Origin: Candidatus Omnitrophota bacterium
GTDB lineage: Bacteria; Omnitrophota; Gorgyraeia; B26-G9
DNA: 64,000 nucleotides
NCBI GenBank assembly: GCA_018817165.1
Contig: JAHITY010000114.1
Span: forward strand, 81,721-145,720
Reading direction: 5' to 3'
Of this stretch, positions 1 through 64,000 are shown piece by piece. A program made the translations under genes and the position numbers. The first letter of the stretch is position 1, and each line of letters begins with the position of its first letter. The notes under the pieces were generated by a model. The model was not told the DNA's origin. It searched no databases and was given only the letters and a program-made list of their open reading frames with translations.

Positions 1-2
1 AT

Positions 3-581
3 AAGGCGATTGCTTGTAAGAGTTTAGGTTTTGAAAAAAATATATTTACCCTTTTAGTTTTTGGCGGTAGTCAAGGGTCTAGATTTCTGAATACATGTTT
101 TACTCAAGCAATTGAAAAACTGGAATATAATTTAAAGGATTGTTTACAGATTATCCACATTTCAGGTACAATGGACGTATCAGCATTGGTTGATTTTTAT
201 CAGAACCAAAATATTAAAGCAAAAGTATTCTCATATTGTAGCAAAATGTCTATTGCATACAGTGCGGCAGATATTGTGATTGGCCGTGCCGGAGCTGGAA
301 CGATTAATGAGCTTTGTTTTTTTGCTAAGCCGGCGATTTTTATTCCTTATCCGCATGCTAGCGGACATCAAAAAGTAAATGCTGAATTTATGCAAAAGCA
401 TGGCGCGGCATGTTTATTGTTAGAAAATAATTTAACCGCGGATAATCTTCAAAAAGAGATCAGGCATTTGATTGAAAAAAAAGATGTTTTATCTCGTATG
501 AGCCAAAAAAGCGGCGAACTCTTTGTTCCAGGAGCAGAATCTAAATTAGCACAATTAGTTTTGGCTATGGCTAAAAAATAA
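3..581 (+). CDS. murG: MurG (UDP-GlcNAc:undecaprenyl-PP-MurNAc-pentapeptide GlcNAc transferase), C-terminal part; 5' end truncated by window edge
   Basis: In-frame translation from nt 3 gives ...TLLVFGGSQGSRFLN...GRAGAGTINELCFFAKPAIFIPYPHA..., the MurG C-terminal glycosyltransferase fold motifs; sits immediately upstream of murC in canonical dcw order. Confidence 0.75.
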   Translation, partial: KAIACKSLGFEKNIFTLLVFGGSQGSRFLNTCFTQAIEKLEYNLKDCLQIIHISGTMDVSALVDFYQNQNIKAKVFSYCSKMSIAYSAADIVIGRAGAGTINELCFFAKPAIFIPYPHASGHQKVNAEFMQKHGAACLLLENNLTADNLQKEIRHLIEKKDVLSRMSQKSGELFVPGAESKLAQLVLAMAKK

Positions 582-633
582 ATTAAAGATACATTTTATT
601 TATCGACTTTTAAATTTAAGCTAAAAGGAGAAT

Positions 634-2031
634 ATGCAAAAAATAACAGAACTTATTCCGAATAAAAAAGTTCATTTTGTGGGTATCGGAGGCGTCGGGA
701 TGAGCGGCTTAGCCCAATTGCTTCTGGAGCAAGGATATTATGTTATTGGATCGGATCTTAAGAAAACTCGAAATACTGACCGCCTGGAGGCTTTAGGCGC
801 GACAATTTTTTTTAGTCACCGGGCCGAGAATTTAAAAGACGTGGATATTGTAGTTTATTCTTCGTGCATTAGAGAAGATAATCCGGAGCTTGAGGCGGCG
901 AAAAAGAAAAATATAAAAATAATTAAACGTGGTTTATTACTGGCTTTTTTGATGCAGGGTAAAACGGGTATTGTGATTGCCGGAGCGCATGGTAAGACAA
1001 CGACTACTTCATTAATATCTTTACTTCTAAATACAGCGGGAATGAATCCCAGCTTTGCGATTGGTGCTGACCTTGATGCTTTAGGCGGTAATGCTAGTCA
1101 TGGGCTGGGTGAATATTTTGTCGCTGAAGCCGATGAAAGCGATGGTTCTTTTTTATGTTTGCATCCGGATTATGCGGTTATCACGAATATTGATAAAGAA
1201 CATTTAGATTATTATCAGGATATGGCGCATATCGTTCGGACATACGCGGAATTTATTGCTAATTTAAATCCTCAGGGTATTTTGTTTTGCTATGGAGAAG
1301 ACGCGCATATTAAGCAGGCTTTAAAGTCATATAAAGGCCAGTTGGTAACTTATGGGTTTTCTGAGCATTGTGATGCCCGGGCAATAAATATGAGTTTTTC
1401 GGATATGCAGTCTGAATTTGAATGTATTTATCGCAATGAAATCAGTATTAAATTTAAATTATCTGTCCCAGGACAACATAATATACTCAATGCTTTGGCT
1501 TGTATTGCCGTAGGAATTAAGCTGGGAATTGATTTGGATATTATTCAAAAAGCCTTGGAAGCATTTAAAGGGGCAAAACGCAGATTCGAAGTCAGAAGTA
1601 AAAATGATAGGGTGATTATTGTTGATGATTACGCGCATCATCCCACAGAAATAAACGCGACTTTGCAGGCTGCTAAATCCTGGAAAAACAGACGGCTTGT
1701 GGGCGTATTTCAGCCGCATCGTTATAGCCGGACGAAATTTCTTCAAGAAGAATTTGCCCACTGTTTTGATTGTGCTGATCAGATTATTATAACCGATATC
1801 TATGCGGCCAGTGAACAGCCGATTAAGGGAATAGCCGCGCGGACGATTTATGATCAGGTTAAGAAAAGCGGACATAAAAATGTGTTTTTTTCTCCGAGGA
1901 GTGAATTAAAACAGCACTTATTGGACAATGTTCAAGCAGGAGATATATTGATGCTCTTGGGTGCTGGGGATATTAATGACTTGTCTGAAGAATTATCAGA
2001 AAATTTTTCTAAACAAATTGAAGTTAATTAA
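634..2031 (+). CDS. murC: UDP-N-acetylmuramate--L-alanine ligase MurC
   Basis: N-terminal VHFVGIGGVGMSGLA motif, Mur ligase central GKTTTT P-loop, length 465 aa, SD AAAGGAG 5 nt upstream. Confidence 0.9.
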   Translation: MQKITELIPNKKVHFVGIGGVGMSGLAQLLLEQGYYVIGSDLKKTRNTDRLEALGATIFFSHRAENLKDVDIVVYSSCIREDNPELEAAKKKNIKIIKRGLLLAFLMQGKTGIVIAGAHGKTTTTSLISLLLNTAGMNPSFAIGADLDALGGNASHGLGEYFVAEADESDGSFLCLHPDYAVITNIDKEHLDYYQDMAHIVRTYAEFIANLNPQGILFCYGEDAHIKQALKSYKGQLVTYGFSEHCDARAINMSFSDMQSEFECIYRNEISIKFKLSVPGQHNILNALACIAVGIKLGIDLDIIQKALEAFKGAKRRFEVRSKNDRVIIVDDYAHHPTEINATLQAAKSWKNRRLVGVFQPHRYSRTKFLQEEFAHCFDCADQIIITDIYAASEQPIKGIAARTIYDQVKKSGHKNVFFSPRSELKQHLLDNVQAGDILMLLGAGDINDLSEELSENFSKQIEVN

Positions 2032-2047
2032 ATTTTATTAAGGGTAA

Positions 2048-3007
2048 ATGAAAACAATAAGTAATCTTAAAATTCAGGAAAATTTGGCGCGGGTGTTTAA
2101 AGGCCGGATAAGGCAAAATGAAGCCTTATCCCAGCATACCTATATGAAAATCGGCGGACCAGTTGATTTATTTTTAAATCCTGAAGATATCGCGGATTTG
2201 AAAGCCGCGGTTGAATTTTTAAATCAAGCGGCTATCCCTTGGGTAATTATTGGTAAGGGCAGTAATCTTTTAGTCAGTGATCAACATCTGCCGATAGCGG
2301 CAATTGAGTTAAGTAGTGCTTTTTTTCAAGAATTAAGCAGACAGAACAATGTTGTATACGCTGCTGCTGGTGTGAGTTTGGCAAGTTTTATTAATTTCAA
2401 TAAAAGCCAGGGTTTAGCGGGTAGCGAGTTTTTAGCGGGTATTCCCGGGAGTATTGGCGGCGCTGTATTCATGAATGCTGGCGCGCGAAATCTTAATTCG
2501 GCAGGTTTGGAAAAACTATGTTCAGTTTTCGATATTGTTTCTCAAGTCCAAGTAATGGATAAAGCAGGGGAATTAAGTATAATAAGTAAAAAGGATATTG
2601 AATTTTCTTATCGGAGTTGCGGCTTGGATGATCAGATAGTTATTGCCGCTTGGTTTGAGCTTGAACCCGGAGCTGAGGTAAAAATCGATTTGGATATTCA
2701 AGCTTTTCTCGATAACAAAATAAAGACGCAAGAGCTTGGTTTGCCAAATGCTGGATGTATATTTAAAAATCCGTCGATTATTAAGATCAGTGCGGGAGCT
2801 TTGATTGAGCAAGCTAATTTGAAAGGTTTGGCAATTGGCGATGCGGCAGTATCTTTGATTCACGCGAACTTTATTGTGAATAAAGGCAAGGCTAGCTTTG
2901 CTCAAGTTAAATCACTGATTTCTCAGATCCAAGTGATAGTGGAAAATAAATTTTCTGTTTATTTAGAGCCAGAAGTAAAGATTTGGGATAGGGAAGGATT
3001 CAAGTAG
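2048..3007 (+). CDS. murB: UDP-N-acetylenolpyruvoylglucosamine reductase MurB
   Basis: FAD-binding MurB pattern YMKIGGP...; position between murC and ddl; stop overlaps ddl start. Confidence 0.85.
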   Translation: MKTISNLKIQENLARVFKGRIRQNEALSQHTYMKIGGPVDLFLNPEDIADLKAAVEFLNQAAIPWVIIGKGSNLLVSDQHLPIAAIELSSAFFQELSRQNNVVYAAAGVSLASFINFNKSQGLAGSEFLAGIPGSIGGAVFMNAGARNLNSAGLEKLCSVFDIVSQVQVMDKAGELSIISKKDIEFSYRSCGLDDQIVIAAWFELEPGAEVKIDLDIQAFLDNKIKTQELGLPNAGCIFKNPSIIKISAGALIEQANLKGLAIGDAAVSLIHANFIVNKGKASFAQVKSLISQIQVIVENKFSVYLEPEVKIWDREGFK

Positions 3008-3960
3008 TGGCAAAAGAAAACAAGACAATTGGAATTTTAATGGGCGGATTTTCCAGTGAACGGGAGATTTCCCTTAAATCAGGCACTGCTGTTTGCCAAG
3101 CTTTAAGAAATCTGTATGATAAAATTATAGTATTTGATTTTAAAACAGAGCAGGAGCTTATAGAGAAATTAAAAAAAATAAAAGTTGATTGTATGTTTAA
3201 CGCGCTACATGGACGCTTTGGCGAAGATGGCCAGGTGCAGAAGATTCTTGATGATTTAAATATTCTTTATACTGGTTCTGGGGCTGCTGCCTGCGCTTTG
3301 GCAATGAATAAAGTGGCCGCGCATCAGGTGTTTAAACAGCATGGGCTGACGGTGCCGGAATATCAGGTTTTTAATAAAAATTCTGAGCAGTCGCAAGGAT
3401 TTTACGCTGATTTTCCTTTGGTGGTTAAACCCGCAATGGAAGGCTCAAGCATTGGGCTTTCGATCGTCGATGATCCCCAGGCGCTTTTTTTAGCCTTAAA
3501 ACAAGCTTTATTGCTTGATCAGGATATTATAATTGAAAAATATATTTCCGGCCGAGAAATAACGATTGGAATTCTTGAAGATAGGCCTTTACCGGTTATT
3601 GAAGTAAAGCCAAAGAATAAATTCTATGATTTTCAGTCAAAGTATACAGTGGGGATGACTGAATATATAATTCCCGCTCAATTACCGGAAAAGATTATTG
3701 AACAAGTACAGGATTTAGCGATAAAAGCCCATAAAGCGCTGGGATGCGATTGTTTTTCCCGGGTGGATATGATTATTGATCATCAGAATAATCCGTTTAT
3801 CCTTGAGGTAAACGCGATTCCTGGCTTAACTGAGACAAGTTTATTGCCTAAAGCAGCCAGAGCGTTGGGTATAGAGTTTCCTGAGCTTTGTCAGAAAATG
3901 ATCCGGGCCGCGGATAAAATAGAGATGCTTGATCAGGATATGTTTTTAGTAAATGAATAA
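3007..3960 (+). CDS. ddl: D-alanine--D-alanine ligase
   Basis: IGILMGGFSSEREISLKSG N-terminus, ATP-grasp motifs, 317 aa. Confidence 0.9.
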   Translation: MAKENKTIGILMGGFSSEREISLKSGTAVCQALRNLYDKIIVFDFKTEQELIEKLKKIKVDCMFNALHGRFGEDGQVQKILDDLNILYTGSGAAACALAMNKVAAHQVFKQHGLTVPEYQVFNKNSEQSQGFYADFPLVVKPAMEGSSIGLSIVDDPQALFLALKQALLLDQDIIIEKYISGREITIGILEDRPLPVIEVKPKNKFYDFQSKYTVGMTEYIIPAQLPEKIIEQVQDLAIKAHKALGCDCFSRVDMIIDHQNNPFILEVNAIPGLTETSLLPKAARALGIEFPELCQKMIRAADKIEMLDQDMFLVNE

Positions 3961-3974
3961 TCGGGGAGGAATTA

Positions 3975-4808
3975 ATGTCCAGAAAAAGAAAAGCAAAAAG
4001 AAGAAAACAAAATATTCATTGGCTGAGTGCTAAACAAGTCCAAGAAACTGTTCAGAAAAACTGGGGGAAAATATTTTGCACACTTGCGGTTATTGGAATT
4101 ATTGTTTTTATGGGTATAAGTTTAAATACATTTCTCTTTGCTTCAGATTTTTTTAATCTTAGTGAGATTGAAGTAGTTGATAAGAATTCGGAAAAAATTG
4201 ATTATCCTTTGGCGAGAATTGATGATCAGGCTAATATTTTTCGCATTGACTTAGAACAAATTGCTTCTAATGTCGAACGAGAACATTATGATATTCAGAA
4301 AGCGATTGTAAAAAGAGTATTACCGAATAAACTGATTATTGAGGTTTTGCGCAGACGTCCGATAGCTCAAATCCAAATCAATGAAAATCCGCAAACTGAA
4401 GAACTGAAACATTTTTTTTCAGTAAATAAAGAAGGCTATATATTAGCTGATATCGGCAAAGACAAACGTAAATCATTGCCAGTGATTGTCGGGACTGAAC
4501 TTTTTGCTAATGAAATTGAAGTTGGACGCGCTTATCCCAAAACTAACCTCTTATGCGCATTGGACTTTCTCGAAGAATTAAACAATAGCGGATTTCTCGA
4601 TAAATATAATGTAACTATCCTGGATGTCAGCCAACCGCGGATAATGTCTTTTTTTATTGATAATTTAGAAGTAAAAATTGGCAATCGTAATTTAAAACAA
4701 AAAATTGAAAATCTTAGTGGAATATTAGCAAGTAAAGATATTAACTATTCAGAAGGTTACTATATTGACCTTAGGTTTAAAGATATTGTTTTTGGAAGGA
4801 ATGAATGA
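3975..4808 (+). CDS. ftsQ: Cell division protein FtsQ/DivIB-like (basic N-terminus, one TM helix, POTRA-like region)
   Basis: KR-rich N-terminus, single TM, position between ddl and ftsA, 4-nt overlap with ftsA. Confidence 0.6.
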   Translation: MSRKRKAKRRKQNIHWLSAKQVQETVQKNWGKIFCTLAVIGIIVFMGISLNTFLFASDFFNLSEIEVVDKNSEKIDYPLARIDDQANIFRIDLEQIASNVEREHYDIQKAIVKRVLPNKLIIEVLRRRPIAQIQINENPQTEELKHFFSVNKEGYILADIGKDKRKSLPVIVGTELFANEIEVGRAYPKTNLLCALDFLEELNNSGFLDKYNVTILDVSQPRIMSFFIDNLEVKIGNRNLKQKIENLSGILASKDINYSEGYYIDLRFKDIVFGRNE

Positions 4809-6088
4809 TAAATAGTGATTTGCTAATAGCTGGTCTTGATATCGGCAGCGCTAAAACCACCGTTTGTCTGGGGAGTTTTGATCCTCAGGGGCGGATAGAA
4901 ATTCATAATGCTTCGATGGTAAAGACGCGGGGCATGGAGCGGGGAGTAATAACTGATCTGGGTGAGGTTGCTGCTTGCATTGAAGAAGTGATCAAAAAAG
5001 TAGAAACCAAAATGCAGCGTTCTGAGCAGTCAAACACGCTTTGGCCGAAAAAAAATTTTAAAATTAATTCAGTTTACGCGACAATTAGCGGGGAGCATGT
5101 ATTAGGCAATAATACCAAAGGTATGCTTAATTTGTCCAACCATCCGATTGAGATCAGCCATAAGGATATGTTCAAAGCTATTGAATCAGCCAAGTATTTG
5201 TCTAGTTCAATTGACCGGGAAATTCTTCATGCTTTAGCTCAGGAATATGTGATCGACGGATACAAAAGGATCAAAGATCCTTTAGGAATTTACGCCACGC
5301 GTTTGGGAGTTAATCTCCACATCTTGACCGCGGAATTATCGTTTATCACTAATGTGGTTAAAACGATAAACCGCGCTGGCATTGATGTCGAGCAGATCGC
5401 TTATTCCGGTTTAGCAACCAGCTTGGCGACTATTACTGAGCAGGAAAAACAAGCGGGGGTGATTTTACTAGAGCTTGGTGCCGGCACTGTAAATATTTTG
5501 TTTTTCAGTGAAGGCAGTTTGCAGTATACAAGTGTTATTCCGATCGGCGGACAGGATATTACTCAGCAGATCAGCAGTTTGCTGAATATTGATTTTGCTC
5601 AGGCTGAAGAGTTGAAAATGCAGTATCGAAGCCGCTACGGCAATGATTTTGACCAAGGTAAGTGTGAAGGTAAGATAATAATAAAAAAGGACGCTGCTAA
5701 TTATGAAAGCATTACCCGGAAAGAATTGACAGATATTATTGATAAAAAGCTGGAAGTGATTTTGGGAATGATAAAAAAAGATATTGAAATGGCCGGGATT
5801 TTATCGCGGGTTAATTGCGGAGTGGTTGTTTGCGGCGGGATGTCGTTTATGGATGGGATTATTGAGCGCTTGGAAAAAATAACTAAACTTCCGGTAAATA
5901 TGGGGATAATGCGGGGATTTGTCAGCAGTTCTTCGGGAATGAGCAATATCTTTTACGCGACTGGTATTGGCTTAGTCATGCACGCGCTTAATGAGCGCAG
6001 GAATTTTAATCAGGGTGCTTTTTTAACTCATAGTGCTTTGGGCAAGGTATTTGCGAAAATCAAAAACATTTATGAGGAGTATTTTTAA
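4805..6088 (+). CDS. ftsA: Cell division protein FtsA (actin-like ATPase)
   Basis: LIAGLDIGSAKTTVCLG phosphate-1 motif, actin-fold blocks, 427 aa. Confidence 0.85.
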   Translation: MINSDLLIAGLDIGSAKTTVCLGSFDPQGRIEIHNASMVKTRGMERGVITDLGEVAACIEEVIKKVETKMQRSEQSNTLWPKKNFKINSVYATISGEHVLGNNTKGMLNLSNHPIEISHKDMFKAIESAKYLSSSIDREILHALAQEYVIDGYKRIKDPLGIYATRLGVNLHILTAELSFITNVVKTINRAGIDVEQIAYSGLATSLATITEQEKQAGVILLELGAGTVNILFFSEGSLQYTSVIPIGGQDITQQISSLLNIDFAQAEELKMQYRSRYGNDFDQGKCEGKIIIKKDAANYESITRKELTDIIDKKLEVILGMIKKDIEMAGILSRVNCGVVVCGGMSFMDGIIERLEKITKLPVNMGIMRGFVSSSSGMSNIFYATGIGLVMHALNERRNFNQGAFLTHSALGKVFAKIKNIYEEYF

Positions 6089-6089
6089 A

Positions 6090-7058
6090 ATGAAAGATAA
6101 TGTATCGATAATGCTTATTGATCGAGATAGCGCGGTATTGGATTCCTTTGCCAGCTTGTTTATTGAAGAAGGATATCAAGTGAATAAAGCAATGAGCTGG
6201 TTTGAAGCAAAATCAATTATTAAAATGAAGCCGGTTAATATTATTATCGCGGATGTTAAGCTCAGCGATATAAGCTATCAGGAAATGATTGAAAAAATTA
6301 GAGAAGATAATAAATACGCTTTTATTATTACCACTGCAGGATTCTCTGATATTGAAATGGCGATAGAATCAATTCAATTAGGGGCGCATGATTATCTGAG
6401 TAAGCCTTTTGACCCGTCGGACACAATTGTTTTGGTTCGTAAATTAGTCGAAAAGCAGCGTTTGCAGTCTGATAATATTCAGTTGTTTGATACCATTAAA
6501 GTTTTGGCGATGGCTTTAGATGCCCGCGATAATTATACGCATAATCATTCCCAGGAAGTTATGGAATATTCCGTAGCAATTGCCCGGGAGATGGGCTTAA
6601 GTGTCCGGGAAATAGAGATCATTCGTGATGCCGGAGCATTGCATGATATTGGAAAAATTGGTATCCCGGATGCCGTATTATTAAAGCCTGGAAGATTAAC
6701 TGATGAAGAATATGAGCAGATTAAAAAACATCCGGAAATCGGTAAAAGCATTCTTGAGCCGGTTAAATGTTTAGCCGACAACATTCCCTTGATTTATCAT
6801 CATCATGAGCGGATTGACGGGACTGGATATCCCGCTGGTTTGGCGGGTGAGGCGATTCCTTTGGGCGCGAGAATTCTTGCGGTGGCTGATTCTTATCAGG
6901 CGATGACTTCGGACCGTCCGTATCGTAAGGCTTTGTCCATGCAGATTGCGATAGGTGAATTGGAAAAATTTAAAGATAGGCAATTTGATTCTAAAGTAGT
7001 TGATGTTTTTCTTAGAATTTTAAAACGGATGGGTAATGGAAATACTAATAAAACATAA
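6090..7058 (+). CDS. Response regulator receiver fused to HD-GYP domain (putative c-di-GMP phosphodiesterase)
   Basis: REC-like N-terminus (MLIDRD...IIIADVKL); HD-GYP motifs HDIGKIGIPD and HHERIDGTGYP. Start chosen at MKDNV (nt 6090) rather than the upstream in-frame ATG 6033, which overlaps ftsA. Confidence 0.8.
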   Translation: MKDNVSIMLIDRDSAVLDSFASLFIEEGYQVNKAMSWFEAKSIIKMKPVNIIIADVKLSDISYQEMIEKIREDNKYAFIITTAGFSDIEMAIESIQLGAHDYLSKPFDPSDTIVLVRKLVEKQRLQSDNIQLFDTIKVLAMALDARDNYTHNHSQEVMEYSVAIAREMGLSVREIEIIRDAGALHDIGKIGIPDAVLLKPGRLTDEEYEQIKKHPEIGKSILEPVKCLADNIPLIYHHHERIDGTGYPAGLAGEAIPLGARILAVADSYQAMTSDRPYRKALSMQIAIGELEKFKDRQFDSKVVDVFLRILKRMGNGNTNKT

Positions 7059-7076
7059 AATCCAAAAGGAGTTATT

Positions 7077-8174
7077 ATGGAAATAGATCTATTAGAAATG
7101 CTCAAAGCTATGGTAAAACAAGAGGCTTCGGACGCTCATTTTAAAGTTGGACGTTCTCCGGTATTTAGAATAAAAAAAGAATTGATCAGCTCTTCATTTC
7201 CCGTACTTTCGAATAAAGATATTGAAAAAATCGCTTATTTTATGATGCGCGAGCGCCATAGAAAAGAATTTGAAAAATCCAATGAAATTGATTTTTCGTA
7301 CCAATTACCGGAGATTGGCCGCTTTCGGGTAAACGTGTTTCGCCAAAGAGGCGATGTGGGAATTGTTATGCGGATTGTGAAAAATAAAGTTCCTTCTTTT
7401 GATGATCTGATGATTCCGGCAGTGTTTAAAAAAATCGCGATGTATGAAAGAGGAATTGTTTTGATTACCGGAGCAAGCTCACAAGGTAAGTCAACAACAC
7501 TAGCAGCAGTTATTGATTATATTAATAATAAAAAGAAATGTCATATTATAACCATTGAAGATCCGATTGAATATATTCATGAAGATAAACAGGCTTTGAT
7601 CAATCAAAGAGAAGTCGGTCTGGATACTGATTCTTTTAACTTGGCACTGCGTTATGTTATTCGTCAGGATCCGGATGTTATTCTGATTGGCGAAATGCGT
7701 GATGCTGAGACTTTTCAGACAGCTTTATCCGCTTCAGAAACCGGGCATTTGGTTTTCGCTACTTTGCATGCTTCGGATACTGCTCAGGTTGTCGACCGCA
7801 TTCTTGATTTTTTTCCGATAGCGCAGCACAATATGATCAGAATGCAATTATCGTTTAATCTCAAAGCCGTGACTTGTCAGCGTTTGATGCCGCGAGCTGA
7901 TGGAGAAGGGGTTGCTCCGGCAGTGGAAGTGATGCTGATGAATCCCACGATTGAGAAAATGCTTCGGGATAATAAGACAGACCGATTAAGCAATACCTTG
8001 CAGGCTTTCTCCAAGGAAGGAATGATTACTTTTAATCAGTCCTTGGTAAATTTAGTAAAAAGTAAAATTATTTCTCTGGAAACCGCGCTGGCTGCTTCCA
8101 GTAATCCGGAAGCTTTAAAAATGAATCTCAAGGGGATTTATTTAGATGAAGAACGTAGGATATTAGGTGAGTAG
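7077..8174 (+). CDS. pilT: Type IV pilus retraction ATPase PilT/PilU family
   Basis: Walker A GASSQGKSTT, DPIEY, ILIGEMRD, TLHA his-box-like region; 365 aa. Confidence 0.85.
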   Translation: MEIDLLEMLKAMVKQEASDAHFKVGRSPVFRIKKELISSSFPVLSNKDIEKIAYFMMRERHRKEFEKSNEIDFSYQLPEIGRFRVNVFRQRGDVGIVMRIVKNKVPSFDDLMIPAVFKKIAMYERGIVLITGASSQGKSTTLAAVIDYINNKKKCHIITIEDPIEYIHEDKQALINQREVGLDTDSFNLALRYVIRQDPDVILIGEMRDAETFQTALSASETGHLVFATLHASDTAQVVDRILDFFPIAQHNMIRMQLSFNLKAVTCQRLMPRADGEGVAPAVEVMLMNPTIEKMLRDNKTDRLSNTLQAFSKEGMITFNQSLVNLVKSKIISLETALAASSNPEALKMNLKGIYLDEERRILGE

Positions 8175-9570
8175 GTATCATTCTGATTACCTGGCTAATG
8201 AAATAAATACTCTTGTTTTGAAAAAAAACGCTCGCTTTAAAATTGCTTTGATATATCCGAATAGTTACGCGATTGGGATGAGTAATTTGGGAGTGCACAG
8301 TGTTTATGATCTTTTTAATCAAAGTTTGGATGTAGTTTGTGAACGGGTGTTTTTTGATCCGAAAAAAAAACAGCTATTTTCTCTGGAAACCGGACAGGCT
8401 TTAAAAGCATTTGATATTCTCGCGTTTTCAATTTCCTATGAACTGGATTATTTTAATTTTATTAAAATTCTTAAACAAATAGACCTTCTGATTGATTCCA
8501 CGCAGCGAACAGTTAGGCCCTTAATTATTAGCGGAGGGATAGTTCATTCTTTTAATCATTTGCCTTTGGCTAATTACTGCGATTTGATTTTTGTCGGAGA
8601 AGCTGAGCAGTCAATTCCTTTGTTTATTAAAACATTGGCTGAATTTCCGAATATTAACTCTTTGCGGAAAAAAAATGATTTTTTGCAGATTTTTTCCAAC
8701 CTTGACGGGTTTTTTGTCCCGGGATTTTCCGATCCCCAATCAGTAAAACCATGCTTTGTTCAGGATTTAAATAGTTTTCCAGTATCATCTAAGATAATTA
8801 CTAAAGATACGGAATTTTCCAATACATTTTTAGTTGAGATATCCCGGGGTTGTCCTTGGAACTGTAAGTTTTGTGTGACCGCTGGGATCTGCGGTGCATT
8901 TCGCCCCAGATCAATTAAGTTGCTTAAGCAACAGATTGAACAAGGCCTTAGCCTAACCAATAAAATCGGACTGGTGGGTGCCGCAGTATCGGATTATCCC
9001 CAAATCGATGAATTAGTTGCTTTTTTACGCGAAAAAGCGGCGAAAATATCAGTATCTAGCTTGAGAGTGGAAACAGTTAAGTCTATCCTCTTAAAAGCGC
9101 TTGCTGAGAGCGGGCAAAATACAATTACTTTTGCGCCGGAAGCAGGCAGTGATAGATTGCGTTATTTTCTGAATAAAAAAATAAGCAATAAACAGATAAT
9201 TCAAATAATTTCAACAGCGAATAATTTTGGAATAAGAAAAGTTAAATTGTATTTTATGATTGGGTTGCCCACGGAAGCAGAGGAAGATATTCTGGCAATT
9301 ATTCAGCTGGTTGAAGCAGTTTCCAAAATAGTATTTGTCAAAGCTTCGATCGGGATATTTGTGCCAAAACCTAAAACCCCTTTTGCGGATCAACCTATGG
9401 CAGATAAAAATATTTTGCTCAAAAAGATTAAATTTCTTAAATCAAAATTAGCTTTGCTTAAAGATGTTGATTTTAATACCGCAAATATAAAAGAAGCTAA
9501 AATCTCCCATTTGCTTTCCTTTGCCGATGAGAATTTTTTAAAGGATTATTTGACTAAAAATCAATTTTGA
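8167..9570 (+). CDS. Radical SAM protein with N-terminal B12-binding-like domain; start codon uncertain (GTG at 8167 overlapping pilT, or an internal ATG)
   Basis: CxxxCxxC cluster motif in EISRGCPWNCKFCV; N-terminal KIALIYPNSYAIGMSNLG pattern typical of uncharacterised rSAM families. Confidence 0.7.
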   Translation: MSRYHSDYLANEINTLVLKKNARFKIALIYPNSYAIGMSNLGVHSVYDLFNQSLDVVCERVFFDPKKKQLFSLETGQALKAFDILAFSISYELDYFNFIKILKQIDLLIDSTQRTVRPLIISGGIVHSFNHLPLANYCDLIFVGEAEQSIPLFIKTLAEFPNINSLRKKNDFLQIFSNLDGFFVPGFSDPQSVKPCFVQDLNSFPVSSKIITKDTEFSNTFLVEISRGCPWNCKFCVTAGICGAFRPRSIKLLKQQIEQGLSLTNKIGLVGAAVSDYPQIDELVAFLREKAAKISVSSLRVETVKSILLKALAESGQNTITFAPEAGSDRLRYFLNKKISNKQIIQIISTANNFGIRKVKLYFMIGLPTEAEEDILAIIQLVEAVSKIVFVKASIGIFVPKPKTPFADQPMADKNILLKKIKFLKSKLALLKDVDFNTANIKEAKISHLLSFADENFLKDYLTKNQF

Positions 9571-9652
9571 ATAGTTTTGACTGTTTAATGTCCTTAAGTA
9601 AAAGTATTTTATTCGTGATTTAAATCCTAATTTTTGTTATATTTTGGTTTGT

Positions 9653-9682
9653 TTGACAATAATGCGGATAATATGGTATGAT
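9653..9682 (+). promoter_or_regulatory. Sigma70-like promoter TTGACA-N18-TGgTATGAT (extended -10) upstream of the two-component operon
   Basis: Hexamers read directly in the 160-nt intergenic region; about 45 nt upstream of the ATG at 9729. Confidence 0.4.
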
Positions 9683-9728
9683 TTATACCTACCTAAGATA
9701 GTATACAAAAAGATGTTAGAGGAAATAT

Positions 9729-11075
9729 ATGGGAAATCGGTTGATTTTGATACTAGGAGTATTAAGCCTTGTCTTTTTAGTTATTATAGTTAGTTCGCAT
9801 AGCCTTTACCATTATCATCACAGTGTCAGGGATCAAAAGGAAAAAGGCTGGGTTCTTGCCAATACGATTGCTAAATCTTTGGACTTACCGATGCTTGAAG
9901 GCGAAATGACTACTGTTCAGGAAATGTTGGTTACAGTGGGTGAGCTGGAGCATTTAAGACGAATTCATCTTACTGATTCAGCGGGAATCATCCGCTATAG
10001 TTCTGACCCTACCAGAATAAATACTGCTACTGGATCTGATGTTATTAAGCAAGTTTTAGTGAATAAGGTGGAAGTCGATGCTTTTGAGCAAAGAGGCGAT
10101 GATTATATTTTTTCTTTAGCCTTGCCGATATTCAATGAAAAACGCTGTCAGCCTTGTCATGGTGATACAAAAGATTTATTGGGTGTTTTGCGTGTAGGTA
10201 TGGATTGGGTTCCGATCAGAAAAAATTTAATGACTGTTCTTCGGCGGGATGTCATCGTTTCAGTGATTTTTTTTGTGTTTATTGTGGTTATCTCGATTCT
10301 ATTCCAAAGACTGTATAATAATGCGCAGCAGGCATATGTCCATTTGCAGCAGACTCAGCAGCAATTAATAAAAACCGAAAAAATGGCGGCGATTGGCCAG
10401 ATGGCCGCGGCAATCAGTCATGATCTGCGCAATCCTTTGACTGGGATAAAGATGGCCACCTATTATCTGGGCAGTAAAATCGACAAGTCTGAGGTTGAAA
10501 TAAACAGTATTCTTCAGGATATTGAGTTAGAAATCGATTATGCGAGCAATGTTGTAACCAATATCCTAACCTATTCTCGGCCGACCGAGCTTATTTATAC
10601 TATGTCTAATATAAATAAGATAATTGAAGATACAATGCATTTTGTTAATCTTAAAAATCGGGATGAAGGTATTGAACTGATTAAAGAATATGATAATAAT
10701 ATTCCGGAAATTTTATTGGATAATAAGAAAATAAAACAAGTTATTGTTAATTTATTATCTAATTCCATGCAGGCAATGCCTAATGGCGGACAGTTAAAAA
10801 TCTCCACTAAACTAAATCCGGACAATGTCCAGATCAGTATTTCTGATACTGGCAAGGGGATTGAAAAGAGTGTTCAGGAAAGAATTTTCACTCCATTTTT
10901 CACTACAAAGGCCAGAGGGGTTGGTCTGGGGCTTTCGATTGTAAATAATATTGTTCAGAAACATGGGGGTAAAACTGAAGTAATTAGCGAAATCGATAAG
11001 GGCACAGTGTTTATTGTTACTTTGCCTATCTCTAAACAAAGAGATATCATTCAAGAGGATGATCAAGATGGCTGA
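9729..11075 (+). CDS. Membrane sensor histidine kinase; ~150-aa extracytoplasmic domain between two TM helices carries a single CXXCH motif
   Basis: TM1 aa 5-22, TM2 around aa 175-195; CQPCH at nt 10146-10160; HisKA H-box AAISHDLRNPLTGI; HATPase_c G-boxes (DTGKGI, GVGLGLSIV). Confidence 0.8.
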   Translation: MGNRLILILGVLSLVFLVIIVSSHSLYHYHHSVRDQKEKGWVLANTIAKSLDLPMLEGEMTTVQEMLVTVGELEHLRRIHLTDSAGIIRYSSDPTRINTATGSDVIKQVLVNKVEVDAFEQRGDDYIFSLALPIFNEKRCQPCHGDTKDLLGVLRVGMDWVPIRKNLMTVLRRDVIVSVIFFVFIVVISILFQRLYNNAQQAYVHLQQTQQQLIKTEKMAAIGQMAAAISHDLRNPLTGIKMATYYLGSKIDKSEVEINSILQDIELEIDYASNVVTNILTYSRPTELIYTMSNINKIIEDTMHFVNLKNRDEGIELIKEYDNNIPEILLDNKKIKQVIVNLLSNSMQAMPNGGQLKISTKLNPDNVQISISDTGKGIEKSVQERIFTPFFTTKARGVGLGLSIVNNIVQKHGGKTEVISEIDKGTVFIVTLPISKQRDIIQEDDQDG

Positions 11076-11946
11076 GTATAAAAAACTCTTAAAGATAATT
11101 CAACAAGCCGAAGATAAGGATACTTTTATTAAGCAGCTTGTTGAGGCTGTAGATATAGAAGATCAGCAACAGCAGCAGGAAATTATTCGGCAGTTAGACT
11201 TGAAATTAAGTGAGCTAAAGCAAAATCAGCCGGAACAAAATGAATCTACGCTCCGGCAAATGCATTCAGCTCGACTTAGCGCGATGGGGCAAATGGCGGC
11301 GGCAATTAGTCATGAATTAAGAAATCCCCTGAGCGGGATTAAAGTCGCCGCGGAATATCTAATGCGTAAATTAAAGAACCATCCGGACGCGGTAGATATT
11401 ATTATTAATATCCAGAATGAAGTTATTTTTGCTAATAATATTATTACTAATATTCTGGAACACGCGCGGATCGGCAAGCCTGATCCGGAAAGAGTAAACA
11501 TAAAAAGAATAATTGAAGAAGCGATAATAACGATTGCTCAGCAGGGATCATTTAATAATATTGAAATCAAAAAAAATATTTCTAGCTCTTTACCTGATTT
11601 AGACTTGGATATTTTGCAAATAAAACAAGTTTTTATGAATGTATTTATTAATGCTGCGGAAGCAATGGTCGGCGGTGGATTATTAACAATCAATGTCTTG
11701 ACTCAGGGGAGTATGGTTATTGTCGAGATTTCTGACACTGGTCTAGGAATTGAAAAGAACAATTTGGATAAATTGTTTGAGCCGTTTTTTACAACTAAAG
11801 TTAAAGGCGTTGGGCTGGGCTTGGCAATTTGCAAAGAAATAATTGAAAACCACTGTGGCAAAATTGATCTGGAAAGCAAGCCGGGTAAGGGAACGAAGTT
11901 TACCATATCCTTGCCCATCGTTCAGGATTGTCTGCAGAAAAATTAG
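11068..11946 (+). CDS. Soluble histidine kinase (Q-rich coiled-coil N-terminus, HisKA + HATPase_c); overlaps upstream kinase by 8 nt
   Basis: MAAAISHELRNPLSGI H-box, DTGLGI/GVGLGLAIC G-boxes; no TM segment; start taken at MAEYKK (11068) inside ORF 11014..11946. Confidence 0.75.
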   Translation: MAEYKKLLKIIQQAEDKDTFIKQLVEAVDIEDQQQQQEIIRQLDLKLSELKQNQPEQNESTLRQMHSARLSAMGQMAAAISHELRNPLSGIKVAAEYLMRKLKNHPDAVDIIINIQNEVIFANNIITNILEHARIGKPDPERVNIKRIIEEAIITIAQQGSFNNIEIKKNISSSLPDLDLDILQIKQVFMNVFINAAEAMVGGGLLTINVLTQGSMVIVEISDTGLGIEKNNLDKLFEPFFTTKVKGVGLGLAICKEIIENHCGKIDLESKPGKGTKFTISLPIVQDCLQKN

Positions 11947-11993
11947 AGCTCTAATTAGCGGTTATCGGGTTTATTGAGAGAGTAAGGACATTA

Positions 11994-12380
11994 TTGATTA
12001 TGAGTAAAAAAAACTTTTCTGTATTAGTTGTCGATGATGAGCCCGTTCTTAGGGAAACAGTCAAAAGGATTCTGTTTGATGAAGGTTTTAATGTTTTTGT
12101 TGCCGCGGATGGGAAGTCAGCGATTGAGGTTGCCAAAAATCAGGATTTAGACGCGGCGCTTTTAGATATTAAACTTCCTGATATTAACGGCGTGGAGGTT
12201 TTTGAAAGGATAAAAGTATTGAGGCCGAATCTCAAAGCGGTTATTATGACTGCTTTTGAAATAAAGGAATTGGTTAATCGCGCTTTTGAATTGGGCGCTT
12301 TTGCTTGTTTACATAAGCCTTTTGATATTAAAAAATTATTACATATTTTAAATGAAATTAAACGGGAAAATGAACAATAA
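11994..12380 (+). CDS. Single-domain response regulator (CheY-like REC)
   Basis: VLVVDDEPVLRE acidic pocket, conserved D and K positions, 128 aa. Confidence 0.8.
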   Translation: MIMSKKNFSVLVVDDEPVLRETVKRILFDEGFNVFVAADGKSAIEVAKNQDLDAALLDIKLPDINGVEVFERIKVLRPNLKAVIMTAFEIKELVNRAFELGAFACLHKPFDIKKLLHILNEIKRENEQ

Positions 12381-13803
12381 TTCTGAAAAATCCAAAATTC
12401 TGCTGGTTGATGATGAGCCGGTAATCAGAGAAACTTTATGCTCGATCTTAAAAGATGATGGGTATATTGTTTTAACTGCCGATAGTGGCGCGAAAGCGAT
12501 TGCTTTAGGTGAACAAGGTGATTTTGATGTAGCGATTATTGATTTAAAATTACCGGATACGGAAGGCACTGTTGTCCTGCATAATATTAAGAAAACCAAT
12601 CCCGCGATATGCGCTATTTTAATTACGGCTTATCCGACCACTGAATCAGCGATCCGGGCTATTCAAGAAGAAGCTTATGAATATATCACCAAACCGTTTG
12701 ATATCGGACATGTAAAACTGGTGATCAAGCGCGGATTGGAAGAAAGAAAACTGGAATTTGAAAATAAACGGCTTTTAAGTAATTTAAAAAAAGAAAAATC
12801 AAAACTTGAGACAATGCTTCAGCTTGGACACGCGATGAGTTCAATTCTGAATCTTGATGAATTAAGCGAGTTTATTGTCAATAAAATAACAGCTGTTTTA
12901 AACGCGAAAATCTGTTCATTGATGTTGATTGATCATGAGGATGAAACTTTGGTAATTAAGGCCGCGGTCGGGTTGGATGAGGCGATTATAAAAACAACTC
13001 GGATTAAACTCGGTCAATCGATCAGCGGCTGGGTCGCGCAGCAGGGCGAGCCGGTTTTAATTTCGAATATTGAAGATGATATTCAGTTTGGCCGAACGAA
13101 TCTGCCGAAATATGAAACAAAATCATTGCTCTGTATCCCCTTGAAAGTGAAAGATAATATTTTGGGAGTAATAAATGTCGCTGATAAAACTATTGCTGAA
13201 CAGGAAAATATTTTCACTGAAGAAGATATGCACTTTTTGGCAATAATCTGTAATTACGCGGCAATTGCTTTGGAAAACGCGTTATTGTATGGAGAAGTCA
13301 GAAAGCTCGCGATCACTGACGGTTTGACCAACTTGTATAATCACCGTTATTTTCAGACAAATATAAATTCTGAAGTGATCAGGGTTATGCGTTATCCCCG
13401 GCCTTTGTCTTTGATAATGTTTGACATTGATTTTTTTAAGAACTTTAATGATTCCTATGGGCATCCAATGGGCGATATTGTTTTAACTGAAATTGCTAAA
13501 GTAATTAAAAAAAATGTGCGCAAAGTTGATATCGCTTGTCGTTATGGCGGTGAAGAATTCGCGGTTATTCTGCCGGAAACAAAAATTAAAGAGGCGATAT
13601 TGGTTGCCGAGAAGATTAGGACTACTGTGGAAAATCTACGTTTTAATACTGGCAAGGGGACGAAGAAAGAAAAGATGACTCTCAGCGGAGGAGTTGCTCA
13701 GTTTAAATCAGGAATGACAAAAGTTGATTTTGTTCGCAGCGCGGATGATTCGCTTTATAAAGCGAAAACCGAGGGGAAGAACAAAATTTGTGTCCATTCT
13801 TGA
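12352..13803 (+). CDS. Response regulator REC-GAF-GGDEF diguanylate cyclase (GGEEF active site; RxxD I-site present)
   Basis: ILLVDDEPVIRE REC; GAF-like central region; ...RKVDIACRYGGEEFAVILPET GGDEF motif with I-site 5 residues upstream; start may be 12352 or 12370. Confidence 0.85.
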   Translation: MKLNGKMNNNSEKSKILLVDDEPVIRETLCSILKDDGYIVLTADSGAKAIALGEQGDFDVAIIDLKLPDTEGTVVLHNIKKTNPAICAILITAYPTTESAIRAIQEEAYEYITKPFDIGHVKLVIKRGLEERKLEFENKRLLSNLKKEKSKLETMLQLGHAMSSILNLDELSEFIVNKITAVLNAKICSLMLIDHEDETLVIKAAVGLDEAIIKTTRIKLGQSISGWVAQQGEPVLISNIEDDIQFGRTNLPKYETKSLLCIPLKVKDNILGVINVADKTIAEQENIFTEEDMHFLAIICNYAAIALENALLYGEVRKLAITDGLTNLYNHRYFQTNINSEVIRVMRYPRPLSLIMFDIDFFKNFNDSYGHPMGDIVLTEIAKVIKKNVRKVDIACRYGGEEFAVILPETKIKEAILVAEKIRTTVENLRFNTGKGTKKEKMTLSGGVAQFKSGMTKVDFVRSADDSLYKAKTEGKNKICVHS

Positions 13804-13861
13804 ATATCCAGCCGAGCTGATTTAAGCTAATCAATCACAAATATGATTCAAAAATTATCCT

Positions 13862-14575
13862 ATGAATTTAAAACAACGAATAGAGTTAATAAAAAATGAA
13901 ATTAATCAGGCTGTTATTTGTTCTCAAACCAGTGCGGATAAAGCGCGGATTGTTTGTGTGACAAAATATGCTAAAATTGAAGATGTTATTGATATTATTA
14001 AATTAGGTTATTATGATATCGCTGAGAATTATCTCCAGGAAGTAAATCGGAAAATGCCGCTGCTAAAACAGGCTTTATCCCCAGAGCAGTTTTCCCTGAT
14101 TAACTGGCATTTTATTGGACATCTTCAGAGGAATAAAGCAGAGGCAGTGATTGATTTTTCCCAGCTTATTCAATCAGTGGATAGTTTACGGCTGGCACAG
14201 CGGATTAATCAAATCGCCGCGAAACTAAATAGAAAAGTGAATATTCTTGTTCAGGTAAATATATCCGCGGAAGAGTCAAAATTTGGAATCGGTTTTTCCG
14301 ATGCTGAAAAATTGTTTTTCGAGATTTTAAAACTTGAGAATATAAATATACAGGGAGTAATGGGCATTGGACCACTGGTTGCGGATCCGGAAGATTCTCG
14401 GCCGGGATTTAAACAGCTTAAAATTTTTTATGATAAAATAAATCAGGCTTTATCGATCACTGAATATCCGCTTATGTCGGTTTTATCCATGGGCATGAGC
14501 AGTGATTATATAGTTGCTTTGCAGGAAGGCTCAACAATGGTTCGAATCGGCAGTGCTATTTTTAAAGGAGAATAA
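13862..14575 (+). CDS. yggS: YggS-family PLP homeostasis protein (alanine-racemase-N-like fold)
   Basis: HFIGHLQRNKA signature, 237 aa, immediately upstream of proC as in many genomes. Confidence 0.8.
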   Translation: MNLKQRIELIKNEINQAVICSQTSADKARIVCVTKYAKIEDVIDIIKLGYYDIAENYLQEVNRKMPLLKQALSPEQFSLINWHFIGHLQRNKAEAVIDFSQLIQSVDSLRLAQRINQIAAKLNRKVNILVQVNISAEESKFGIGFSDAEKLFFEILKLENINIQGVMGIGPLVADPEDSRPGFKQLKIFYDKINQALSITEYPLMSVLSMGMSSDYIVALQEGSTMVRIGSAIFKGE

Positions 14576-14580
14576 AAACC

Positions 14581-15378
14581 ATGGTTAAACTGAAAATCGG
14601 CTTGATCGGCGCGGGTAATATGGGGCAGGCAATTATCCAGGGACTTATTGCTGAGAAATCTTATGAGATTTGGATATATGAAAAAGATGAAAGCCGGGCA
14701 AATCTGATAAACCGTAAATATAAATTACAAAAAAAGAAATTAGAACAATTGACAAATGACTCTAATATTATTATTATTTGTGTTAAACCTCAGATCATTG
14801 ATCAGGTTCTTGGTTTGATCAAAAATCAATTAAAGCCCAATCAATTGCTTGTCAGTATCGCGGCGGGAATAAATACCGGGCATATTGAACAGCAGTTGGC
14901 TGAAAAGATTCCGGTCATCAGGGTTATGCCGAATATGCCGGCTTTAATTGGTCAGGGTATTTCCGGGTTTTGTTTGGGCAAATACGCCCGGACAATGCAT
15001 GTAAACCAAGTAATAAAGATATTTTCGGCTGTAGGCAAAACCCTGGCTATTGACGAGTCAAAAATGGATTTGTTTACTGCTGTGGCGGGAAGCGGTCCGG
15101 GATTTATTGCTTATATTACGGATTGTTTGATCAAAGCGGCGGTTAAAGCCGGCTTGGATAAAAAATCAGCAAAGTCTTTGTGTATCAAGACTTTACAGGG
15201 AACAATCAATTTAATTGATCAAACCGGCATCGAGCCCAAAGAATTGGCAAAAAAAGTTGCCTCTAAAGGCGGAACAACTGAAGCGGGTTTAAAGGTTTTA
15301 AAAGCAAAACAAACTGCGGCAATTATTGAACAAACTATAAAAGCCGCGGCTAAAAGAGCAAAGGAGTTAAGTCGATAA
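14581..15378 (+). CDS. proC: Pyrroline-5-carboxylate reductase
   Basis: KIGLIGAGNMGQAIIQGL Rossmann N-terminus, P5CR C-terminal dimerisation domain pattern. Confidence 0.85.
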   Translation: MVKLKIGLIGAGNMGQAIIQGLIAEKSYEIWIYEKDESRANLINRKYKLQKKKLEQLTNDSNIIIICVKPQIIDQVLGLIKNQLKPNQLLVSIAAGINTGHIEQQLAEKIPVIRVMPNMPALIGQGISGFCLGKYARTMHVNQVIKIFSAVGKTLAIDESKMDLFTAVAGSGPGFIAYITDCLIKAAVKAGLDKKSAKSLCIKTLQGTINLIDQTGIEPKELAKKVASKGGTTEAGLKVLKAKQTAAIIEQTIKAAAKRAKELSR

Positions 15379-15383
15379 ATATT

Positions 15384-18221
15384 ATGGAAAATGAATTTGA
15401 CTATAAGCAAACAGTTAATTTGCCGCAAACCGAATTCTCAATGAAGGCAAATCTTCCTAACAAAGAGCCATTGTTGATTGAAAAATGGAATAAGCTGGAT
15501 ATTTATAATAAAATTATTGAGCAGAATAAAAACAAACCGCGGTATATCCTGCATGATGGTCCGCCATATGCTAATGGCAATATTCATATTGGACATGCTT
15601 TAAATAAAATCTTAAAAGACATTATTCTTAAATATAAGACCTTAAGTGGTTTTTCTACTCCATATATTCCGGGTTGGGATTGTCATGGTTTGCCGATTGA
15701 GCATCAATTGTTTAAAAATCTTGGTAAAAGTAAAGATGAAGTCGGCCAAATTGAATTTCGCGAAAAAGCGCATGATTTCGCGATGAAATATGTGGATATT
15801 CAAAAAGATGAATTTAAGCGCTTGGGAGTTTTTGCTGATTGGGATAATCCTTATATAACCTTGCTGCCGGAATATGAAGCTGGGATAATTCGTTCTTTTG
15901 GTAAGCTGGTGGGTAAGGGGTATATTTATAAAGGCAATAAGCCGATAAACTGGTGCTGCGGCTGTGAAACTGCTTTGGCGGAAGCGGAAGTAGAATATGA
16001 TAATCATGTATCGCCTTCGGTTTACGTAAAATTTCCGATTAAGCAAATTAAAAATATTCCGAATAATGAAAATTTTAACAATGATAAAGTGTTTATTCTG
16101 ATCTGGACAACAACGCCTTGGACGCTGATGGGCAATGTTGCTTGCGCGGTTCATCCTGATTTTACTTATGTGCAGTTAAAAGTAAATAACCAGATATTGA
16201 TTATGGAAAAACAGCTGTCATCCTTTGTTATGGAAAAAGCCGGCATAGCTGATTATACAATCATTGGCCAATGCAGGGGGGTGGAGCTGGAAAATATTGA
16301 GTATGAGCATCCTTTTGGTTTGCGTACAGGTAGAGTTGTGCTAGCGGATTATGTTTCCGCGGAAGACGGTTCAGGCGTGGTACATACTGCTCCTGGCTAT
16401 GGCGCGGAAGACTTTCTTACTGGTAAGCGCTATGATCTTGATGTATTAATGCAGGTTGATGATCGAGGCCATTTTTTTGCTAATATTCCAGAGGTCGGAG
16501 GAATGTTTACTTTAAAAGCCAGTAAGTATATTACGGAAAAGTTAAAGGAAAGAGGACTGCTTTTATTTGGCGGAACAATCGAACATTCTTATCCGCATTG
16601 CTGGCGCTGTAAAAAGCCGATAATTTACCGGGCAACTGATCAATGGTTTATGCGGATTGATCATAAAGATTTGCGTGATAATATCCTTAAAGAAATTAAA
16701 AATGTATCTTGGGTGCCGCATTTTGGCGAGAATCGAATTACTAGTATGGTGGAAAACCGGCCGGACTGGTGTCTTTCCCGCCAAAGATTATGGGGTGTGC
16801 CGATTCCGGTTTTTTATTGCCAGAAATGCAATACTCCGGTTTTGGATGAAAAGGTTATTGAAAATTTTGCTAAAATCGTGGAAAAAGAAGGAACCAATGC
16901 TTGGTTCAAGAAAGAGGCAGCTGAGCTATTGCCGCAGGGATATGTTTGTGCTGATTGCGGACATAAAAAGTTTAATAAAGAAAAAGATATTCTCGATGTT
17001 TGGTTTGACTCTGGAGTCAGTCATCAGTCGGTTTTAAGACAAAGAAAGAATTTGGCTTATCCCGCGGATTTATATCTCGAGGGTTCTGATCAGCACAGGG
17101 GTTGGTTTCAGGCGGCATTTATCACTGGAATGGCAATTGAAACTAAAGCGCCGTTTAAGCAGGTTTTAACTCATGGGTTTATTGTGGACGGTGAAGGTAA
17201 AAAAATGTCCAAATCTCGGGGCAATGTTATTGCTCCCCAGAAAGTTATTGATAAATTGGGAGCAGATGTTTTGCGTTTGTGCATTGCTTCTTCGGATTAT
17301 AATGATGATGTCAGAATGTCCCAGGAAAGTATTGATCGAGTAAGCGAGAGTTATCGCAAAATCAGAAATACTTTAAAGTTTACTTTGGGAAATCTTTTTG
17401 ACTATGACCCGGATAAGGATGCGGTTGCTTATGACCAATTATGGGAAATAGATCGCTGGGCGCTTTCAGTTTTGCATTATTTATTGAAACAGGTCACAGT
17501 TGCTTATGATAATTTTATTTTTCATCAAGCCGTTAAGCTGATTTATAATTTTTGCGTTGTTGAAATGAGCTCATTTTATTTGGATGTTTTAAAAGACAGA
17601 TTATATACTTCAGGCGCTAAATCAATAGAGCGCAGATCAGCGCAAACTGTTTTATTTGAGATATTAACCGTATTAACTAAAATTATTTCTCCGATTTTAT
17701 CGTTTACTGCTGAGGAAACCAATGATTTTATTCCGCAGAAAAAGCAGGAGAGTATTTTCTTAAGTAATTGGCCTCAAGTGAATAAAGATTATATTGATGG
17801 CGGATTAAACAGTACCTGGCGTTTATTGTTCAATATTCGTAATTGCGTGTTAAAAGCCTTAGAGCAGGCTCGCGGCGAAAAACTGATTGGCAATAGTTTG
17901 CAGGCTCAAGTGACAATTTGCGCTACAAACAGCGAGGGGATTATTGCTCAGACAATAAATAAGTATAAAGATGAGCTGGCAGCGATATTTATAGTCTCTG
18001 ATGTGCAGATAAACTTGAGTGTTGACAGTCTAGACGCGGAAGTATATAATATTGAATTTGTAAAGAATAATACGGTTGTAGAAAACGGTAAGTTTAATAT
18101 TAAAATTACCAAAGCCAGTGGGGATAAATGTATTCGTTGTTGGAATTATAGCCAGAGTGTGGGACAGAATAAACAGCATGCCCAAATTTGTCAGCGTTGT
18201 ATTGCGGCTATTACAATTTAA
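15384..18221 (+). CDS. ileS: Isoleucine--tRNA ligase (class I, bacterial type with C-terminal zinc-binding region)
   Basis: HIGH motif PPYANGNIHIGHALN, KMSKS motif, editing domain, C-terminal CxxC...CxxC. Confidence 0.95.
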   Translation: MENEFDYKQTVNLPQTEFSMKANLPNKEPLLIEKWNKLDIYNKIIEQNKNKPRYILHDGPPYANGNIHIGHALNKILKDIILKYKTLSGFSTPYIPGWDCHGLPIEHQLFKNLGKSKDEVGQIEFREKAHDFAMKYVDIQKDEFKRLGVFADWDNPYITLLPEYEAGIIRSFGKLVGKGYIYKGNKPINWCCGCETALAEAEVEYDNHVSPSVYVKFPIKQIKNIPNNENFNNDKVFILIWTTTPWTLMGNVACAVHPDFTYVQLKVNNQILIMEKQLSSFVMEKAGIADYTIIGQCRGVELENIEYEHPFGLRTGRVVLADYVSAEDGSGVVHTAPGYGAEDFLTGKRYDLDVLMQVDDRGHFFANIPEVGGMFTLKASKYITEKLKERGLLLFGGTIEHSYPHCWRCKKPIIYRATDQWFMRIDHKDLRDNILKEIKNVSWVPHFGENRITSMVENRPDWCLSRQRLWGVPIPVFYCQKCNTPVLDEKVIENFAKIVEKEGTNAWFKKEAAELLPQGYVCADCGHKKFNKEKDILDVWFDSGVSHQSVLRQRKNLAYPADLYLEGSDQHRGWFQAAFITGMAIETKAPFKQVLTHGFIVDGEGKKMSKSRGNVIAPQKVIDKLGADVLRLCIASSDYNDDVRMSQESIDRVSESYRKIRNTLKFTLGNLFDYDPDKDAVAYDQLWEIDRWALSVLHYLLKQVTVAYDNFIFHQAVKLIYNFCVVEMSSFYLDVLKDRLYTSGAKSIERRSAQTVLFEILTVLTKIISPILSFTAEETNDFIPQKKQESIFLSNWPQVNKDYIDGGLNSTWRLLFNIRNCVLKALEQARGEKLIGNSLQAQVTICATNSEGIIAQTINKYKDELAAIFIVSDVQINLSVDSLDAEVYNIEFVKNNTVVENGKFNIKITKASGDKCIRCWNYSQSVGQNKQHAQICQRCIAAITI

Positions 18222-18308
18222 TTTATTTGTATAATTCAAGATTGATGATCAATTTAGCAGTTGAAATTATAGGATGATATTTCAGCCGTGGCGAAAGGAG
18301 CAATCGTA

Positions 18309-18692
18309 GTGGATAAAAAGGATGCTGGTGAATTTAAAAAAAGACTTGTTGATTTAAGAACTAAAATCTCCGATGAAATACGGCAAATCGGCGGAGGTAC
18401 CCTTAAACAATCACAAAGGGATGCTAGTGGAGATTTGTCCGCGTATACTTTTCATATGGCTGATGTAGCTAGTGATAGTTTTGAACGGGAACGTTCTTGG
18501 GATAGAGCTAGTGTTGAACAAAAAGTATTGTTCAGCATCGACGATGCCTTGAAAAAAATTGACGATGGAATATATGGTCAATGTGAAGGTTGCGAGAAAA
18601 AAATCAATAAAGAAAGACTTAAAGCTATCCCGTACGCGAAGTTTTGTCGTAGTTGCAAAGAAGGTTTTGAAAAAAGTAATAAAACAATTTAA
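18309..18692 (+). CDS. DksA/TraR-family C4 zinc-finger protein
   Basis: CEGCEKKI...CRSCK four-Cys finger at C-terminus with coiled-coil N-terminus; start placed at GTG 18309, 8 nt downstream of SD AAAGGAG (track ORF begins at GTG 18288). Confidence 0.7.
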   Translation: MDKKDAGEFKKRLVDLRTKISDEIRQIGGGTLKQSQRDASGDLSAYTFHMADVASDSFERERSWDRASVEQKVLFSIDDALKKIDDGIYGQCEGCEKKINKERLKAIPYAKFCRSCKEGFEKSNKTI

Positions 18693-18703
18693 GAACCTTT
18701 CTG

Positions 18704-19159
18704 ATGAGTAAAATATTCTTCATTGTTTTCTTAATTTTCTTTGATCAAGTTTCTAAATTAGCTGTATTAAAAAGGCTGCATCAGAACGATAGTATTCCGG
18801 TTATTAGTAATATTTTTCATATAACCCTGGTCTATAATACTGGTTCTGCTTTTGGCGCTTTTCGTGAGCATAATTGGTTATTATCCTACATTTCGGTATT
18901 CGCGATAATCATGATTCTTTATATGCTTGTGCGCAGACCGAGGTTCTCGTCTAATATATATATGCATTTATGGCAATGGGCTTTATTGTTTATTTTATGC
19001 GGCGCTACGGGAAATCTTATCGACAGGGTAAGGCTGGGCTATGTTGTTGATTTTCTTGACTTCCGCTTTTGGCCTGTTTTTAATCTGGCGGATTCTTTTA
19101 TTACTTGCGGAGTTTTTGTGCTTTTATTTTTGCTGTTTAATAAAAAAGCGATTGAATAA
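18704..19159 (+). CDS. lspA: Lipoprotein signal peptidase II
   Basis: NTGSAFG and FNLADSFI conserved blocks, 4 TM, classic ileS-lspA linkage. Confidence 0.85.
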   Translation: MSKIFFIVFLIFFDQVSKLAVLKRLHQNDSIPVISNIFHITLVYNTGSAFGAFREHNWLLSYISVFAIIMILYMLVRRPRFSSNIYMHLWQWALLFILCGATGNLIDRVRLGYVVDFLDFRFWPVFNLADSFITCGVFVLLFLLFNKKAIE

Positions 19160-19161
19160 TT

Positions 19162-19896
19162 ATGCACCCCATTCTTTTTTCCTTTTTTAGGATACATATC
19201 TATTCTTATGGTTTAATGGTAGCTTTGGGAATTGTTCTGGCGGTTTATTTGATTGAACGTGATGCTATAAAGAATAATTTACCTAAAGATGCGATCGTTG
19301 ATCTGATTTTTTGGGTTATAATTTGGGGATTGGTTGGGGCAAGATTGTTTTATGTATTGCTTTATCCTGATGTATATCTGCATTCTCCTCAGGATATTCT
19401 AAAAATATACCAAGGCGGGTTGGTGTTTCACGGCAGTCTGATCTTTGGTTCAATAGCGGCGTTTATAAATTTTAAAGCCAAAAAACTTCCGGTATTAAAA
19501 ACCTTGGATCTGTTAATGCTTTATCTGCCGCTGGCGCATGCTTTTGGCCGGATTGGTTGTTTTTTTAATGGATGTTGTTATGGTAAAGTAACTGATTTAG
19601 CCTGGGGGATTATATTTCCAGGGCAGATCCAAGCTGTTCACCCTACTCAGCTTTATTCCGCTTTTTTGTTATTGATCCTTTTTTGGGGATTGTTTTTAGT
19701 GCGGCAAAAACAAGTATTTGCTGGTCAGATATTCTGTTTATATCTGATTTTTTATGGACTGATCAGGTTTTTTATTGAATTTGTCCGGGATAATCCGATT
19801 TTTGCTTGGGGCATGAGTATTTATCAATATATAAGCTTAATTTTGATATGCGCGGGTATTTTCGGCTATATTAGGCTAAAGAAAGCAAAGCAATGA
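19162..19896 (+). CDS. lgt: Prolipoprotein diacylglyceryl transferase
   Basis: Lgt signature GRIGCFFNGCCYG, multi-TM, 244 aa. Confidence 0.85.
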   Translation: MHPILFSFFRIHIYSYGLMVALGIVLAVYLIERDAIKNNLPKDAIVDLIFWVIIWGLVGARLFYVLLYPDVYLHSPQDILKIYQGGLVFHGSLIFGSIAAFINFKAKKLPVLKTLDLLMLYLPLAHAFGRIGCFFNGCCYGKVTDLAWGIIFPGQIQAVHPTQLYSAFLLLILFWGLFLVRQKQVFAGQIFCLYLIFYGLIRFFIEFVRDNPIFAWGMSIYQYISLILICAGIFGYIRLKKAKQ

Positions 19897-20822
19897 ATGC
19901 AAATAATAAAATTTTAAATTTAAAAATCGGGGAAAGTGATACTATCGGCAGACTGGATAAATGTCTGGCTGATAAATTATCCAAAGAATTATCCCGTTCG
20001 GATATTAAAAGACTTATCGATCAAGGTAATGTTAGTTTAAATGATTTGATTGTTAAGCCAAATCATAAAATAAAACTCGGCGATCGGATTACGCTAATTT
20101 TAGAGGAAAAGGCGGCATTAGAAGGCTTGGTTGAGGCTAATATTCCGCTGGATATAATTTTTGAAGATAAGTATATTATTGTGGTTAATAAGCCAGCTGG
20201 TTTGGTTGTGCATCCTGCGGCAGGTCATTTTAGTGATACTTTGGTTAATGCTTTGATCTTTTATTGTAAGAATCTTTCTGATCTGAATGGGCCGATGAAG
20301 CTGGGGATTGTTCATCGCTTGGATAAGGATACATCAGGATTATTGATTATCGCTAAAGACAATAAAACGCATAGGCATTTGGCTAATCAATTTAAGAAAC
20401 ATACTATTGAAAAAACCTATGTAGCAATTGTTCAAGGTAGTGTTAATTATGATGAGGGTATAATTGACGCGCCTTTATCGCGCAATCTGTTTAATCGCAA
20501 GAAAATGAGTGTTTCGCATGCCAGTAGCCGGCAGGCAATTACCCGGTATAAAGTGCTTAAACGTTTCGCTAATTTAACTCTTTTGGAAGTGTATCCTCAA
20601 ACCGGTAGAACTCATCAAATTCGAGTCCATATGGCTCATCTAGGATATCCTATATTAGGGGATAGTACGTATAATAAGTCTAAAGGAATTAAAGGCTTAA
20701 TCAGTCGGCAGGCTTTACATGCTGAAAAAATTCGATTTAAACATCCGCATACAGCTAAAATGGTTGAATTTAAAGCAAAAATTCCTAATGATATGCAGAG
20801 TGTGATAAAAAGTATGAGTTAG
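19893..20822 (+). CDS. rluD: RluA-family 23S rRNA pseudouridine synthase with N-terminal S4 domain (RluD-like)
   Basis: HRLDKDTSGLLIIAK catalytic Asp motif, S4-like N-terminus. Confidence 0.8.
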   Translation: MNANNKILNLKIGESDTIGRLDKCLADKLSKELSRSDIKRLIDQGNVSLNDLIVKPNHKIKLGDRITLILEEKAALEGLVEANIPLDIIFEDKYIIVVNKPAGLVVHPAAGHFSDTLVNALIFYCKNLSDLNGPMKLGIVHRLDKDTSGLLIIAKDNKTHRHLANQFKKHTIEKTYVAIVQGSVNYDEGIIDAPLSRNLFNRKKMSVSHASSRQAITRYKVLKRFANLTLLEVYPQTGRTHQIRVHMAHLGYPILGDSTYNKSKGIKGLISRQALHAEKIRFKHPHTAKMVEFKAKIPNDMQSVIKSMS

Positions 20823-20879
20823 CGCAGGATCTAATTGGTTTTTTTGCAAAAACAGGATTTATATAGTTTATCAAAGTTA

Positions 20880-20908
20880 TTGCAATAAAAAGCTTTAGAT
20901 GATATACT
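20880..20908 (+). promoter_or_regulatory. Sigma70-like promoter TTGCAA-N17-TATACT upstream of the CheC-like gene
   Basis: Hexamers and 17-nt spacer counted in sequence; SD AAGGGGG 5 nt before the ATG at 20937. Confidence 0.45.
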
Positions 20909-20936
20909 AATATTCTAAGTAGTTTAAGGGGGAACT

Positions 20937-21596
20937 ATGAAGAAAATCATAACTGAGCATGATATAATTACGGAAGTAGGCAGTATTTGCGCTTGTAATT
21001 CTACCCATGTTTTTTCTCAAATGATTAACCGTTCTCTCCAACTTGAGTCTCCAGTCCTTCAAGTCGTAAAATTTAAAGATGTAGATAATATTTTAAAAAG
21101 TAAAGATAATATTGTTATTGGGGTGCATTGTCAGATATTGTCCGGGGTTTTAGGACAAGTTTCTTTATTGTTTAAAGAAAAAAGCGCTTTTGAATTTGTC
21201 TCAATTTTTGCCGCAAAAGGAAAACAATCAGCTGGTTTTTTAACTCAATTAGGAGTTTCGACAATTAAAGAAATCGGTAATGTGGTTATTTCCGCTTATT
21301 CCGGAGCAATGAGTTTGCTGATGGATGTGTCGGTTATTCCTTCAATCCCAGTATTGTCCAGCGGACCTTTAAAAGATGTTATAAAATTCGGGATGATGAA
21401 TCTAAACGAAGAAGGAAAAGTTTATGTGCATACAATGACTTTTCGCGATGAACAGCGAAAAATAAACGGGTCATTTTATTTAGTGCTTGAACCGGAAACA
21501 GTTAAAAAAATAGTGGCGATGATGCGCAAGCAGCTGACTAATTTAAATAATCCAAAGCGAAAAATTGATGGGGCAAAAAAATATGAAAGCGCATAA
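20937..21596 (+). CDS. CheC/CheX/FliY-family protein (putative CheY-P phosphatase); second E-x2-N site intact, first degenerate
   Basis: Two CheC-like repeats: ITEVGSICACNST...ESP and IKEIGNVVISAYSGAMSLLMDVSVIPSIP (EIGN...P matches the CheC active-site pattern). Confidence 0.55.
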   Translation: MKKIITEHDIITEVGSICACNSTHVFSQMINRSLQLESPVLQVVKFKDVDNILKSKDNIVIGVHCQILSGVLGQVSLLFKEKSAFEFVSIFAAKGKQSAGFLTQLGVSTIKEIGNVVISAYSGAMSLLMDVSVIPSIPVLSSGPLKDVIKFGMMNLNEEGKVYVHTMTFRDEQRKINGSFYLVLEPETVKKIVAMMRKQLTNLNNPKRKIDGAKKYESA

Positions 21597-21846
21597 TATA
21601 ATGGAAGATATTGTAGAAGAATATCTTAAAGAAATAATTTCTGCTGACAATAAAGTGTGTAATTGTGAGCTTTGCCATGATAAAATGTTTGCTGAAATTT
21701 TGAGTAATATCCCGGCTAAATATGTTACTTCAGAAACCGGGGCAATGTATGCTGTGATCGAACAGGTTCGTGTTGAGCAATCATCAGTTATTTTAAAAGA
21801 ATTAGTTAAAGCGATGAAAAATTTAAAGCCGCATCCTAAGGCATAA
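21583..21846 (+). CDS. Standalone ComFB-like small protein (cyclic-dinucleotide receptor family)
   Basis: NIMEDIVEEYL...VCNCELCHDKMFAEILSNIPAKYV matches the ComFB CxC..C..D...P.YV signature; start ambiguous (21565/21583/21601). Confidence 0.55.
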   Translation: MKAHNIMEDIVEEYLKEIISADNKVCNCELCHDKMFAEILSNIPAKYVTSETGAMYAVIEQVRVEQSSVILKELVKAMKNLKPHPKA

Positions 21847-21881
21847 TTTATTTTTTAATAATATAAATGGAGTGTTTTTAA

Positions 21882-22982
21882 ATGAAAGCATGCAATATCA
21901 TGGAGGATATTACAAAGAAGTATCTTGATGAGATGCTGTCTATGCGTTTTGACATATGCACTTGTGATATTTGCAAGCAAGATATTATTGCTTTTGCTTT
22001 AACTCGGATCCCTCCTAAATATGTTACTGCTGAGTCTGCTTTCATGGATACTTTAATTGAACAAGCCCGCACAGAAAATTCTCAGCTGATATTAAAAGAA
22101 CTGGTTATGGCAATCCGAACAATAACGGCAAATCCGAAACATGAAGAAGGGCAGGATCGGGATAAAGCGTATCATTTGTTAATGAAGCAGATTAAAGATG
22201 ACCGGGGTGTGGATTTTTCTCATTATCGCGATCGAGTTTTAAAACGGAGGATTGCTTTGCGGATGCGGGCGAGAAATGTGCAAACATATTCTGAATACCT
22301 CCAGGTATTAATTCATAGCCCTGAAGAGTATGAGGATTTATTTGATGTTTTAACGATTAATGTTTCTGCGTTTTTTCGGGATAAGGTCGTGTGGGATAAG
22401 CTAAAACGAGATGTTTTTCCCGCGCTTATCGCTAAGAAATTAAAAGAGCATGGATTGCGGAGAATAAGGGTCTGGAGTGCTGGGTGTTCGCATGGAGAAG
22501 AGCCATATTCATTAGCGATTATGCTTTATGAATTGACAGAAAAAATGCCGGAAAAAATAAAAATAGAAATTTATGGCAGTGATATTGATCGAGAGTGTTT
22601 AAAACAAGCAATGCTTGGTCAATATGATAGTGAAAGTGTTAAAGGTCTAAGTGCTTATCAGTTGCGGCGGTTTTTTATTCCGGTTGGTGATAAATATCAG
22701 ATTGTTCCGCATGTAAAGGAGCTTGTTCAGTTTAAAAAACGGAATCTGATTCATGATCCGGCTTTTCCGGGCGTAGATATGGTTACTTGCCGCAATGTAT
22801 TTATCTATTTTAACCGCAGTTTGCAAGAGCATCTTATCATGAAATATCATGGGGCTTTAAATGATGAAGGTTATTTTGTTATGGGTACATCAGAAAATCT
22901 TTTGGGTGAAGCCAGACAGGTTTTTAGCGGAGTAGACAGCAGTTATCGAATTTATCAAAAAATCCCAATGAAACGGTATTGA
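21882..22982 (+). CDS. cheR: ComFB-like N-terminal domain fused to CheR-type chemotaxis protein methyltransferase
   Basis: N-terminus NIMEDITKKYL...ICTCDICKQDIIAFALTRIPPKYV (ComFB pattern, paralogous to upstream gene); C-terminal CheR blocks FFRD, VWSAGCSHGEEPYSLAIML, RNVFIYF. Confidence 0.8.
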   Translation: MKACNIMEDITKKYLDEMLSMRFDICTCDICKQDIIAFALTRIPPKYVTAESAFMDTLIEQARTENSQLILKELVMAIRTITANPKHEEGQDRDKAYHLLMKQIKDDRGVDFSHYRDRVLKRRIALRMRARNVQTYSEYLQVLIHSPEEYEDLFDVLTINVSAFFRDKVVWDKLKRDVFPALIAKKLKEHGLRRIRVWSAGCSHGEEPYSLAIMLYELTEKMPEKIKIEIYGSDIDRECLKQAMLGQYDSESVKGLSAYQLRRFFIPVGDKYQIVPHVKELVQFKKRNLIHDPAFPGVDMVTCRNVFIYFNRSLQEHLIMKYHGALNDEGYFVMGTSENLLGEARQVFSGVDSSYRIYQKIPMKRY

Positions 22983-23039
22983 GCAATATTTCATTCCTTG
23001 AATTTTTTATCTGCGTATATTAATCAAAAAAAGCACATA

Positions 23040-23090
23040 ATGTCTATAAAAATAAACAGTTGGTCTGTTTGTTTTTATAGACATTTTTTA
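23040..23090 (+). terminator. Rho-independent terminator after cheR: 20-bp stem (1 mismatch), loop TTGGT, T-run
   Basis: ATGTCTATAAAAATAAACAG-ttggt-CTGTTTGTTTTTATAGACAT followed by TTTTTT. Confidence 0.6.
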
Positions 23091-23185
23091 CATTTAAATT
23101 GTAAATTGAACATTTTCAATGCTTTAGTGCGTTTATCTTTTTATGGCATATAAAGTGCTAATAATTTGTCCTAGGTGGTGATAAA

Positions 23186-23647
23186 ATGATTATCAGGCAG
23201 GCTAAGTTGTTGGATGCTGATTCAATTGGGCAGCTTATTTACGAGTTTTATGAGGAAAGTTTATCAGCATATGATCTTGGTTTTGAATCAGATGCGGTAA
23301 AGCAGACAATCAAGCAAATAATAAGCAGTAATATTGCTTTTGTCAGTGAAGAATCTGAGCGAATTAGCGGAGTGATTGCCGGGGTGATTAATTCATCAAT
23401 TTTTGACTATCGCCAGACAGTGGCTTATGAGCTGATCTGGTTTGTTAGTAAGCCTTATCGCCGGGGCAGGGCGGGTATGATGTTGCTGAAAAAATTTGAA
23501 CAGCATTGTGAAAATATGGGCGCATCTAAAATTGTTATGAAACATATGGAAAATCTTAATGCATCTGATATGAATCAGCTTTATGAAAGAAAAAAATATA
23601 AACTCATGGAGCTGGAGTATATAAAGAATATTAAGGTTGCAGTTTAA
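23186..23647 (+). CDS. GNAT-family N-acetyltransferase
   Basis: Motif A-like ...IWFVSKPYRRGRAGMMLL..., 153 aa. Confidence 0.65.
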   Translation: MIIRQAKLLDADSIGQLIYEFYEESLSAYDLGFESDAVKQTIKQIISSNIAFVSEESERISGVIAGVINSSIFDYRQTVAYELIWFVSKPYRRGRAGMMLLKKFEQHCENMGASKIVMKHMENLNASDMNQLYERKKYKLMELEYIKNIKVAV

Positions 23648-23719
23648 TGGCGTTCAGCGTTTAGAAAAAAAGTGGTATCCTGAAATAGGTTGACAAAGAA
23701 GAAGATAATTTTATAAATC

Positions 23720-23918
23720 GTAGGGGAGGGCCTTGCGTCCTCCCGGATATTAATATTATTATTGTAATTGTTGATGATAAAAATACCATGAATGTGGTTA
23801 GGCAGAATAATGTATTTGTTCAATTCAATATCAGCATTGATTGTGTATATTATTGCGGGCCGACGCAAGGTCTGCCCCTACGTTGTGTCTTTGTGACCTT
23901 GTGTCTTGTGACTTGTGA
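23720..23918 (+). repeat. Long-form GTAGGGG...CCCCTAC bipartite-hairpin element (about 162 bp) plus 3' tail of CTTGTGAC-like octamer repeats
   Basis: Left hairpin GGGAGG-gccttgcgt-CCTCCC, AT-rich core, right GC hairpin ...CCCCTAC(23881), then gttgtgtc tttgtgac cttgtgtc ttgtgac ttgtgaa; inverted copy at 49605-49734. Confidence 0.7.
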
Positions 23919-23928
23919 ATTATTTGGT

Positions 23929-23963
23929 TTGACAAAATTAGCGAGATTGATTATATTTATAAT
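23929..23963 (+). promoter_or_regulatory. Promoter-like TTGACA-N17-TATATT (and overlapping TATAAT) upstream of the PilZ membrane protein gene
   Basis: Read directly; about 85 nt upstream of the ATG at 24045. Confidence 0.35.
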
Positions 23964-24044
23964 CAAGGGATTGTTTAGATCTGAACATTTGAAGTTTTAG
24001 CTGGATTTTACAAGTTTGTTTTTTAACCAGGGAGCGATAAGTTT

Positions 24045-24740
24045 ATGGCTGCAAATAAAAGAAGGTATTCACGCTTAGATTCTGTGATAAATGGCACATT
24101 TCTCTCCAGAGAAGATAATGCTGTTGGAGACATGATGCTGACTAATTTTAGCCGTGACGGATTTAAAGCCGCACTCAGCCGTCCGATAGTTCCCGGGAGA
24201 ATTATCCAGTTTCAAATGAGATATCCTAATCAGACAATGCCTATTTTTGCCACAGGTAAAGTAATGTGGGTTAAATCAAAAAATCAGGATTTAACGTATG
24301 GTTTTGACGCGGGGATACATCTTATTGAGCCAGACGCGATAATTCGTCAAAAAGCCAGTGAATATGATTTTGATAATTGGCATATCAAACAAGTTGCTGA
24401 CTTTGCCAAGCAAAGAGGTTATCTGGCTAAGCATTTTCCTGATCAGGTTTTTAAATTATCCTGTTTTGTGCCCAGCGCCTTATTAATATATTTTATTTTA
24501 GGAGCCATTGTTTCTTTTTTGAATGTAAATATGGCTTTAATATACTCCGCGAGTATTATGGCTTATTTTTTATCAATTTTTGTCACAACTGCAATTTGGC
24601 TATTAACTGAAAAGAGCCATAAAACATTGATTGAAAAAATATCAGTGATTTTTCCAGTTAGTGCTGCGCGGATTTCTGCACATATAAGCTACGGTGTATT
24701 TTTCTTGCGTGGTTTATTCTCAAAAAAGGAATATAACTAG
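24045..24740 (+). CDS. PilZ-domain protein with C-terminal transmembrane segments
   Basis: RRYSRL (RxxxR) ... NFSRDGFKAAL (D/NxSxxG-like) ... GKVMWVK; two hydrophobic helices near C-terminus. Confidence 0.55.
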   Translation: MAANKRRYSRLDSVINGTFLSREDNAVGDMMLTNFSRDGFKAALSRPIVPGRIIQFQMRYPNQTMPIFATGKVMWVKSKNQDLTYGFDAGIHLIEPDAIIRQKASEYDFDNWHIKQVADFAKQRGYLAKHFPDQVFKLSCFVPSALLIYFILGAIVSFLNVNMALIYSASIMAYFLSIFVTTAIWLLTEKSHKTLIEKISVIFPVSAARISAHISYGVFFLRGLFSKKEYN

Positions 24741-25010
24741 TCTAATATCCGCTTAAGCCCATAATAAGAGTTGTGCTTGTTAAACAATCTTAAACAACAT
24801 ATTGTCTATTTATTTAGACGGATTCAATTATTTTTTAATACGCTATTATCTTTATAAAACTATTTGTTATAAGCTATTAAAGGAGTTAGAGCAATTAAAA
24901 AAAATAAATTCGATTGGCATGAATAATGCTTTATTTAATAAGAGGATAAAATTTATATTTATACATCTGAGAAGTTTTGCAGAGATGTTTATTTTATTTA
25001 GGGGCTATCA

Positions 25011-25235
25011 GTGATAGAGTATAATAAATACAAAGAGGCGGTTATTTACGCTGGTTTGGAAGAATATCCTGTTTTAATTGATACCCAGACTGATAGAGTT
25101 GTTGAAGCTTATGTCAGGGGCAAGTGGATAAGCACTAAGTATTATACAATTTGGCAGGAATATTATGATGCGCAGAAATCTTATCGTGAAGAAAAGATTA
25201 AATCACGCAGAGGGCATATTAAAAAATCAGTATAG
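25011..25235 (+). CDS. Hypothetical small protein (74 aa), followed by strong terminator structures
   Basis: Non-repetitive composition; ends 20 nt before tandem hairpins; no recognisable motif. Confidence 0.3.
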   Translation: MIEYNKYKEAVIYAGLEEYPVLIDTQTDRVVEAYVRGKWISTKYYTIWQEYYDAQKSYREEKIKSRRGHIKKSV

Positions 25236-25256
25236 AATTAGATTATTGTAATTTCC

Positions 25257-25322
25257 GTACACTGTTTCAGTGTACAAGGGATAGCGGAATTGTCACCCCC
25301 TGACAAGCTATCCCTTTTTTAA
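25257..25322 (+). terminator. Tandem hairpins ending in a T-run (rho-independent terminator)
   Basis: GTACACT-gtttc-AGTGTAC then AAGGGATAGC-(21 nt loop)-GCTATCCCTT followed by TTTTTT. Confidence 0.55.
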
Positions 25323-25391
25323 TAATTAAAACAGTTAGCGATTTACCCCTTCGACTTCGCTCAGGGCAATACACTTTTGCCCTTATTTGTT

Positions 25392-25420
25392 TTGACATTT
25401 AAAAATTTAATTGATATATT
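25392..25420 (+). promoter_or_regulatory. Promoter-like TTGACA-N17-TATATT upstream of yihY-like gene
   Basis: Hexamers and spacer counted in sequence; followed by a further hairpin (TCCCACGG...CTGTGGGA + T-run) before the ATG at 25496. Confidence 0.4.
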
Positions 25421-25495
25421 ATATGAAACTCCCACGGACGGCGATTAGGCTGTGGGAATTTTTATTCTCAAATTTTATTCAATTGAGTTTAAATT

Positions 25496-26830
25496 ATGGA
25501 GGAAAGAATGATTGCAAAAGTAGTAAACTTTTTTAAAACTGATATATGGCGGATTCGCACCAAAAATCTTTCGAAAACAAAATCAATTTTATTGAAACCC
25601 CTGATGATCATTGTTCTGGCATTGCGCAGTTTTGACGAGGATAAATGTCAGCTAAGAGCTTCAGCGCTTACGTTTTATTCCCTGATTTCTATTGTGCCGG
25701 TAGTGGCCATGGCTTTTGGCATTGCTAAAGGCTTTGGCTATGAACAGAAATTACAAGGCGTGATCTATGAAAAAATGGCAGGGCAGAAGGAAGTAGCGGA
25801 ATATATAGTTAATTTTGCTCAGTCTTTTTTAGAGAATACTAAAGGCGGAATTGTTGCTGGAATTGGAGTTGCTATACTGTTTTGGACAGTTATTAAAGTT
25901 TTGGGCAATATAGAAAAATCGTTTAATGATATTTGGGGGATAAAAATTTCTAGAAGCATTGGCAGGAAATTTAGTGATTACCTTTCGATTATGTTGATAT
26001 GCCCGATATTGCTGATTATTTCCAGTGGATTAACCGTGTTTATCGCAACTCAGGTTAAATTGATAGTAGCGAAAATATCGCTTTTAGGGGTATTGAGTCC
26101 GCTTATTATGTTTTCGCTTAATCTGCTCCCTTTTGTTCTGGTCTGGATTCTTTTTTCCTTCATATATATATTTATGCCTAATACTAAAGTTTATTTTAAA
26201 TCCGGGCTTGTCGGAGGGATTTTAGCCGGAACTTTATATCAGGTTATTCAGTGGGTTTATTTTACTTTTCAGGTTGGGGTGACAAAATACAATCAAGTAT
26301 ACGGAAGTTTTGCGGCATTGCCTCTATTCTTAGTCTGGATGCAGATCAGCTGGCTGATTGTTTTGTTTGGCGCTGAGATCTCTTTTGCCCGTCAGAATCT
26401 GGAGACTTATGAATTTGAGCCGGATTGCTTAAATGTCAGCTATAGCTATAAACAAATGCTGACAATTAATATTGTGCGTTTGATTTTTAACAGTTTTACT
26501 GTTGGCGGTAAAGTTTGGACTGCTGCCGCCATATCGCATGAGTTAGAAATACCAATCCGCTTAATCCGGCAGATACTGTTTGAATTAGTCGAAGCCGGTG
26601 TATTGATTGAAACAAAAGAATTGGCTGGCGCGGGAATCGGTTATCAGCCAGCGCATTCTCCGGAAAATCTAACGATCAAAGATATCATTTATAAATTAGA
26701 GCATAAGGGTACGGATGATATTCCTGTTACACAGAACAGTGCTTTTAAAGCAATCAAAGAGTCATTGTCAGCCATGGATAAGACTCTGAGCAAGTCCGCG
26801 GCTAATTTGAAGATAAACGAGATAAAATGA
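25496..26830 (+). CDS. YihY/BrkB-family inner membrane protein with ~130-aa C-terminal soluble extension
   Basis: LRASALTFYSLISIVPVVAMAFGIAKGFG family signature, 6 predicted TM, hydrophilic C-terminus. Confidence 0.75.
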   Translation: MEERMIAKVVNFFKTDIWRIRTKNLSKTKSILLKPLMIIVLALRSFDEDKCQLRASALTFYSLISIVPVVAMAFGIAKGFGYEQKLQGVIYEKMAGQKEVAEYIVNFAQSFLENTKGGIVAGIGVAILFWTVIKVLGNIEKSFNDIWGIKISRSIGRKFSDYLSIMLICPILLIISSGLTVFIATQVKLIVAKISLLGVLSPLIMFSLNLLPFVLVWILFSFIYIFMPNTKVYFKSGLVGGILAGTLYQVIQWVYFTFQVGVTKYNQVYGSFAALPLFLVWMQISWLIVLFGAEISFARQNLETYEFEPDCLNVSYSYKQMLTINIVRLIFNSFTVGGKVWTAAAISHELEIPIRLIRQILFELVEAGVLIETKELAGAGIGYQPAHSPENLTIKDIIYKLEHKGTDDIPVTQNSAFKAIKESLSAMDKTLSKSAANLKINEIK

Positions 26831-26852
26831 ATTTAATAGAAAGGGGTAGGGG

Positions 26853-27269
26853 ATGAAGCAAAAATTATTTTTATTGGGATTAGCTGCTATTTTGGTTATC
26901 AGTGGGTGTTCTAAAAAAGCCGATGATTCTATGGCTAAAGAGCCGGAAACTAAAATGCCGGCAATGGAACAAAAGCTTGTGGCGGCTAAACAGGTAATGG
27001 CGGAGACTGGCAAGCAAGCGATTGCTTTTGCTGAGAAACTAAAAACTGTTGCTGAGAAAAAAGAGTATTTAATTGCTCAGGCAGAAGCTTTTTATGCATC
27101 CAAGAAATTTGAGCAAGTTAGCGAGGTCGGGCAATACGTTCTGCAGTATCTGGACAAAGACTCGGCAGCGGCAAAAGATTTGCTGGAAAAAGCAAAAGCT
27201 CAAGTACAGGCGCAAGCCCAAAAAGCTGTGGGAGATGTTAAGCAAGCCTTAGGCGGTTTAAATAATTAG
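26853..27269 (+). CDS. Small lipoprotein, coiled-coil/Ala-Lys-rich, function unknown
   Basis: Signal peptide with lipobox LVISGC, 138 aa. Confidence 0.5.
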   Translation: MKQKLFLLGLAAILVISGCSKKADDSMAKEPETKMPAMEQKLVAAKQVMAETGKQAIAFAEKLKTVAEKKEYLIAQAEAFYASKKFEQVSEVGQYVLQYLDKDSAAAKDLLEKAKAQVQAQAQKAVGDVKQALGGLNN

Positions 27270-27352
27270 CTGTTAAGCAGAAATGAGTATTAATAAAAGT
27301 AACTGATTGCGGCTCAAAATAATAATTTAATTTTAAGAAGGATGGATGACAG

Positions 27353-28168
27353 ATGGAAGATATAATTTTAAAAATAAAAGGATATGTTTTGCTTTATGGG
27401 ATAAAAGTTATTGCGGCAATTCTGATTTTTGTAATTGGAAAGTTTGTAGCCCATATTTTAACCGGGATATTGAGAAAAATAATGCTCAAAGCTAAGGTTG
27501 AAGAAACTCTGGTCACCTTTGTGCATAATATTGCTTATGTCGGGGCGATGACCTTTGTCGTGATTGCCGCGATTGGTCAGCTGGGCGTGCAGACAACTTC
27601 TTTTATTGCGGTAATCGGTGCTGCTGGTCTGGCAGTTGGGCTGGCTTTGCAGGGTTCGCTTTCTAATTTTGCGGCTGGGGTTATCTTAATATTGTTCAAA
27701 CCGTTTAAAGTCGGTGATTTTATTATCGCCGGAGGCGAAAAAGGTACAGTAAAAGAGATTCAGATTTTTAACACAATTCTCGCTCATCCGGATAATCGGA
27801 AAATTGTTCTGCCTAATTCTCAGGTAACCGGGGGGACGATAACTAATTTTTCGGCAATTGATAAACGCCGAATTGATTTGATTTTTGGGATTTCTTATAC
27901 TGATGATATGAAAAAGGCGAAAGATGCCTTGGCAAAAGTCGTTGCCAGTGATAAACGGATATTAACTGATCCGGCGCCGGTGATTGCTGTTTCAGAATTA
28001 GGAGAGAGTAGTGTGAATTTAGTTTGCCGTCCATGGGTAAATCCGAGTGATTATTGGGATGTATATTTTAATCTGGTTGAGCAGGGTAAGCTTGAGCTGG
28101 AGAAAAATGGAATCACTATTCCTTTTCCTCAGCGAGATATTCATGTCTATGAGGAAAAGAAAGTCTAA
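27353..28168 (+). CDS. MscS-family small-conductance mechanosensitive channel
   Basis: Three TM then MscS beta-domain GDFIIAGGEKGTVKEIQIFNTIL, 271 aa. Confidence 0.85.
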   Translation: MEDIILKIKGYVLLYGIKVIAAILIFVIGKFVAHILTGILRKIMLKAKVEETLVTFVHNIAYVGAMTFVVIAAIGQLGVQTTSFIAVIGAAGLAVGLALQGSLSNFAAGVILILFKPFKVGDFIIAGGEKGTVKEIQIFNTILAHPDNRKIVLPNSQVTGGTITNFSAIDKRRIDLIFGISYTDDMKKAKDALAKVVASDKRILTDPAPVIAVSELGESSVNLVCRPWVNPSDYWDVYFNLVEQGKLELEKNGITIPFPQRDIHVYEEKKV

Positions 28169-28262
28169 TCAATCATTAAGTCTTAAGTTTTTTTGATTGA
28201 GAATATGTTTTTTCAGATCTAATTTAGATTGATTTGTAATTTAAATACTTGTGTTTTTAAAA

Positions 28263-28297
28263 AACCCGCATTATTTAAAAAAAATGCGGGTTTTTTA
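28263..28297. terminator. Bidirectional rho-independent terminator
   Basis: AAAAACCCGCAT-tatttaaaaaaa-ATGCGGGTTTTTT (A-run / stem / T-run). Confidence 0.6.
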
Positions 28298-28361
28298 ATA
28301 TGTTTTTTATTCCTTAAGTCTTTCTATTGCAATAAATTATAATTATTTTACTATGGTGAAC

Positions 28362-28390
28362 TTGCAAAAATAATTTATCTCATGTATACT
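28362..28390 (+). promoter_or_regulatory. Sigma70-like promoter TTGCAA-N17-TATACT upstream of the glycan export/biosynthesis operon
   Basis: Identical hexamers to the promoter at 20880; about 80-nt leader to the ATG at 28470. Confidence 0.45.
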
Positions 28391-28469
28391 TAATCAACCA
28401 CTTTTAATAAGTGTATTTAAAAGTTAGTTTTTTGGTTAAGGATTTGAGTTAAAAATAGGGGACAAAAAA

Positions 28470-29249
28470 ATGAGTAACAAAAATAAAATTATAAGTTTCT
28501 TAAAATGGTCAAGAGTCGGAGCAATTGCTGTTTGTTTGATGATGATTGTTTCAACCCTGGCATTAGCCTCAGAAAATTTAAATGAGCGCGAATATGATAA
28601 AAAACAGGCATATTCTAATGGAATAAGCACTATGCCGCTGGCAACTCCGGAATATCTTCTTGATGTAAGTGATGTTATTGAAGTAGTTGTTTGGCGCAAT
28701 GAAGATTTAAGTAGAATTTTAAAAATTCGCCCAGACGGCAGGATATCACTTCCTTTAGCCGGAGAAGTAAAAGCTAGTGGACTTACTCCTAAGCAGTTAA
28801 GCGATGTAATTGCCGCGACCTTAGAGCGTAAATATATCCTCAATCCTCAGGTAACGGTTATTGTCCAGAAAGTTGAAAGCAAAACAATTATGGTATTGGG
28901 ACATGTTAATAAACCCGGGCAATACAATATTTCAGAAAAAGTTACAGCTTTGCAGGCTATTGCCAGAGCTGGCGGTAATTCTCAATTTGGTCATATGGAA
29001 AATGTGGTGGTTGTGCGTAATGCTTATGCGATGAAGCCAGCTATCTATAATATTGATTTACAGAGCGCGATGAATCAGGCGAATTATAGTAATGATATGC
29101 TTCTGCAGCCCGGAGATATTGTTTATGTGCCAAAGAATTTCTTGGGTAAAATCGACGATGTTATGGGATTTTTCAGACTTAATATTCAACCTACATTAAG
29201 TTCTTATTTACAGTATAGAACTTTGGAAGCAGTGGAAGATAATAATTAA
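28470..29249 (+). CDS. Wza/GumB/KpsD-family polysaccharide export protein (Poly_export + SLBB)
   Basis: Signal peptide; DVIEVVVWRNEDLSRILKIRPDGRISLPLAGEVKASGLTPKQL polysaccharide-export motif. Confidence 0.8.
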   Translation: MSNKNKIISFLKWSRVGAIAVCLMMIVSTLALASENLNEREYDKKQAYSNGISTMPLATPEYLLDVSDVIEVVVWRNEDLSRILKIRPDGRISLPLAGEVKASGLTPKQLSDVIAATLERKYILNPQVTVIVQKVESKTIMVLGHVNKPGQYNISEKVTALQAIARAGGNSQFGHMENVVVVRNAYAMKPAIYNIDLQSAMNQANYSNDMLLQPGDIVYVPKNFLGKIDDVMGFFRLNIQPTLSSYLQYRTLEAVEDNN

Positions 29250-29270
29250 TACCTAAAAAGGGGATAAACC

Positions 29271-30935
29271 GTGAAAGATAAAAATCAAGATAAAAAAGAT
29301 GTAGATTTAGTAGATGTCCTGGAGATTATTAAAAGAGGCAAGCTGATTATTACGGCTTCGGTAATCCTGACATTGGCAGCAACTTTTTTTGTCACAAAAG
29401 TGTTGATTACTCCGGTTTATCAGACAAGCGCGAAAATTCTGATTCGCGAAGAAAAGCTTAATCCTAAAGATGATTTTCCTATATATGAAACTGGTTCACA
29501 ATTCGCGATCACCCAAGGGGAGATCATTAAAAGTAAAAATGTGATCAGTAAGGCTTTAGAAAAAATAGATCTGACTGCCAAAGCTTTGAGCGGCATAGAT
29601 AAAAAATCGCTTAATATTAGTGAACTCCAGAAAAATATAGATATCAATCTTCTTGAGAGCACTAATGTTTTAGAACTTAAGATTGAACAAAAAAATCCGC
29701 TATTTGCCGCGGAATTGGCTAATTCTATTGCCCAAACTTATATTGATAATAGAGCCAGCATGAAAAATAATACTGTAGCTCAGATCATTGCTTCATTGGA
29801 AAATGAAGCTCAGACAGCGAAAACAGGTTTTATTGAAGTGGAGAATGAATTAACTCAAATCGCCAGCCAGGATAATATGATTATGATATCCGGGTCTGAT
29901 ATGGTTTTGGATTTGCAGAAATATGCTGATGCGGATATGCATTTAATTAATGCAAACGGGGACATTGAAATGGTTGATGCCCAGATCAATGCGATCAGGC
30001 AGAGTATTAAGCAGCAGAAAAATCCCGAAGAACTTAACTTGAAATTTATTGCGAATAGTGATATTATAAACGACCTGAAATCTCAAATCCGTTTAGCTGA
30101 TTTAAAGCTGGAATTACTAATGAGTCAGTTCAGTCCTAATCATCCTGATGTGGTTGTCGCTACAGCGGCTATTGCTATACTTAAGGCTGATATTGCTCAG
30201 GAAGCGGATAGAATTATTAAAGCGGAAGTTGAATTTTTAGAAACAGAGAAAAAATCTTTAGTTAGTAAAAAAGAAGTTTTGCTGACTGCTTATAAAAAGC
30301 AAACTGATCGTTTGGATAAAGTAATCAAAAATCAGCCAAAATTAGCAATGCTCAAACGTGATGTAGAAATGAAACGTTCGATTTATAGTGATCTTATGGA
30401 AAAACTGCAGGAAGTTAGGGTCCTCCAGCATAGAACAAGACTGTTGCCGGATGCGGAGATAATTGAATTAGCTGAAGTTCCTGCGCAACCAGCAAAACCG
30501 AGCTTATTGAAAAATTTATTACTGGGATTAGTTGCGGGCCTAACTATGGGATTTGCTTTGGCTTTAATGTTTTCGGTTTCCGCTCAAACCGAGGATAAAT
30601 CAGAGGCTAAAAAATTACAAGATATAGAAAGGAGGACTTCAAGGAGGACTAAAAGCGCGCATAAGGTTACTTGTAGTGTTGTTGGTGAAAAAAAGGAATA
30701 TGTTTGCTGGAGTAATGATGTTGGTTCTGCGGGAATGAAGATAATTACCGATGAGAAGTTAAAGGAAAATAATATACTTAAATTTGAAATTCATAGAGAT
30801 AAGATGAAGCCGATTGTTGGTAATGGTATGGTAGTTTGGACATCACCGGTTTCGAAGAACGGCAGTAATAATAGTTATGCGTCAGGGATAAAGTTTTATG
30901 ATGTAGAGCTGGATATTAATAAAGAAAAAGCGTAA
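29271..30935 (+). CDS. Polysaccharide co-polymerase (Wzz/Wzc-like PCP, no BY-kinase domain) with C-terminal PilZ-like domain
   Basis: N-terminal TM, long coiled-coil periplasmic region, second TM (LLLGLVAGLTMGFALALMF). C-terminal ~110 aa RRTSRRTK...DVGSAGMKI...GNGMVVW resembles RxxxR / DxSxGG / GxVvW PilZ blocks (degenerate). No Walker A. Confidence 0.6.
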   Translation: MKDKNQDKKDVDLVDVLEIIKRGKLIITASVILTLAATFFVTKVLITPVYQTSAKILIREEKLNPKDDFPIYETGSQFAITQGEIIKSKNVISKALEKIDLTAKALSGIDKKSLNISELQKNIDINLLESTNVLELKIEQKNPLFAAELANSIAQTYIDNRASMKNNTVAQIIASLENEAQTAKTGFIEVENELTQIASQDNMIMISGSDMVLDLQKYADADMHLINANGDIEMVDAQINAIRQSIKQQKNPEELNLKFIANSDIINDLKSQIRLADLKLELLMSQFSPNHPDVVVATAAIAILKADIAQEADRIIKAEVEFLETEKKSLVSKKEVLLTAYKKQTDRLDKVIKNQPKLAMLKRDVEMKRSIYSDLMEKLQEVRVLQHRTRLLPDAEIIELAEVPAQPAKPSLLKNLLLGLVAGLTMGFALALMFSVSAQTEDKSEAKKLQDIERRTSRRTKSAHKVTCSVVGEKKEYVCWSNDVGSAGMKIITDEKLKENNILKFEIHRDKMKPIVGNGMVVWTSPVSKNGSNNSYASGIKFYDVELDINKEKA

Positions 30936-30980
30936 TCATCTTAAATTTTAAACAATTATATTTTATATTAAGGAGTCAAA

Positions 30981-31646
30981 ATGTCAACCGGAATCAATAT
31001 CGCAATTCCCAAAACAGAGGTAAAACTCGAGGATTGTTTTGCGGGTATTAATCAAAGATTTTATGAGTTTCTTAAAAGAAGCATGGATATATTCGGCAGT
31101 GCTCTTGCGCTGACCTTGGCCATGCCATTGATGCTGTTTATCGCGATTTTAATCAAGCTTACTTCTCCTGGCCCGATTTTTTATAAGCAGCAGCGCTGCA
31201 CTAAAAACGGTAAAGAATTTTGGTTGTATAAGTTTCGCTCTATGCCGGATAATATTGAAAATGGAAATGGACCTAAATGGGGAAAAACTGATGATCCCAG
31301 ATGCAATAATTTTGGCCGAATTTTGCGCTTATTACTTATTGACGAATTGCCTCAATTAATCAATGTTTTAAAAGGTGATATGAGTTTGGTTGGACCCAGA
31401 CCGGAAAGACCATTTTTTATAGAAAAATTTAGAAAGAGTGTTAAAGATTATGATTTGCGTCACAATATCAAAGCCGGGCTTACTGGTTGGGCGCAGGTTA
31501 ATGGGTATAGAGGCAATACTTCGATAGTAAAAAGAATTGAACATGATCTTTTTTACATGGAAAATAGATCTATATGTTTTGATCTTAAAATAATTCTGAT
31601 GACTCCATTTTCTATCCGACTGGCTAAATTAAAGTCAAAACAATAG
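30981..31646 (+). CDS. Bacterial sugar transferase (undecaprenyl-phosphate hexose-1-phosphate transferase, WbaP/WcaJ C-terminal-domain type)
   Basis: YKFRSM, DELPQLINVLKGDMSLVGPRPERP signature. Confidence 0.85.
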   Translation: MSTGINIAIPKTEVKLEDCFAGINQRFYEFLKRSMDIFGSALALTLAMPLMLFIAILIKLTSPGPIFYKQQRCTKNGKEFWLYKFRSMPDNIENGNGPKWGKTDDPRCNNFGRILRLLLIDELPQLINVLKGDMSLVGPRPERPFFIEKFRKSVKDYDLRHNIKAGLTGWAQVNGYRGNTSIVKRIEHDLFYMENRSICFDLKIILMTPFSIRLAKLKSKQ

Positions 31647-31832
31647 AATGATATTGTATTGATCAGAGTGTAGATGAATTTCACTCCAGGGTTGGGTTTG
31701 TTATGCATATCCTTTTTTCTGCAATATAAGCGTATTTTAATATGCTTAATCAGGGTAAATATTCTTGATCTGATTAAATTAATAAACTATCTAAATTCTT
31801 CTAAACCCTCTCTAAAGGGAAAAAGCAAATTA

Positions 31833-31861
31833 TTGATGTTATTCTAGCTGGATGTTATAAT
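31833..31861 (+). promoter_or_regulatory. Promoter-like TTGATG-N17-TATAAT in the 290-nt AT-rich spacer before the flippase gene
   Basis: Counted in sequence; about 80 nt upstream of the ATG at 31941. Confidence 0.4.
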
Positions 31862-31940
31862 AATTCAATATGTTATGTTTAAAATAAGTATAATATAATT
31901 TTTTTATAAATCGAGCAGAAATAAATTTGAAAAATATATT

Positions 31941-33368
31941 ATGAGTTTAAGACAGAAAACAATTCAAGGTTTGTGGTGGGGATTTGGCGCCAGGGTCTTT
32001 ATTCAGTTAAGCCAGTTTATTATTATGGCTGTTTTGGCGCATCTTCTGAGTCCAAGTGATTTTGGGCTTATTGGCATGGTCACAGTTTATTTTGGTTTTG
32101 CTTTGATGTTTGGGGAATTAGGAGTTAGCGCGGCTTTGATTCAAAGCCAAAAAGTCAATCAGGATCATTTTTCCTCAGCCTTTTGGATAAATCTTCTGGC
32201 TGGGATAACTCTGAGTTTAATTTTTTTATTAAGCGCTCCATTTATCGCGGGGTTTTATGCCAAACCAGAATTAATTAAGTTGATCCGGGTGATATCAATC
32301 AGCTGTTTTATTTCCTCTTTTTCAATTGTTCAATCAGCAATATTAAGAAAAGAAATGAATTTCAAAGCCATTGCTTTGGCCGAAAGCGCGGCGATTTTAA
32401 TTGCGGGAATACTCGGAATTTTCGCGGCCCTCAATGGTAAAGGGGTCTGGAGTTTGGTTTTTCATTTCATGAGTTTTATTTTTATCAAGAGTGTGCTTGT
32501 ATGGTTTTTTTCTCCCTGGCGGCCAAAATTTTTATTTTCTAAAACAGCGATTAAGGATATTTTTAGTTTTAGTATGAATATGACGGGGCTGAATATTGTG
32601 GAATATTTCGCCCGGAATATTGATTATTTATTAGTCGGCAAATTTCTCGGCGCCGGAGCATTGGGTTTGTATACTTTGGCTTATAAATTTATGCTTTATC
32701 CCTTACAGAATATCTCTAATGTCATCGGAGGGGTAATGTTTCCGGCTTTTTCTAAAATTCAGGATGATCTGGAGAAAGTTCGGGCAAATTATTTAAAAAT
32801 GGTCAAAGCGATTGCTTTGATTAGTTTTCCTTTAATGCTCGGCATGTTTGTGCTTGCCCCGGAATTTATCCGGATTGTGTTTGGGATTAAATGGGAACAA
32901 GCTATTCCGATAGTAAGGATATTAAGTTTTTGCGGGATGCTTCAATCTATTGAGGCTACAGTAGGCGATATCTTTCGTTCTCAAGGCAGAAGTGATATTC
33001 ATTTCAGACTACAGGTTGTGGGAACAATTATTGTTTCTCTGTGTATTTCAATTGGTTTAAAATGGGGCATAAAAGGAGTTGCTTGTTTGTATGCTTTGTA
33101 TAATTTTGCTTGGGTTCCTTATTTGATATCCCGATCAAATAATTTGATTAAATTAGCAAATAAACACTTAATCAAAGCAATTTATCCCGGGTTGTTAATA
33201 TCAGGATTAATTGCAGGATTGTTGAGTTTGATTAAATATTTTATTATTGCTTCGGATCTGTATATTTTACTTTTAGCCGTAGCATTGGGAGCGATTTTTT
33301 ATTTAGTTTTGCTGCTGTTCACAAAAAATATTTTAATCAGCAATAAGCGATTAGTATTGAACATTTAA
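31941..33368 (+). CDS. Wzx-like polysaccharide flippase (MOP/polysaccharide biosynthesis protein family)
   Basis: About 12-14 predicted TM helices, 475 aa, typical Wzx hydropathy pattern and position in locus. Confidence 0.7.
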   Translation: MSLRQKTIQGLWWGFGARVFIQLSQFIIMAVLAHLLSPSDFGLIGMVTVYFGFALMFGELGVSAALIQSQKVNQDHFSSAFWINLLAGITLSLIFLLSAPFIAGFYAKPELIKLIRVISISCFISSFSIVQSAILRKEMNFKAIALAESAAILIAGILGIFAALNGKGVWSLVFHFMSFIFIKSVLVWFFSPWRPKFLFSKTAIKDIFSFSMNMTGLNIVEYFARNIDYLLVGKFLGAGALGLYTLAYKFMLYPLQNISNVIGGVMFPAFSKIQDDLEKVRANYLKMVKAIALISFPLMLGMFVLAPEFIRIVFGIKWEQAIPIVRILSFCGMLQSIEATVGDIFRSQGRSDIHFRLQVVGTIIVSLCISIGLKWGIKGVACLYALYNFAWVPYLISRSNNLIKLANKHLIKAIYPGLLISGLIAGLLSLIKYFIIASDLYILLLAVALGAIFYLVLLLFTKNILISNKRLVLNI

Positions 33369-33402
33369 AATAATTTGGAAAAGCAAAAGGAGCGTTTATC
33401 TA

Positions 33403-34182
33403 ATGGATGATAAAAAGTGGCAGAAACATTTGGGCGAAGAACCATATGCTTGTGGACAAGAAAGTGTGGATCGTCCTTATGAAGAAAAGGTAGCTCTTTC
33501 TGCGCGAGTACTTATTTTTGTTCCTTCAGAAGCAAAAAATGTGCTTGTGGTTGGATGCGGAGATGGGACAGAAGTTAAATGGCTGGTTGACCGCGGGTTT
33601 GATTCACGAGGAGTTACCCGGAATCAATCAGAAGTAATCAATGCTAAAAAACGCTATGGCGTGGATATTGAAGTCGGAGACATGCATGAATTGCCTTATC
33701 CGGATAAACAGTTTGATTGTCTTGTGGCTAAAGATGTTTTTGAACACGCGATTGCTCCGACGATTGCTTTAAGGGAATTCTATCGGGTGCTTAATGATTA
33801 TGGATTACTGATATTAACCATGCCTTCGATGGAATGGGCTGATGAATTTTATCATCACAGTGTATTAACCCATAAACAAATGCGGATTATGTTTGAGAAA
33901 CATTCTTTTGAGCTTTTGGCCGGGCCGGGAATTAAACCAAAAATTCCGTTAAAGTCGCCGATTATCATTCCTTTGGGTTTGAAACAAGGGCATATTGATG
34001 TGTTTATCGCTAAAAAGTTAAAGTATAAACCAGCTGATTTCGCGATTGATGTTCAGCAAATTCAGCAAATTCCCTATGTCCGATTTTTAAAAAGCATATA
34101 CAAGCATTGTCCTGCTCCAATCGCAAAATTATTCAGAGGAATTTATAATCAGCTATTGATGTTTAAGGCCAGGTTTTATTAA
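33403..34182 (+). CDS. Class I SAM-dependent methyltransferase
   Basis: Motif I VLVVGCGDGTE, acidic loop D at motif II, 259 aa. Confidence 0.65.
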   Translation: MDDKKWQKHLGEEPYACGQESVDRPYEEKVALSARVLIFVPSEAKNVLVVGCGDGTEVKWLVDRGFDSRGVTRNQSEVINAKKRYGVDIEVGDMHELPYPDKQFDCLVAKDVFEHAIAPTIALREFYRVLNDYGLLILTMPSMEWADEFYHHSVLTHKQMRIMFEKHSFELLAGPGIKPKIPLKSPIIIPLGLKQGHIDVFIAKKLKYKPADFAIDVQQIQQIPYVRFLKSIYKHCPAPIAKLFRGIYNQLLMFKARFY

Positions 34183-34193
34183 AATTAAATTTA

Positions 34194-35687
34194 TTGCATA
34201 AGGGGAAAATGAAAGAAAATATAAAAAAAATAGTTTTAATTAATCCACCTTGGATTTTTGCGCATGAACGGGAGATAGTCCTTTCGCAAAATTTAGGTTT
34301 GGGCTATTTGACGGCATATCTATTAAAACATGGTCATCAGGTTGAGATTATTGATGCTCTTTGTGAGGGTATTAATAATTATCAAAAGATAAAAAGTAAT
34401 GATCAGCCATTTTTACAAGTAGGTTTAGATTATCAGCAAATAGTCAAAAGAATCCCTTTGGACACAGATTTTATCGGGATTTCCGCTCCCTTTACCAATA
34501 ATGCGAAAATAGTCAAGCAATTAGCACATGTAATAAAAGAAAGTTTCCCGGAGATTCCAATTATTATGGGTGGGGTATATCCGTCATTGACTCCTTATGA
34601 TGCATTTTGCGAAAAGATTGAATATTATGTCATCGGCGAGGGGGAAAAGGCTTTGCTTGATTTGGTTAATGGGCAAGAGCCAAATCAGATTAAAGGAGTG
34701 CTTTGTTTTGGTAAGTCTAAAGGCTTTGAAGCTGGACAAATAATTGAAAATTTAGATCAGCTGCCTTTTCCGGCACGCGATAAATTGCCGATGAGTAAAT
34801 ATGTTAATTTTCATTCTCCCCGCAGGCTGCAACTTAAAACCGGATCAATAATCACTTCACGCGGCTGTCCGTTTGACTGTACTTTTTGTTCAATTCATCG
34901 GATTACCGGTTATAAATGGCGAATGCGCTCAGCGGAAAATGTTTTAGCGGAAATTCGGGAATTAGTTGAGAAATATGGGGTAGAGCATATTGAGTTTGAG
35001 GATGATAATCTTACTCTTGATAAGCAGAGGGCATTGGCAATATTTGAGGGGCTTATAAAAATAAACAAAGAACTTAAGCCTTTATCTTGGTCAACGCCCA
35101 ATGCAGTGCGGATTGATACGCTAGATCGGGATTTATTGGAAAAAATCAAGCAGTCGAATTGCCTGTCTTTGAATTTCGCGATTGAGTCTGGGGATCCGGA
35201 ATTATTAAAAAAGATGAATAAAAAACTTGATTTGAATACTGTCTTAGAAATGACAAGATTATGCAAAGCATTAAATATTAAAATGAATGCTTTTTTTATG
35301 ATCGGTTATCCCGGAGAAGACCAGGCAAGTTTTCAGAAAACTTTAAGTTTTATTAAGGAAATAAAAATAATCGGCGTGGACAATGTTTATACGACCATCA
35401 CGCGCGCTTATCCTGGTACAAAGCTCTATGAATTTTGTGAAAAAAATAATTATATTACAATTAAAGATAAGCAAATAAACACTTATTTGGGCAATGCGAT
35501 TACTCCGGAAAATCTGATTGTTACTCCGGATTTTGATAAAAAAGTTTTGCTTAAGAGATTAGCTTTGGTGGAAAAAGCGGTATATCCATGGTATCTGCGA
35601 TTTTATCATCGGTACGCGTATTTGATAAAAAAAATAATTCCAATTAATATGATAAAATATATAAAAAAGTTGATTGATGAAAAATAA
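34194..35687 (+). CDS. B12-binding-domain radical SAM enzyme (class B)
   Basis: N-terminal B12-binding-like region, TSRGCPFDCTFCSI CxxxCxxC; conserved DQLPFPARD block shared with paralog at 44321. Confidence 0.8.
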   Translation: MHKGKMKENIKKIVLINPPWIFAHEREIVLSQNLGLGYLTAYLLKHGHQVEIIDALCEGINNYQKIKSNDQPFLQVGLDYQQIVKRIPLDTDFIGISAPFTNNAKIVKQLAHVIKESFPEIPIIMGGVYPSLTPYDAFCEKIEYYVIGEGEKALLDLVNGQEPNQIKGVLCFGKSKGFEAGQIIENLDQLPFPARDKLPMSKYVNFHSPRRLQLKTGSIITSRGCPFDCTFCSIHRITGYKWRMRSAENVLAEIRELVEKYGVEHIEFEDDNLTLDKQRALAIFEGLIKINKELKPLSWSTPNAVRIDTLDRDLLEKIKQSNCLSLNFAIESGDPELLKKMNKKLDLNTVLEMTRLCKALNIKMNAFFMIGYPGEDQASFQKTLSFIKEIKIIGVDNVYTTITRAYPGTKLYEFCEKNNYITIKDKQINTYLGNAITPENLIVTPDFDKKVLLKRLALVEKAVYPWYLRFYHRYAYLIKKIIPINMIKYIKKLIDEK

Positions 35688-35841
35688 GGATTTTTCTATA
35701 GAGAATTATACGGTATGTAATTTATCGACACCGAAGAGGCGATTGTTTTTAATTCGCAAGATCCGCGGTTATTTATTGCCGTTAAGGGCAAAAGAAGATA
35801 TTATTATTGGGAAAAATGAAAAACACGGAGCTAGTTAATAT

Positions 35842-37353
35842 ATGAAAATTACATTTATTTATCCGGATGTGATCGGCAGTGCCAATTATACCGGTATCTT
35901 TAATTTGGGGATCGGGCTTTTATCCGGGGTATTAAAAAAAGCGGGATTTCAGACATCTTTAATTCATATTAGTCAGCCGATTACGAAAATTGATTTTATC
36001 CGGCAGCTAAAAAGAGAAAACGCTGATCTTTATGCGTTTTCGACAACGACTCCGATGTTTAATTTTGTTCAGGATTGGGCTCAGTGGATCAAGGAAAATG
36101 ATCCCAGTAAATTAATCCTGGTTGGCGGAGTGCACGCGATTTTAAATCCAGAAGAGGTGTTTTCTTGCCCGGCAGTTGATTTTGTTTGTACCGGAGAAGG
36201 GGAATATCCTATTTTAGCACTTTGCAATGCTTTAAAACATAAGCAGGCTGTTCAAGGTATCAATGGCTTATGGACTAAAGAAAAAGGCAAGATTATCAAA
36301 ACTCCAAATCAAGCTTTGATCAAGGATCTGGATCAATTGCCATTTGCTGATAGAACTATTTTTAATTATAAGAACTTGATGGAAGGCAAAGAACAAATGT
36401 TTTTTGTCATGGCTTCACGCGGCTGTCCGTATAATTGTCCTTATTGCTGCAATCAAAGTATTCGGGAGAGTATTGCGGAGAATCAATCATGGGTAAGGTT
36501 TCGCAGTGTGGATAATGTGATTCAGGAAATTCAGCAAGTTTTAAAGCTTTACCCCCAGACGAAATTTATTGGTTTTTATGATGATATTTTGGCTTTAAAA
36601 AAAGATTGGTTTGCTGAGTTTACCGAAAAATATAAAAAATATATAAAATTACCATTCCGCTGTAATATGCGGGCGAATTATTTGGCTAAGGAAGAAATTA
36701 CTCGGATGATGTATGAGGCTGGTTGTCGAAGAGTTATTATTGGTTTAGAAAGCGGCAATGAAGGTTTGCGCAATGGAATTTTGCAGCGAAATATGTCAGA
36801 GGCTGTTATTTTGGAATCAGGTAGATTATGTAAAAAATACGGGATTGAATTCGCGACTTTTAATATGGTGGGATTGCCGGGTGAAGGCGCGGCTGAAATT
36901 CTGGACACAGTAAAGCTCAATGCCCGTTTAAATGCTGATTTTACTTATACATCGATTTTCTATCCTTTTGCCAAAACCGCTTTGCACGCATTGTGTGAAG
37001 ATAAAAAGCTATTAACGGATCGGATTATTACTGATTATGTTGAGGGCAGTATGCTTGATTTTGATCATCCGACTATTTGCCGGATAATCTTTGTCCGCAA
37101 CTTTTTCCGGCCATTAATGAATCTCTACAGATTGATTTATAAGCTGCCCAAAAGAATAAAAAAATACGCGGAGAAAATAATTGATCTTTTTTTAGGTTCA
37201 AAAATAATTGCAGTTACCTTGTTTGCCGCGGTCAATTTTTTATTTGCTACTGTGCGGGATAATAAGATTCTAGCTGGGTTTATCAATTGGCTTAAAAGAA
37301 TCGGAAAATCAAGAAAAATATCAATGTTCAATTCCAGTTTAAAGAAGAGCTAA
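35842..37353 (+). CDS. B12-binding-domain radical SAM enzyme (class B)
   Basis: ASRGCPYNCPYCCN cluster motif, LDQLPFADR block, 503 aa. Confidence 0.8.
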   Translation: MKITFIYPDVIGSANYTGIFNLGIGLLSGVLKKAGFQTSLIHISQPITKIDFIRQLKRENADLYAFSTTTPMFNFVQDWAQWIKENDPSKLILVGGVHAILNPEEVFSCPAVDFVCTGEGEYPILALCNALKHKQAVQGINGLWTKEKGKIIKTPNQALIKDLDQLPFADRTIFNYKNLMEGKEQMFFVMASRGCPYNCPYCCNQSIRESIAENQSWVRFRSVDNVIQEIQQVLKLYPQTKFIGFYDDILALKKDWFAEFTEKYKKYIKLPFRCNMRANYLAKEEITRMMYEAGCRRVIIGLESGNEGLRNGILQRNMSEAVILESGRLCKKYGIEFATFNMVGLPGEGAAEILDTVKLNARLNADFTYTSIFYPFAKTALHALCEDKKLLTDRIITDYVEGSMLDFDHPTICRIIFVRNFFRPLMNLYRLIYKLPKRIKKYAEKIIDLFLGSKIIAVTLFAAVNFLFATVRDNKILAGFINWLKRIGKSRKISMFNSSLKKS

Positions 37354-37355
37354 AT

Positions 37356-38360
37356 ATGCAAAGTTCAGAAATATTAATATCCGTGATTATCCCTTGTAAA
37401 AATGAAGAGAAGAATATTCTCCGCTGTCTTGGTTCGATTATCGCTGAGCTTAAAAATATCGGTAGGTCAGAGGTTCTGGTTATTGATTCGCGTTCCACGG
37501 ATAAAACTGTGGAGAAAGCTAAGCAGTTTCCGGTCAGTATCGTGCAGCTTAAAGAAAATTGGGATATCAGTCCTGCGGCAGCAAGATATGTGGGCTGTCT
37601 GCATACAATCGGAAAATATCGTTTGTTCATTGATGGGGATATGGAACTTATCCCCGGATTTTTGGGCCAAGCCATAGATTTTCTGGAAAAGCATAAGCAG
37701 GTTGCGGGCGTAGCTGGTCTAGGTTCTGAGTTTTATATTGAAGGCGGGAATCTGGAAAATATGTATAAACGAAAACAGTCAATTGCCGAAGTTGATGTCT
37801 TGGCCGGAGCCGGATTATTTACTGGCGCGGCGCTTAAAGCAGTGGGTTATTTTAATCCATTCTTAAAAGCCGAAGAAGAACATGAACTTGCGCAGAGATT
37901 AAAAAAAGCGGATTACAGCTTATTTACTCTGCCGATTCCAATGATCAAGCATTATACATCCAAAGGCATGGGTAATTTTGAACGCAGATTAAAAGCTGGG
38001 ATGTTCAAAGGAATTGGTCAGATGTTTCGCCTGACTTTAGAGCTGCAAACATTTTCCTTAAAATATTTTTTAGGGTTTAAATCATTTATTAGTTTTATCC
38101 TCCTGCTCATCGTTTTTATGGTAGCGCTATCCAATTTATTGTTTTTAGGTAATTCTTTGTTATTACAGGGAGTTGCCGGATTTATGGTATTAATATTGCT
38201 GATTTCCTGCTATAGTAAAAAGGGAATAAAATCAGGGATTTTAAGTTTTTATAAAATTTTTTTAATTAATCTCCAGATTTTTTCAGGTTTGTTTTACAAA
38301 ACTCCGGAAATCAGTAATTATCCAAATGATATTATAGTAATAAAAAAAGAGGGAGTATGA
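37356..38360 (+). CDS. Family 2 glycosyltransferase with C-terminal TM segments
   Basis: VIIPCKNEEKNI N-terminal GT2 motif, DxD-like FIDGD, 334 aa. Confidence 0.8.
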   Translation: MQSSEILISVIIPCKNEEKNILRCLGSIIAELKNIGRSEVLVIDSRSTDKTVEKAKQFPVSIVQLKENWDISPAAARYVGCLHTIGKYRLFIDGDMELIPGFLGQAIDFLEKHKQVAGVAGLGSEFYIEGGNLENMYKRKQSIAEVDVLAGAGLFTGAALKAVGYFNPFLKAEEEHELAQRLKKADYSLFTLPIPMIKHYTSKGMGNFERRLKAGMFKGIGQMFRLTLELQTFSLKYFLGFKSFISFILLLIVFMVALSNLLFLGNSLLLQGVAGFMVLILLISCYSKKGIKSGILSFYKIFLINLQIFSGLFYKTPEISNYPNDIIVIKKEGV

Positions 38361-39532
38361 TCAAAAACCAGACCATAATTTGTTTATCTACAATTGATTG
38401 GCACTATGCTAAGCAAAGACATCAAATCTTGATGGAAAAGTTCGCGCAAAACGATAATCAAGTTATTTTTGTTGAGCATCTGGGTTTTTCCCGTCAAAAA
38501 ATAACAGATTTCGCGAATATTGCCCGCAGGGTTTTTCGGGCCTTGTTTTCCTCAAAAAACATTCGCTCGGAAATTAAGCTGATTCCCAATCTTCAAATCA
38601 TTACGCCTTTAGTTTTGCCTCCGCAGAACAAATTGTTTAATTTTATTAATAAACATTTTTTTCTTAAATTACTAGCGGAAAAACTACGCAAGCTGGCTGA
38701 TAAGCAGCCGATTGTTTGGACTTATCTGGCGACAACCACTGCAGTGAATCTGATAAACAAATTAGACCCAAAAATCTTAATCTATGATTGTGTGTATGAT
38801 GCCTTGCGGCATCCTGAGGCTCCTAAGGATATCGCTCAATCTGAGCAGAAAATATTAGCCCAGGCAGATATTGTTTTAACTGACGCGCTTTATTTTTATA
38901 ATCATAAGAAAAATTTTAATAAAAATGTGTATCAAATTCCCCCGGGTGTTGATTTTAAGCATTTTAATCAGCCGGCTGAGAATGGTGAATTGCTGCTGGC
39001 GGATATTAAACCGCCCCGGATTTGTTTTTTTGGCTGTATGGGCAGGGGAAATATCCGGATTGATTTTGATTTACTGGAATTTATTGCCAGACAAAAGCCG
39101 GATTGGTCAATTGTGAATATCGGGCCATTGGTGAATATGGAAGTACCGGAAAATTTAGCCGGCCTGGATAATATTAAATGGTTGGGATTTATTTCCTATA
39201 GCGATCTGCCGCGGTATCTTCTACAGTGCGATCTGTTGATCTTGCCGTATCAATTAAATGATTTTACTGAATCAGTACTCCCGGCTAAGGTTTTTGAGTG
39301 TTTGGCCACGGGGAAACCGGTTGTGTCCACGGCTTTGCCGGAATTAAAACCTTATAAGCAGTATTTTTGTATCGCGGAAAATGAACAAGAATTTTTAAAC
39401 GGGATTGAGTCTGCTTTGGACAATGATACTAAAGAAAATAAGCAGCAAAGAATTGATTTTGCCCGGACAAATACCTGGGAAGAGCGGTTTGAAGCGATTT
39501 GTGCGATCTTAAATTCTAAATTAACAGAATAA
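38357..39532 (+). CDS. Glycosyltransferase (GT4/GT1-like C-terminal domain)
   Basis: C-terminal ...VFECLATGKPVVSTALPEL... resembles GT-B nucleotide-sugar binding block; weak. Confidence 0.5.
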   Translation: MIKNQTIICLSTIDWHYAKQRHQILMEKFAQNDNQVIFVEHLGFSRQKITDFANIARRVFRALFSSKNIRSEIKLIPNLQIITPLVLPPQNKLFNFINKHFFLKLLAEKLRKLADKQPIVWTYLATTTAVNLINKLDPKILIYDCVYDALRHPEAPKDIAQSEQKILAQADIVLTDALYFYNHKKNFNKNVYQIPPGVDFKHFNQPAENGELLLADIKPPRICFFGCMGRGNIRIDFDLLEFIARQKPDWSIVNIGPLVNMEVPENLAGLDNIKWLGFISYSDLPRYLLQCDLLILPYQLNDFTESVLPAKVFECLATGKPVVSTALPELKPYKQYFCIAENEQEFLNGIESALDNDTKENKQQRIDFARTNTWEERFEAICAILNSKLTE

Positions 39533-39564
39533 TAAATAGTTTATGCGGAATATAATTATAAAGC

Positions 39565-41037
39565 GTGGATCTTATGAAAAATATGACAATTAGTAAAATC
39601 TTGATAATCGGATTAGTTTGTTTGCTGATCGGGGGGATTTTGCCGTATTTGTTTCTGAATTTGTCGGGCAAGCTGATTATTTTGTTTGGCGCTTTATTGG
39701 TTATTTTAGGTCTGCTGCTGATTAAAAAAGGTAAAATCACGATTTATGATTGGCTAATTTTATTTTTTCTCAGCATTCCATTTCATGATTATCGGATAAT
39801 GTTTGGTTCTTTCTTTTTGAGATTGACCGAGGTTTGTTTTATTCCTTTGCTGGTCTGGGGAGTAATTCAAATGACCCGGCAGGAGGCTGATCGGAGAAAT
39901 TTGTTTAAACTTAACGCGGAATATATAATTCTCCTGTTTTTTTCTGCTTTTACGGCTATGTCGGTTTTGCTTTCAGCTGATCCGTTTGTTGGCACATATC
40001 GCACAATAATTCTTGCTTATCTAGTTATCCTGTCGTTCATTATTTCTAAAGTGCTGAAAGAGGAAGATAAGATTTATCTGATTGTCAAAGCCCTGATCGC
40101 GGTTTCCGCGGGGGCGAGTATTTTCGCGATTTTACAGGCTTTTTTGCCGGCATTTCAGCCGTTTTACCCAATCCCTTTGATTCAATTAGGTTCTGTAACT
40201 CTCTACCGCAGCGGTGTGGGCTGGCAAAATCCAAATTATTTCGCTTTGTATCTAAGCATGATTTTGCCGATCACTTATGTTTGTAAAATATATAAACTGT
40301 TCCCGGAAAAAAAATTTATCCAAACTTGCTTTGTTTTACAGACATGCGGTATATTCTGTACTTATTCTAGATTAGGATTTATTTCCCTGGGGCTGACTTT
40401 TCTTTTTCTGTTGTGGGTAAGAGGCAAGAAGACATTGGTGTTGATCATGGTGATTGTTATCGCTGTTTTATCAGTGCTTACATTTACTAGTATGGCCTAT
40501 ATTTACGAGCATAATCCTTATTTGGCAGTAACAATATTCCGCATCCCTAATCCTGGCTTAGTATTGAAGAATCCTTTGTTGATCGCCGGATGGCGGAGAG
40601 ATGCCTGGGTGGCCAATGCCCGGATGTTTTTAGATCATCCCTTTATTGGTATCGGTCCGTTTATGTCCACGGCAATGTATGAACAATATCGGCCGACTGA
40701 TCAGGTCTATCCTTGGAAATCAGGATTAGCTGTGCACAGTGAATATTTGTCTTTACTGTCTGAACGAGGGATAATTGGCACTGCTTTGTTTTTTCTGTTT
40801 TTATTGTTTTTAATGACCCGGGCAAATCTTTATTATCAGCAAAATAAGTCAGCGGTCTCTGGTAAACTGATGCTGGGATTATGGGCAAGCATTGTTAATT
40901 TTATCTGGTTTTCTTTTGGCGGTGCAACGATTTACTCCGTAGAGTTCTGGATCAATGTGGGATTGATTCTCGCGGTGTATAATCTGGGCAAAGCAAAGCG
41001 GATCGAAGAAAATCAATTGAATCAACTTGATAAATAA
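39565..41037 (+). CDS. O-antigen ligase / Wzy-type polymerase family membrane protein
   Basis: About 11 TM; Wzy_C-like block AVHSEYLSLLSERGIIGTALF (H-x-x-Y-L-x4-E-x-G-x2-G). Confidence 0.6.
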   Translation: MDLMKNMTISKILIIGLVCLLIGGILPYLFLNLSGKLIILFGALLVILGLLLIKKGKITIYDWLILFFLSIPFHDYRIMFGSFFLRLTEVCFIPLLVWGVIQMTRQEADRRNLFKLNAEYIILLFFSAFTAMSVLLSADPFVGTYRTIILAYLVILSFIISKVLKEEDKIYLIVKALIAVSAGASIFAILQAFLPAFQPFYPIPLIQLGSVTLYRSGVGWQNPNYFALYLSMILPITYVCKIYKLFPEKKFIQTCFVLQTCGIFCTYSRLGFISLGLTFLFLLWVRGKKTLVLIMVIVIAVLSVLTFTSMAYIYEHNPYLAVTIFRIPNPGLVLKNPLLIAGWRRDAWVANARMFLDHPFIGIGPFMSTAMYEQYRPTDQVYPWKSGLAVHSEYLSLLSERGIIGTALFFLFLLFLMTRANLYYQQNKSAVSGKLMLGLWASIVNFIWFSFGGATIYSVEFWINVGLILAVYNLGKAKRIEENQLNQLDK

Positions 41038-41070
41038 AAGGCGACTTATTAAAATAAGTTAAAAATCAAT

Positions 41071-42255
41071 ATGAAGAAAATTATTTTTTTCCAGATATTT
41101 GATTATCGGGATGTTTATTTCGCGATTGAAAATAATCAGGCGGAGACCTATGTATCGCAAAAACAGTTTATTGAGTTTACCTCTAGTTTGATGAAAAGCG
41201 ATGATGTTTCTGCGGTGTGTATTGTTTCTTTACTTAGTTCCGGGAAATATGATCAAATAATGCCTAATGGAGTAAGGGTTATCGGCATTCCTTTTTTAGC
41301 CGATGATCCAAAACAAACTCAAATAAAAGCAAATAAGTTTGTTGACTTATTCGCTCCGACGCATGCGATTATTCAGGTTCCTTTGCTTGGGTTGCTGGCG
41401 AAATGCATTAAAAATAAAATCAAGACTTGCCTGATTATTGCGGATAGCTTTACCGGAACCGGTTTGCGCGGTTTCATTTGGACAAGGATGTTTGCTTGGC
41501 TGTTAAATAATAAATATGTGGAGTTGGTTTCTAATCATAATTATCCGGCAGCTAATTTATTAAAAAGCTTTGGTGTTAAGCCAAATAAGATTATTCCTTG
41601 GGATCAATCCTGGGATCAGCAAACTGATAAATTCGCGGTAAAGGTTCTAAACTCCCTGCCTGATGTATGGAAATTTTTCTATGCCGGCAGAATCTTAACC
41701 GAAAAGGGAGTCGGCGATATTATTCAGGCCATATCTCTGCTCAAACAAAACAAAGTGCAAGCTTGCGCCGTGTTTGTTGGTTCAGGTAATATTACTGATT
41801 TTGAAAAACAGGCCGCTGATTTGGGGATATCGGAAAACATTGCTTTTTTAGGCTCGGTTGCCCATGCTCAGGTGCTTAGCGGTATGCGTAATGCCGACAT
41901 TGTGATTGTGCCCAGTCAGATTAAATCCAGCGAAGGCATGCCTTGTACAATATATGAATCGTTTATCGTGAAAACTCCGCTGATTATTTCAGATCATCCG
42001 ATGATGAAAAAAGCAATTAAAAACTGTGTTTTCTTTAAAGCCAATGATCCCGGGTCATTGGTTGAGGCAGTGAATCAATTGAGCAATGATTTGGCCGTGT
42101 ATAATAAATTGTCAGCCGACAGCGCCGCAGCGTTAAGCGAGTTGATTGTGCCGTTTGATTCTATTCAGATCCTTGACCATTGGCTGAGCGGCAAGCAAGC
42201 GGATAAACAGTGGTTGTATGAGCATAGTTTAAAAAAATTAAATAAGAATTATTAA
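41071..42255 (+). CDS. Glycosyltransferase family 4-like
   Basis: GT-B C-terminal block SSEGMPCTIYESFIVKTPLIISD (E-x7-E-like); weak. Confidence 0.5.
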   Translation: MKKIIFFQIFDYRDVYFAIENNQAETYVSQKQFIEFTSSLMKSDDVSAVCIVSLLSSGKYDQIMPNGVRVIGIPFLADDPKQTQIKANKFVDLFAPTHAIIQVPLLGLLAKCIKNKIKTCLIIADSFTGTGLRGFIWTRMFAWLLNNKYVELVSNHNYPAANLLKSFGVKPNKIIPWDQSWDQQTDKFAVKVLNSLPDVWKFFYAGRILTEKGVGDIIQAISLLKQNKVQACAVFVGSGNITDFEKQAADLGISENIAFLGSVAHAQVLSGMRNADIVIVPSQIKSSEGMPCTIYESFIVKTPLIISDHPMMKKAIKNCVFFKANDPGSLVEAVNQLSNDLAVYNKLSADSAAALSELIVPFDSIQILDHWLSGKQADKQWLYEHSLKKLNKNY

Positions 42256-42282
42256 ACACTAAATCAATCAAAAAAGCAGGCG

Positions 42283-44187
42283 ATGAAAAAAATTCTATTT
42301 TTAGAACAATACACTAAAATTTCCGGCGGACAAAAAGTTTTGCTGTCAATTCTCGATGGCTTAAAATCAGATTATCGCTTTTGCGTGACAGTGCCGGAGC
42401 GCGGGGAATTAACCGAAGAGCTGGACAAACGGAATATCGCGCATCAGCAATTAGCCGTGGGCTATTATTCTTTGGGCAAGAAAACCTTGCTTGATGTGCT
42501 TTTATATTTAATCCGCTTGCCTTATTTAGTTCTCAGATTATCGCGGATCATTAAGCAAGAAAAACCGGACTTGGTTTATGCCAATGCCGCTCGGACTTTT
42601 GTCTGCGCGGCAATTGCTTGTAGTCTGGCTAAGGTTCCCTTGGTTTGGCATGTCCATAGTATTTTTGATAAAGGTATCTCCCGGAAATTATGTAATTATT
42701 TTGGTAAAAATAAAATCGTTAAAAAAATTATTGTGGTTTCCCAGGCAGCCAAAGCGCCGCTTGCTGATTTAGCGGATAAAATCGAAGTTATTTATAATGC
42801 GATTGATGAAAAAATATATTATCCCGGTGAAAAACAAGGCCCGATCCGCCAAAGCTTAAACCTCGGGAATAATCTTGTCGCCGCGATGGTCAGTTTATTA
42901 GTGGAGTGGAAATGTATTGATGATTTTATCCGGGCCGCGGGAATTATTAGCGCTGATTATCCTCAAGTGAAATTTCTGATTGTCGGTGATGTGCTTTATG
43001 ATCAGGCCGGTAAAAAATATAAACAGGATTTACTTGATCTGGTCAAACAGCTTAAGCTGGAAAACAAGGTTATTTTTACTGGTTTTCGTAATGATGTCGC
43101 GGCGATTATGCGTGAGCTGGATATTTTTGTTTTAGCGTCAAAGCAGCCTGATCCTTGTCCGACTTCTTTGCTTCAAGCCATGGGTTCTGGTATGGCGGTT
43201 ATTGCCACTGATTTTGGCGGTCCGGCGGAAATAATCCAGGATCAGCAAGATGGTTTATTATATCCGGCGCAGGATTATAAAATATTGGCAGCCAAGATTA
43301 AAAGTCTGATTACAGATGAAAAAAAGCGCAAGCAATTATCGAAAAACGCGGCAGATAAAATAAATCAGGATTTTAATTATAAAAATTATATGCTTAAAAT
43401 TAAACAGATAATTGAAAATCAAATCAAAATTACTGATAAGCATATTTATGGCAGTGGGAAATATTTGGAAAATAATCCGACTTGGCATCAAGAAGACGCG
43501 GATTGGAAAAGTCGGGAAATTATTAAAGTTATCCCCAAGAGTTTAAAAGAAAAGTTCAAAAAAACAAAGCAACCGATCAGAATTGTCGATATCGGCTGCG
43601 GTACCGGGCAAATCCTGAAAAATCTCGCTGTTTATTGGCAAAGCCAAAATATTCCGGCTGATTGTAAAGGATATGACTTATCCGAACAAATAATCGAGCA
43701 AGCAAAAAAGAATTTTCCGCAAGCTGAGTTTTCGGCTCGAGATTTTGCTTCCAAGGAATATAAAATTCAAGACAAGCGGATTGACTTTACTTTGCTGATA
43801 GATATTTTAGAGCATATTGAAAGTCCGCAGATGCTTTTAGCCGATGTAGCACAGGTAAGTGACTATATAATATGCCATCTTCCGCTTGAAGATAATCTGA
43901 TGGTAAATTCCCGCAAGCTTAAAGACAAATTTAAGAAAACTGTGGGGCATATAAACTACTATAATAAGAAAAGTGCTTTAGCGATGTTTGCTCAAGCTGG
44001 ATTAAGTGTGGGAAATGTGATATATACTTGTTCTGATTGCAGTGCTGATTATAAGTTGGAAAGTTTGCCGCGCAGGTTGATTCTCCAGCCTTTGCGGAAA
44101 TTGTTTTTTAAAATATCTCCGGATTGGACAGCGCATGTTTTGGGAAATTGTTCATTAATGCTATTGCTTAAAAAGCAGAAATTGTAG
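42283..44187 (+). CDS. Bifunctional GT4 glycosyltransferase (N-terminal) / class I SAM methyltransferase (C-terminal) fusion
   Basis: GT4 blocks (EWKCID..., CPTSLLQAMGSGMAVIATDFGGPAEI); MT motif I IRIVDIGCGTGQIL; stop codon TAG (44185-44187) lies inside the GTAGGGG terminus of the downstream repeat. Confidence 0.7.
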   Translation: MKKILFLEQYTKISGGQKVLLSILDGLKSDYRFCVTVPERGELTEELDKRNIAHQQLAVGYYSLGKKTLLDVLLYLIRLPYLVLRLSRIIKQEKPDLVYANAARTFVCAAIACSLAKVPLVWHVHSIFDKGISRKLCNYFGKNKIVKKIIVVSQAAKAPLADLADKIEVIYNAIDEKIYYPGEKQGPIRQSLNLGNNLVAAMVSLLVEWKCIDDFIRAAGIISADYPQVKFLIVGDVLYDQAGKKYKQDLLDLVKQLKLENKVIFTGFRNDVAAIMRELDIFVLASKQPDPCPTSLLQAMGSGMAVIATDFGGPAEIIQDQQDGLLYPAQDYKILAAKIKSLITDEKKRKQLSKNAADKINQDFNYKNYMLKIKQIIENQIKITDKHIYGSGKYLENNPTWHQEDADWKSREIIKVIPKSLKEKFKKTKQPIRIVDIGCGTGQILKNLAVYWQSQNIPADCKGYDLSEQIIEQAKKNFPQAEFSARDFASKEYKIQDKRIDFTLLIDILEHIESPQMLLADVAQVSDYIICHLPLEDNLMVNSRKLKDKFKKTVGHINYYNKKSALAMFAQAGLSVGNVIYTCSDCSADYKLESLPRRLILQPLRKLFFKISPDWTAHVLGNCSLMLLLKKQKL

Positions 44188-44294
44188 GGGCGCTGCTTGC
44201 CTGCGCCCGCTTATTAATGATTTGACCGATTTATGTAATTGTATATTATTACGGGCCGAGGCAAGCGCGGCCCCTACGTTGTGTCCTTGTGACC
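44184..44294 (+). repeat. Short-form GTAGGGG...CCCCTAC element (94 bp) + GTTGTGTCCTTGTGACC tail
   Basis: GTAGG-GGCGC-tgcttgcct-GCGCC-CGC, AT-rich core, GGCCG-aggcaagcg-CGGCC-CCTAC; sequence read directly. Confidence 0.75.
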
Positions 44295-44320
44295 TTTTAA
44301 CAGAATACAGAGAGCTATGA

Positions 44321-45799
44321 ATGAATATCAAAAAAATTCTATTAATTCAGCCGCCGTGCACGCTGAGTAAAAGTTATACCAAAGAGATTCAGCCGCCTTT
44401 GGGCATGGCTTATATTGCCGCGGTGCTTGAGGATAAATTCGAGGTCAGAATTCTTGATGCCGCGGTTGAGGGCTGGCATACTGAAATTGCGGTTTCTAAA
44501 CAGGAAATTCGCTATGGTCTTTCCTTTGAACAAATAGCAGCGAGGATCAAAGAGTTTGCTCCTGATTTAGTGGGCATATCTTGTTTGTTTTCGATGCAGG
44601 CACATAATGCCCATCAAGTCGGACAGATCGCGAAAAAAGCTAATCCGAAGATTATTACAGTTATGGGGGGAGCGCATCCTACTGTAATGGCTAAAAAAGT
44701 TCTGGAAGACTCGGCAATTGATTATGTGGTTATTGGCGAAGGCGAACAAATCATAACTAAGCTGATCGATTGCATTAATCAAAAACAATCTGTATCTGAA
44801 ATTGATGGCTTAGCTTATAAACAAGATAATAATATAATCGTAAACCCCAAAACCAGTTTTATTCAGGATCTGGATGCCTTGCCTTTTCCCGCCCGGCATT
44901 TATTACCCATGGATAAATATTTTAAGATCAATATGCCTCATGGTGTAACTACCCGGCGGAGTCCGAACACTTCGCTGATTACTTCGCGGGGTTGTCCGGC
45001 ACAGTGTATTTTTTGCGCGATTCATCCGATCTGGGGTAAAAAATTTCGCGCTCGATCAGCGGAAAATGTAGTCCAAGAAATAAAACATTTGATCAGTACT
45101 TATGGGATTCAGGAGCTGCAGTTTGAAGATGATAATCTGACTTTTGATAAACCAAGAGCAATGAGTATCTTTGATCAGATGATCCAAGAAAAACTCGATA
45201 TTCTCTGGACTACGCCCAATGGGGTGGCTTTGTGGGCCATGGATGAGGCCATGCTGTTAAAAATGAAGCAAAGCGGCTGTTACCGGCTTTGTTTGGCCAT
45301 TGAAAGCGGGGATCAGGATGTACTGCATAAGATTATCAATAAACCCTTGGATTTAAACAAAGCCAAGCATTTGATCAGCTTTGCTTATAAAAATGGATTT
45401 GAAACAGATGCTTTTTTTGTGATTGGCTTTCCCGGAGAAACTAAGCAGCAGATCAAGCGGACTTTTAGCTTTGGCCGCAGTCTGGATGTAAGCAATGTTA
45501 ATTATTATATTGCTACGCCTTATCCCGGGACAAAGCTTTATGAGCAGTGTGTTAAAAACAATTATCTGGTCAAAGATTTTCAGGCTGACAGTTTGGGCGT
45601 GAAAAAAGGAGTGATTATAACTTCCGAGTTTACTCCTGAAGAATTAGAAAAAATGGTTTCGCAGGAAAAGCTTTTATTTTATGTGTTTCTTTTGTTTAAA
45701 AATCCCAAAGCTTTTTATACTAAAGTCATAAAACGCTTTGTCCAAGACCCGACTTATTTTATTAATTTTGTTAAAAATATATTCAAAAAAATCCTGTAG
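44321..45799 (+). CDS. B12-binding-domain radical SAM enzyme (class B)
   Basis: TSRGCPAQCIFCAI, DALPFPARH block; stop TAG (45797-45799) inside the next repeat terminus. Confidence 0.8.
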   Translation: MNIKKILLIQPPCTLSKSYTKEIQPPLGMAYIAAVLEDKFEVRILDAAVEGWHTEIAVSKQEIRYGLSFEQIAARIKEFAPDLVGISCLFSMQAHNAHQVGQIAKKANPKIITVMGGAHPTVMAKKVLEDSAIDYVVIGEGEQIITKLIDCINQKQSVSEIDGLAYKQDNNIIVNPKTSFIQDLDALPFPARHLLPMDKYFKINMPHGVTTRRSPNTSLITSRGCPAQCIFCAIHPIWGKKFRARSAENVVQEIKHLISTYGIQELQFEDDNLTFDKPRAMSIFDQMIQEKLDILWTTPNGVALWAMDEAMLLKMKQSGCYRLCLAIESGDQDVLHKIINKPLDLNKAKHLISFAYKNGFETDAFFVIGFPGETKQQIKRTFSFGRSLDVSNVNYYIATPYPGTKLYEQCVKNNYLVKDFQADSLGVKKGVIITSEFTPEELEKMVSQEKLLFYVFLLFKNPKAFYTKVIKRFVQDPTYFINFVKNIFKKIL

Positions 45800-45907
45800 G
45801 GGCGCTGCTTGCCTGCGCCCGCTTATTAATGATTTAACCGATTCATGTAATTGTATATTATTACGGGCCGAGGCAAGCGCGGCCCCTACGTTGAGTACTG
45901 GTGACTG
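45796..45907 (+). repeat. Short-form GTAGGGG...CCCCTAC element + GTTGAGTACTGGTGAC tail
   Basis: Near-identical to 44184 copy (core differs at 2-3 positions). Confidence 0.75.
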
Positions 45908-45923
45908 AAAATTAAGGATAAAA

Positions 45924-47375
45924 ATGAAAATATTGATGCTTAATCCGCCGTTTTTCCCGCGTTATTCGCGTTCACAGCGCAGTCCGGCAGTGACGAAAAG
46001 CGGCACACTGTATTATCCGGTGTGGTTGGCTTATGCTACTGCTGTGCTGGAAAAAAAAGGTTTTGATGTCAGACTTGTTGATGCTCCGGCTCAAGGCTTA
46101 AATGCGCGGGCGATCCTTGATCTGGCCGAGGCGTATGATCCGGGGTTAATTGTTCTGGGAACATCCACGCCAAGTATTTATAATGATCTAGAGATAGGGG
46201 GAAAATTAAAAGCCATATTACCGCAGAGCTTTATAACTTTGGTCGGCACTCATGTATCCGCTTTGCCCGAGGAATCTTTGAATTTAAACAAAAGTATTGA
46301 TGCCGTGGCCAGAGCAGAATATGATTATACAATTGCTGAATTAGCTGAGGCTTTGGTTAATAAAGCTGATTTAACTAAAGTCCTGGGCATAAGTTTTCGC
46401 CAGAATGACCAAATAATCCATAATCCGGATCGAGAAAAAATCAGCAATTTGGATGAGATCCCTTTTGTCAGCAGTGTGTTTAAAAAACACTTAAATATTA
46501 ATAATTATTTTTTTGCTGCTTCAGATTATCCGATGGTGCAGATCTTTACAGCGCGGGGTTGTCCGTTTCAGTGTTTTTTCTGTGTTTATCCGCAAACGAT
46601 TCATGGCCATATTTATCGCACCCGTTCAGCGGAAAATGTGGTCGATGAATTTGCTTATATTAAAGAAAATCTGCCGCAGGTCAGGGAAGTGGTGATTGAA
46701 GATGATACTTTTTCCGTGGATAAGAAAAGAGTAAAAAAAATCTGCGAATTGCTTATTCAGCGAAAAATTAATTTAAAGTGGAATGCTAATGTCCGGGCGG
46801 ATCTTGATCTTGCGACAATGCGGCTGATGAAAAAAGCCGGCTGCCGTTTGATTATCATTGGTTTTGAAAGCGCGGATCAGATGATTTTGGACAATATCCA
46901 GAAGGGCGCGCAAGCCGAAAAGATGGAGCAATTTTTTAGCAATACCAAGAAAGCCGGATTATTATTGCATGCGGCTTTTATGGCGGGAAATCCCGGGGAA
47001 ACCCGGGAAACTCTGAAAAAGACATTTGCTTTTGCTAAAAAATCTATGCCGGATACGGTGCAGTTTTTCCCCCTCATGGCTTATCCCGGCACAAAAGCTT
47101 ATCAATGGGCTAAGGATAATAATTTATTAAAGAGCGAGAAATATTCTGATTGGGTGACTAAAGAAGGCCTGCACAATTGCGTATTAAATCTGCCGAATTT
47201 AACTTCCCAAGAATTGGTGGAATGGTGTGATATCAGTCGGAAAAAATATTATCTTAGCTTTAGATATCTTTGCTATAAAACGATCCAAATGATCTTACAT
47301 CCTCAAGAGATTAAGCGAACATTTCGGGCAATGTTTAAATTTAGAAAATTCCTCTGGCGCGGCAGTTTTAAATGA
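45924..47375 (+). CDS. B12-binding-domain radical SAM enzyme (class B)
   Basis: TARGCPFQCFFCVY cluster motif, 483 aa. Confidence 0.8.
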   Translation: MKILMLNPPFFPRYSRSQRSPAVTKSGTLYYPVWLAYATAVLEKKGFDVRLVDAPAQGLNARAILDLAEAYDPGLIVLGTSTPSIYNDLEIGGKLKAILPQSFITLVGTHVSALPEESLNLNKSIDAVARAEYDYTIAELAEALVNKADLTKVLGISFRQNDQIIHNPDREKISNLDEIPFVSSVFKKHLNINNYFFAASDYPMVQIFTARGCPFQCFFCVYPQTIHGHIYRTRSAENVVDEFAYIKENLPQVREVVIEDDTFSVDKKRVKKICELLIQRKINLKWNANVRADLDLATMRLMKKAGCRLIIIGFESADQMILDNIQKGAQAEKMEQFFSNTKKAGLLLHAAFMAGNPGETRETLKKTFAFAKKSMPDTVQFFPLMAYPGTKAYQWAKDNNLLKSEKYSDWVTKEGLHNCVLNLPNLTSQELVEWCDISRKKYYLSFRYLCYKTIQMILHPQEIKRTFRAMFKFRKFLWRGSFK

Positions 47376-47524
47376 GAGCCTGACTTACAGAGCGTTAGCG
47401 ATGTCAAGTCAGCCTGCTCGAATTTAGTCCGAAATAGCTGCGACCAAGCAGATATTTTCGGAATCATTATTATAAAAGCAGCGAATAGCGTTTAGCGTAT
47501 AGGAAAAAGATAAAAACAGAAATT

Positions 47525-47551
47525 GTAGGGGCCGATCCATGTATCGACCCG
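47525..47551 (+). repeat. Solo left-end half element (GTAGGGG + hairpin GGCCGATccatgtATCGACC)
   Basis: Shares GTAGGGG terminus and GC hairpin but lacks core/right end; about 45 nt of AT-rich spacer separates it from the full copy. Confidence 0.5.
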
Positions 47552-47594
47552 TTACAAAATGATAAAAAATATCATGAAAAATGATAATCATAAA

Positions 47595-47697
47595 GTAGGG
47601 GCGCTGCTTGCCTGCGCCCGCTTATTAATGATTTTACCGATTTATGGAATTGTATATTATTACGGGCCGAGGCAAGCGCGGCCCCTACGTTGTGACC
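47595..47697 (+). repeat. Short-form GTAGGGG...CCCCTAC element + GTTGTGACC tail
   Basis: Same architecture as 44184/45796 copies. Confidence 0.75.
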
Positions 47698-47715
47698 TTT
47701 TAAAAAAGGAAAATT

Positions 47716-48855
47716 ATGCAGATTATTTTCTGGATTTCATTAATTAGTTTATTCCATGTATATATCGGATATTTAATTATCTGCATTATTGCGGCTAAAT
47801 TATTTAAACAGCCGATAGATAAACAGGAAATTTTCCCCACAGTGACTTTGCTGATTCCGGCTTATAATGAACAGCCGGTGATTAAAGCCAAAATTGAAAA
47901 CAGCCTGGCTTTGGAATATCCCAAAGATAAATTAAAGATTGTGATTGCCTCGGAATCAACGGATAATACCAATCAATTGGTCAGCGAATACTTAGATCAA
48001 GGGATAGTTTTACATGCTTTTGCCCAGCGCCGTGGTAAAAGTCGGATGCTTTATGATGTGGTGGGAAAAACCACAGGAGAAATCATTGTTTTCTCAGACG
48101 CTAACGCGATGTATAAACCGGATGTTATCAGCAAATTGGTGCGAAATTTTAATGATCGCAAAATCGGGGGAGTATTAGGCAGTTTAATTATTACTAATCC
48201 TGATGATTCATCAATCAGCGAAGGTGAATCTGTGTTTAAAAAATATGAATCTATTCTGCGTAAAGCCAATACAGCGGTGCATTCGATTATCGGCGCTGAT
48301 GGAACAATGCTGGCAATCCGGCGGGATTTATATAAGCCGATAAGTCCGGAACGGGGCGATGATTTTGAAATAGCCTTAAGAATCAGGGTACAAGGTTATG
48401 GCATGGTGTTTGAGCCGGAAGCGATTTCTTATGAAAAAGCCTCAGTTGACTTTCAGGCTGAAATTAAACGAAAAAGAAGAATTGTTTCCTGGTTTTGGAA
48501 AAGCGCTTTGATCCTGCTTTCCGAAATGGTTAATCCTTGGCAAGGGTTTTTAATTTTTCAGGTAATATCAAATAAGATCATGCGCTGGCTGTCGCCGGTT
48601 TTTTTAATTGCCCTGTTTGTCAGCAGCTTGAGTTTAGCTCCAGGGAGTATTTTTTATGGTTTATTTTTTCAGCTGCAGGTGTTTTTTTATTGCGTAGCTA
48701 TGCTGGGCGGAATTTTTTCTAAAAAAACAGAAAATAAATTAGAAAAGATACTGCGAATGCCTTTTTTCTTTATTGTGTTTAATTACGCTTTTTTAATTGG
48801 AACGATCGAGGGGCTGTTTTTAAAACAAAAACCTTTTTGGCAAAAAGTACGCTAA
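47716..48855 (+). CDS. Family 2 glycosyltransferase (processive/CESA-like topology with C-terminal TM helices)
   Basis: TVTLLIPAYNEQPVI, DxD region FSDAN, QxxRW-like region absent/uncertain; 379 aa. Confidence 0.8.
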   Translation: MQIIFWISLISLFHVYIGYLIICIIAAKLFKQPIDKQEIFPTVTLLIPAYNEQPVIKAKIENSLALEYPKDKLKIVIASESTDNTNQLVSEYLDQGIVLHAFAQRRGKSRMLYDVVGKTTGEIIVFSDANAMYKPDVISKLVRNFNDRKIGGVLGSLIITNPDDSSISEGESVFKKYESILRKANTAVHSIIGADGTMLAIRRDLYKPISPERGDDFEIALRIRVQGYGMVFEPEAISYEKASVDFQAEIKRKRRIVSWFWKSALILLSEMVNPWQGFLIFQVISNKIMRWLSPVFLIALFVSSLSLAPGSIFYGLFFQLQVFFYCVAMLGGIFSKKTENKLEKILRMPFFFIVFNYAFLIGTIEGLFLKQKPFWQKVR

Positions 48856-48879
48856 ATATAAAAACTAGGAGAATGGATA

Positions 48880-49587
48880 GTGCAAGTAATTTATGATCAA
48901 GCTGATCCTTGGGAATTGTATTTGAAAACCCTTAATCAATGTATTGAACAATATTCCTGCAAAAGTTTGTGTGAAATCGGCGGGGGAGCTTTTCCCGCGA
49001 TTTCTTTAGAGCAAATAAACCGGCAGAAGCTTGATTATACAATTCTCGATATATCGCAGGTCGAGTTAGATCGGGCGCCTCAAGGATACCGGAAACTTTT
49101 AGCGGATATTTGTCAGCCGGATTTAAATATCACTGAGCAGTATGATTTTATTTTTTCTAAAATGCTGGCTGAACATGTTAAGGACCCAGAACTGTTTCAT
49201 TCCAATGTCTATAAATTGCTTAAGCCCGGAGGGATTGCTTTTCATTTTTTTCCGACCTTGCATTCTTTGCCATTTATGATTAATTGGTTATTGCCGGAAT
49301 TTATCGCTAATTTTTTATTTAAACTTTTTGTCTGCAATGATCCAATTGAGCATAAAAGATTTTCTGCGCATTATAAATGGTGTAAAGGTCCGACCAAAAA
49401 GCAGATCAGTAATTTCGAAGGCTTAAATTATGAAATATTGGTTTATCAGGGATTTTTCGGTCACAAATATTATCAGCGGATTCATTTGCTAAGAGATATC
49501 CATAAACTTGTAGTCAAGCTCTTAGCGAGATTTCCTAATCCTTATCTGACCAGCTTTGCTTTTGTGATTCTAAGAAAAAAATCCTAA
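48880..49587 (+). CDS. Putative class I SAM-dependent methyltransferase
   Basis: Motif I-like CEIGGGAF, post-III LLKPGG; weak. Confidence 0.5.
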   Translation: MQVIYDQADPWELYLKTLNQCIEQYSCKSLCEIGGGAFPAISLEQINRQKLDYTILDISQVELDRAPQGYRKLLADICQPDLNITEQYDFIFSKMLAEHVKDPELFHSNVYKLLKPGGIAFHFFPTLHSLPFMINWLLPEFIANFLFKLFVCNDPIEHKRFSAHYKWCKGPTKKQISNFEGLNYEILVYQGFFGHKYYQRIHLLRDIHKLVVKLLARFPNPYLTSFAFVILRKKS

Positions 49588-49604
49588 GTGCAGCGGATAG
49601 GTTA

Positions 49605-49734
49605 CAACGTAGGGGCCGCGCTTGCCTCGGCCCGTGACAATATAAATTTATCTAACCTCATTCATGGTATTTTGATCATCAACAATTACAATAATGATAT
49701 TAATATTCGGGAGGACGCAAGGCCCTCCCCTACG
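49605..49734 (-). repeat. Long-form element, inverted orientation relative to 23720 copy (internal ~35-bp deletion)
   Basis: Reverse complement aligns with 23720-23881 across both termini and about 75 bp of core with few mismatches. Confidence 0.7.
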
Positions 49735-49794
49735 ATTTCTGATATTATCTTTTTCTGGTTATTGTTGTTGTCATTTTATTATTGTTTTATATCG

Positions 49795-49818
49795 GACAGG
49801 TCGTGACCTGTCCCTACA
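49795..49818 (+). repeat. Solo right-end half element (hairpin GGACAGGtcgtgaCCTGTCC + CTAC)
   Basis: Hairpin followed by CCCTAC-type terminus about 60 nt downstream of the full element. Confidence 0.4.
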
Positions 49819-50055
49819 GGATTTTGTTTTTTCATTTTTGCTCGTCTTGTCCTAATATAGTTGACACTTTTTAACATAAATAATTTACTTAACCGCCCGC
49901 TTCGCTCGATAAACACTGATTAACACTGTTTAAAACAACTATTTACTCCTTTAAGTACGCTCAATACTTTTTATCTGCGTCCATCTGCGTTCATCTGCGG
50001 TTAATTTATTTTTCTGTCAACCTATTTCAGGATATCACACTCTATCTCCTATTCG

Positions 50056-51441
50056 CTAATCGCTATTTACAATTCGAAGCACTGCGGCGGCAACATTTCT
50101 GGCGATTACTTCATAGCCGGAAGCGGTGCAGTGCCGGTCAAATTCCGAGACAAAAAATTCCCGGGGGGAGTGTTCTTGGAGTAGATCATAAAAAGTTAGG
50201 CTATTGTCGACTAAAGGAATATTATATTTTTCTGCCACGGTTTTCATGTCTTCCAATAAGATCGAGGGATAGCTGGAAAAAATTAAATCGATCTTTTCTT
50301 GTTCGCAGAGTTTTGCGGCTTTTTCATAATTAAGGTATCGGAGTTCCGAAATATTGATTATTCTTTCGCTGATTTTTTTTGAAAAGTTTTTCCAAAATGA
50401 TTGGGGTTTATTCTTTGGATTATAAGCCGCTTTGCTCTGGACATAATAACTTTCTAATAAGTCAAGCTCGGACTTACTCAGACTATTAATATCCAGAGTT
50501 TTTGTTTGGCTGTTGGCGATTTTTTTTGCTAGATTACTGGAAAAAAACGGTTCGCCGAGAATAGAATAAACATAGCATAATCTTTGGATTAAATACATAT
50601 TGTCGGGAAAGCGATTTTTTAGTCTTAAGAGTAAAGAAAATTCTTCCGGGATGTTTTTGTGTTTTATGAATAAGTCAGTTAATTCCCTGTGAATGATTTT
50701 ACTTTCTGGGTTTTGAACAAACGCTTTTTCAAGAGTTAGTCCGGCGGCTTGGTAATCTTTGGTTAATTTTTGACAGCGCCCCAATTCAAGCAGAGCAATA
50801 GGATCCTGCGGATTAATCATCAGCGCTTGTTCATAATACGCCTGAGCTTGATTGTACTTTTTTGCGTCTCTTAACTGATTGGCAGTTTTAATGATTGAAG
50901 GGATATCCGAGCCAGGGGCGATCGGAGTCTTTAAATTATAAGCAATAAGGTCAATCAGTTTGAAAAATTTAAGATTTAGGCTAAAGGGGTTTAATTCCTG
51001 GATTGATTTAGAAAATCTGAACTTGCAATATCTGGGCAAGGACCAGGTATCATTTATTCCGCTCAAGATAATAACAATGTCCGGCTGAAATTCTTTGACT
51101 GCTTTGTCTAATTTAATTAATGTTTGACTTAAGGTTTCTCCGGGTATGCCTAGATTTTTCACCAGAAAAATTTTGTTTTGCCTGCTTTGATTCAATATCT
51201 TTTCCATTTGCGCTGGGTAGCTGTTTTCCCTACTCGCGCCCAGGCCATAAGTAAACGAATCACCCAAGCAGATGATTTTACAGACATTTTCCGTGTTTTC
51301 GCTGTTTGCTGCTTGATTTCTTTGGTTGGGAGAAGAAGCAATCGGATTAAATAGATTAAGACATATTTCCACAAAAACAATAGCCAGCGCTATGCCAAAC
51401 AGGATTAAACCTAAAATAGATTTTTGAACTTTTTTTTTCAT
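50056..51441 (-). CDS. Secreted SGNH/GDSL-type hydrolase-like protein with large internal TPR-repeat insertion
   Basis: Signal/anchor helix; block I ICLGDSFTYG, block II NLGIPGET, block III ILSGINDT; about 250 aa TPR-like segment; C-terminal FDRHCTASGYEV resembling the catalytic His block. Confidence 0.6.
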   Translation of the reverse strand: MKKKVQKSILGLILFGIALAIVFVEICLNLFNPIASSPNQRNQAANSENTENVCKIICLGDSFTYGLGASRENSYPAQMEKILNQSRQNKIFLVKNLGIPGETLSQTLIKLDKAVKEFQPDIVIILSGINDTWSLPRYCKFRFSKSIQELNPFSLNLKFFKLIDLIAYNLKTPIAPGSDIPSIIKTANQLRDAKKYNQAQAYYEQALMINPQDPIALLELGRCQKLTKDYQAAGLTLEKAFVQNPESKIIHRELTDLFIKHKNIPEEFSLLLRLKNRFPDNMYLIQRLCYVYSILGEPFFSSNLAKKIANSQTKTLDINSLSKSELDLLESYYVQSKAAYNPKNKPQSFWKNFSKKISERIINISELRYLNYEKAAKLCEQEKIDLIFSSYPSILLEDMKTVAEKYNIPLVDNSLTFYDLLQEHSPREFFVSEFDRHCTASGYEVIARNVAAAVLRIVNSD

Positions 51442-51641
51442 AATTTTTTCATAAAACAGCTTTAGATTATTAAGCTAAGTGATGGATAATAGAAGATTTA
51501 TGCTTAATTATTCAGGAATGGTAAATCAACTAAAGCATTAAAAATTCTCAAGCATAGCCAATTTTCAGTTTTTATTTGATTTAAACCAATAGCTGATATG
51601 CTTTGATTATATTTTCCCTACTGGTTTTAGTCAATAATAAT

Positions 51642-51670
51642 TTGCTTTTTTAAGCTTTCTATATTATAAT
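51642..51670 (+). promoter_or_regulatory. Promoter-like TTGCTT-N17-TATAAT for the PAP2-like gene (divergent region)
   Basis: Counted in sequence, 9 nt before the ATG at 51680 (leaderless or short leader). Confidence 0.35.
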
Positions 51671-51679
51671 TATCTAACT

Positions 51680-52144
51680 ATGCAGCTAAAAGACACGAAT
51701 TTTTTTGAAGAGGTTATCAGTAATAGAATTATCTGGGCTTCGTTTTGCTCTTGGGGAATAGCTCAAAGCATTAAAATCATTACCGGCGTGATCAAGGAAA
51801 AGCGGTTTGATTTCCGATGGTTGATGAGTACAGGAGGGATGCCTAGCGCCCATTCCGCGGGAGTCAGCTCTTTGGCCACTGCCGTAGGGATGTATTCTGG
51901 TTTTGATACAGTTGTTTTTGCGATTACCGCGATTATTGCTTTGATCATCATGTTTGATGCGCAAGGATTGCGTCGGATGACTGGCCGTCAAGCTGTAGCC
52001 TTGAATAAACTTATGGAAGACATTTATTATAAACATGAAGTAAAGCCTGAGCGATTAATGGAATTGATTGGACATACACCTGTGGAGGTATTTGTCGGGG
52101 CATTACTGGGGATTATGGTTGCTATTTTTGTAGTGACTTTGTAA
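51680..52144 (+). CDS. Divergent PAP2 family membrane protein (PF02681-like)
   Basis: GGMPSAHSAGVSSLATAVG signature, 154 aa, 3-4 TM. Confidence 0.65.
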   Translation: MQLKDTNFFEEVISNRIIWASFCSWGIAQSIKIITGVIKEKRFDFRWLMSTGGMPSAHSAGVSSLATAVGMYSGFDTVVFAITAIIALIIMFDAQGLRRMTGRQAVALNKLMEDIYYKHEVKPERLMELIGHTPVEVFVGALLGIMVAIFVVTL

Positions 52145-52154
52145 GGGGGTTGGA

Positions 52155-53108
52155 ATGAGAAGAAACTTTATTATCGGAATACTTATTGTTTTGGCAATAT
52201 TTTTTATAATGAAAATGGGACATTCTAAGAAACAAGCAGGATCAGGAGCAGAAGTAGAAGTAGAAGCAAAAGCAGAAGCAAAAGTTAGTTCGCCTTTGCC
52301 AGAATCAGAAATTGCTTTAAATATGGCTTTAGAAATAAAAACCAATAATCCAGAACAGGCGGTAGAGGCATTGGATAAAGTTATTGCTGATTTCCCGCAA
52401 ACTATAGAAGCGGAAAAAGCAATTATAACTATTGCTGATATTTATAATAAAGGCCAGGATACTGATATGGAAAAGCAGGCTTTAAATCGCTTGATCGAAC
52501 AGTATCCGAATAGTGAATTAAAGGAAAAAGCTTTAGACAGAGTAGCAACGATTAATTTGGACAGCTTTTTTTCCCGCGCGCCGACTGCGAATAGTATTAT
52601 TTATGAAGTGCAGCCAGGGGATTCATTGTATAAAATAGCTAAACAATATCATACTAATGTGGAATTAATTCAGAAAACGAATAATTTGAATAGTTCCTTG
52701 ATTAAGCCAGGGATGAAATTAAAAGTCATAACTTCAGTTTTTTCCTTGTTTGTGAGCAAGACAGATTGTTTGATGACTTTAAAGGCTGATGGCGAACTGG
52801 TTAAAGTTTACAAAATCGGGATCGGCCGGGATAATTCTACTCCGGTTGGCCAATTTAAAATTGTAAATCGGATTATTAGTCCGGTTTGGTATAAAACCGG
52901 AGCAATTGTTCCGGCAGGCAGCGCGGAAAATATTTTGGGAACTCGTTGGCTGGGATTATCCGAGCCAGGCTATGGGATTCATGGAACAGTCGATAATCAG
53001 CCGATTCAGCAACAGAAGACTCAGGGTTGCGTGCGGATGATGAATGATCAAGTCGAAGAATTATTTGTAATTGTTCCAGTAGGAACAGAGATTGTTATTG
53101 TTGATTAA
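52155..53108 (+). CDS. LysM + YkuD-domain L,D-transpeptidase with N-terminal TPR-like region
   Basis: LysM YEVQPGDSLYKIAKQYHTNVELI; YkuD catalytic HGT...GCVRM. Confidence 0.8.
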   Translation: MRRNFIIGILIVLAIFFIMKMGHSKKQAGSGAEVEVEAKAEAKVSSPLPESEIALNMALEIKTNNPEQAVEALDKVIADFPQTIEAEKAIITIADIYNKGQDTDMEKQALNRLIEQYPNSELKEKALDRVATINLDSFFSRAPTANSIIYEVQPGDSLYKIAKQYHTNVELIQKTNNLNSSLIKPGMKLKVITSVFSLFVSKTDCLMTLKADGELVKVYKIGIGRDNSTPVGQFKIVNRIISPVWYKTGAIVPAGSAENILGTRWLGLSEPGYGIHGTVDNQPIQQQKTQGCVRMMNDQVEELFVIVPVGTEIVIVD

Positions 53109-53285
53109 TTGAAAAGCAATTTAACCTTATTTAGCTTTATAAGTTAAGATGATTCCCGAATCAGCAGCTAGCCGCTGCTTCTCGGGCAAAATTCCCCGCC
53201 ATAGAACAGCGGGACAAGCGCGCTGGTTGACTTGACGTCGCTAAAAGCGCTTCGTAAGTCAAGCGTTTATTTAAGGAAAATAAAT

Positions 53286-54242
53286 ATGAGCGGAACCGGA
53301 TTAGAATTTGAAAAACCAATAGTAGAGCTTGAACAGAAAATCCTGGAATTGCGGAATTTTTCCGATAATCGAAAAATTGATCTTTCCGATGAGATTGTAA
53401 AGTTTGAGGAAAAACTGAAAAAACTAAAGGAAGATATCTATGGCAATCTCAGCGCTTGGCAAAAAGTGCAGATTGCCCGGCATCCGAAACGTCCTTATAC
53501 TAAAGATTATATTAATTTGATTATGACTGATTTTATTGAATTGCACGGAGATCAGTTGTTTGGCGATGATCAGGCGATACTTTGTGGTTTGGCGAAAATC
53601 GACGGTCAGAAAGTCATGGTGATCGGACATCAAAAAGGCCGGGATACAAAAGAAAATCTTAAACGCAGTTTTGGCTGCGCTCATCCGGAAGGATATCGCA
53701 AGGCTTTGCGTTTGATGCGTTTGGCTGAGAGATTCAATGTGCCGATTATAACTTTTATTGATACGCCGGGAGCTTATCCGGGAATAGACGCTGAAGAGCG
53801 AGGACAAGCCAATGCGATCGCGGTTAATATTCGTGAGATGTCGCAATTTAAAGTGCCGATAATTATTGTGATCATTGGCGAAGGCGGGTCTGGCGGGGCA
53901 TTAGGGATTGGCGTTGGCGATCGGGTTTGCATGTTTGAAAATTCATATTATTCGGTAATTTCTCCAGAAGGCTGTGCCGCGATTCTTTGGCGTAATCGGG
54001 CTAATGCTCCGGAAGCAGCAGCAGCGCTGAAAATTACCGCGGATGATTTGACTAAATTGAAAATTGTTGATGAGGTTATTCCCGAGCCATTGGGTGGGGC
54101 GCATCGTGCTCCGAGTATTGCCGCGGCAGCCTTAAAAACATCGCTTAAGAAAAATCTCAAAGAATTGTTAAAACTGCCGATTGAACAGCTGGTGGAAAAA
54201 CGTTATGAAAAATTCAGAAATATGGGAACGTGGAACGAATAA
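53286..54242 (+). CDS. accA: Acetyl-CoA carboxylase carboxyltransferase alpha subunit
   Basis: MSGTGLEFEKPIVELE...; AccA blocks (ARHPKRPYT, FIDTPGAYPG, GEGGSGGALG); start at 53286 with SD AAGGA. Confidence 0.9.
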   Translation: MSGTGLEFEKPIVELEQKILELRNFSDNRKIDLSDEIVKFEEKLKKLKEDIYGNLSAWQKVQIARHPKRPYTKDYINLIMTDFIELHGDQLFGDDQAILCGLAKIDGQKVMVIGHQKGRDTKENLKRSFGCAHPEGYRKALRLMRLAERFNVPIITFIDTPGAYPGIDAEERGQANAIAVNIREMSQFKVPIIIVIIGEGGSGGALGIGVGDRVCMFENSYYSVISPEGCAAILWRNRANAPEAAAALKITADDLTKLKIVDEVIPEPLGGAHRAPSIAAAALKTSLKKNLKELLKLPIEQLVEKRYEKFRNMGTWNE

Positions 54243-54265
54243 ATTTTAATTAACCGGAGGTTGAA

Positions 54266-54868
54266 ATGAAAAAATCAGTAGCTTGGCATTTAACGCAAAA
54301 AGAGTTTATCTCTGATCAAGTATTTATAAAATCTATAGGGATCATTACTTTTTTATTATTAATTACTTTAGGAGCATTTGTTTATATTCCTTTGCCGTTT
54401 ACTCCGATTCCGATGACTTTGCAGACATTTTTTGTATTGTTATCCGCTGCTTTTTTAGCTAAAAAAGACGGAGCTTTTGTTCAGAGTTTATACGCGGGAC
54501 TTGGGGCGATGGGATTGCCGATTTTCAGCGCGGCTCAGGGCGGCTTATTGAAATTATTCGGACCAACCGGAGGCTATATAGTTGGTTTTATTGCCGCTGT
54601 ATTTGCTTTAAAGCAGATGCTTAATTATTTCAGCAAAAAAAGTTTGAAACTGACTTTTCCGCAGGTTGTAATATCGATGACAACTGCGATGTTAGTGATT
54701 TATGTTTGCGGTGGCTTATGGCTTGCGATTTCTTTAAAGTTTACATTCAGCCAGATTATTATGCTGGGAATTGTTCCGTTTATTCCCGGGGAAGTAATTA
54801 AAGTATTATTGGCTTCTACGATTTATTACAAATCAAATGAAAGATTGAAAAATATTTTTCAAAATTAA
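54266..54868 (+). CDS. bioY: BioY-family biotin transporter (ECF S-component)
   Basis: TPIPMTLQTFFVLL...GPTGGYIVGF BioY signature; adjacent to accA. Confidence 0.8.
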   Translation: MKKSVAWHLTQKEFISDQVFIKSIGIITFLLLITLGAFVYIPLPFTPIPMTLQTFFVLLSAAFLAKKDGAFVQSLYAGLGAMGLPIFSAAQGGLLKLFGPTGGYIVGFIAAVFALKQMLNYFSKKSLKLTFPQVVISMTTAMLVIYVCGGLWLAISLKFTFSQIIMLGIVPFIPGEVIKVLLASTIYYKSNERLKNIFQN

Positions 54869-54886
54869 AATATAGCTGAATTAAAA

Positions 54887-54917
54887 AAGCGGATCTTAAC
54901 CGATCCGCTTTTTTTTG
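54887..54917 (+). terminator. Rho-independent terminator after bioY
   Basis: AAGCGGATC-ttaacc-GATCCGCTTTTTTTTT. Confidence 0.65.
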
Positions 54918-55103
54918 TTTCTAAAATTATTGTTATTTAGCTATGTTGACTAAACAGCTTATTTCTCTGGCGGTCCGGAATCAATTATTTTGGCTCATTC
55001 TCGTCCCGCATCGTGCGGGACTCCGAGGATGAATCTCTGATTTTGCCAGTCCTATCAAAATCAGGCTTCAAACCCGCTAAAATAATTATTTCTGCCCTCT
55101 ATA

Positions 55104-55245
55104 GTAGGGGCGCTGCTTGCCTGCGCCCGCTTATTAATAATTTCACCTATTTAATTAATTGTATATTATTCCGGGCCGGGGCAAGCGCGGCCCCTACGTT
55201 GCAACCTGTGTCCTTGTGACGTGTGACCTTGTGACCTGGTGTCCT
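55104..55245 (+). repeat. Short-form GTAGGGG...CCCCTAC element + long tail of CTTGTGAC-like octamers (about 5 units)
   Basis: ...CCCCTAC gttgcaac ctgtgtc cttgtgac gtgtgac cttgtgac ctggtgtcc; tail ends at the TAG stop (minus strand) of ORF 55244..55429. Confidence 0.75.
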
Positions 55246-55429
55246 AAAATAAGGTATAAATAAACGGTACTGCTGCCGGATTGCTCGCGGTGAAAATAAT
55301 CAGACCCCCAATTAAAATCAGAACAATGAAAAACGGGGTGAGCCACCAGATCTTATTTTCCCAAAGAAATTGCAGCAATTCATTGATTATTTTAAAGCGC
55401 TGTTTTAAAATATTAAATATTTTTTTCAT
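55244..55429 (-). CDS. Small membrane protein (61 aa) translationally coupled downstream of the carbamoyltransferase gene (possible SxtK/DUF5989-like companion)
   Basis: ATGA overlap with upstream gene; one TM helix WWLTPFFIVLILIGGLIIF. Confidence 0.4.
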   Translation of the reverse strand: MKKIFNILKQRFKIINELLQFLWENKIWWLTPFFIVLILIGGLIIFTASNPAAVPFIYTLF

Positions 55430-57213
55430 GATTTTTTTTCATCCTTATATATAATATAATCGCCTAAAACCAAAAGGTCAATACCGCTGCGGATAAAAGT
55501 ATTATACGCGTTTTCCGGAGTATTGACAACCGGTTCGCCTTTTAAATTAAACGATGTGTTTAAGAGCACTGGTATTCCAGTTTTTTGGGCAAAAGCACTT
55601 ACTAAATCATAATATAAAGGATTTGTTTCGCGGTTGATAGTTTGGACTCTACCGGTTCCTTGATGATTAACCGCGGGAATAACTTTTCTCTTCTCAGGCT
55701 TAATTGCTAAAACCAAAAGCATAAAACGCAAAGGGTATTGATTGGGATTTTTTATCTCAAAATAATTTTCTAATTCGCTTTCCAGAATTACCGGAGCAAA
55801 AGGGCGAAAAGGCTCGCGGAATTTAATTTTCGCGTTAACGATCTCCTTCATTTTCTCATTGCGCGGATCAGCAATAATCGAGCGATTGCCCAAAGCACGG
55901 GGGCCCCATTCAAATCTGCCTTGAAACCAGCTGATGATCTTGCCATCAGCAATGGCTTGAGCGCAGGTATCAATCAATTGCTCTTTAGCCGTAAATTTTT
56001 TTGCGGAAATATTATTTTCATTTAGGAAATCAGCTATTTCCTGATTTGAATATTCCTGTCCTAAATAAGCATTATCCATAACATATTCTCTTTTTTGATC
56101 AAGAACTGTATGATATACATATAAAGCCGCGCCAATTGCCGCTCCTGAGTCTCCGGGAGCCGGTTGAATATATATCTGTTCAAATGGCCCATCTTGCAAA
56201 ATACGGCCATTTGCCGTTGAATTTAAGGCTACTCCGCCGGCAATGCATAGCTGTTTAAGGCCGGTTTGTTGAGCGAGAAATTCAATTTGTTTTAAAATGA
56301 TCTGTTCAATTACTTGCTGAATACTTGCGGCAATATCGGCAAAGTATTGATTCTTAATGCAAAGCTCGGCATAATCAAGGGGTTTTTCGCCAAAATAAGC
56401 GGGGTATTCAAACTGATCAGTGAAAAAATCACTGTTTACCGCGCGGCTTGGGCCAAATAAAGTTTCCAGTTTTTTGCTAAAGCTTTTTTTAGAAGAATGC
56501 TGAAAACTGAAATAATCCAGGTTTAAAGCAAATGATCCGTCATCAGCAATCTGCAGTACCTTTTCTTTGATTTTATCCGCGAAGCAAGGTTGGCCATAAG
56601 CAGCCATGCCCATGACTTTATACTCGCCTTCATTGACTTCAAATCCCAGATAAGCCGTAAACGCGCTGTATAAAAGCCCTAAAGAGTGAGGGAAGTTAAT
56701 TTGTTTGAATAGTTTGATATCATTTTCTTGGCCAATGCCTAATGTTCCGGTGGCCCATTCGCCAACACCGTCAATGGTCAGAATTGCCGCTTGTTTAAAT
56801 GGACTAAGCAGAAAAGCACTGGCAGCATGCGCAAGGTGATGCTCGGTAAATAGAATCTTATCCGGGGAAATATTAAATTTTCCTTGGATCGTGCTTTTGA
56901 TCCAGAGTTTTTTAGTCAGCCATTTTTTCATTACCTGTCCAAATACCGCGCAAGACAAAGGATAGCTACTGACAATTGTTTTCATGATCCGATCTAATTT
57001 ACGAAATGGTTTTTCATAAAAAACCACATAATCAATATCCTGGCTTGATATCCCGGCATGGGCCAAACAAAATTCAATTGCTAAATTAGGAAAATTCGAA
57101 TCATGCTTTTTCCGGCTAAAGCGTTCTTCTTCAGCCGCCGCGATGATTTTTCCGTTTTTAAGCAAAGCCGCGGCAGAATCATGATAATAGCAGGAGATAC
57201 CTAAGATATACAT
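55426..57213 (-). CDS. NodU/CmcH-family carbamoyltransferase
   Basis: N-terminus MYILGISCYYHDSAAALLKNGKIIAAAEEERFSRKKHD; HypF/YrdC-like C-terminal domain; 595 aa. Confidence 0.85.
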   Translation of the reverse strand: MYILGISCYYHDSAAALLKNGKIIAAAEEERFSRKKHDSNFPNLAIEFCLAHAGISSQDIDYVVFYEKPFRKLDRIMKTIVSSYPLSCAVFGQVMKKWLTKKLWIKSTIQGKFNISPDKILFTEHHLAHAASAFLLSPFKQAAILTIDGVGEWATGTLGIGQENDIKLFKQINFPHSLGLLYSAFTAYLGFEVNEGEYKVMGMAAYGQPCFADKIKEKVLQIADDGSFALNLDYFSFQHSSKKSFSKKLETLFGPSRAVNSDFFTDQFEYPAYFGEKPLDYAELCIKNQYFADIAASIQQVIEQIILKQIEFLAQQTGLKQLCIAGGVALNSTANGRILQDGPFEQIYIQPAPGDSGAAIGAALYVYHTVLDQKREYVMDNAYLGQEYSNQEIADFLNENNISAKKFTAKEQLIDTCAQAIADGKIISWFQGRFEWGPRALGNRSIIADPRNEKMKEIVNAKIKFREPFRPFAPVILESELENYFEIKNPNQYPLRFMLLVLAIKPEKRKVIPAVNHQGTGRVQTINRETNPLYYDLVSAFAQKTGIPVLLNTSFNLKGEPVVNTPENAYNTFIRSGIDLLVLGDYIIYKDEKKS

Positions 57214-57467
57214 TAAAATTGTCTCCTTAAGCTTTCTAGGCTATTATCAGCAGGCTTTATGTCTAGCCAGAATGAAGTTGGTTTATTGTTTTGGCTAGGA
57301 TTATTTAAATCAGGAGAAATGCTTTTAGTTTGAAAACTATTTTTATAAACAAAATAATAGGGCAGGATCAGAATAAAATAAAGCAGAGCTAAAACAATAT
57401 TCAAAGGGATTTGAATGATTTGAATTAAAACAGTCAGTATTTTTTTAAAACCTAATTTCATGATCAA
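57213..57467 (-). CDS. Small membrane protein (84 aa) immediately upstream of and coupled to the carbamoyltransferase gene
   Basis: One TM helix; 1-nt overlap with downstream gene start. Confidence 0.35.
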   Translation of the reverse strand: MIMKLGFKKILTVLIQIIQIPLNIVLALLYFILILPYYFVYKNSFQTKSISPDLNNPSQNNKPTSFWLDIKPADNSLESLRRQF

Positions 57468-57564
57468 AAACTTTAATTTTATATCGTGGATTAGCAGATA
57501 GTGATAGCTGAATTTTGCTTATGCTAATCTTAGCATATTCTCGATGTTTAGCCAATTGATTTTT

Positions 57565-57589
57565 GTAGGGCCACGGCGTGACGTGGCCG
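57565..57589 (+). repeat. Solo left-end half element (GTAGGG + perfect hairpin GGCCACGgcgtgaCGTGGCC)
   Basis: Same architecture as the 47525 solo unit, about 30 nt upstream of a full element. Confidence 0.45.
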
Positions 57590-57621
57590 TATCATTAATA
57601 TTTGATCAATATTATAATTTT

Positions 57622-57710
57622 GTAGGGGCGCTGCTTGCCTGCGCCCGTTTATTAATGATTCGATTGGATTATTACGGGCCGGGGCAAGCGCGGCCCCTAC
57701 ATTGAAATCT
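57622..57710 (+). repeat. Short-form GTAGGGG...CCCCTAC element (shorter core); right flank ATTGAAATCTTGTGTTC
   Basis: Both terminal hairpins conserved; ends 12 nt before the minus-strand TAG stop of the AsmA-like gene. Confidence 0.7.
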
Positions 57711-57721
57711 TGTGTTCTTTT

Positions 57722-60700
57722 CTATTTAAAAATCCCGTTAAGGACTCCTTTAAATAATTCCATCTTTATGTCTTTTTCGGAGTTTTGCTGCGGTTCGTCC
57801 GGGGATTTAGTTTTTAAAAGATTATTAAGTATCGCATTAGCGCCAAGTCCAAACAATAATTTTTTTTGGTCGATTATTGGCGCGCTGAGCGTGCCTTTGA
57901 CTTCAATTTCTTTTTGATAAACTTTTCCATTAAAATCAAAAACATCGCGTAAGGCCTGATTTATTTTTTGCGCGCCGGATTCAGTTAATTGGAGAGTTGT
58001 CCAAAAGTTTTCAAAGCCCAGAGTATCAAGCAGGATCGCGCCGCGGGCTAAGATAATTGCTTCCGGGCCATTAAAGCTGGTGTTTTGCAGCGTTGCTTTT
58101 GCCTGGTCAAAAATAATATCGGCATTGCCTTGAGTAATTTCAAAATTAACCAGGAAATCCGCGCTGAAGATAGCGGCAATTGATTTAAGCAAAGGCATGG
58201 CGATGATCAGCGCGTCATTTAATTTAATATTTGCTTTGCCCTGGATTGTTTTTAAATCATTGCCCGTGCCGTTTAGGTCAGCATTCAGAGATACGATGCC
58301 TTTATGCTGTTGAGCAATGATTTTTGATTCTTTGATCAACAGGCCAAAATCGAGCTTATCAATATTCGCTTTAGCGGTATAAGTAAATTTTGGCTGAGTA
58401 AAATCCGCATCAACAATTAAATCAGCTTTGCCTTGATAAGCATTAAGTCGGGCATCTGCATTAAGGATTTTATTGCGCATATTGGCCTTAAGCGCAATTT
58501 CATTGAGTTTAATTTTTTTAATTTCAATTTGATCAGATAAAATATTTGCCGTTAAATTCATCGCGGCTAAATCAGACACTGGAGTATCAATATTAATTTT
58601 TGCCGAAACATTGCCTTTTAATTCCAGGCTATCCAACTGTTTTTTAATATTCTGGGGAATCGGCAGTTTGTTCAAGTCATCAATATTCAGCTGAGAATCA
58701 ATATCCAGATTTATCAGCGGATTATTATTCAGTGAACTTATTTTGCCGGAGGCTTTGGCCAGGATGTCTTTATACACAAGTGATGAATCTTTTAAAATAA
58801 TACTATTGTTCTGATAATCCGCGTTTATTTGGGCATTGGCTTTTTCAATTGTAATCTTATTAACCAGTACATTTTTTAAATCAAGATCAAGCTTGGAATT
58901 AAAATTTAGATTTTCCGGTTTGGCTCCAGAGCCGGATAGCTTAATTTGCGCGTTCAGCAGTCCTTGAAAATCCGTCTGAATTAATTTGGTTTGCAGGGCA
59001 AAAGACTGCATATCCAGCTGTTCAAGATTTGCGGTTAAATTAAATTTAGGGCTTGCGATATTGTTTAGATCCGCATTAGCCGCGGCTTTGATTTGTCCGG
59101 AATATAATTCAGCGAGCAGGGAAGAAAGATTAAATTGTTGATTTTTAAAAGTGCCTTTGGCTTTTAAACTGTCGAGATTAAATTGATTGTATTTAAGTTC
59201 AGCCGTATTAAGGTTAAAACTTATTTCCAGGGTTTGAGGTTTTTTTAATAAACCACTGGTTTTGAAATCAATTATCGGATTACCGCTTAATTTAAATGTA
59301 TCGGGTAGTTTGAGCATTGAATAAGTATTGAGCTGGTCTAATTTAGTTTTTAGCTGTCCGGTTAGCTCAGCATTTGGATCAAATATAATATTAGCGATAT
59401 TTCCATTAATGCTCAGCTGACTGACCAGATCATTGAGCACTGCTTTGCGCAAAACAATGCTATTTAGATTTTTTATGCTCAGATCCGCGTCAAGTTCAAT
59501 CAACTCCGGCAAAATCATTTGTTGATAGATCAGATTATTTCCCGTAATACTTGTTTCTAAAGTTATAAGATTTAAATCCAAAGCGCTGCCTTTTAGGGAG
59601 ATATTGGCATTAATTCTTCCCGCCAAATAATCATTAAACTTTGCTTTTTGCGCCAAAATTTCTTTGAGCTTTTTCAACTCTAAATCAGCGAGATTGGCGC
59701 GCAGATTATAATCACGATCTTTACTCAATAGATTAAGGCTGCCAGTAAGGTTAATCGCGGTATCGAGCAGACTGAGCGATAGATTAGACAGATTAACTTG
59801 TCCGTTTTCAATCTGGGCTTGGATGAGTAAATTATTGATCTCATAGTCAAATAAACGCAGCTTATCAGTGTTAAGCGATATTGTTCCGCCCAGCTCGGGG
59901 ATGTTTCTTAATGGCCCATTTATCTGGATATTGCCGTTTAATATTCCGCTGGGTTTTGCTGTTTCTAAAATTGGTTTTATTTCTAAAGGCAGCTGCGCTA
60001 AATCCTCAAGCTGAATTTTGATTCGGGTGCTTATTTGAGCCAGAGGGTTTTCTTTTAGATCAGCAATCTGTCCGGTTACATCCAGGCTGATTTGATTGTA
60101 GCTGGCAGTCAGCTGGGAAATTAAAAGCGTATCTTGGTTTAAATCGCATTTTAATTTAACTAACAGCGGGCTAAGTTCGCAATTAAGTTCTATTTTGGGA
60201 TTAGCATAATCTTTGATTAAAAAATCAAGCTTGGCGATCGCGTCATTAATTGTTCCTTGGAGATCAGAGGCGTAAATATTATCTTTATGAATGTTTATTG
60301 TTCCTTTTATATCTTTGATCTGACCAAAAACCGGTATTTGATTGATTTCCATGGGGTTTAGCTTTAATTCAGCGCTGTAATTTAAATTGTCCGGGTTTTT
60401 AAGATCAAGATTTATCAATACATTGGCTTGCGCGTCAAGGTTGATGATTATTGGCGCTTGATTGACTTGGGCTTTGCTTATTTCCAGATAGAAAGGCAAA
60501 TCAAATTTATTTTTATCCTTATTCCAAGAAGTAAATATTTGTTTATAATCAGGGATTAATCTAATTAAATCAGCAAACACAAAAGTACTATTGCTTTGTT
60601 TTTGATAAAGCGCAACTTGCTTGATCGCAATAATTCCTTGCGGAGATATCTGGATATTTTTTATCTTAATTTCCTGGCCCAGGGTTTTGTTGATCTGCTT

Positions 60701-60826
60701 TTCAATCTGAGGAATAGCAATCTGAGGCAAGAGGATAAGATTGATCAGAAAATATCCGCCAATAATCAAGCTAAGGATAATTGCCAGAAAAATAAACAAA
60801 ATGATTAAGGGATTAGTTTTTTTCAT
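57722..60826 (-). CDS. Large AsmA/TamB-like envelope protein (N-terminal membrane anchor, ~1000-aa repetitive beta-rich region)
   Basis: Single N-terminal TM, N/Q/L/K-rich repetitive body with recurring 'LxxNxxI' patterns, no enzymatic motifs. Confidence 0.5.
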   Translation of the reverse strand: MKKTNPLIILFIFLAIILSLIIGGYFLINLILLPQIAIPQIEKQINKTLGQEIKIKNIQISPQGIIAIKQVALYQKQSNSTFVFADLIRLIPDYKQIFTSWNKDKNKFDLPFYLEISKAQVNQAPIIINLDAQANVLINLDLKNPDNLNYSAELKLNPMEINQIPVFGQIKDIKGTINIHKDNIYASDLQGTINDAIAKLDFLIKDYANPKIELNCELSPLLVKLKCDLNQDTLLISQLTASYNQISLDVTGQIADLKENPLAQISTRIKIQLEDLAQLPLEIKPILETAKPSGILNGNIQINGPLRNIPELGGTISLNTDKLRLFDYEINNLLIQAQIENGQVNLSNLSLSLLDTAINLTGSLNLLSKDRDYNLRANLADLELKKLKEILAQKAKFNDYLAGRINANISLKGSALDLNLITLETSITGNNLIYQQMILPELIELDADLSIKNLNSIVLRKAVLNDLVSQLSINGNIANIIFDPNAELTGQLKTKLDQLNTYSMLKLPDTFKLSGNPIIDFKTSGLLKKPQTLEISFNLNTAELKYNQFNLDSLKAKGTFKNQQFNLSSLLAELYSGQIKAAANADLNNIASPKFNLTANLEQLDMQSFALQTKLIQTDFQGLLNAQIKLSGSGAKPENLNFNSKLDLDLKNVLVNKITIEKANAQINADYQNNSIILKDSSLVYKDILAKASGKISSLNNNPLINLDIDSQLNIDDLNKLPIPQNIKKQLDSLELKGNVSAKINIDTPVSDLAAMNLTANILSDQIEIKKIKLNEIALKANMRNKILNADARLNAYQGKADLIVDADFTQPKFTYTAKANIDKLDFGLLIKESKIIAQQHKGIVSLNADLNGTGNDLKTIQGKANIKLNDALIIAMPLLKSIAAIFSADFLVNFEITQGNADIIFDQAKATLQNTSFNGPEAIILARGAILLDTLGFENFWTTLQLTESGAQKINQALRDVFDFNGKVYQKEIEVKGTLSAPIIDQKKLLFGLGANAILNNLLKTKSPDEPQQNSEKDIKMELFKGVLNGIFK

Positions 60827-61032
60827 AGTACTGCTTATTATATTAAATCAGTATCTTATTGCAAGTCATATTTAGCTTGGATAAATCTAAGAATAATTTT
60901 AGCAATGCTTTATGCGCAAAACAATCTTCTGATTTATTTTTTTTATTCTTGACAAACTGCCTGACTGAGGAATAAAATAAATAATAGGGTGCAAATAAAT
61001 GGATTTGGTTTAATTTTACAAGGAGAGGTAAA

Positions 61033-61407
61033 ATGGCACTGAGCGGAGCTGTATGTGAGAGAAGGAAATTTGTTAGAATGTATTCTGATTTTCCTGTACA
61101 GTTAAAGTACATGAAGCCAAATACGCCTATTCAAATTCACAATTCACTTTCCCAGGATTTAAGTGAGGGGGGGCTGCAGATATCTTCATATTATTTTTAT
61201 CCTGTGAATTCTCAAATGATTGTGGAATTACAACTCAATGCGGACACGGTGCCAATAAAAACTGTTGGTAAGGTTGTTTGGGTCGAGCAGCTGCCTTATC
61301 AGGATGTTTTTAAACTCGGAATAGAGTTTTCCGAATTAAGCGTATTTAATCAAAAAGCTTTGCGCCAGCTTATTGCTGATAAATTCGATTTAAATCAAAT
61401 CAATTAG
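61033..61407 (+). CDS. Stand-alone PilZ-domain c-di-GMP receptor
   Basis: RRKFVRM (RxxxR) ... DLSEGGLQI (DxSxGG) ... GKVVWVE canonical PilZ blocks; 124 aa. Confidence 0.65.
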   Translation: MALSGAVCERRKFVRMYSDFPVQLKYMKPNTPIQIHNSLSQDLSEGGLQISSYYFYPVNSQMIVELQLNADTVPIKTVGKVVWVEQLPYQDVFKLGIEFSELSVFNQKALRQLIADKFDLNQIN

Positions 61408-61477
61408 TAGTGGCCGCGCTTGCCTCGGCCTGATTATTGATAATTCTATACGGGCGCAGGCAAGCGGCGCCCCTACT
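61408..61477 (-). repeat. Short-form element in inverted orientation (70 bp), directly abutting the TAG stop of the PilZ gene
   Basis: TAGTGGCCGCGCTTGCCTCGGCC ... CGGGCGCAGGCAAGCGGCGCCCCTAC = reverse complement of the right and left termini of the + copies. Confidence 0.6.
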
Positions 61478-61775
61478 AAGTGTCATCTTTTAATCCGCTG
61501 TTTTAATTCATTTTCTCTGCTTTTCCTAAACATTTACCCGAGCAAGGTCGAAGGGCTTTTTCTCTTTTACTATTAGCTATGAGCCACAGCTATGAGCCAA
61601 GCATGTTTTTTTATGCTTTCCTATTCGCTAACCTGTTGCCAATAAACCACTAATGAATCTTTAAAAAACTTTGGATGCTATTGAAATAATTGTTTTTATG
61701 TGGTATACTTTGCCAGCTTATTTTATATTTAATAATAATTCTTAAATAATATATAATTTAATTACGGAGACAAGC

Positions 61776-64000
61776 ATGACTGCTTATATCAAAAAGAATT
61801 TTTTCAGAAAAGTTTTTATTGTTTTTCTGCTTCAGTCGTTTTTATCCCAGGGGGCTTCCTACGCCATAGACACAGAGTCTTTCGCCGATACCGCTATGCT
61901 TTCGCCGCACGTGCAGATCTCAGAACAGAGTTTTACGCAACAGATGCAAAATATCTGTAATATTAGCGGCGACATGAATGTCATCTCACCAGTTCTTAAT
62001 AAAAATAAAAAACGCGAGAATTATAACGCGGTAGTTGATCGCGTAGAAATGGACCCATTCCCAGGTGAAAATATCGCAATTGCTTTTGGTGAAAATTTTG
62101 AAGTTACGGTAACGGTGTATACGAAAGATGATACCGACCCGGAATCCGACGATCTGCGTGTAGTCCTGTGGACTGATCTTAGCCCGACGAACTATATTCA
62201 GATAAAAAACATTACCATGGCCGAGAATGAAGACGGCACCCCTAATCCGCGAAAATTCTACGCGACAATAAAAATCAAACCTAAAGCGCCAGGAGCATAT
62301 AATTTCACGGCTTTTGCTAAAACCAAACACCAGCCCGATAACAGCAATATGGAGCCGGTTTTTGTCGCGGATAAAGGACGAGTGCATGTCCAGGTCCATC
62401 AGATCCCGCATTGGGCGGACAGGAATAAACTGCATCCATATTATTTGTTCCTGGAAGATGTCGCGACCGATGGACACTCGCTTAACTGGACGGGAATCGA
62501 AGAATTTATCAAGAAAACTTCCGTCAATACTGGTAAGAATATGTTTGTCCTGTCGCCGTTTTTCCCCACGCCCGGATCTTCATCTTTTTCACCGCTCTCG
62601 GTTTTTGCTTTGAGTCCTCGGCTTATTGATTGGATAATGGTAAAAGACAAGGGTGCAACGCCGATAGAAAAATTCCGCAATTTTCTGGCCAAGGGAGTGA
62701 GGGAGCGAAAAATGCGGTTCGAAAATTTTAAAGATAATCAGGAAATAAAAAATTACGCGGAACTGATCGCGCAAAGAACCATAGACAATAATGGTGATGC
62801 CGTGTACGGTTCTCATTACGATATCCATGATTTTAAAAATATCGAAGAGTTTAAAGGATTTATTATTTATGAGCAGTTTGTAAACCTGGAGCAGATGCAT
62901 GAGTTTTTGGCTTCATGTCGCGGTGCAAATGTGCGCATTTGCGGCGATCTGCCTTTTTACCGGGCGAAAGACGGAGTAGATGCTGAATTCAATCGCTGGT
63001 ATTTCGATGCCGAGAACGGCGAGATTGTCAGCCCGGGGCATAAAGGTCTTGACCAGATGTGGGGAGATCTGGCGGCCTGGGACGAAAAAGAGATAAATAA
63101 ATTTACCCGCGAGAAAGGTTATGATCCCCGCTTATTGCCGTTTAAATACTGGAATGAAGTTTTCTGGGATGTCTTTAAAGACAGTAAGGACAAGGTTTCC
63201 GGCTGGCGGATGGATGCTTTGCACATGTATGGACGCGGCTCTTATAATGACAATGCCGAAAGGTTGGTTCATGATACGCTCTTCTGGGACGATGTTGCCG
63301 AATTCTTTATGAACAACAATCTGTTCCCGATCGTTGAACAGCTGGGTGCGGATGCTCACGCTTTTAATTATTTCCTAAAAAGAAAAGGGTTTGTGCAGTA
63401 CGCGATAGTTCTAGATCTGAAATCGAAATCTCTGAACGATTTTATCCGGGACTTGGAGAATATTTCCCGCGGGCTGGCTGTTACGGTGGTCGATACCCAT
63501 GATAGTAATCGCTGGGCTAAGGAATACATGAATATGTTTGAATCCCTGACCGGCAAGACTAACCTTAATCAAGACCCTGAAGTTCGCGACGAAATACTCA
63601 AATTGGTCGGCCCGGCGTTTTTTACGTTTCTGTATCTGGCCCCGAAGATGGAATGCTTTACTCTGAGCCTATCGGAATTCAGTACCCAGGATTCGATTAA
63701 AAGAGAGACGTTTAATGAACGCGGTACGGTTATCGGGTCGGATTGGGGGACTAAGGAAAAAGGTAACATAGATTTTTCTCCTTGGATAAAAAAGTTTGCG
63801 CAGATCCGAGAAGAGAATCCGGCAATCAGCAATTCCGCTTTTGTAAGAATTGCGAATAACGATCCTGAGCACCTGCTCTCGGCTTATAAATCTTATGATG
63901 GCAATAATATTCTGATCATGGCGAATTTCAGCGGCAAAGAAAAAACAATAGAGTTTAACATACCGCGGAGCAGGTTTAAACTTGGGGCGGCATCCTGGAT
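61776..64000 (+). CDS. Secreted GH77-like 4-alpha-glucanotransferase (amylomaltase family), 3' end beyond window; not in supplied ORF track because no stop occurs before the window edge
   Basis: Open frame from ATG 61776 to the window end; signal peptide MTAYIKKNFFRKVFIVFLLQSFLSQGASYA; GH77-like blocks ICGDLPFYRAKDGVDAEF, GWRMDALHMYG (nucleophile Asp region), PIVEQLGAD (acid/base Glu region); visibly higher GC and CG-rich codons than the rest of the window. Confidence 0.55.
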   Translation, partial: MTAYIKKNFFRKVFIVFLLQSFLSQGASYAIDTESFADTAMLSPHVQISEQSFTQQMQNICNISGDMNVISPVLNKNKKRENYNAVVDRVEMDPFPGENIAIAFGENFEVTVTVYTKDDTDPESDDLRVVLWTDLSPTNYIQIKNITMAENEDGTPNPRKFYATIKIKPKAPGAYNFTAFAKTKHQPDNSNMEPVFVADKGRVHVQVHQIPHWADRNKLHPYYLFLEDVATDGHSLNWTGIEEFIKKTSVNTGKNMFVLSPFFPTPGSSSFSPLSVFALSPRLIDWIMVKDKGATPIEKFRNFLAKGVRERKMRFENFKDNQEIKNYAELIAQRTIDNNGDAVYGSHYDIHDFKNIEEFKGFIIYEQFVNLEQMHEFLASCRGANVRICGDLPFYRAKDGVDAEFNRWYFDAENGEIVSPGHKGLDQMWGDLAAWDEKEINKFTREKGYDPRLLPFKYWNEVFWDVFKDSKDKVSGWRMDALHMYGRGSYNDNAERLVHDTLFWDDVAEFFMNNNLFPIVEQLGADAHAFNYFLKRKGFVQYAIVLDLKSKSLNDFIRDLENISRGLAVTVVDTHDSNRWAKEYMNMFESLTGKTNLNQDPEVRDEILKLVGPAFFTFLYLAPKMECFTLSLSEFSTQDSIKRETFNERGTVIGSDWGTKEKGNIDFSPWIKKFAQIREENPAISNSAFVRIANNDPEHLLSAYKSYDGNNILIMANFSGKEKTIEFNIPRSRFKLGAASW

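Follow-up and report, generated by a model that had tools for sequence, protein, structure and literature searches.

A polysaccharide co-polymerase with a C-terminal PilZ domain in a Wzx/Wzy-type exopolysaccharide cluster of Candidatus Omnitrophota

The 64-kb window, by which we mean the whole stretch of DNA that was analyzed, comes from a Candidatus Omnitrophota bacterium and contains an exopolysaccharide (EPS) cluster with an unusual gene for a polysaccharide co-polymerase (PCP). The encoded protein, hereafter referred to as PCP-PilZ, ends in a PilZ domain, and its gene lies between those for an outer-membrane polysaccharide export (OPX) protein and a small phosphoglycosyl transferase (PGT), with a Wzx flippase and a Wzy-type polymerase encoded further along the same strand (Table 1). 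The PCP-PilZ reading frame starts with GTG and is preceded by a GGGG Shine-Dalgarno-like stretch 7–8 nt upstream. In the initial annotation, the feature under study began at 30590, off by one base from the reading frame, in which the codon begins at 30591; the motif strings quoted there are all present, including GNGMVVW at aa 517–523.

Table 1. Coordinates within the 64-kb window of PCP-PilZ, its parts, and the associated genes.
Feature	Position	Strand	Basis
REC-HD-GYP (HD_5) putative c-di-GMP phosphodiesterase	6033..7058	+	Pfam HD_5 140 bits, plus REC
REC-GAF-GGDEF diguanylate cyclase, a source of c-di-GMP in this genome	12352..13803	+	Pfam GGDEF 155 bits, plus REC and GAF
OPX (Wza-like) outer-membrane polysaccharide export protein, next gene upstream of PCP-PilZ	28470..29249	+	Pfam Poly_export 84.6 bits, SLBB_2 55.8 bits
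PCP-PilZ fusion gene (554 aa)	29271..30935	+	ORF list; Pfam Wzz, GNVR and PilZ
TM helix 1 (aa 31-49)	29361..29417	+	Kyte-Doolittle 19-aa window peak 2.01; AF2 helix 13-45
Periplasmic PCP domain (aa ~50-415), alpha/beta base and long helical hairpins	29418..30515	+	AF2 secondary structure, Foldseek
TM helix 2 (aa 416-434), end of GNVR region	30516..30572	+	Hydropathy peak 2.3; translation LLLGLVAGLTMGFALALMF
Variable cytoplasmic linker (aa 435-452)	30573..30626	+	Identity among close orthologs
PilZ domain (aa 453-548)	30627..30914	+	Pfam PF07238, AF2, Foldseek
RxxxR motif, R455-T-S-R-R459	30633..30647	+	Translation, alignments
Second PilZ motif DVGSAG (aa 483-488), Gly485 for the canonical Ser of (D/N)xSxxG	30717..30734	+	Translation
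Small phosphoglycosyl transferase (Bac_transf, 221 aa), next gene downstream of PCP-PilZ	30981..31646	+	Pfam Bac_transf 214.6 bits
Wzx flippase	31941..33368	+	Pfam Polysacc_synt_3 314.5 bits
Wzy-type polymerase	39565..41037	+	Pfam Wzy_C 72.4 bits

The N-terminal 436 aa of the protein are those of a PCP, both by HMM and by fold. Pfam matches Wzz (PF02706) at aa 10–98 (41.3 bits, cutoff 25.5), a region that encloses the first TM helix, and the Pro/Gly-rich GNVR segment at aa 358–433 (38.5 bits). AF2 places long helices at residues 143–391 within a periplasmic block of mostly 65–89 pLDDT, and a Foldseek search of the PDB with this fold retrieves Wzc as the best match (9r68, 7nhr), followed by WzzE and KpsE, all with a probability of 1.00. 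The best NCBIfam models for the PCP part, EpsF (TIGR03017) and pepcterm_ChnLen (TIGR03007), both score below their cutoffs, as does the NCBIfam Wzc model. By hydropathy and charge, with nine K/R residues in the 30 aa following TM2 versus one before it, the predicted topology is N-in, TM1, a periplasmic helical domain of ~365 aa, TM2, and a cytoplasmic tail. The protein has the features of the PCP superfamily, namely Wzz/TM1, GNVR/TM2, a periplasmic helical domain, and an association with Wzx, Wzy, and OPX, and it is probably a PCP-2-like co-polymerase of a Wzx/Wzy-dependent EPS pathway in this organism. The linker that follows TM2 is only 30% identical among close orthologs, compared to 63–72% elsewhere in the protein. 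The full-length AF2 model, which was built on nine sequences, has a pLDDT of 64 (43–63 in the PilZ part) and was used for the PCP fold match only; due to its poor quality in the PilZ region, the model gives no information about the packing of the barrel against the membrane or neighboring protomers.

The identity of the cytoplasmic tail is evident from several lines of evidence. When searched on their own, the C-terminal 114 aa match PF07238 with 35.3 bits (E 1.6e-8, cutoff 22.5) over profile positions 1–90 of 102. The domain is not reported when the full-length protein is scanned with Pfam, nor does it appear in the precomputed annotation of the identical protein in the database. Modeled in isolation by AF2, the domain forms a six-stranded β-barrel (pLDDT 82, pTM 0.72), for which the top 28 PDB matches in Foldseek are all PilZ domains (TM-scores 0.59–0.76); the best of these are bound to c-di-GMP, and the matches include the c-di-GMP complexes of BcsA, YcgR, MrkH, VCA0042, Alg44, and MapZ. 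A family profile searched against the PDB reaches MotI with the RxxxR and NISxGG columns in register, and also matches the non-binding type IV fimbriae PilZ structures 3dsg and 3cnr. The original proposal of a co-polymerase with a C-terminal PilZ-like domain, which had named a PilZ HMM search and a comparison of the structural model with the PilZ barrel as its potential refutations, is therefore upheld by both. The two PilZ proteins encoded at 24045 and 61033, to which it had compared the tail, are likewise borne out by Pfam, and their motifs align with those of PCP-PilZ as proposed, albeit with a weak pairwise hhalign score (E of about 0.005). This weak score, together with the lack of any match when the tail was searched as a single sequence against PDB sequences by phmmer, for which the family profile was needed, could be taken as signs of a chance resemblance or of the decaying remnant of a fused gene. 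Such an explanation is refuted by the Pfam score above cutoff and the unambiguous fold search, as well as by the conservation of the PilZ domain, which is 69% identical among close orthologs and persists down to an overall identity of 19%. Hence, the match is confirmed to be far beyond chance. Among close orthologs, the PilZ domain is no less conserved than the periplasmic domain (63% identity), and its motif residues are near-invariant, both of which point to selection.

Two motifs are characteristic of c-di-GMP-binding PilZ domains. The RxxxR arm, N-terminal to the barrel, begins only ~20 aa past TM2; R455 and R459 are invariant in nine close and 14 distant members, and RxxxR was found in all 29 family sequences checked. 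Across these 29 sequences, RxxxR, the D/N residue, and G488 are invariant or nearly so, down to 19% identity. The second motif had been described initially as degenerate, and this can now be sharpened: DVGSAG retains D483 and the invariant G488, while a Gly replaces the canonical Ser in our protein and in P0007–9, P0031, and P0032, a substitution confined to this one subclade. The column is split between Ser (5/9) and Gly (4/9) among the close orthologs, whereas distant relatives have the canonical (D/N)xSxxG and 13 of the 14 sequences in the wide alignment have Ser in this column. A second peculiarity of this clade is that the canonical C-terminal helix of PilZ is missing. Beyond the last strand, the chain continues for only about 6 aa, with no more than a 3-residue helical turn in the AF2 model, and the Pfam match stops at profile position 90 of 102, whereas distant clades carry an “EREKLINYLY” extension after the barrel.

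These features raise the alternative that the PilZ domain of this subclade no longer binds c-di-GMP and serves as a ligand-independent module tethering a cytoplasmic partner to the PCP, much like the non-binding PilZ proteins PA2960 and XC1028. We regard this as unlikely, yet credible enough to be weighed seriously. In its favor are the Ser to Gly replacement, the missing helix, a PilZ score low enough for the full-length scan to miss, and the match of the family profile to 3dsg and 3cnr. Ser to Ala mutations at the same position have impaired the binding of c-di-GMP by experimentally characterized PilZ proteins. On the other hand, non-binding PilZ domains have typically lost RxxxR, which is kept here, and R454, R455, R459, D/N483, and G488 all remain invariant within the subclade. 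Among about 60 related stand-alone PilZ domains, about 8 combine the D/N-x-G-x-G-G variant with an unaltered RxxxR, so that it represents a recurrent natural variant. Galperin and Chou describe the C-terminal helix as a key interaction element of PilZ domains, and also state that PilZ domains in fusion proteins keep c-di-GMP binding, the latter of which again argues for a functional domain.

The location of the PilZ domain is the one occupied by the BY-kinase in Wzc. No Pfam match to AAA_31, CbiA, or ParA was found on PCP-PilZ. Similarly, a kinase HMM built from 19 Wzc matches, with which positive-control Wzc proteins score 189–280 bits, detected no BY-kinase among the ORFs of at least 70 aa in 215 kb from 14 loci (the 64-kb window and L001–L013), and no kinase-type Pfam match was found on window ORFs of at least 110 aa. 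The protein thus lacks the hallmark of PCP-2a (a fused BY-kinase with Walker A/A'/B and a Tyr-rich tail), and the hallmark of PCP-2b, a separate BY-kinase gene beside the PCP, is absent from the window and L001–L013. It is conceivable that PCP-PilZ is nonetheless a PCP-2b with a BY-kinase encoded elsewhere in the genome, in which case the PilZ domain would be an additional input and no substitute for the kinase. The inspected DNA comprises 64 kb out of a contig that is at least 127 kb long, together with the 10-kb flanks of the related loci, and the best NCBIfam models, EpsF and the XrtA chain-length determinant, belong to families whose partners are separate kinases. However, the kinase of a PCP-2b normally has its gene directly beside that of the PCP, and no kinase ORF was found in the 14 loci; moreover, the short C-terminal tail with which a PCP-2b activates its kinase is replaced by the PilZ domain here. 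This makes a distant kinase quite improbable.

An exhaustive search of 1.84 billion representatives (1.84e9) places PCP-PilZ in a fusion family that forms about 15 clusters when grouped at 50% identity, all matching across GNVR, TM2, and PilZ. The close set comprises eight full-length orthologs with 54–73% identity. Following the initial suggestion that relatives be checked for the same fusion, Pfam matched PilZ in all eight and in 13 of 14 wider-family members, the latter in full-length scans. The PCP-PilZ fusion is a rare family: its assignable members all belong to Candidatus Omnitrophota, every member derives from uncultured organisms, and the nearest sequence matches outside of the family are Wzc proteins with 21–24% identity. 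A profile search of the protein database with two family alignments returned two fragments only and then nothing, although known members were not re-listed either, and the search for related loci, for which the close-ortholog alignment was used, reached close orthologs only. Matches that aligned in two stretches or had long tails were also considered as independent PCP-PilZ fusions from elsewhere, but none proved to be one. P0086, P0118, P0091, P0161, P0109, P0052, and several more turned out to be ordinary PCPs, either Wzc or without a kinase, while P0170 was rejected as a PilZ-FeeM protein.

One member, P0041, is particularly informative for the origin of the fusion, as it ends 6 aa after TM2 and has no PilZ domain. 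Its locus (L014) has an otherwise identical cluster and no kinase, which implies that the pathway can run without PilZ. In a distance-based bootstrap analysis, P0041 nests inside the fusion family. As this nearest PilZ-less relative is itself kinase-less and falls within the fusion clade, we did not adopt the notion of an evolutionary exchange of a kinase for PilZ; judging from these sequences, PilZ appears to have been added to a PCP lineage that lacked a kinase, rather than to have demonstrably replaced one. Consequently, the early description of “PilZ instead of a BY-kinase” stands as a statement of position, there being no kinase in the protein, the window, or 13 related loci, whereas it does not stand as a statement of evolutionary replacement.

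Comparisons with known systems further define what is distinctive about PCP-PilZ. Wzc (PCP-2a; E. coli K30/K12; 7NHR, 9R68) has the same Wzz motif, TM1, helical periplasmic domain, GNVR/TM2, and cytoplasmic C-terminal regulatory domain, and its gene is similarly located beside a Wza-like OPX gene in a Wzx/Wzy cluster. However, the regulatory domain of Wzc is a Walker-type BY-kinase of ~270–290 aa with a Tyr-rich tail, where PCP-PilZ has a PilZ barrel of ~100 aa, and the input to Wzc is a cycling autophosphorylation, where that of PCP-PilZ would be a second messenger. The PCP-2b proteins (CapA/CapB, EpsF/EpsG, and the XrtA-system chain-length determinant) resemble PCP-PilZ in having no fused kinase, but they end in a short kinase-activating tail, whereas PCP-PilZ ends in a folded PilZ domain and has no kinase gene in the DNA examined. 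By analogy, the closest functional counterpart is Alg44, the alginate co-polymerase of P. aeruginosa (4RT0/4XRN), which is likewise an inner-membrane “co-polymerase” of an EPS machine with a cytoplasmic PilZ domain and a large periplasmic domain, and whose PilZ (4xrn) is among the Foldseek matches of the tail. Despite these parallels, the PilZ domain of Alg44 is N-terminal and is followed by a single TM and an HlyD/MFP-like periplasmic domain, compared to the C-terminal PilZ and Wzz/GNVR periplasmic domain of PCP-PilZ, and the Alg44 pathway is synthase-dependent (Alg8) rather than Wzx/Wzy. Pfam detected neither an HlyD match on PCP-PilZ nor an Alg8-like synthase partner in the cluster. The cellulose synthase BcsA (4P00), whose PilZ is the top Foldseek match of the tail, also carries a C-terminal PilZ domain on an EPS membrane protein with an RxxxR linker adjoining the membrane domain, except that its PilZ gates a glycosyltransferase active site in the same polypeptide, whereas PCP-PilZ has no catalytic domain. 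Closest by structure (5vx6, TM-score 0.76) and by profile sequence search are the PilZ domains of MotI/YpfA and YcgR, which belong to soluble proteins of the flagellar brake with a PilZN domain at the N-terminus and, unlike our protein, have retained both the canonical Ser and the C-terminal helix.

Based upon these features, the fusion most likely provides a direct c-di-GMP input into polymerization and export, or into initiation. On balance, we favor the proposal that the PilZ tail places EPS under direct c-di-GMP control, and we infer ligand binding, the direction of the response, and the controlled step as follows. GGDEF enzymes, such as the one encoded in the window, would make c-di-GMP, which would bind between the RxxxR linker and the β2–β3 turn of the barrel, where the (D/N)x(S/G)xxG motif lies. 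With the linker close to TM2 ordered by the bound ligand, the PCP would adopt a different conformation or oligomeric state, which in turn may license the Wzy/OPX machinery or the adjacent small PGT. EPS would therefore be made and exported when c-di-GMP is high. In the locus of one distant family member (L010), REC and HD-GYP domains are encoded beside the fusion gene. A more specific version, which we advance only tentatively, is that a ring of PilZ domains takes the place of the Wzc BY-kinase cycle, with c-di-GMP, which may bridge protomers as an intercalated dimer, driving the assembly or disassembly of the PCP oligomer and thus turning Wzy polymerization and OPX export on and off.

The gene order bears upon the controlled step. 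Wherever the flank of a related locus is intact, an OPX homolog is found directly upstream of PCP-PilZ, and a small PGT homolog is directly downstream in all 12 such loci; the order OPX, PCP-PilZ, small PGT is likewise kept in 12/12, with Wzx, Wzy, and GT genes around it. The PGT is also far better conserved across these loci than PCP-PilZ (51–80% versus 20–76% identity). Both observations are consistent with a different target, in which the PilZ domain binds c-di-GMP, but acts upon the adjacent PGT to control initiation and the commitment of undecaprenyl phosphate, instead of chain length or export. There is a parallel in S. aureus, where the CapAB kinase activates the small PGT CapM. Post-translational control of PGTs is documented both for PCP-associated kinases and for a response regulator (PMC12802240). 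Still, the OPX-PCP-PGT order is also present in the PilZ-less L014 locus, indicating that this synteny is unspecific to PilZ. We give this alternative a low probability, although the adjacent PGT would be as eligible a target as chain length or export.

Polysaccharide secretion by synthase-dependent systems, such as BcsA, Alg44, PelD, and PgaCD, is well known to be under direct post-translational control by c-di-GMP. The Wzx/Wzy-dependent pathways are very widespread. Their post-translational regulation is described as incompletely understood, with tyrosine phosphorylation or a response regulator as the documented routes (PMC12802240). A PCP with a PilZ regulatory domain would join these two fields, and our search of the literature yielded no description of a PCP-PilZ or Wzz-PilZ fusion. 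The reach of the finding is limited by the rarity of the family, its confinement, as far as assignable, to uncultured Omnitrophota, and its entirely uncharacterized nature. Nevertheless, the PilZ domain on the PCP tail suggests a so far undescribed way to switch Wzx/Wzy-type sugar export on and off, and it would show that the cytoplasmic tail of a PCP is a swappable regulatory socket. PCP-PilZ also offers a ligand-controlled model for how cytoplasmic events are relayed through TM2 to the polymerase and exporter, while a ready comparative series is available in the relative that lacks PilZ, the motif variants with Ser or Gly, and the members with and without the C-terminal helix. If a PilZ ring does indeed operate as outlined above, this would be the first Wzx/Wzy pathway gated directly and post-translationally by a nucleotide second messenger, without tyrosine phosphorylation.

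The interval singled out by the initial annotation, 30590-30935, is the 3'-terminal part of an ORF of 554 codons (29271..30935), although its start is off the reading frame by one base and should be 30591. The ORF opens with a GTG codon 22 nt beyond the stop of the upstream gene, with AAAAAGGGGATAAACC just 5' of the GTG, and its translation contains all of the peptide strings previously quoted. The protein consists of a polysaccharide co-polymerase (PCP) over its N-terminal 436 aa and a PilZ domain of ~100 aa at its C-terminus. The PCP assignment follows from Pfam matches above cutoff to Wzz (aa 10-98, 41.3 bits) and GNVR (aa 358-433, 38.5 bits), while the top NCBIfam models were EpsF and the XrtA-system chain-length determinant, with Wzc a weak third, all three scoring below their equivalog cutoffs. 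Hydropathy analysis identified exactly two transmembrane segments (TM1, aa 31-49; TM2, aa 416-434), with Lys/Arg enriched N-terminal of TM1 and C-terminal of TM2 (nine in the 30 aa after TM2 versus one in the 20 aa before it), so the predicted topology is of the usual PCP type, with both termini cytoplasmic. The full-length AF2 model is of only moderate confidence (pLDDT 64); its periplasmic part, mostly at 65-89 pLDDT, has an alpha/beta base and long helices. Wzc provided the best PDB fold matches (9r68, 7nhr and related entries), followed by WzzE and KpsE, all at probability 1.00, in agreement with the Wzc/Wzz-like PCP originally proposed.

When the tail was scanned alone, PF07238 scored 35.3 bits (cutoff 22.5; E 1.6e-8) over profile positions 1-90 of 102. 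PilZ went unreported in the Pfam scan of the full-length protein and is missing from the precomputed annotation of an identical database protein, though annotated in 8/8 full-length orthologs. In this protein, then, the domain would escape automatic annotation. We suspect a filter or composition effect of the long coiled-coil region. Modelled by AF2 from a 39-sequence alignment (pLDDT 82, pTM 0.72), the C-terminal 105 aa form six strands, and the model's top 28 Foldseek matches in the PDB are all PilZ domains (TM-scores 0.59-0.76), including BcsA, MotI, YcgR, PA0012, MrkH, VCA0042, Alg44 and MapZ. A PDB sequence search with the family profile also recovers MotI, in an alignment that superimposes the RxxxR and NISxGG columns. 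Both the HMM match and the predicted six-stranded fold, either of whose absence would have told against the proposed C-terminal PilZ domain, are thus present. Among close orthologs, identity over the domain (69%) is no lower than over the rest of the protein (63%), and it drops to 30% in the variable 16-aa linker that follows TM2.

Nine close orthologs (54-73% identity) share invariant R454, R455, R459 and G488, with Asp or Asn at position 483. Five of the nine retain the Ser of (D/N)xSxxG as D-x-S-S-S-G; the other four, the query (DVGSAG) and three with D-I-G-R-S-G or N-I-G-R-S-G, carry Gly. The degeneracy noted in this second motif is real, but it is confined to one subclade, as every member of the wider family (19-31% identity to the query) has the canonical (D/N)xSxxG and RxxxR. 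The Gly form also occurs in about 8 of about 60 related stand-alone PilZ domains keeping RxxxR (e.g. DVGGGG, NIGGGG) and is, on these alignments, a recurrent natural variant. Distant clades retain an 'EREKLINYLY'-type extension, and the C-terminal helix is missing in the query; a PilZ review (Galperin and Chou) emphasises the role of this helix in protein-protein contacts. For the family as a whole, c-di-GMP binding is probable. With Gly485 and no C-terminal helix, the binding competence of the query itself is uncertain, the balance tilting only slightly toward binding.

A check for PCP-PilZ fusions in relatives, in which HMMER compared the 200-aa GNVR-TM2-PilZ segment exhaustively with 1.84 billion cluster representatives, returned about 15 clusters matching across the whole segment (11 full-length proteins of 535-575 aa and four fragments). 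Pfam matched GNVR in 14/14 aligned members and PilZ in 13/14. The remaining matches, which were spot-checked, yielded no further fusions, being ordinary PCPs or Wzc (GNVR part only) or PilZ proteins (barrel only). Close orthologs come from Candidatus Omnitrophota MAGs, one of them labelled uncultured Planctomycetia, and the proteins encoded around P0039, a distant member, share at least 90% identity with proteins of Omnitrophica MAGs. The only NCBI product name reflecting the fusion is 'PilZ domain-containing protein', on one ortholog.

The gene lies between those of a Wza-like outer-membrane export protein (OPX) and a small phosphoglycosyl transferase (PGT), an order that recurs in every one of the 12 related loci whose flanks are intact, even where the member shares only 20-30% identity with the query. 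Relative to the window, the OPX (37-86% identity) and PGT (51-80%) of loci L001-L013 are far better conserved than PCP-PilZ (20-76%), and by this measure the co-polymerase evolves fastest of the three. Downstream lie the Wzx gene and genes for methyltransferases, four B12-binding radical SAM enzymes, glycosyltransferases and Wzy_C, a content in keeping with the Wzx/Wzy-type pathway envisaged. Within this EPS cluster, the radical SAM genes and several SAM methyltransferases, together with a GT4-methyltransferase fusion, suggest that the polysaccharide is unusually modified, possibly C-methylated; B12-binding radical SAM genes recur in the clusters of distant members (L006/L007, L009, L014). A BrkB-family gene lies upstream of the cluster and, in L011, upstream of the OPX gene.

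No window ORF of at least 110 aa has a kinase-type Pfam match, and an HMM of 19 Wzc kinase domains found no BY-kinase among ORFs of at least 70 aa in the window and L001-L013 (215 kb in total); Wzc proteins, as positive control, score 189-280 bits. Whether PilZ stands "instead of" the kinase can be judged from P0041, a 435-aa relative that ends six residues past TM2, ahead of a clean 160-nt intergenic region, in the same type of cluster as the fusions (OPX, PCP, PGT, GT2, B12-binding radical SAM, GT4, Wzy). P0041 shares 37% identity with P0039 and 34% with the query, in both cases more than the 27% those two share with each other. In neighbor-joining trees of the PCP part, the fusions plus P0041 were monophyletic in 195/200 bootstrap replicates and the fusions without it in 0/200. 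The simplest reading is that the fusion arose once and P0041 secondarily lost PilZ, whose nested absence would make the domain an accessory regulatory module rather than a structural necessity. With no kinase in P0041 either, members of the lineage lack one whether or not they carry PilZ; the phrase holds as a description of position rather than of a demonstrated replacement.

By its gene content, the organism clearly uses c-di-GMP, because the window encodes GGDEF, HD-GYP, further PilZ and ComFB-CheR proteins. Both additional PilZ proteins named in the initial annotation were matched by Pfam. ComFB is a recently described c-di-NMP receptor, and a previous study described exactly this ComFB-CheR architecture in Candidatus Omnitrophota (PNAS 2025, PMC12448109). 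The c-di-GMP and two-component signalling genes at 6033-7058 and 9729-13803 (+) also include two histidine kinases and a stand-alone REC, and L010 has a REC and HD-GYP pair 2.3 kb downstream of its PCP-PilZ module. Over 1-50000, GC skew takes uniformly strong positive values (0.09-0.26), and beyond that it is mostly much lower; all Pfam-matched ORFs of at least 110 aa are on the plus strand to about 50 kb, with minus-strand genes thereafter.

Features of the window and related loci (TM, transmembrane; rSAM, radical SAM)
Feature	Position	Strand	Remark
REC-HD-GYP protein	6033-7058	+	Pfam
REC-GAF-GGDEF cyclase	12352-13803	+	Pfam
ComFB-CheR fusion	21882-22982	+	ComFB, CheR_N, CheR SAM-binding domain (Pfam)
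PilZ protein, 231 aa	24045-24740	+	N-terminal PilZ, 27.5 bits, aa 4-88; no Pfam match in C-terminal ~140 aa
BrkB-family membrane protein	25496-26830	+	weak Rrf2-like C-terminal match
Wza-like OPX	28470-29249		directly upstream of PCP-PilZ
PCP-PilZ ORF	29271-30935	+	554 codons
Second hydrophobic helix (TM2)	30516-30572	+	LLLGLVAGLTMGFALALMF (translation)
RTSRR (RxxxR motif)	30633-30647	+	translation
DVGSAG (second PilZ motif)	30717-30734	+	translation
GNGMVVW	aa 517-523	+	ORF translation
Small Bac_transf PGT	30981-31646		directly downstream of PCP-PilZ
B12-binding rSAM	34194-35687	+	
B12-binding rSAM	35842-37353	+	
GT4-methyltransferase fusion	42283-44187		
B12-binding rSAM	44321-45799	+	
B12-binding rSAM	45924-47375	+	
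1034-aa protein	57722-60826	-	weak AsmA-family match only, 32.9 bits
Stand-alone canonical PilZ	61033-61407		adjoins the 1034-aa protein
BrkB homolog	L011 2206-3528		
P0041	L014 2164-3471		NCBI GCA_043826625.1

The cytoplasmic PilZ domain starts about 20 residues after TM2, which places the RxxxR arm within the membrane-proximal linker. PilZ proteins of known structure (BcsA, YcgR, PlzD, Alg44) hold c-di-GMP between the RxxxR arm and the turn joining beta2 and beta3, and binding orders the linker; the same structures came up in our Foldseek search. A regulatory function of PCP-PilZ is plausible. In the most economical model, ligand binding would rigidify or shorten the TM2-barrel connection, or cross-link neighbouring protomers, which would alter PCP conformation or oligomeric state and in turn Wzy/OPX activity. 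An open alternative is that PilZ controls initiation via the small PGT, which invariably adjoins PCP-PilZ and for whose control there are precedents in CapAB acting on CapM and EpsW on EpsZ (PMC12802240).

PCP-PilZ shares the PCP-2 architecture, but lacks both the fused kinase defining PCP-2a and, within the 215 kb covered, the adjacent kinase defining PCP-2b. The nearest functional analogy is Alg44, which likewise combines PilZ, a TM segment and a periplasmic co-polymerase domain, although with the opposite domain order, an unrelated periplasmic fold and a synthase-dependent pathway. Full-text searches of open-access papers yielded no description of a Wzz/PCP-PilZ fusion, and none is mentioned in the PilZ domain review, a 2025 review of capsule chain length or a 2025 paper on Wzx/Wzy regulation (PMC12802240). 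As an EPS secretion component fused to a putative c-di-GMP receptor of the PilZ type, the protein is not categorically new, and interest is limited by the family being rare and uncultured and by PilZ being a promiscuous domain. PCP-PilZ nonetheless provides a clear and cheaply testable hypothesis on an acknowledged knowledge gap.
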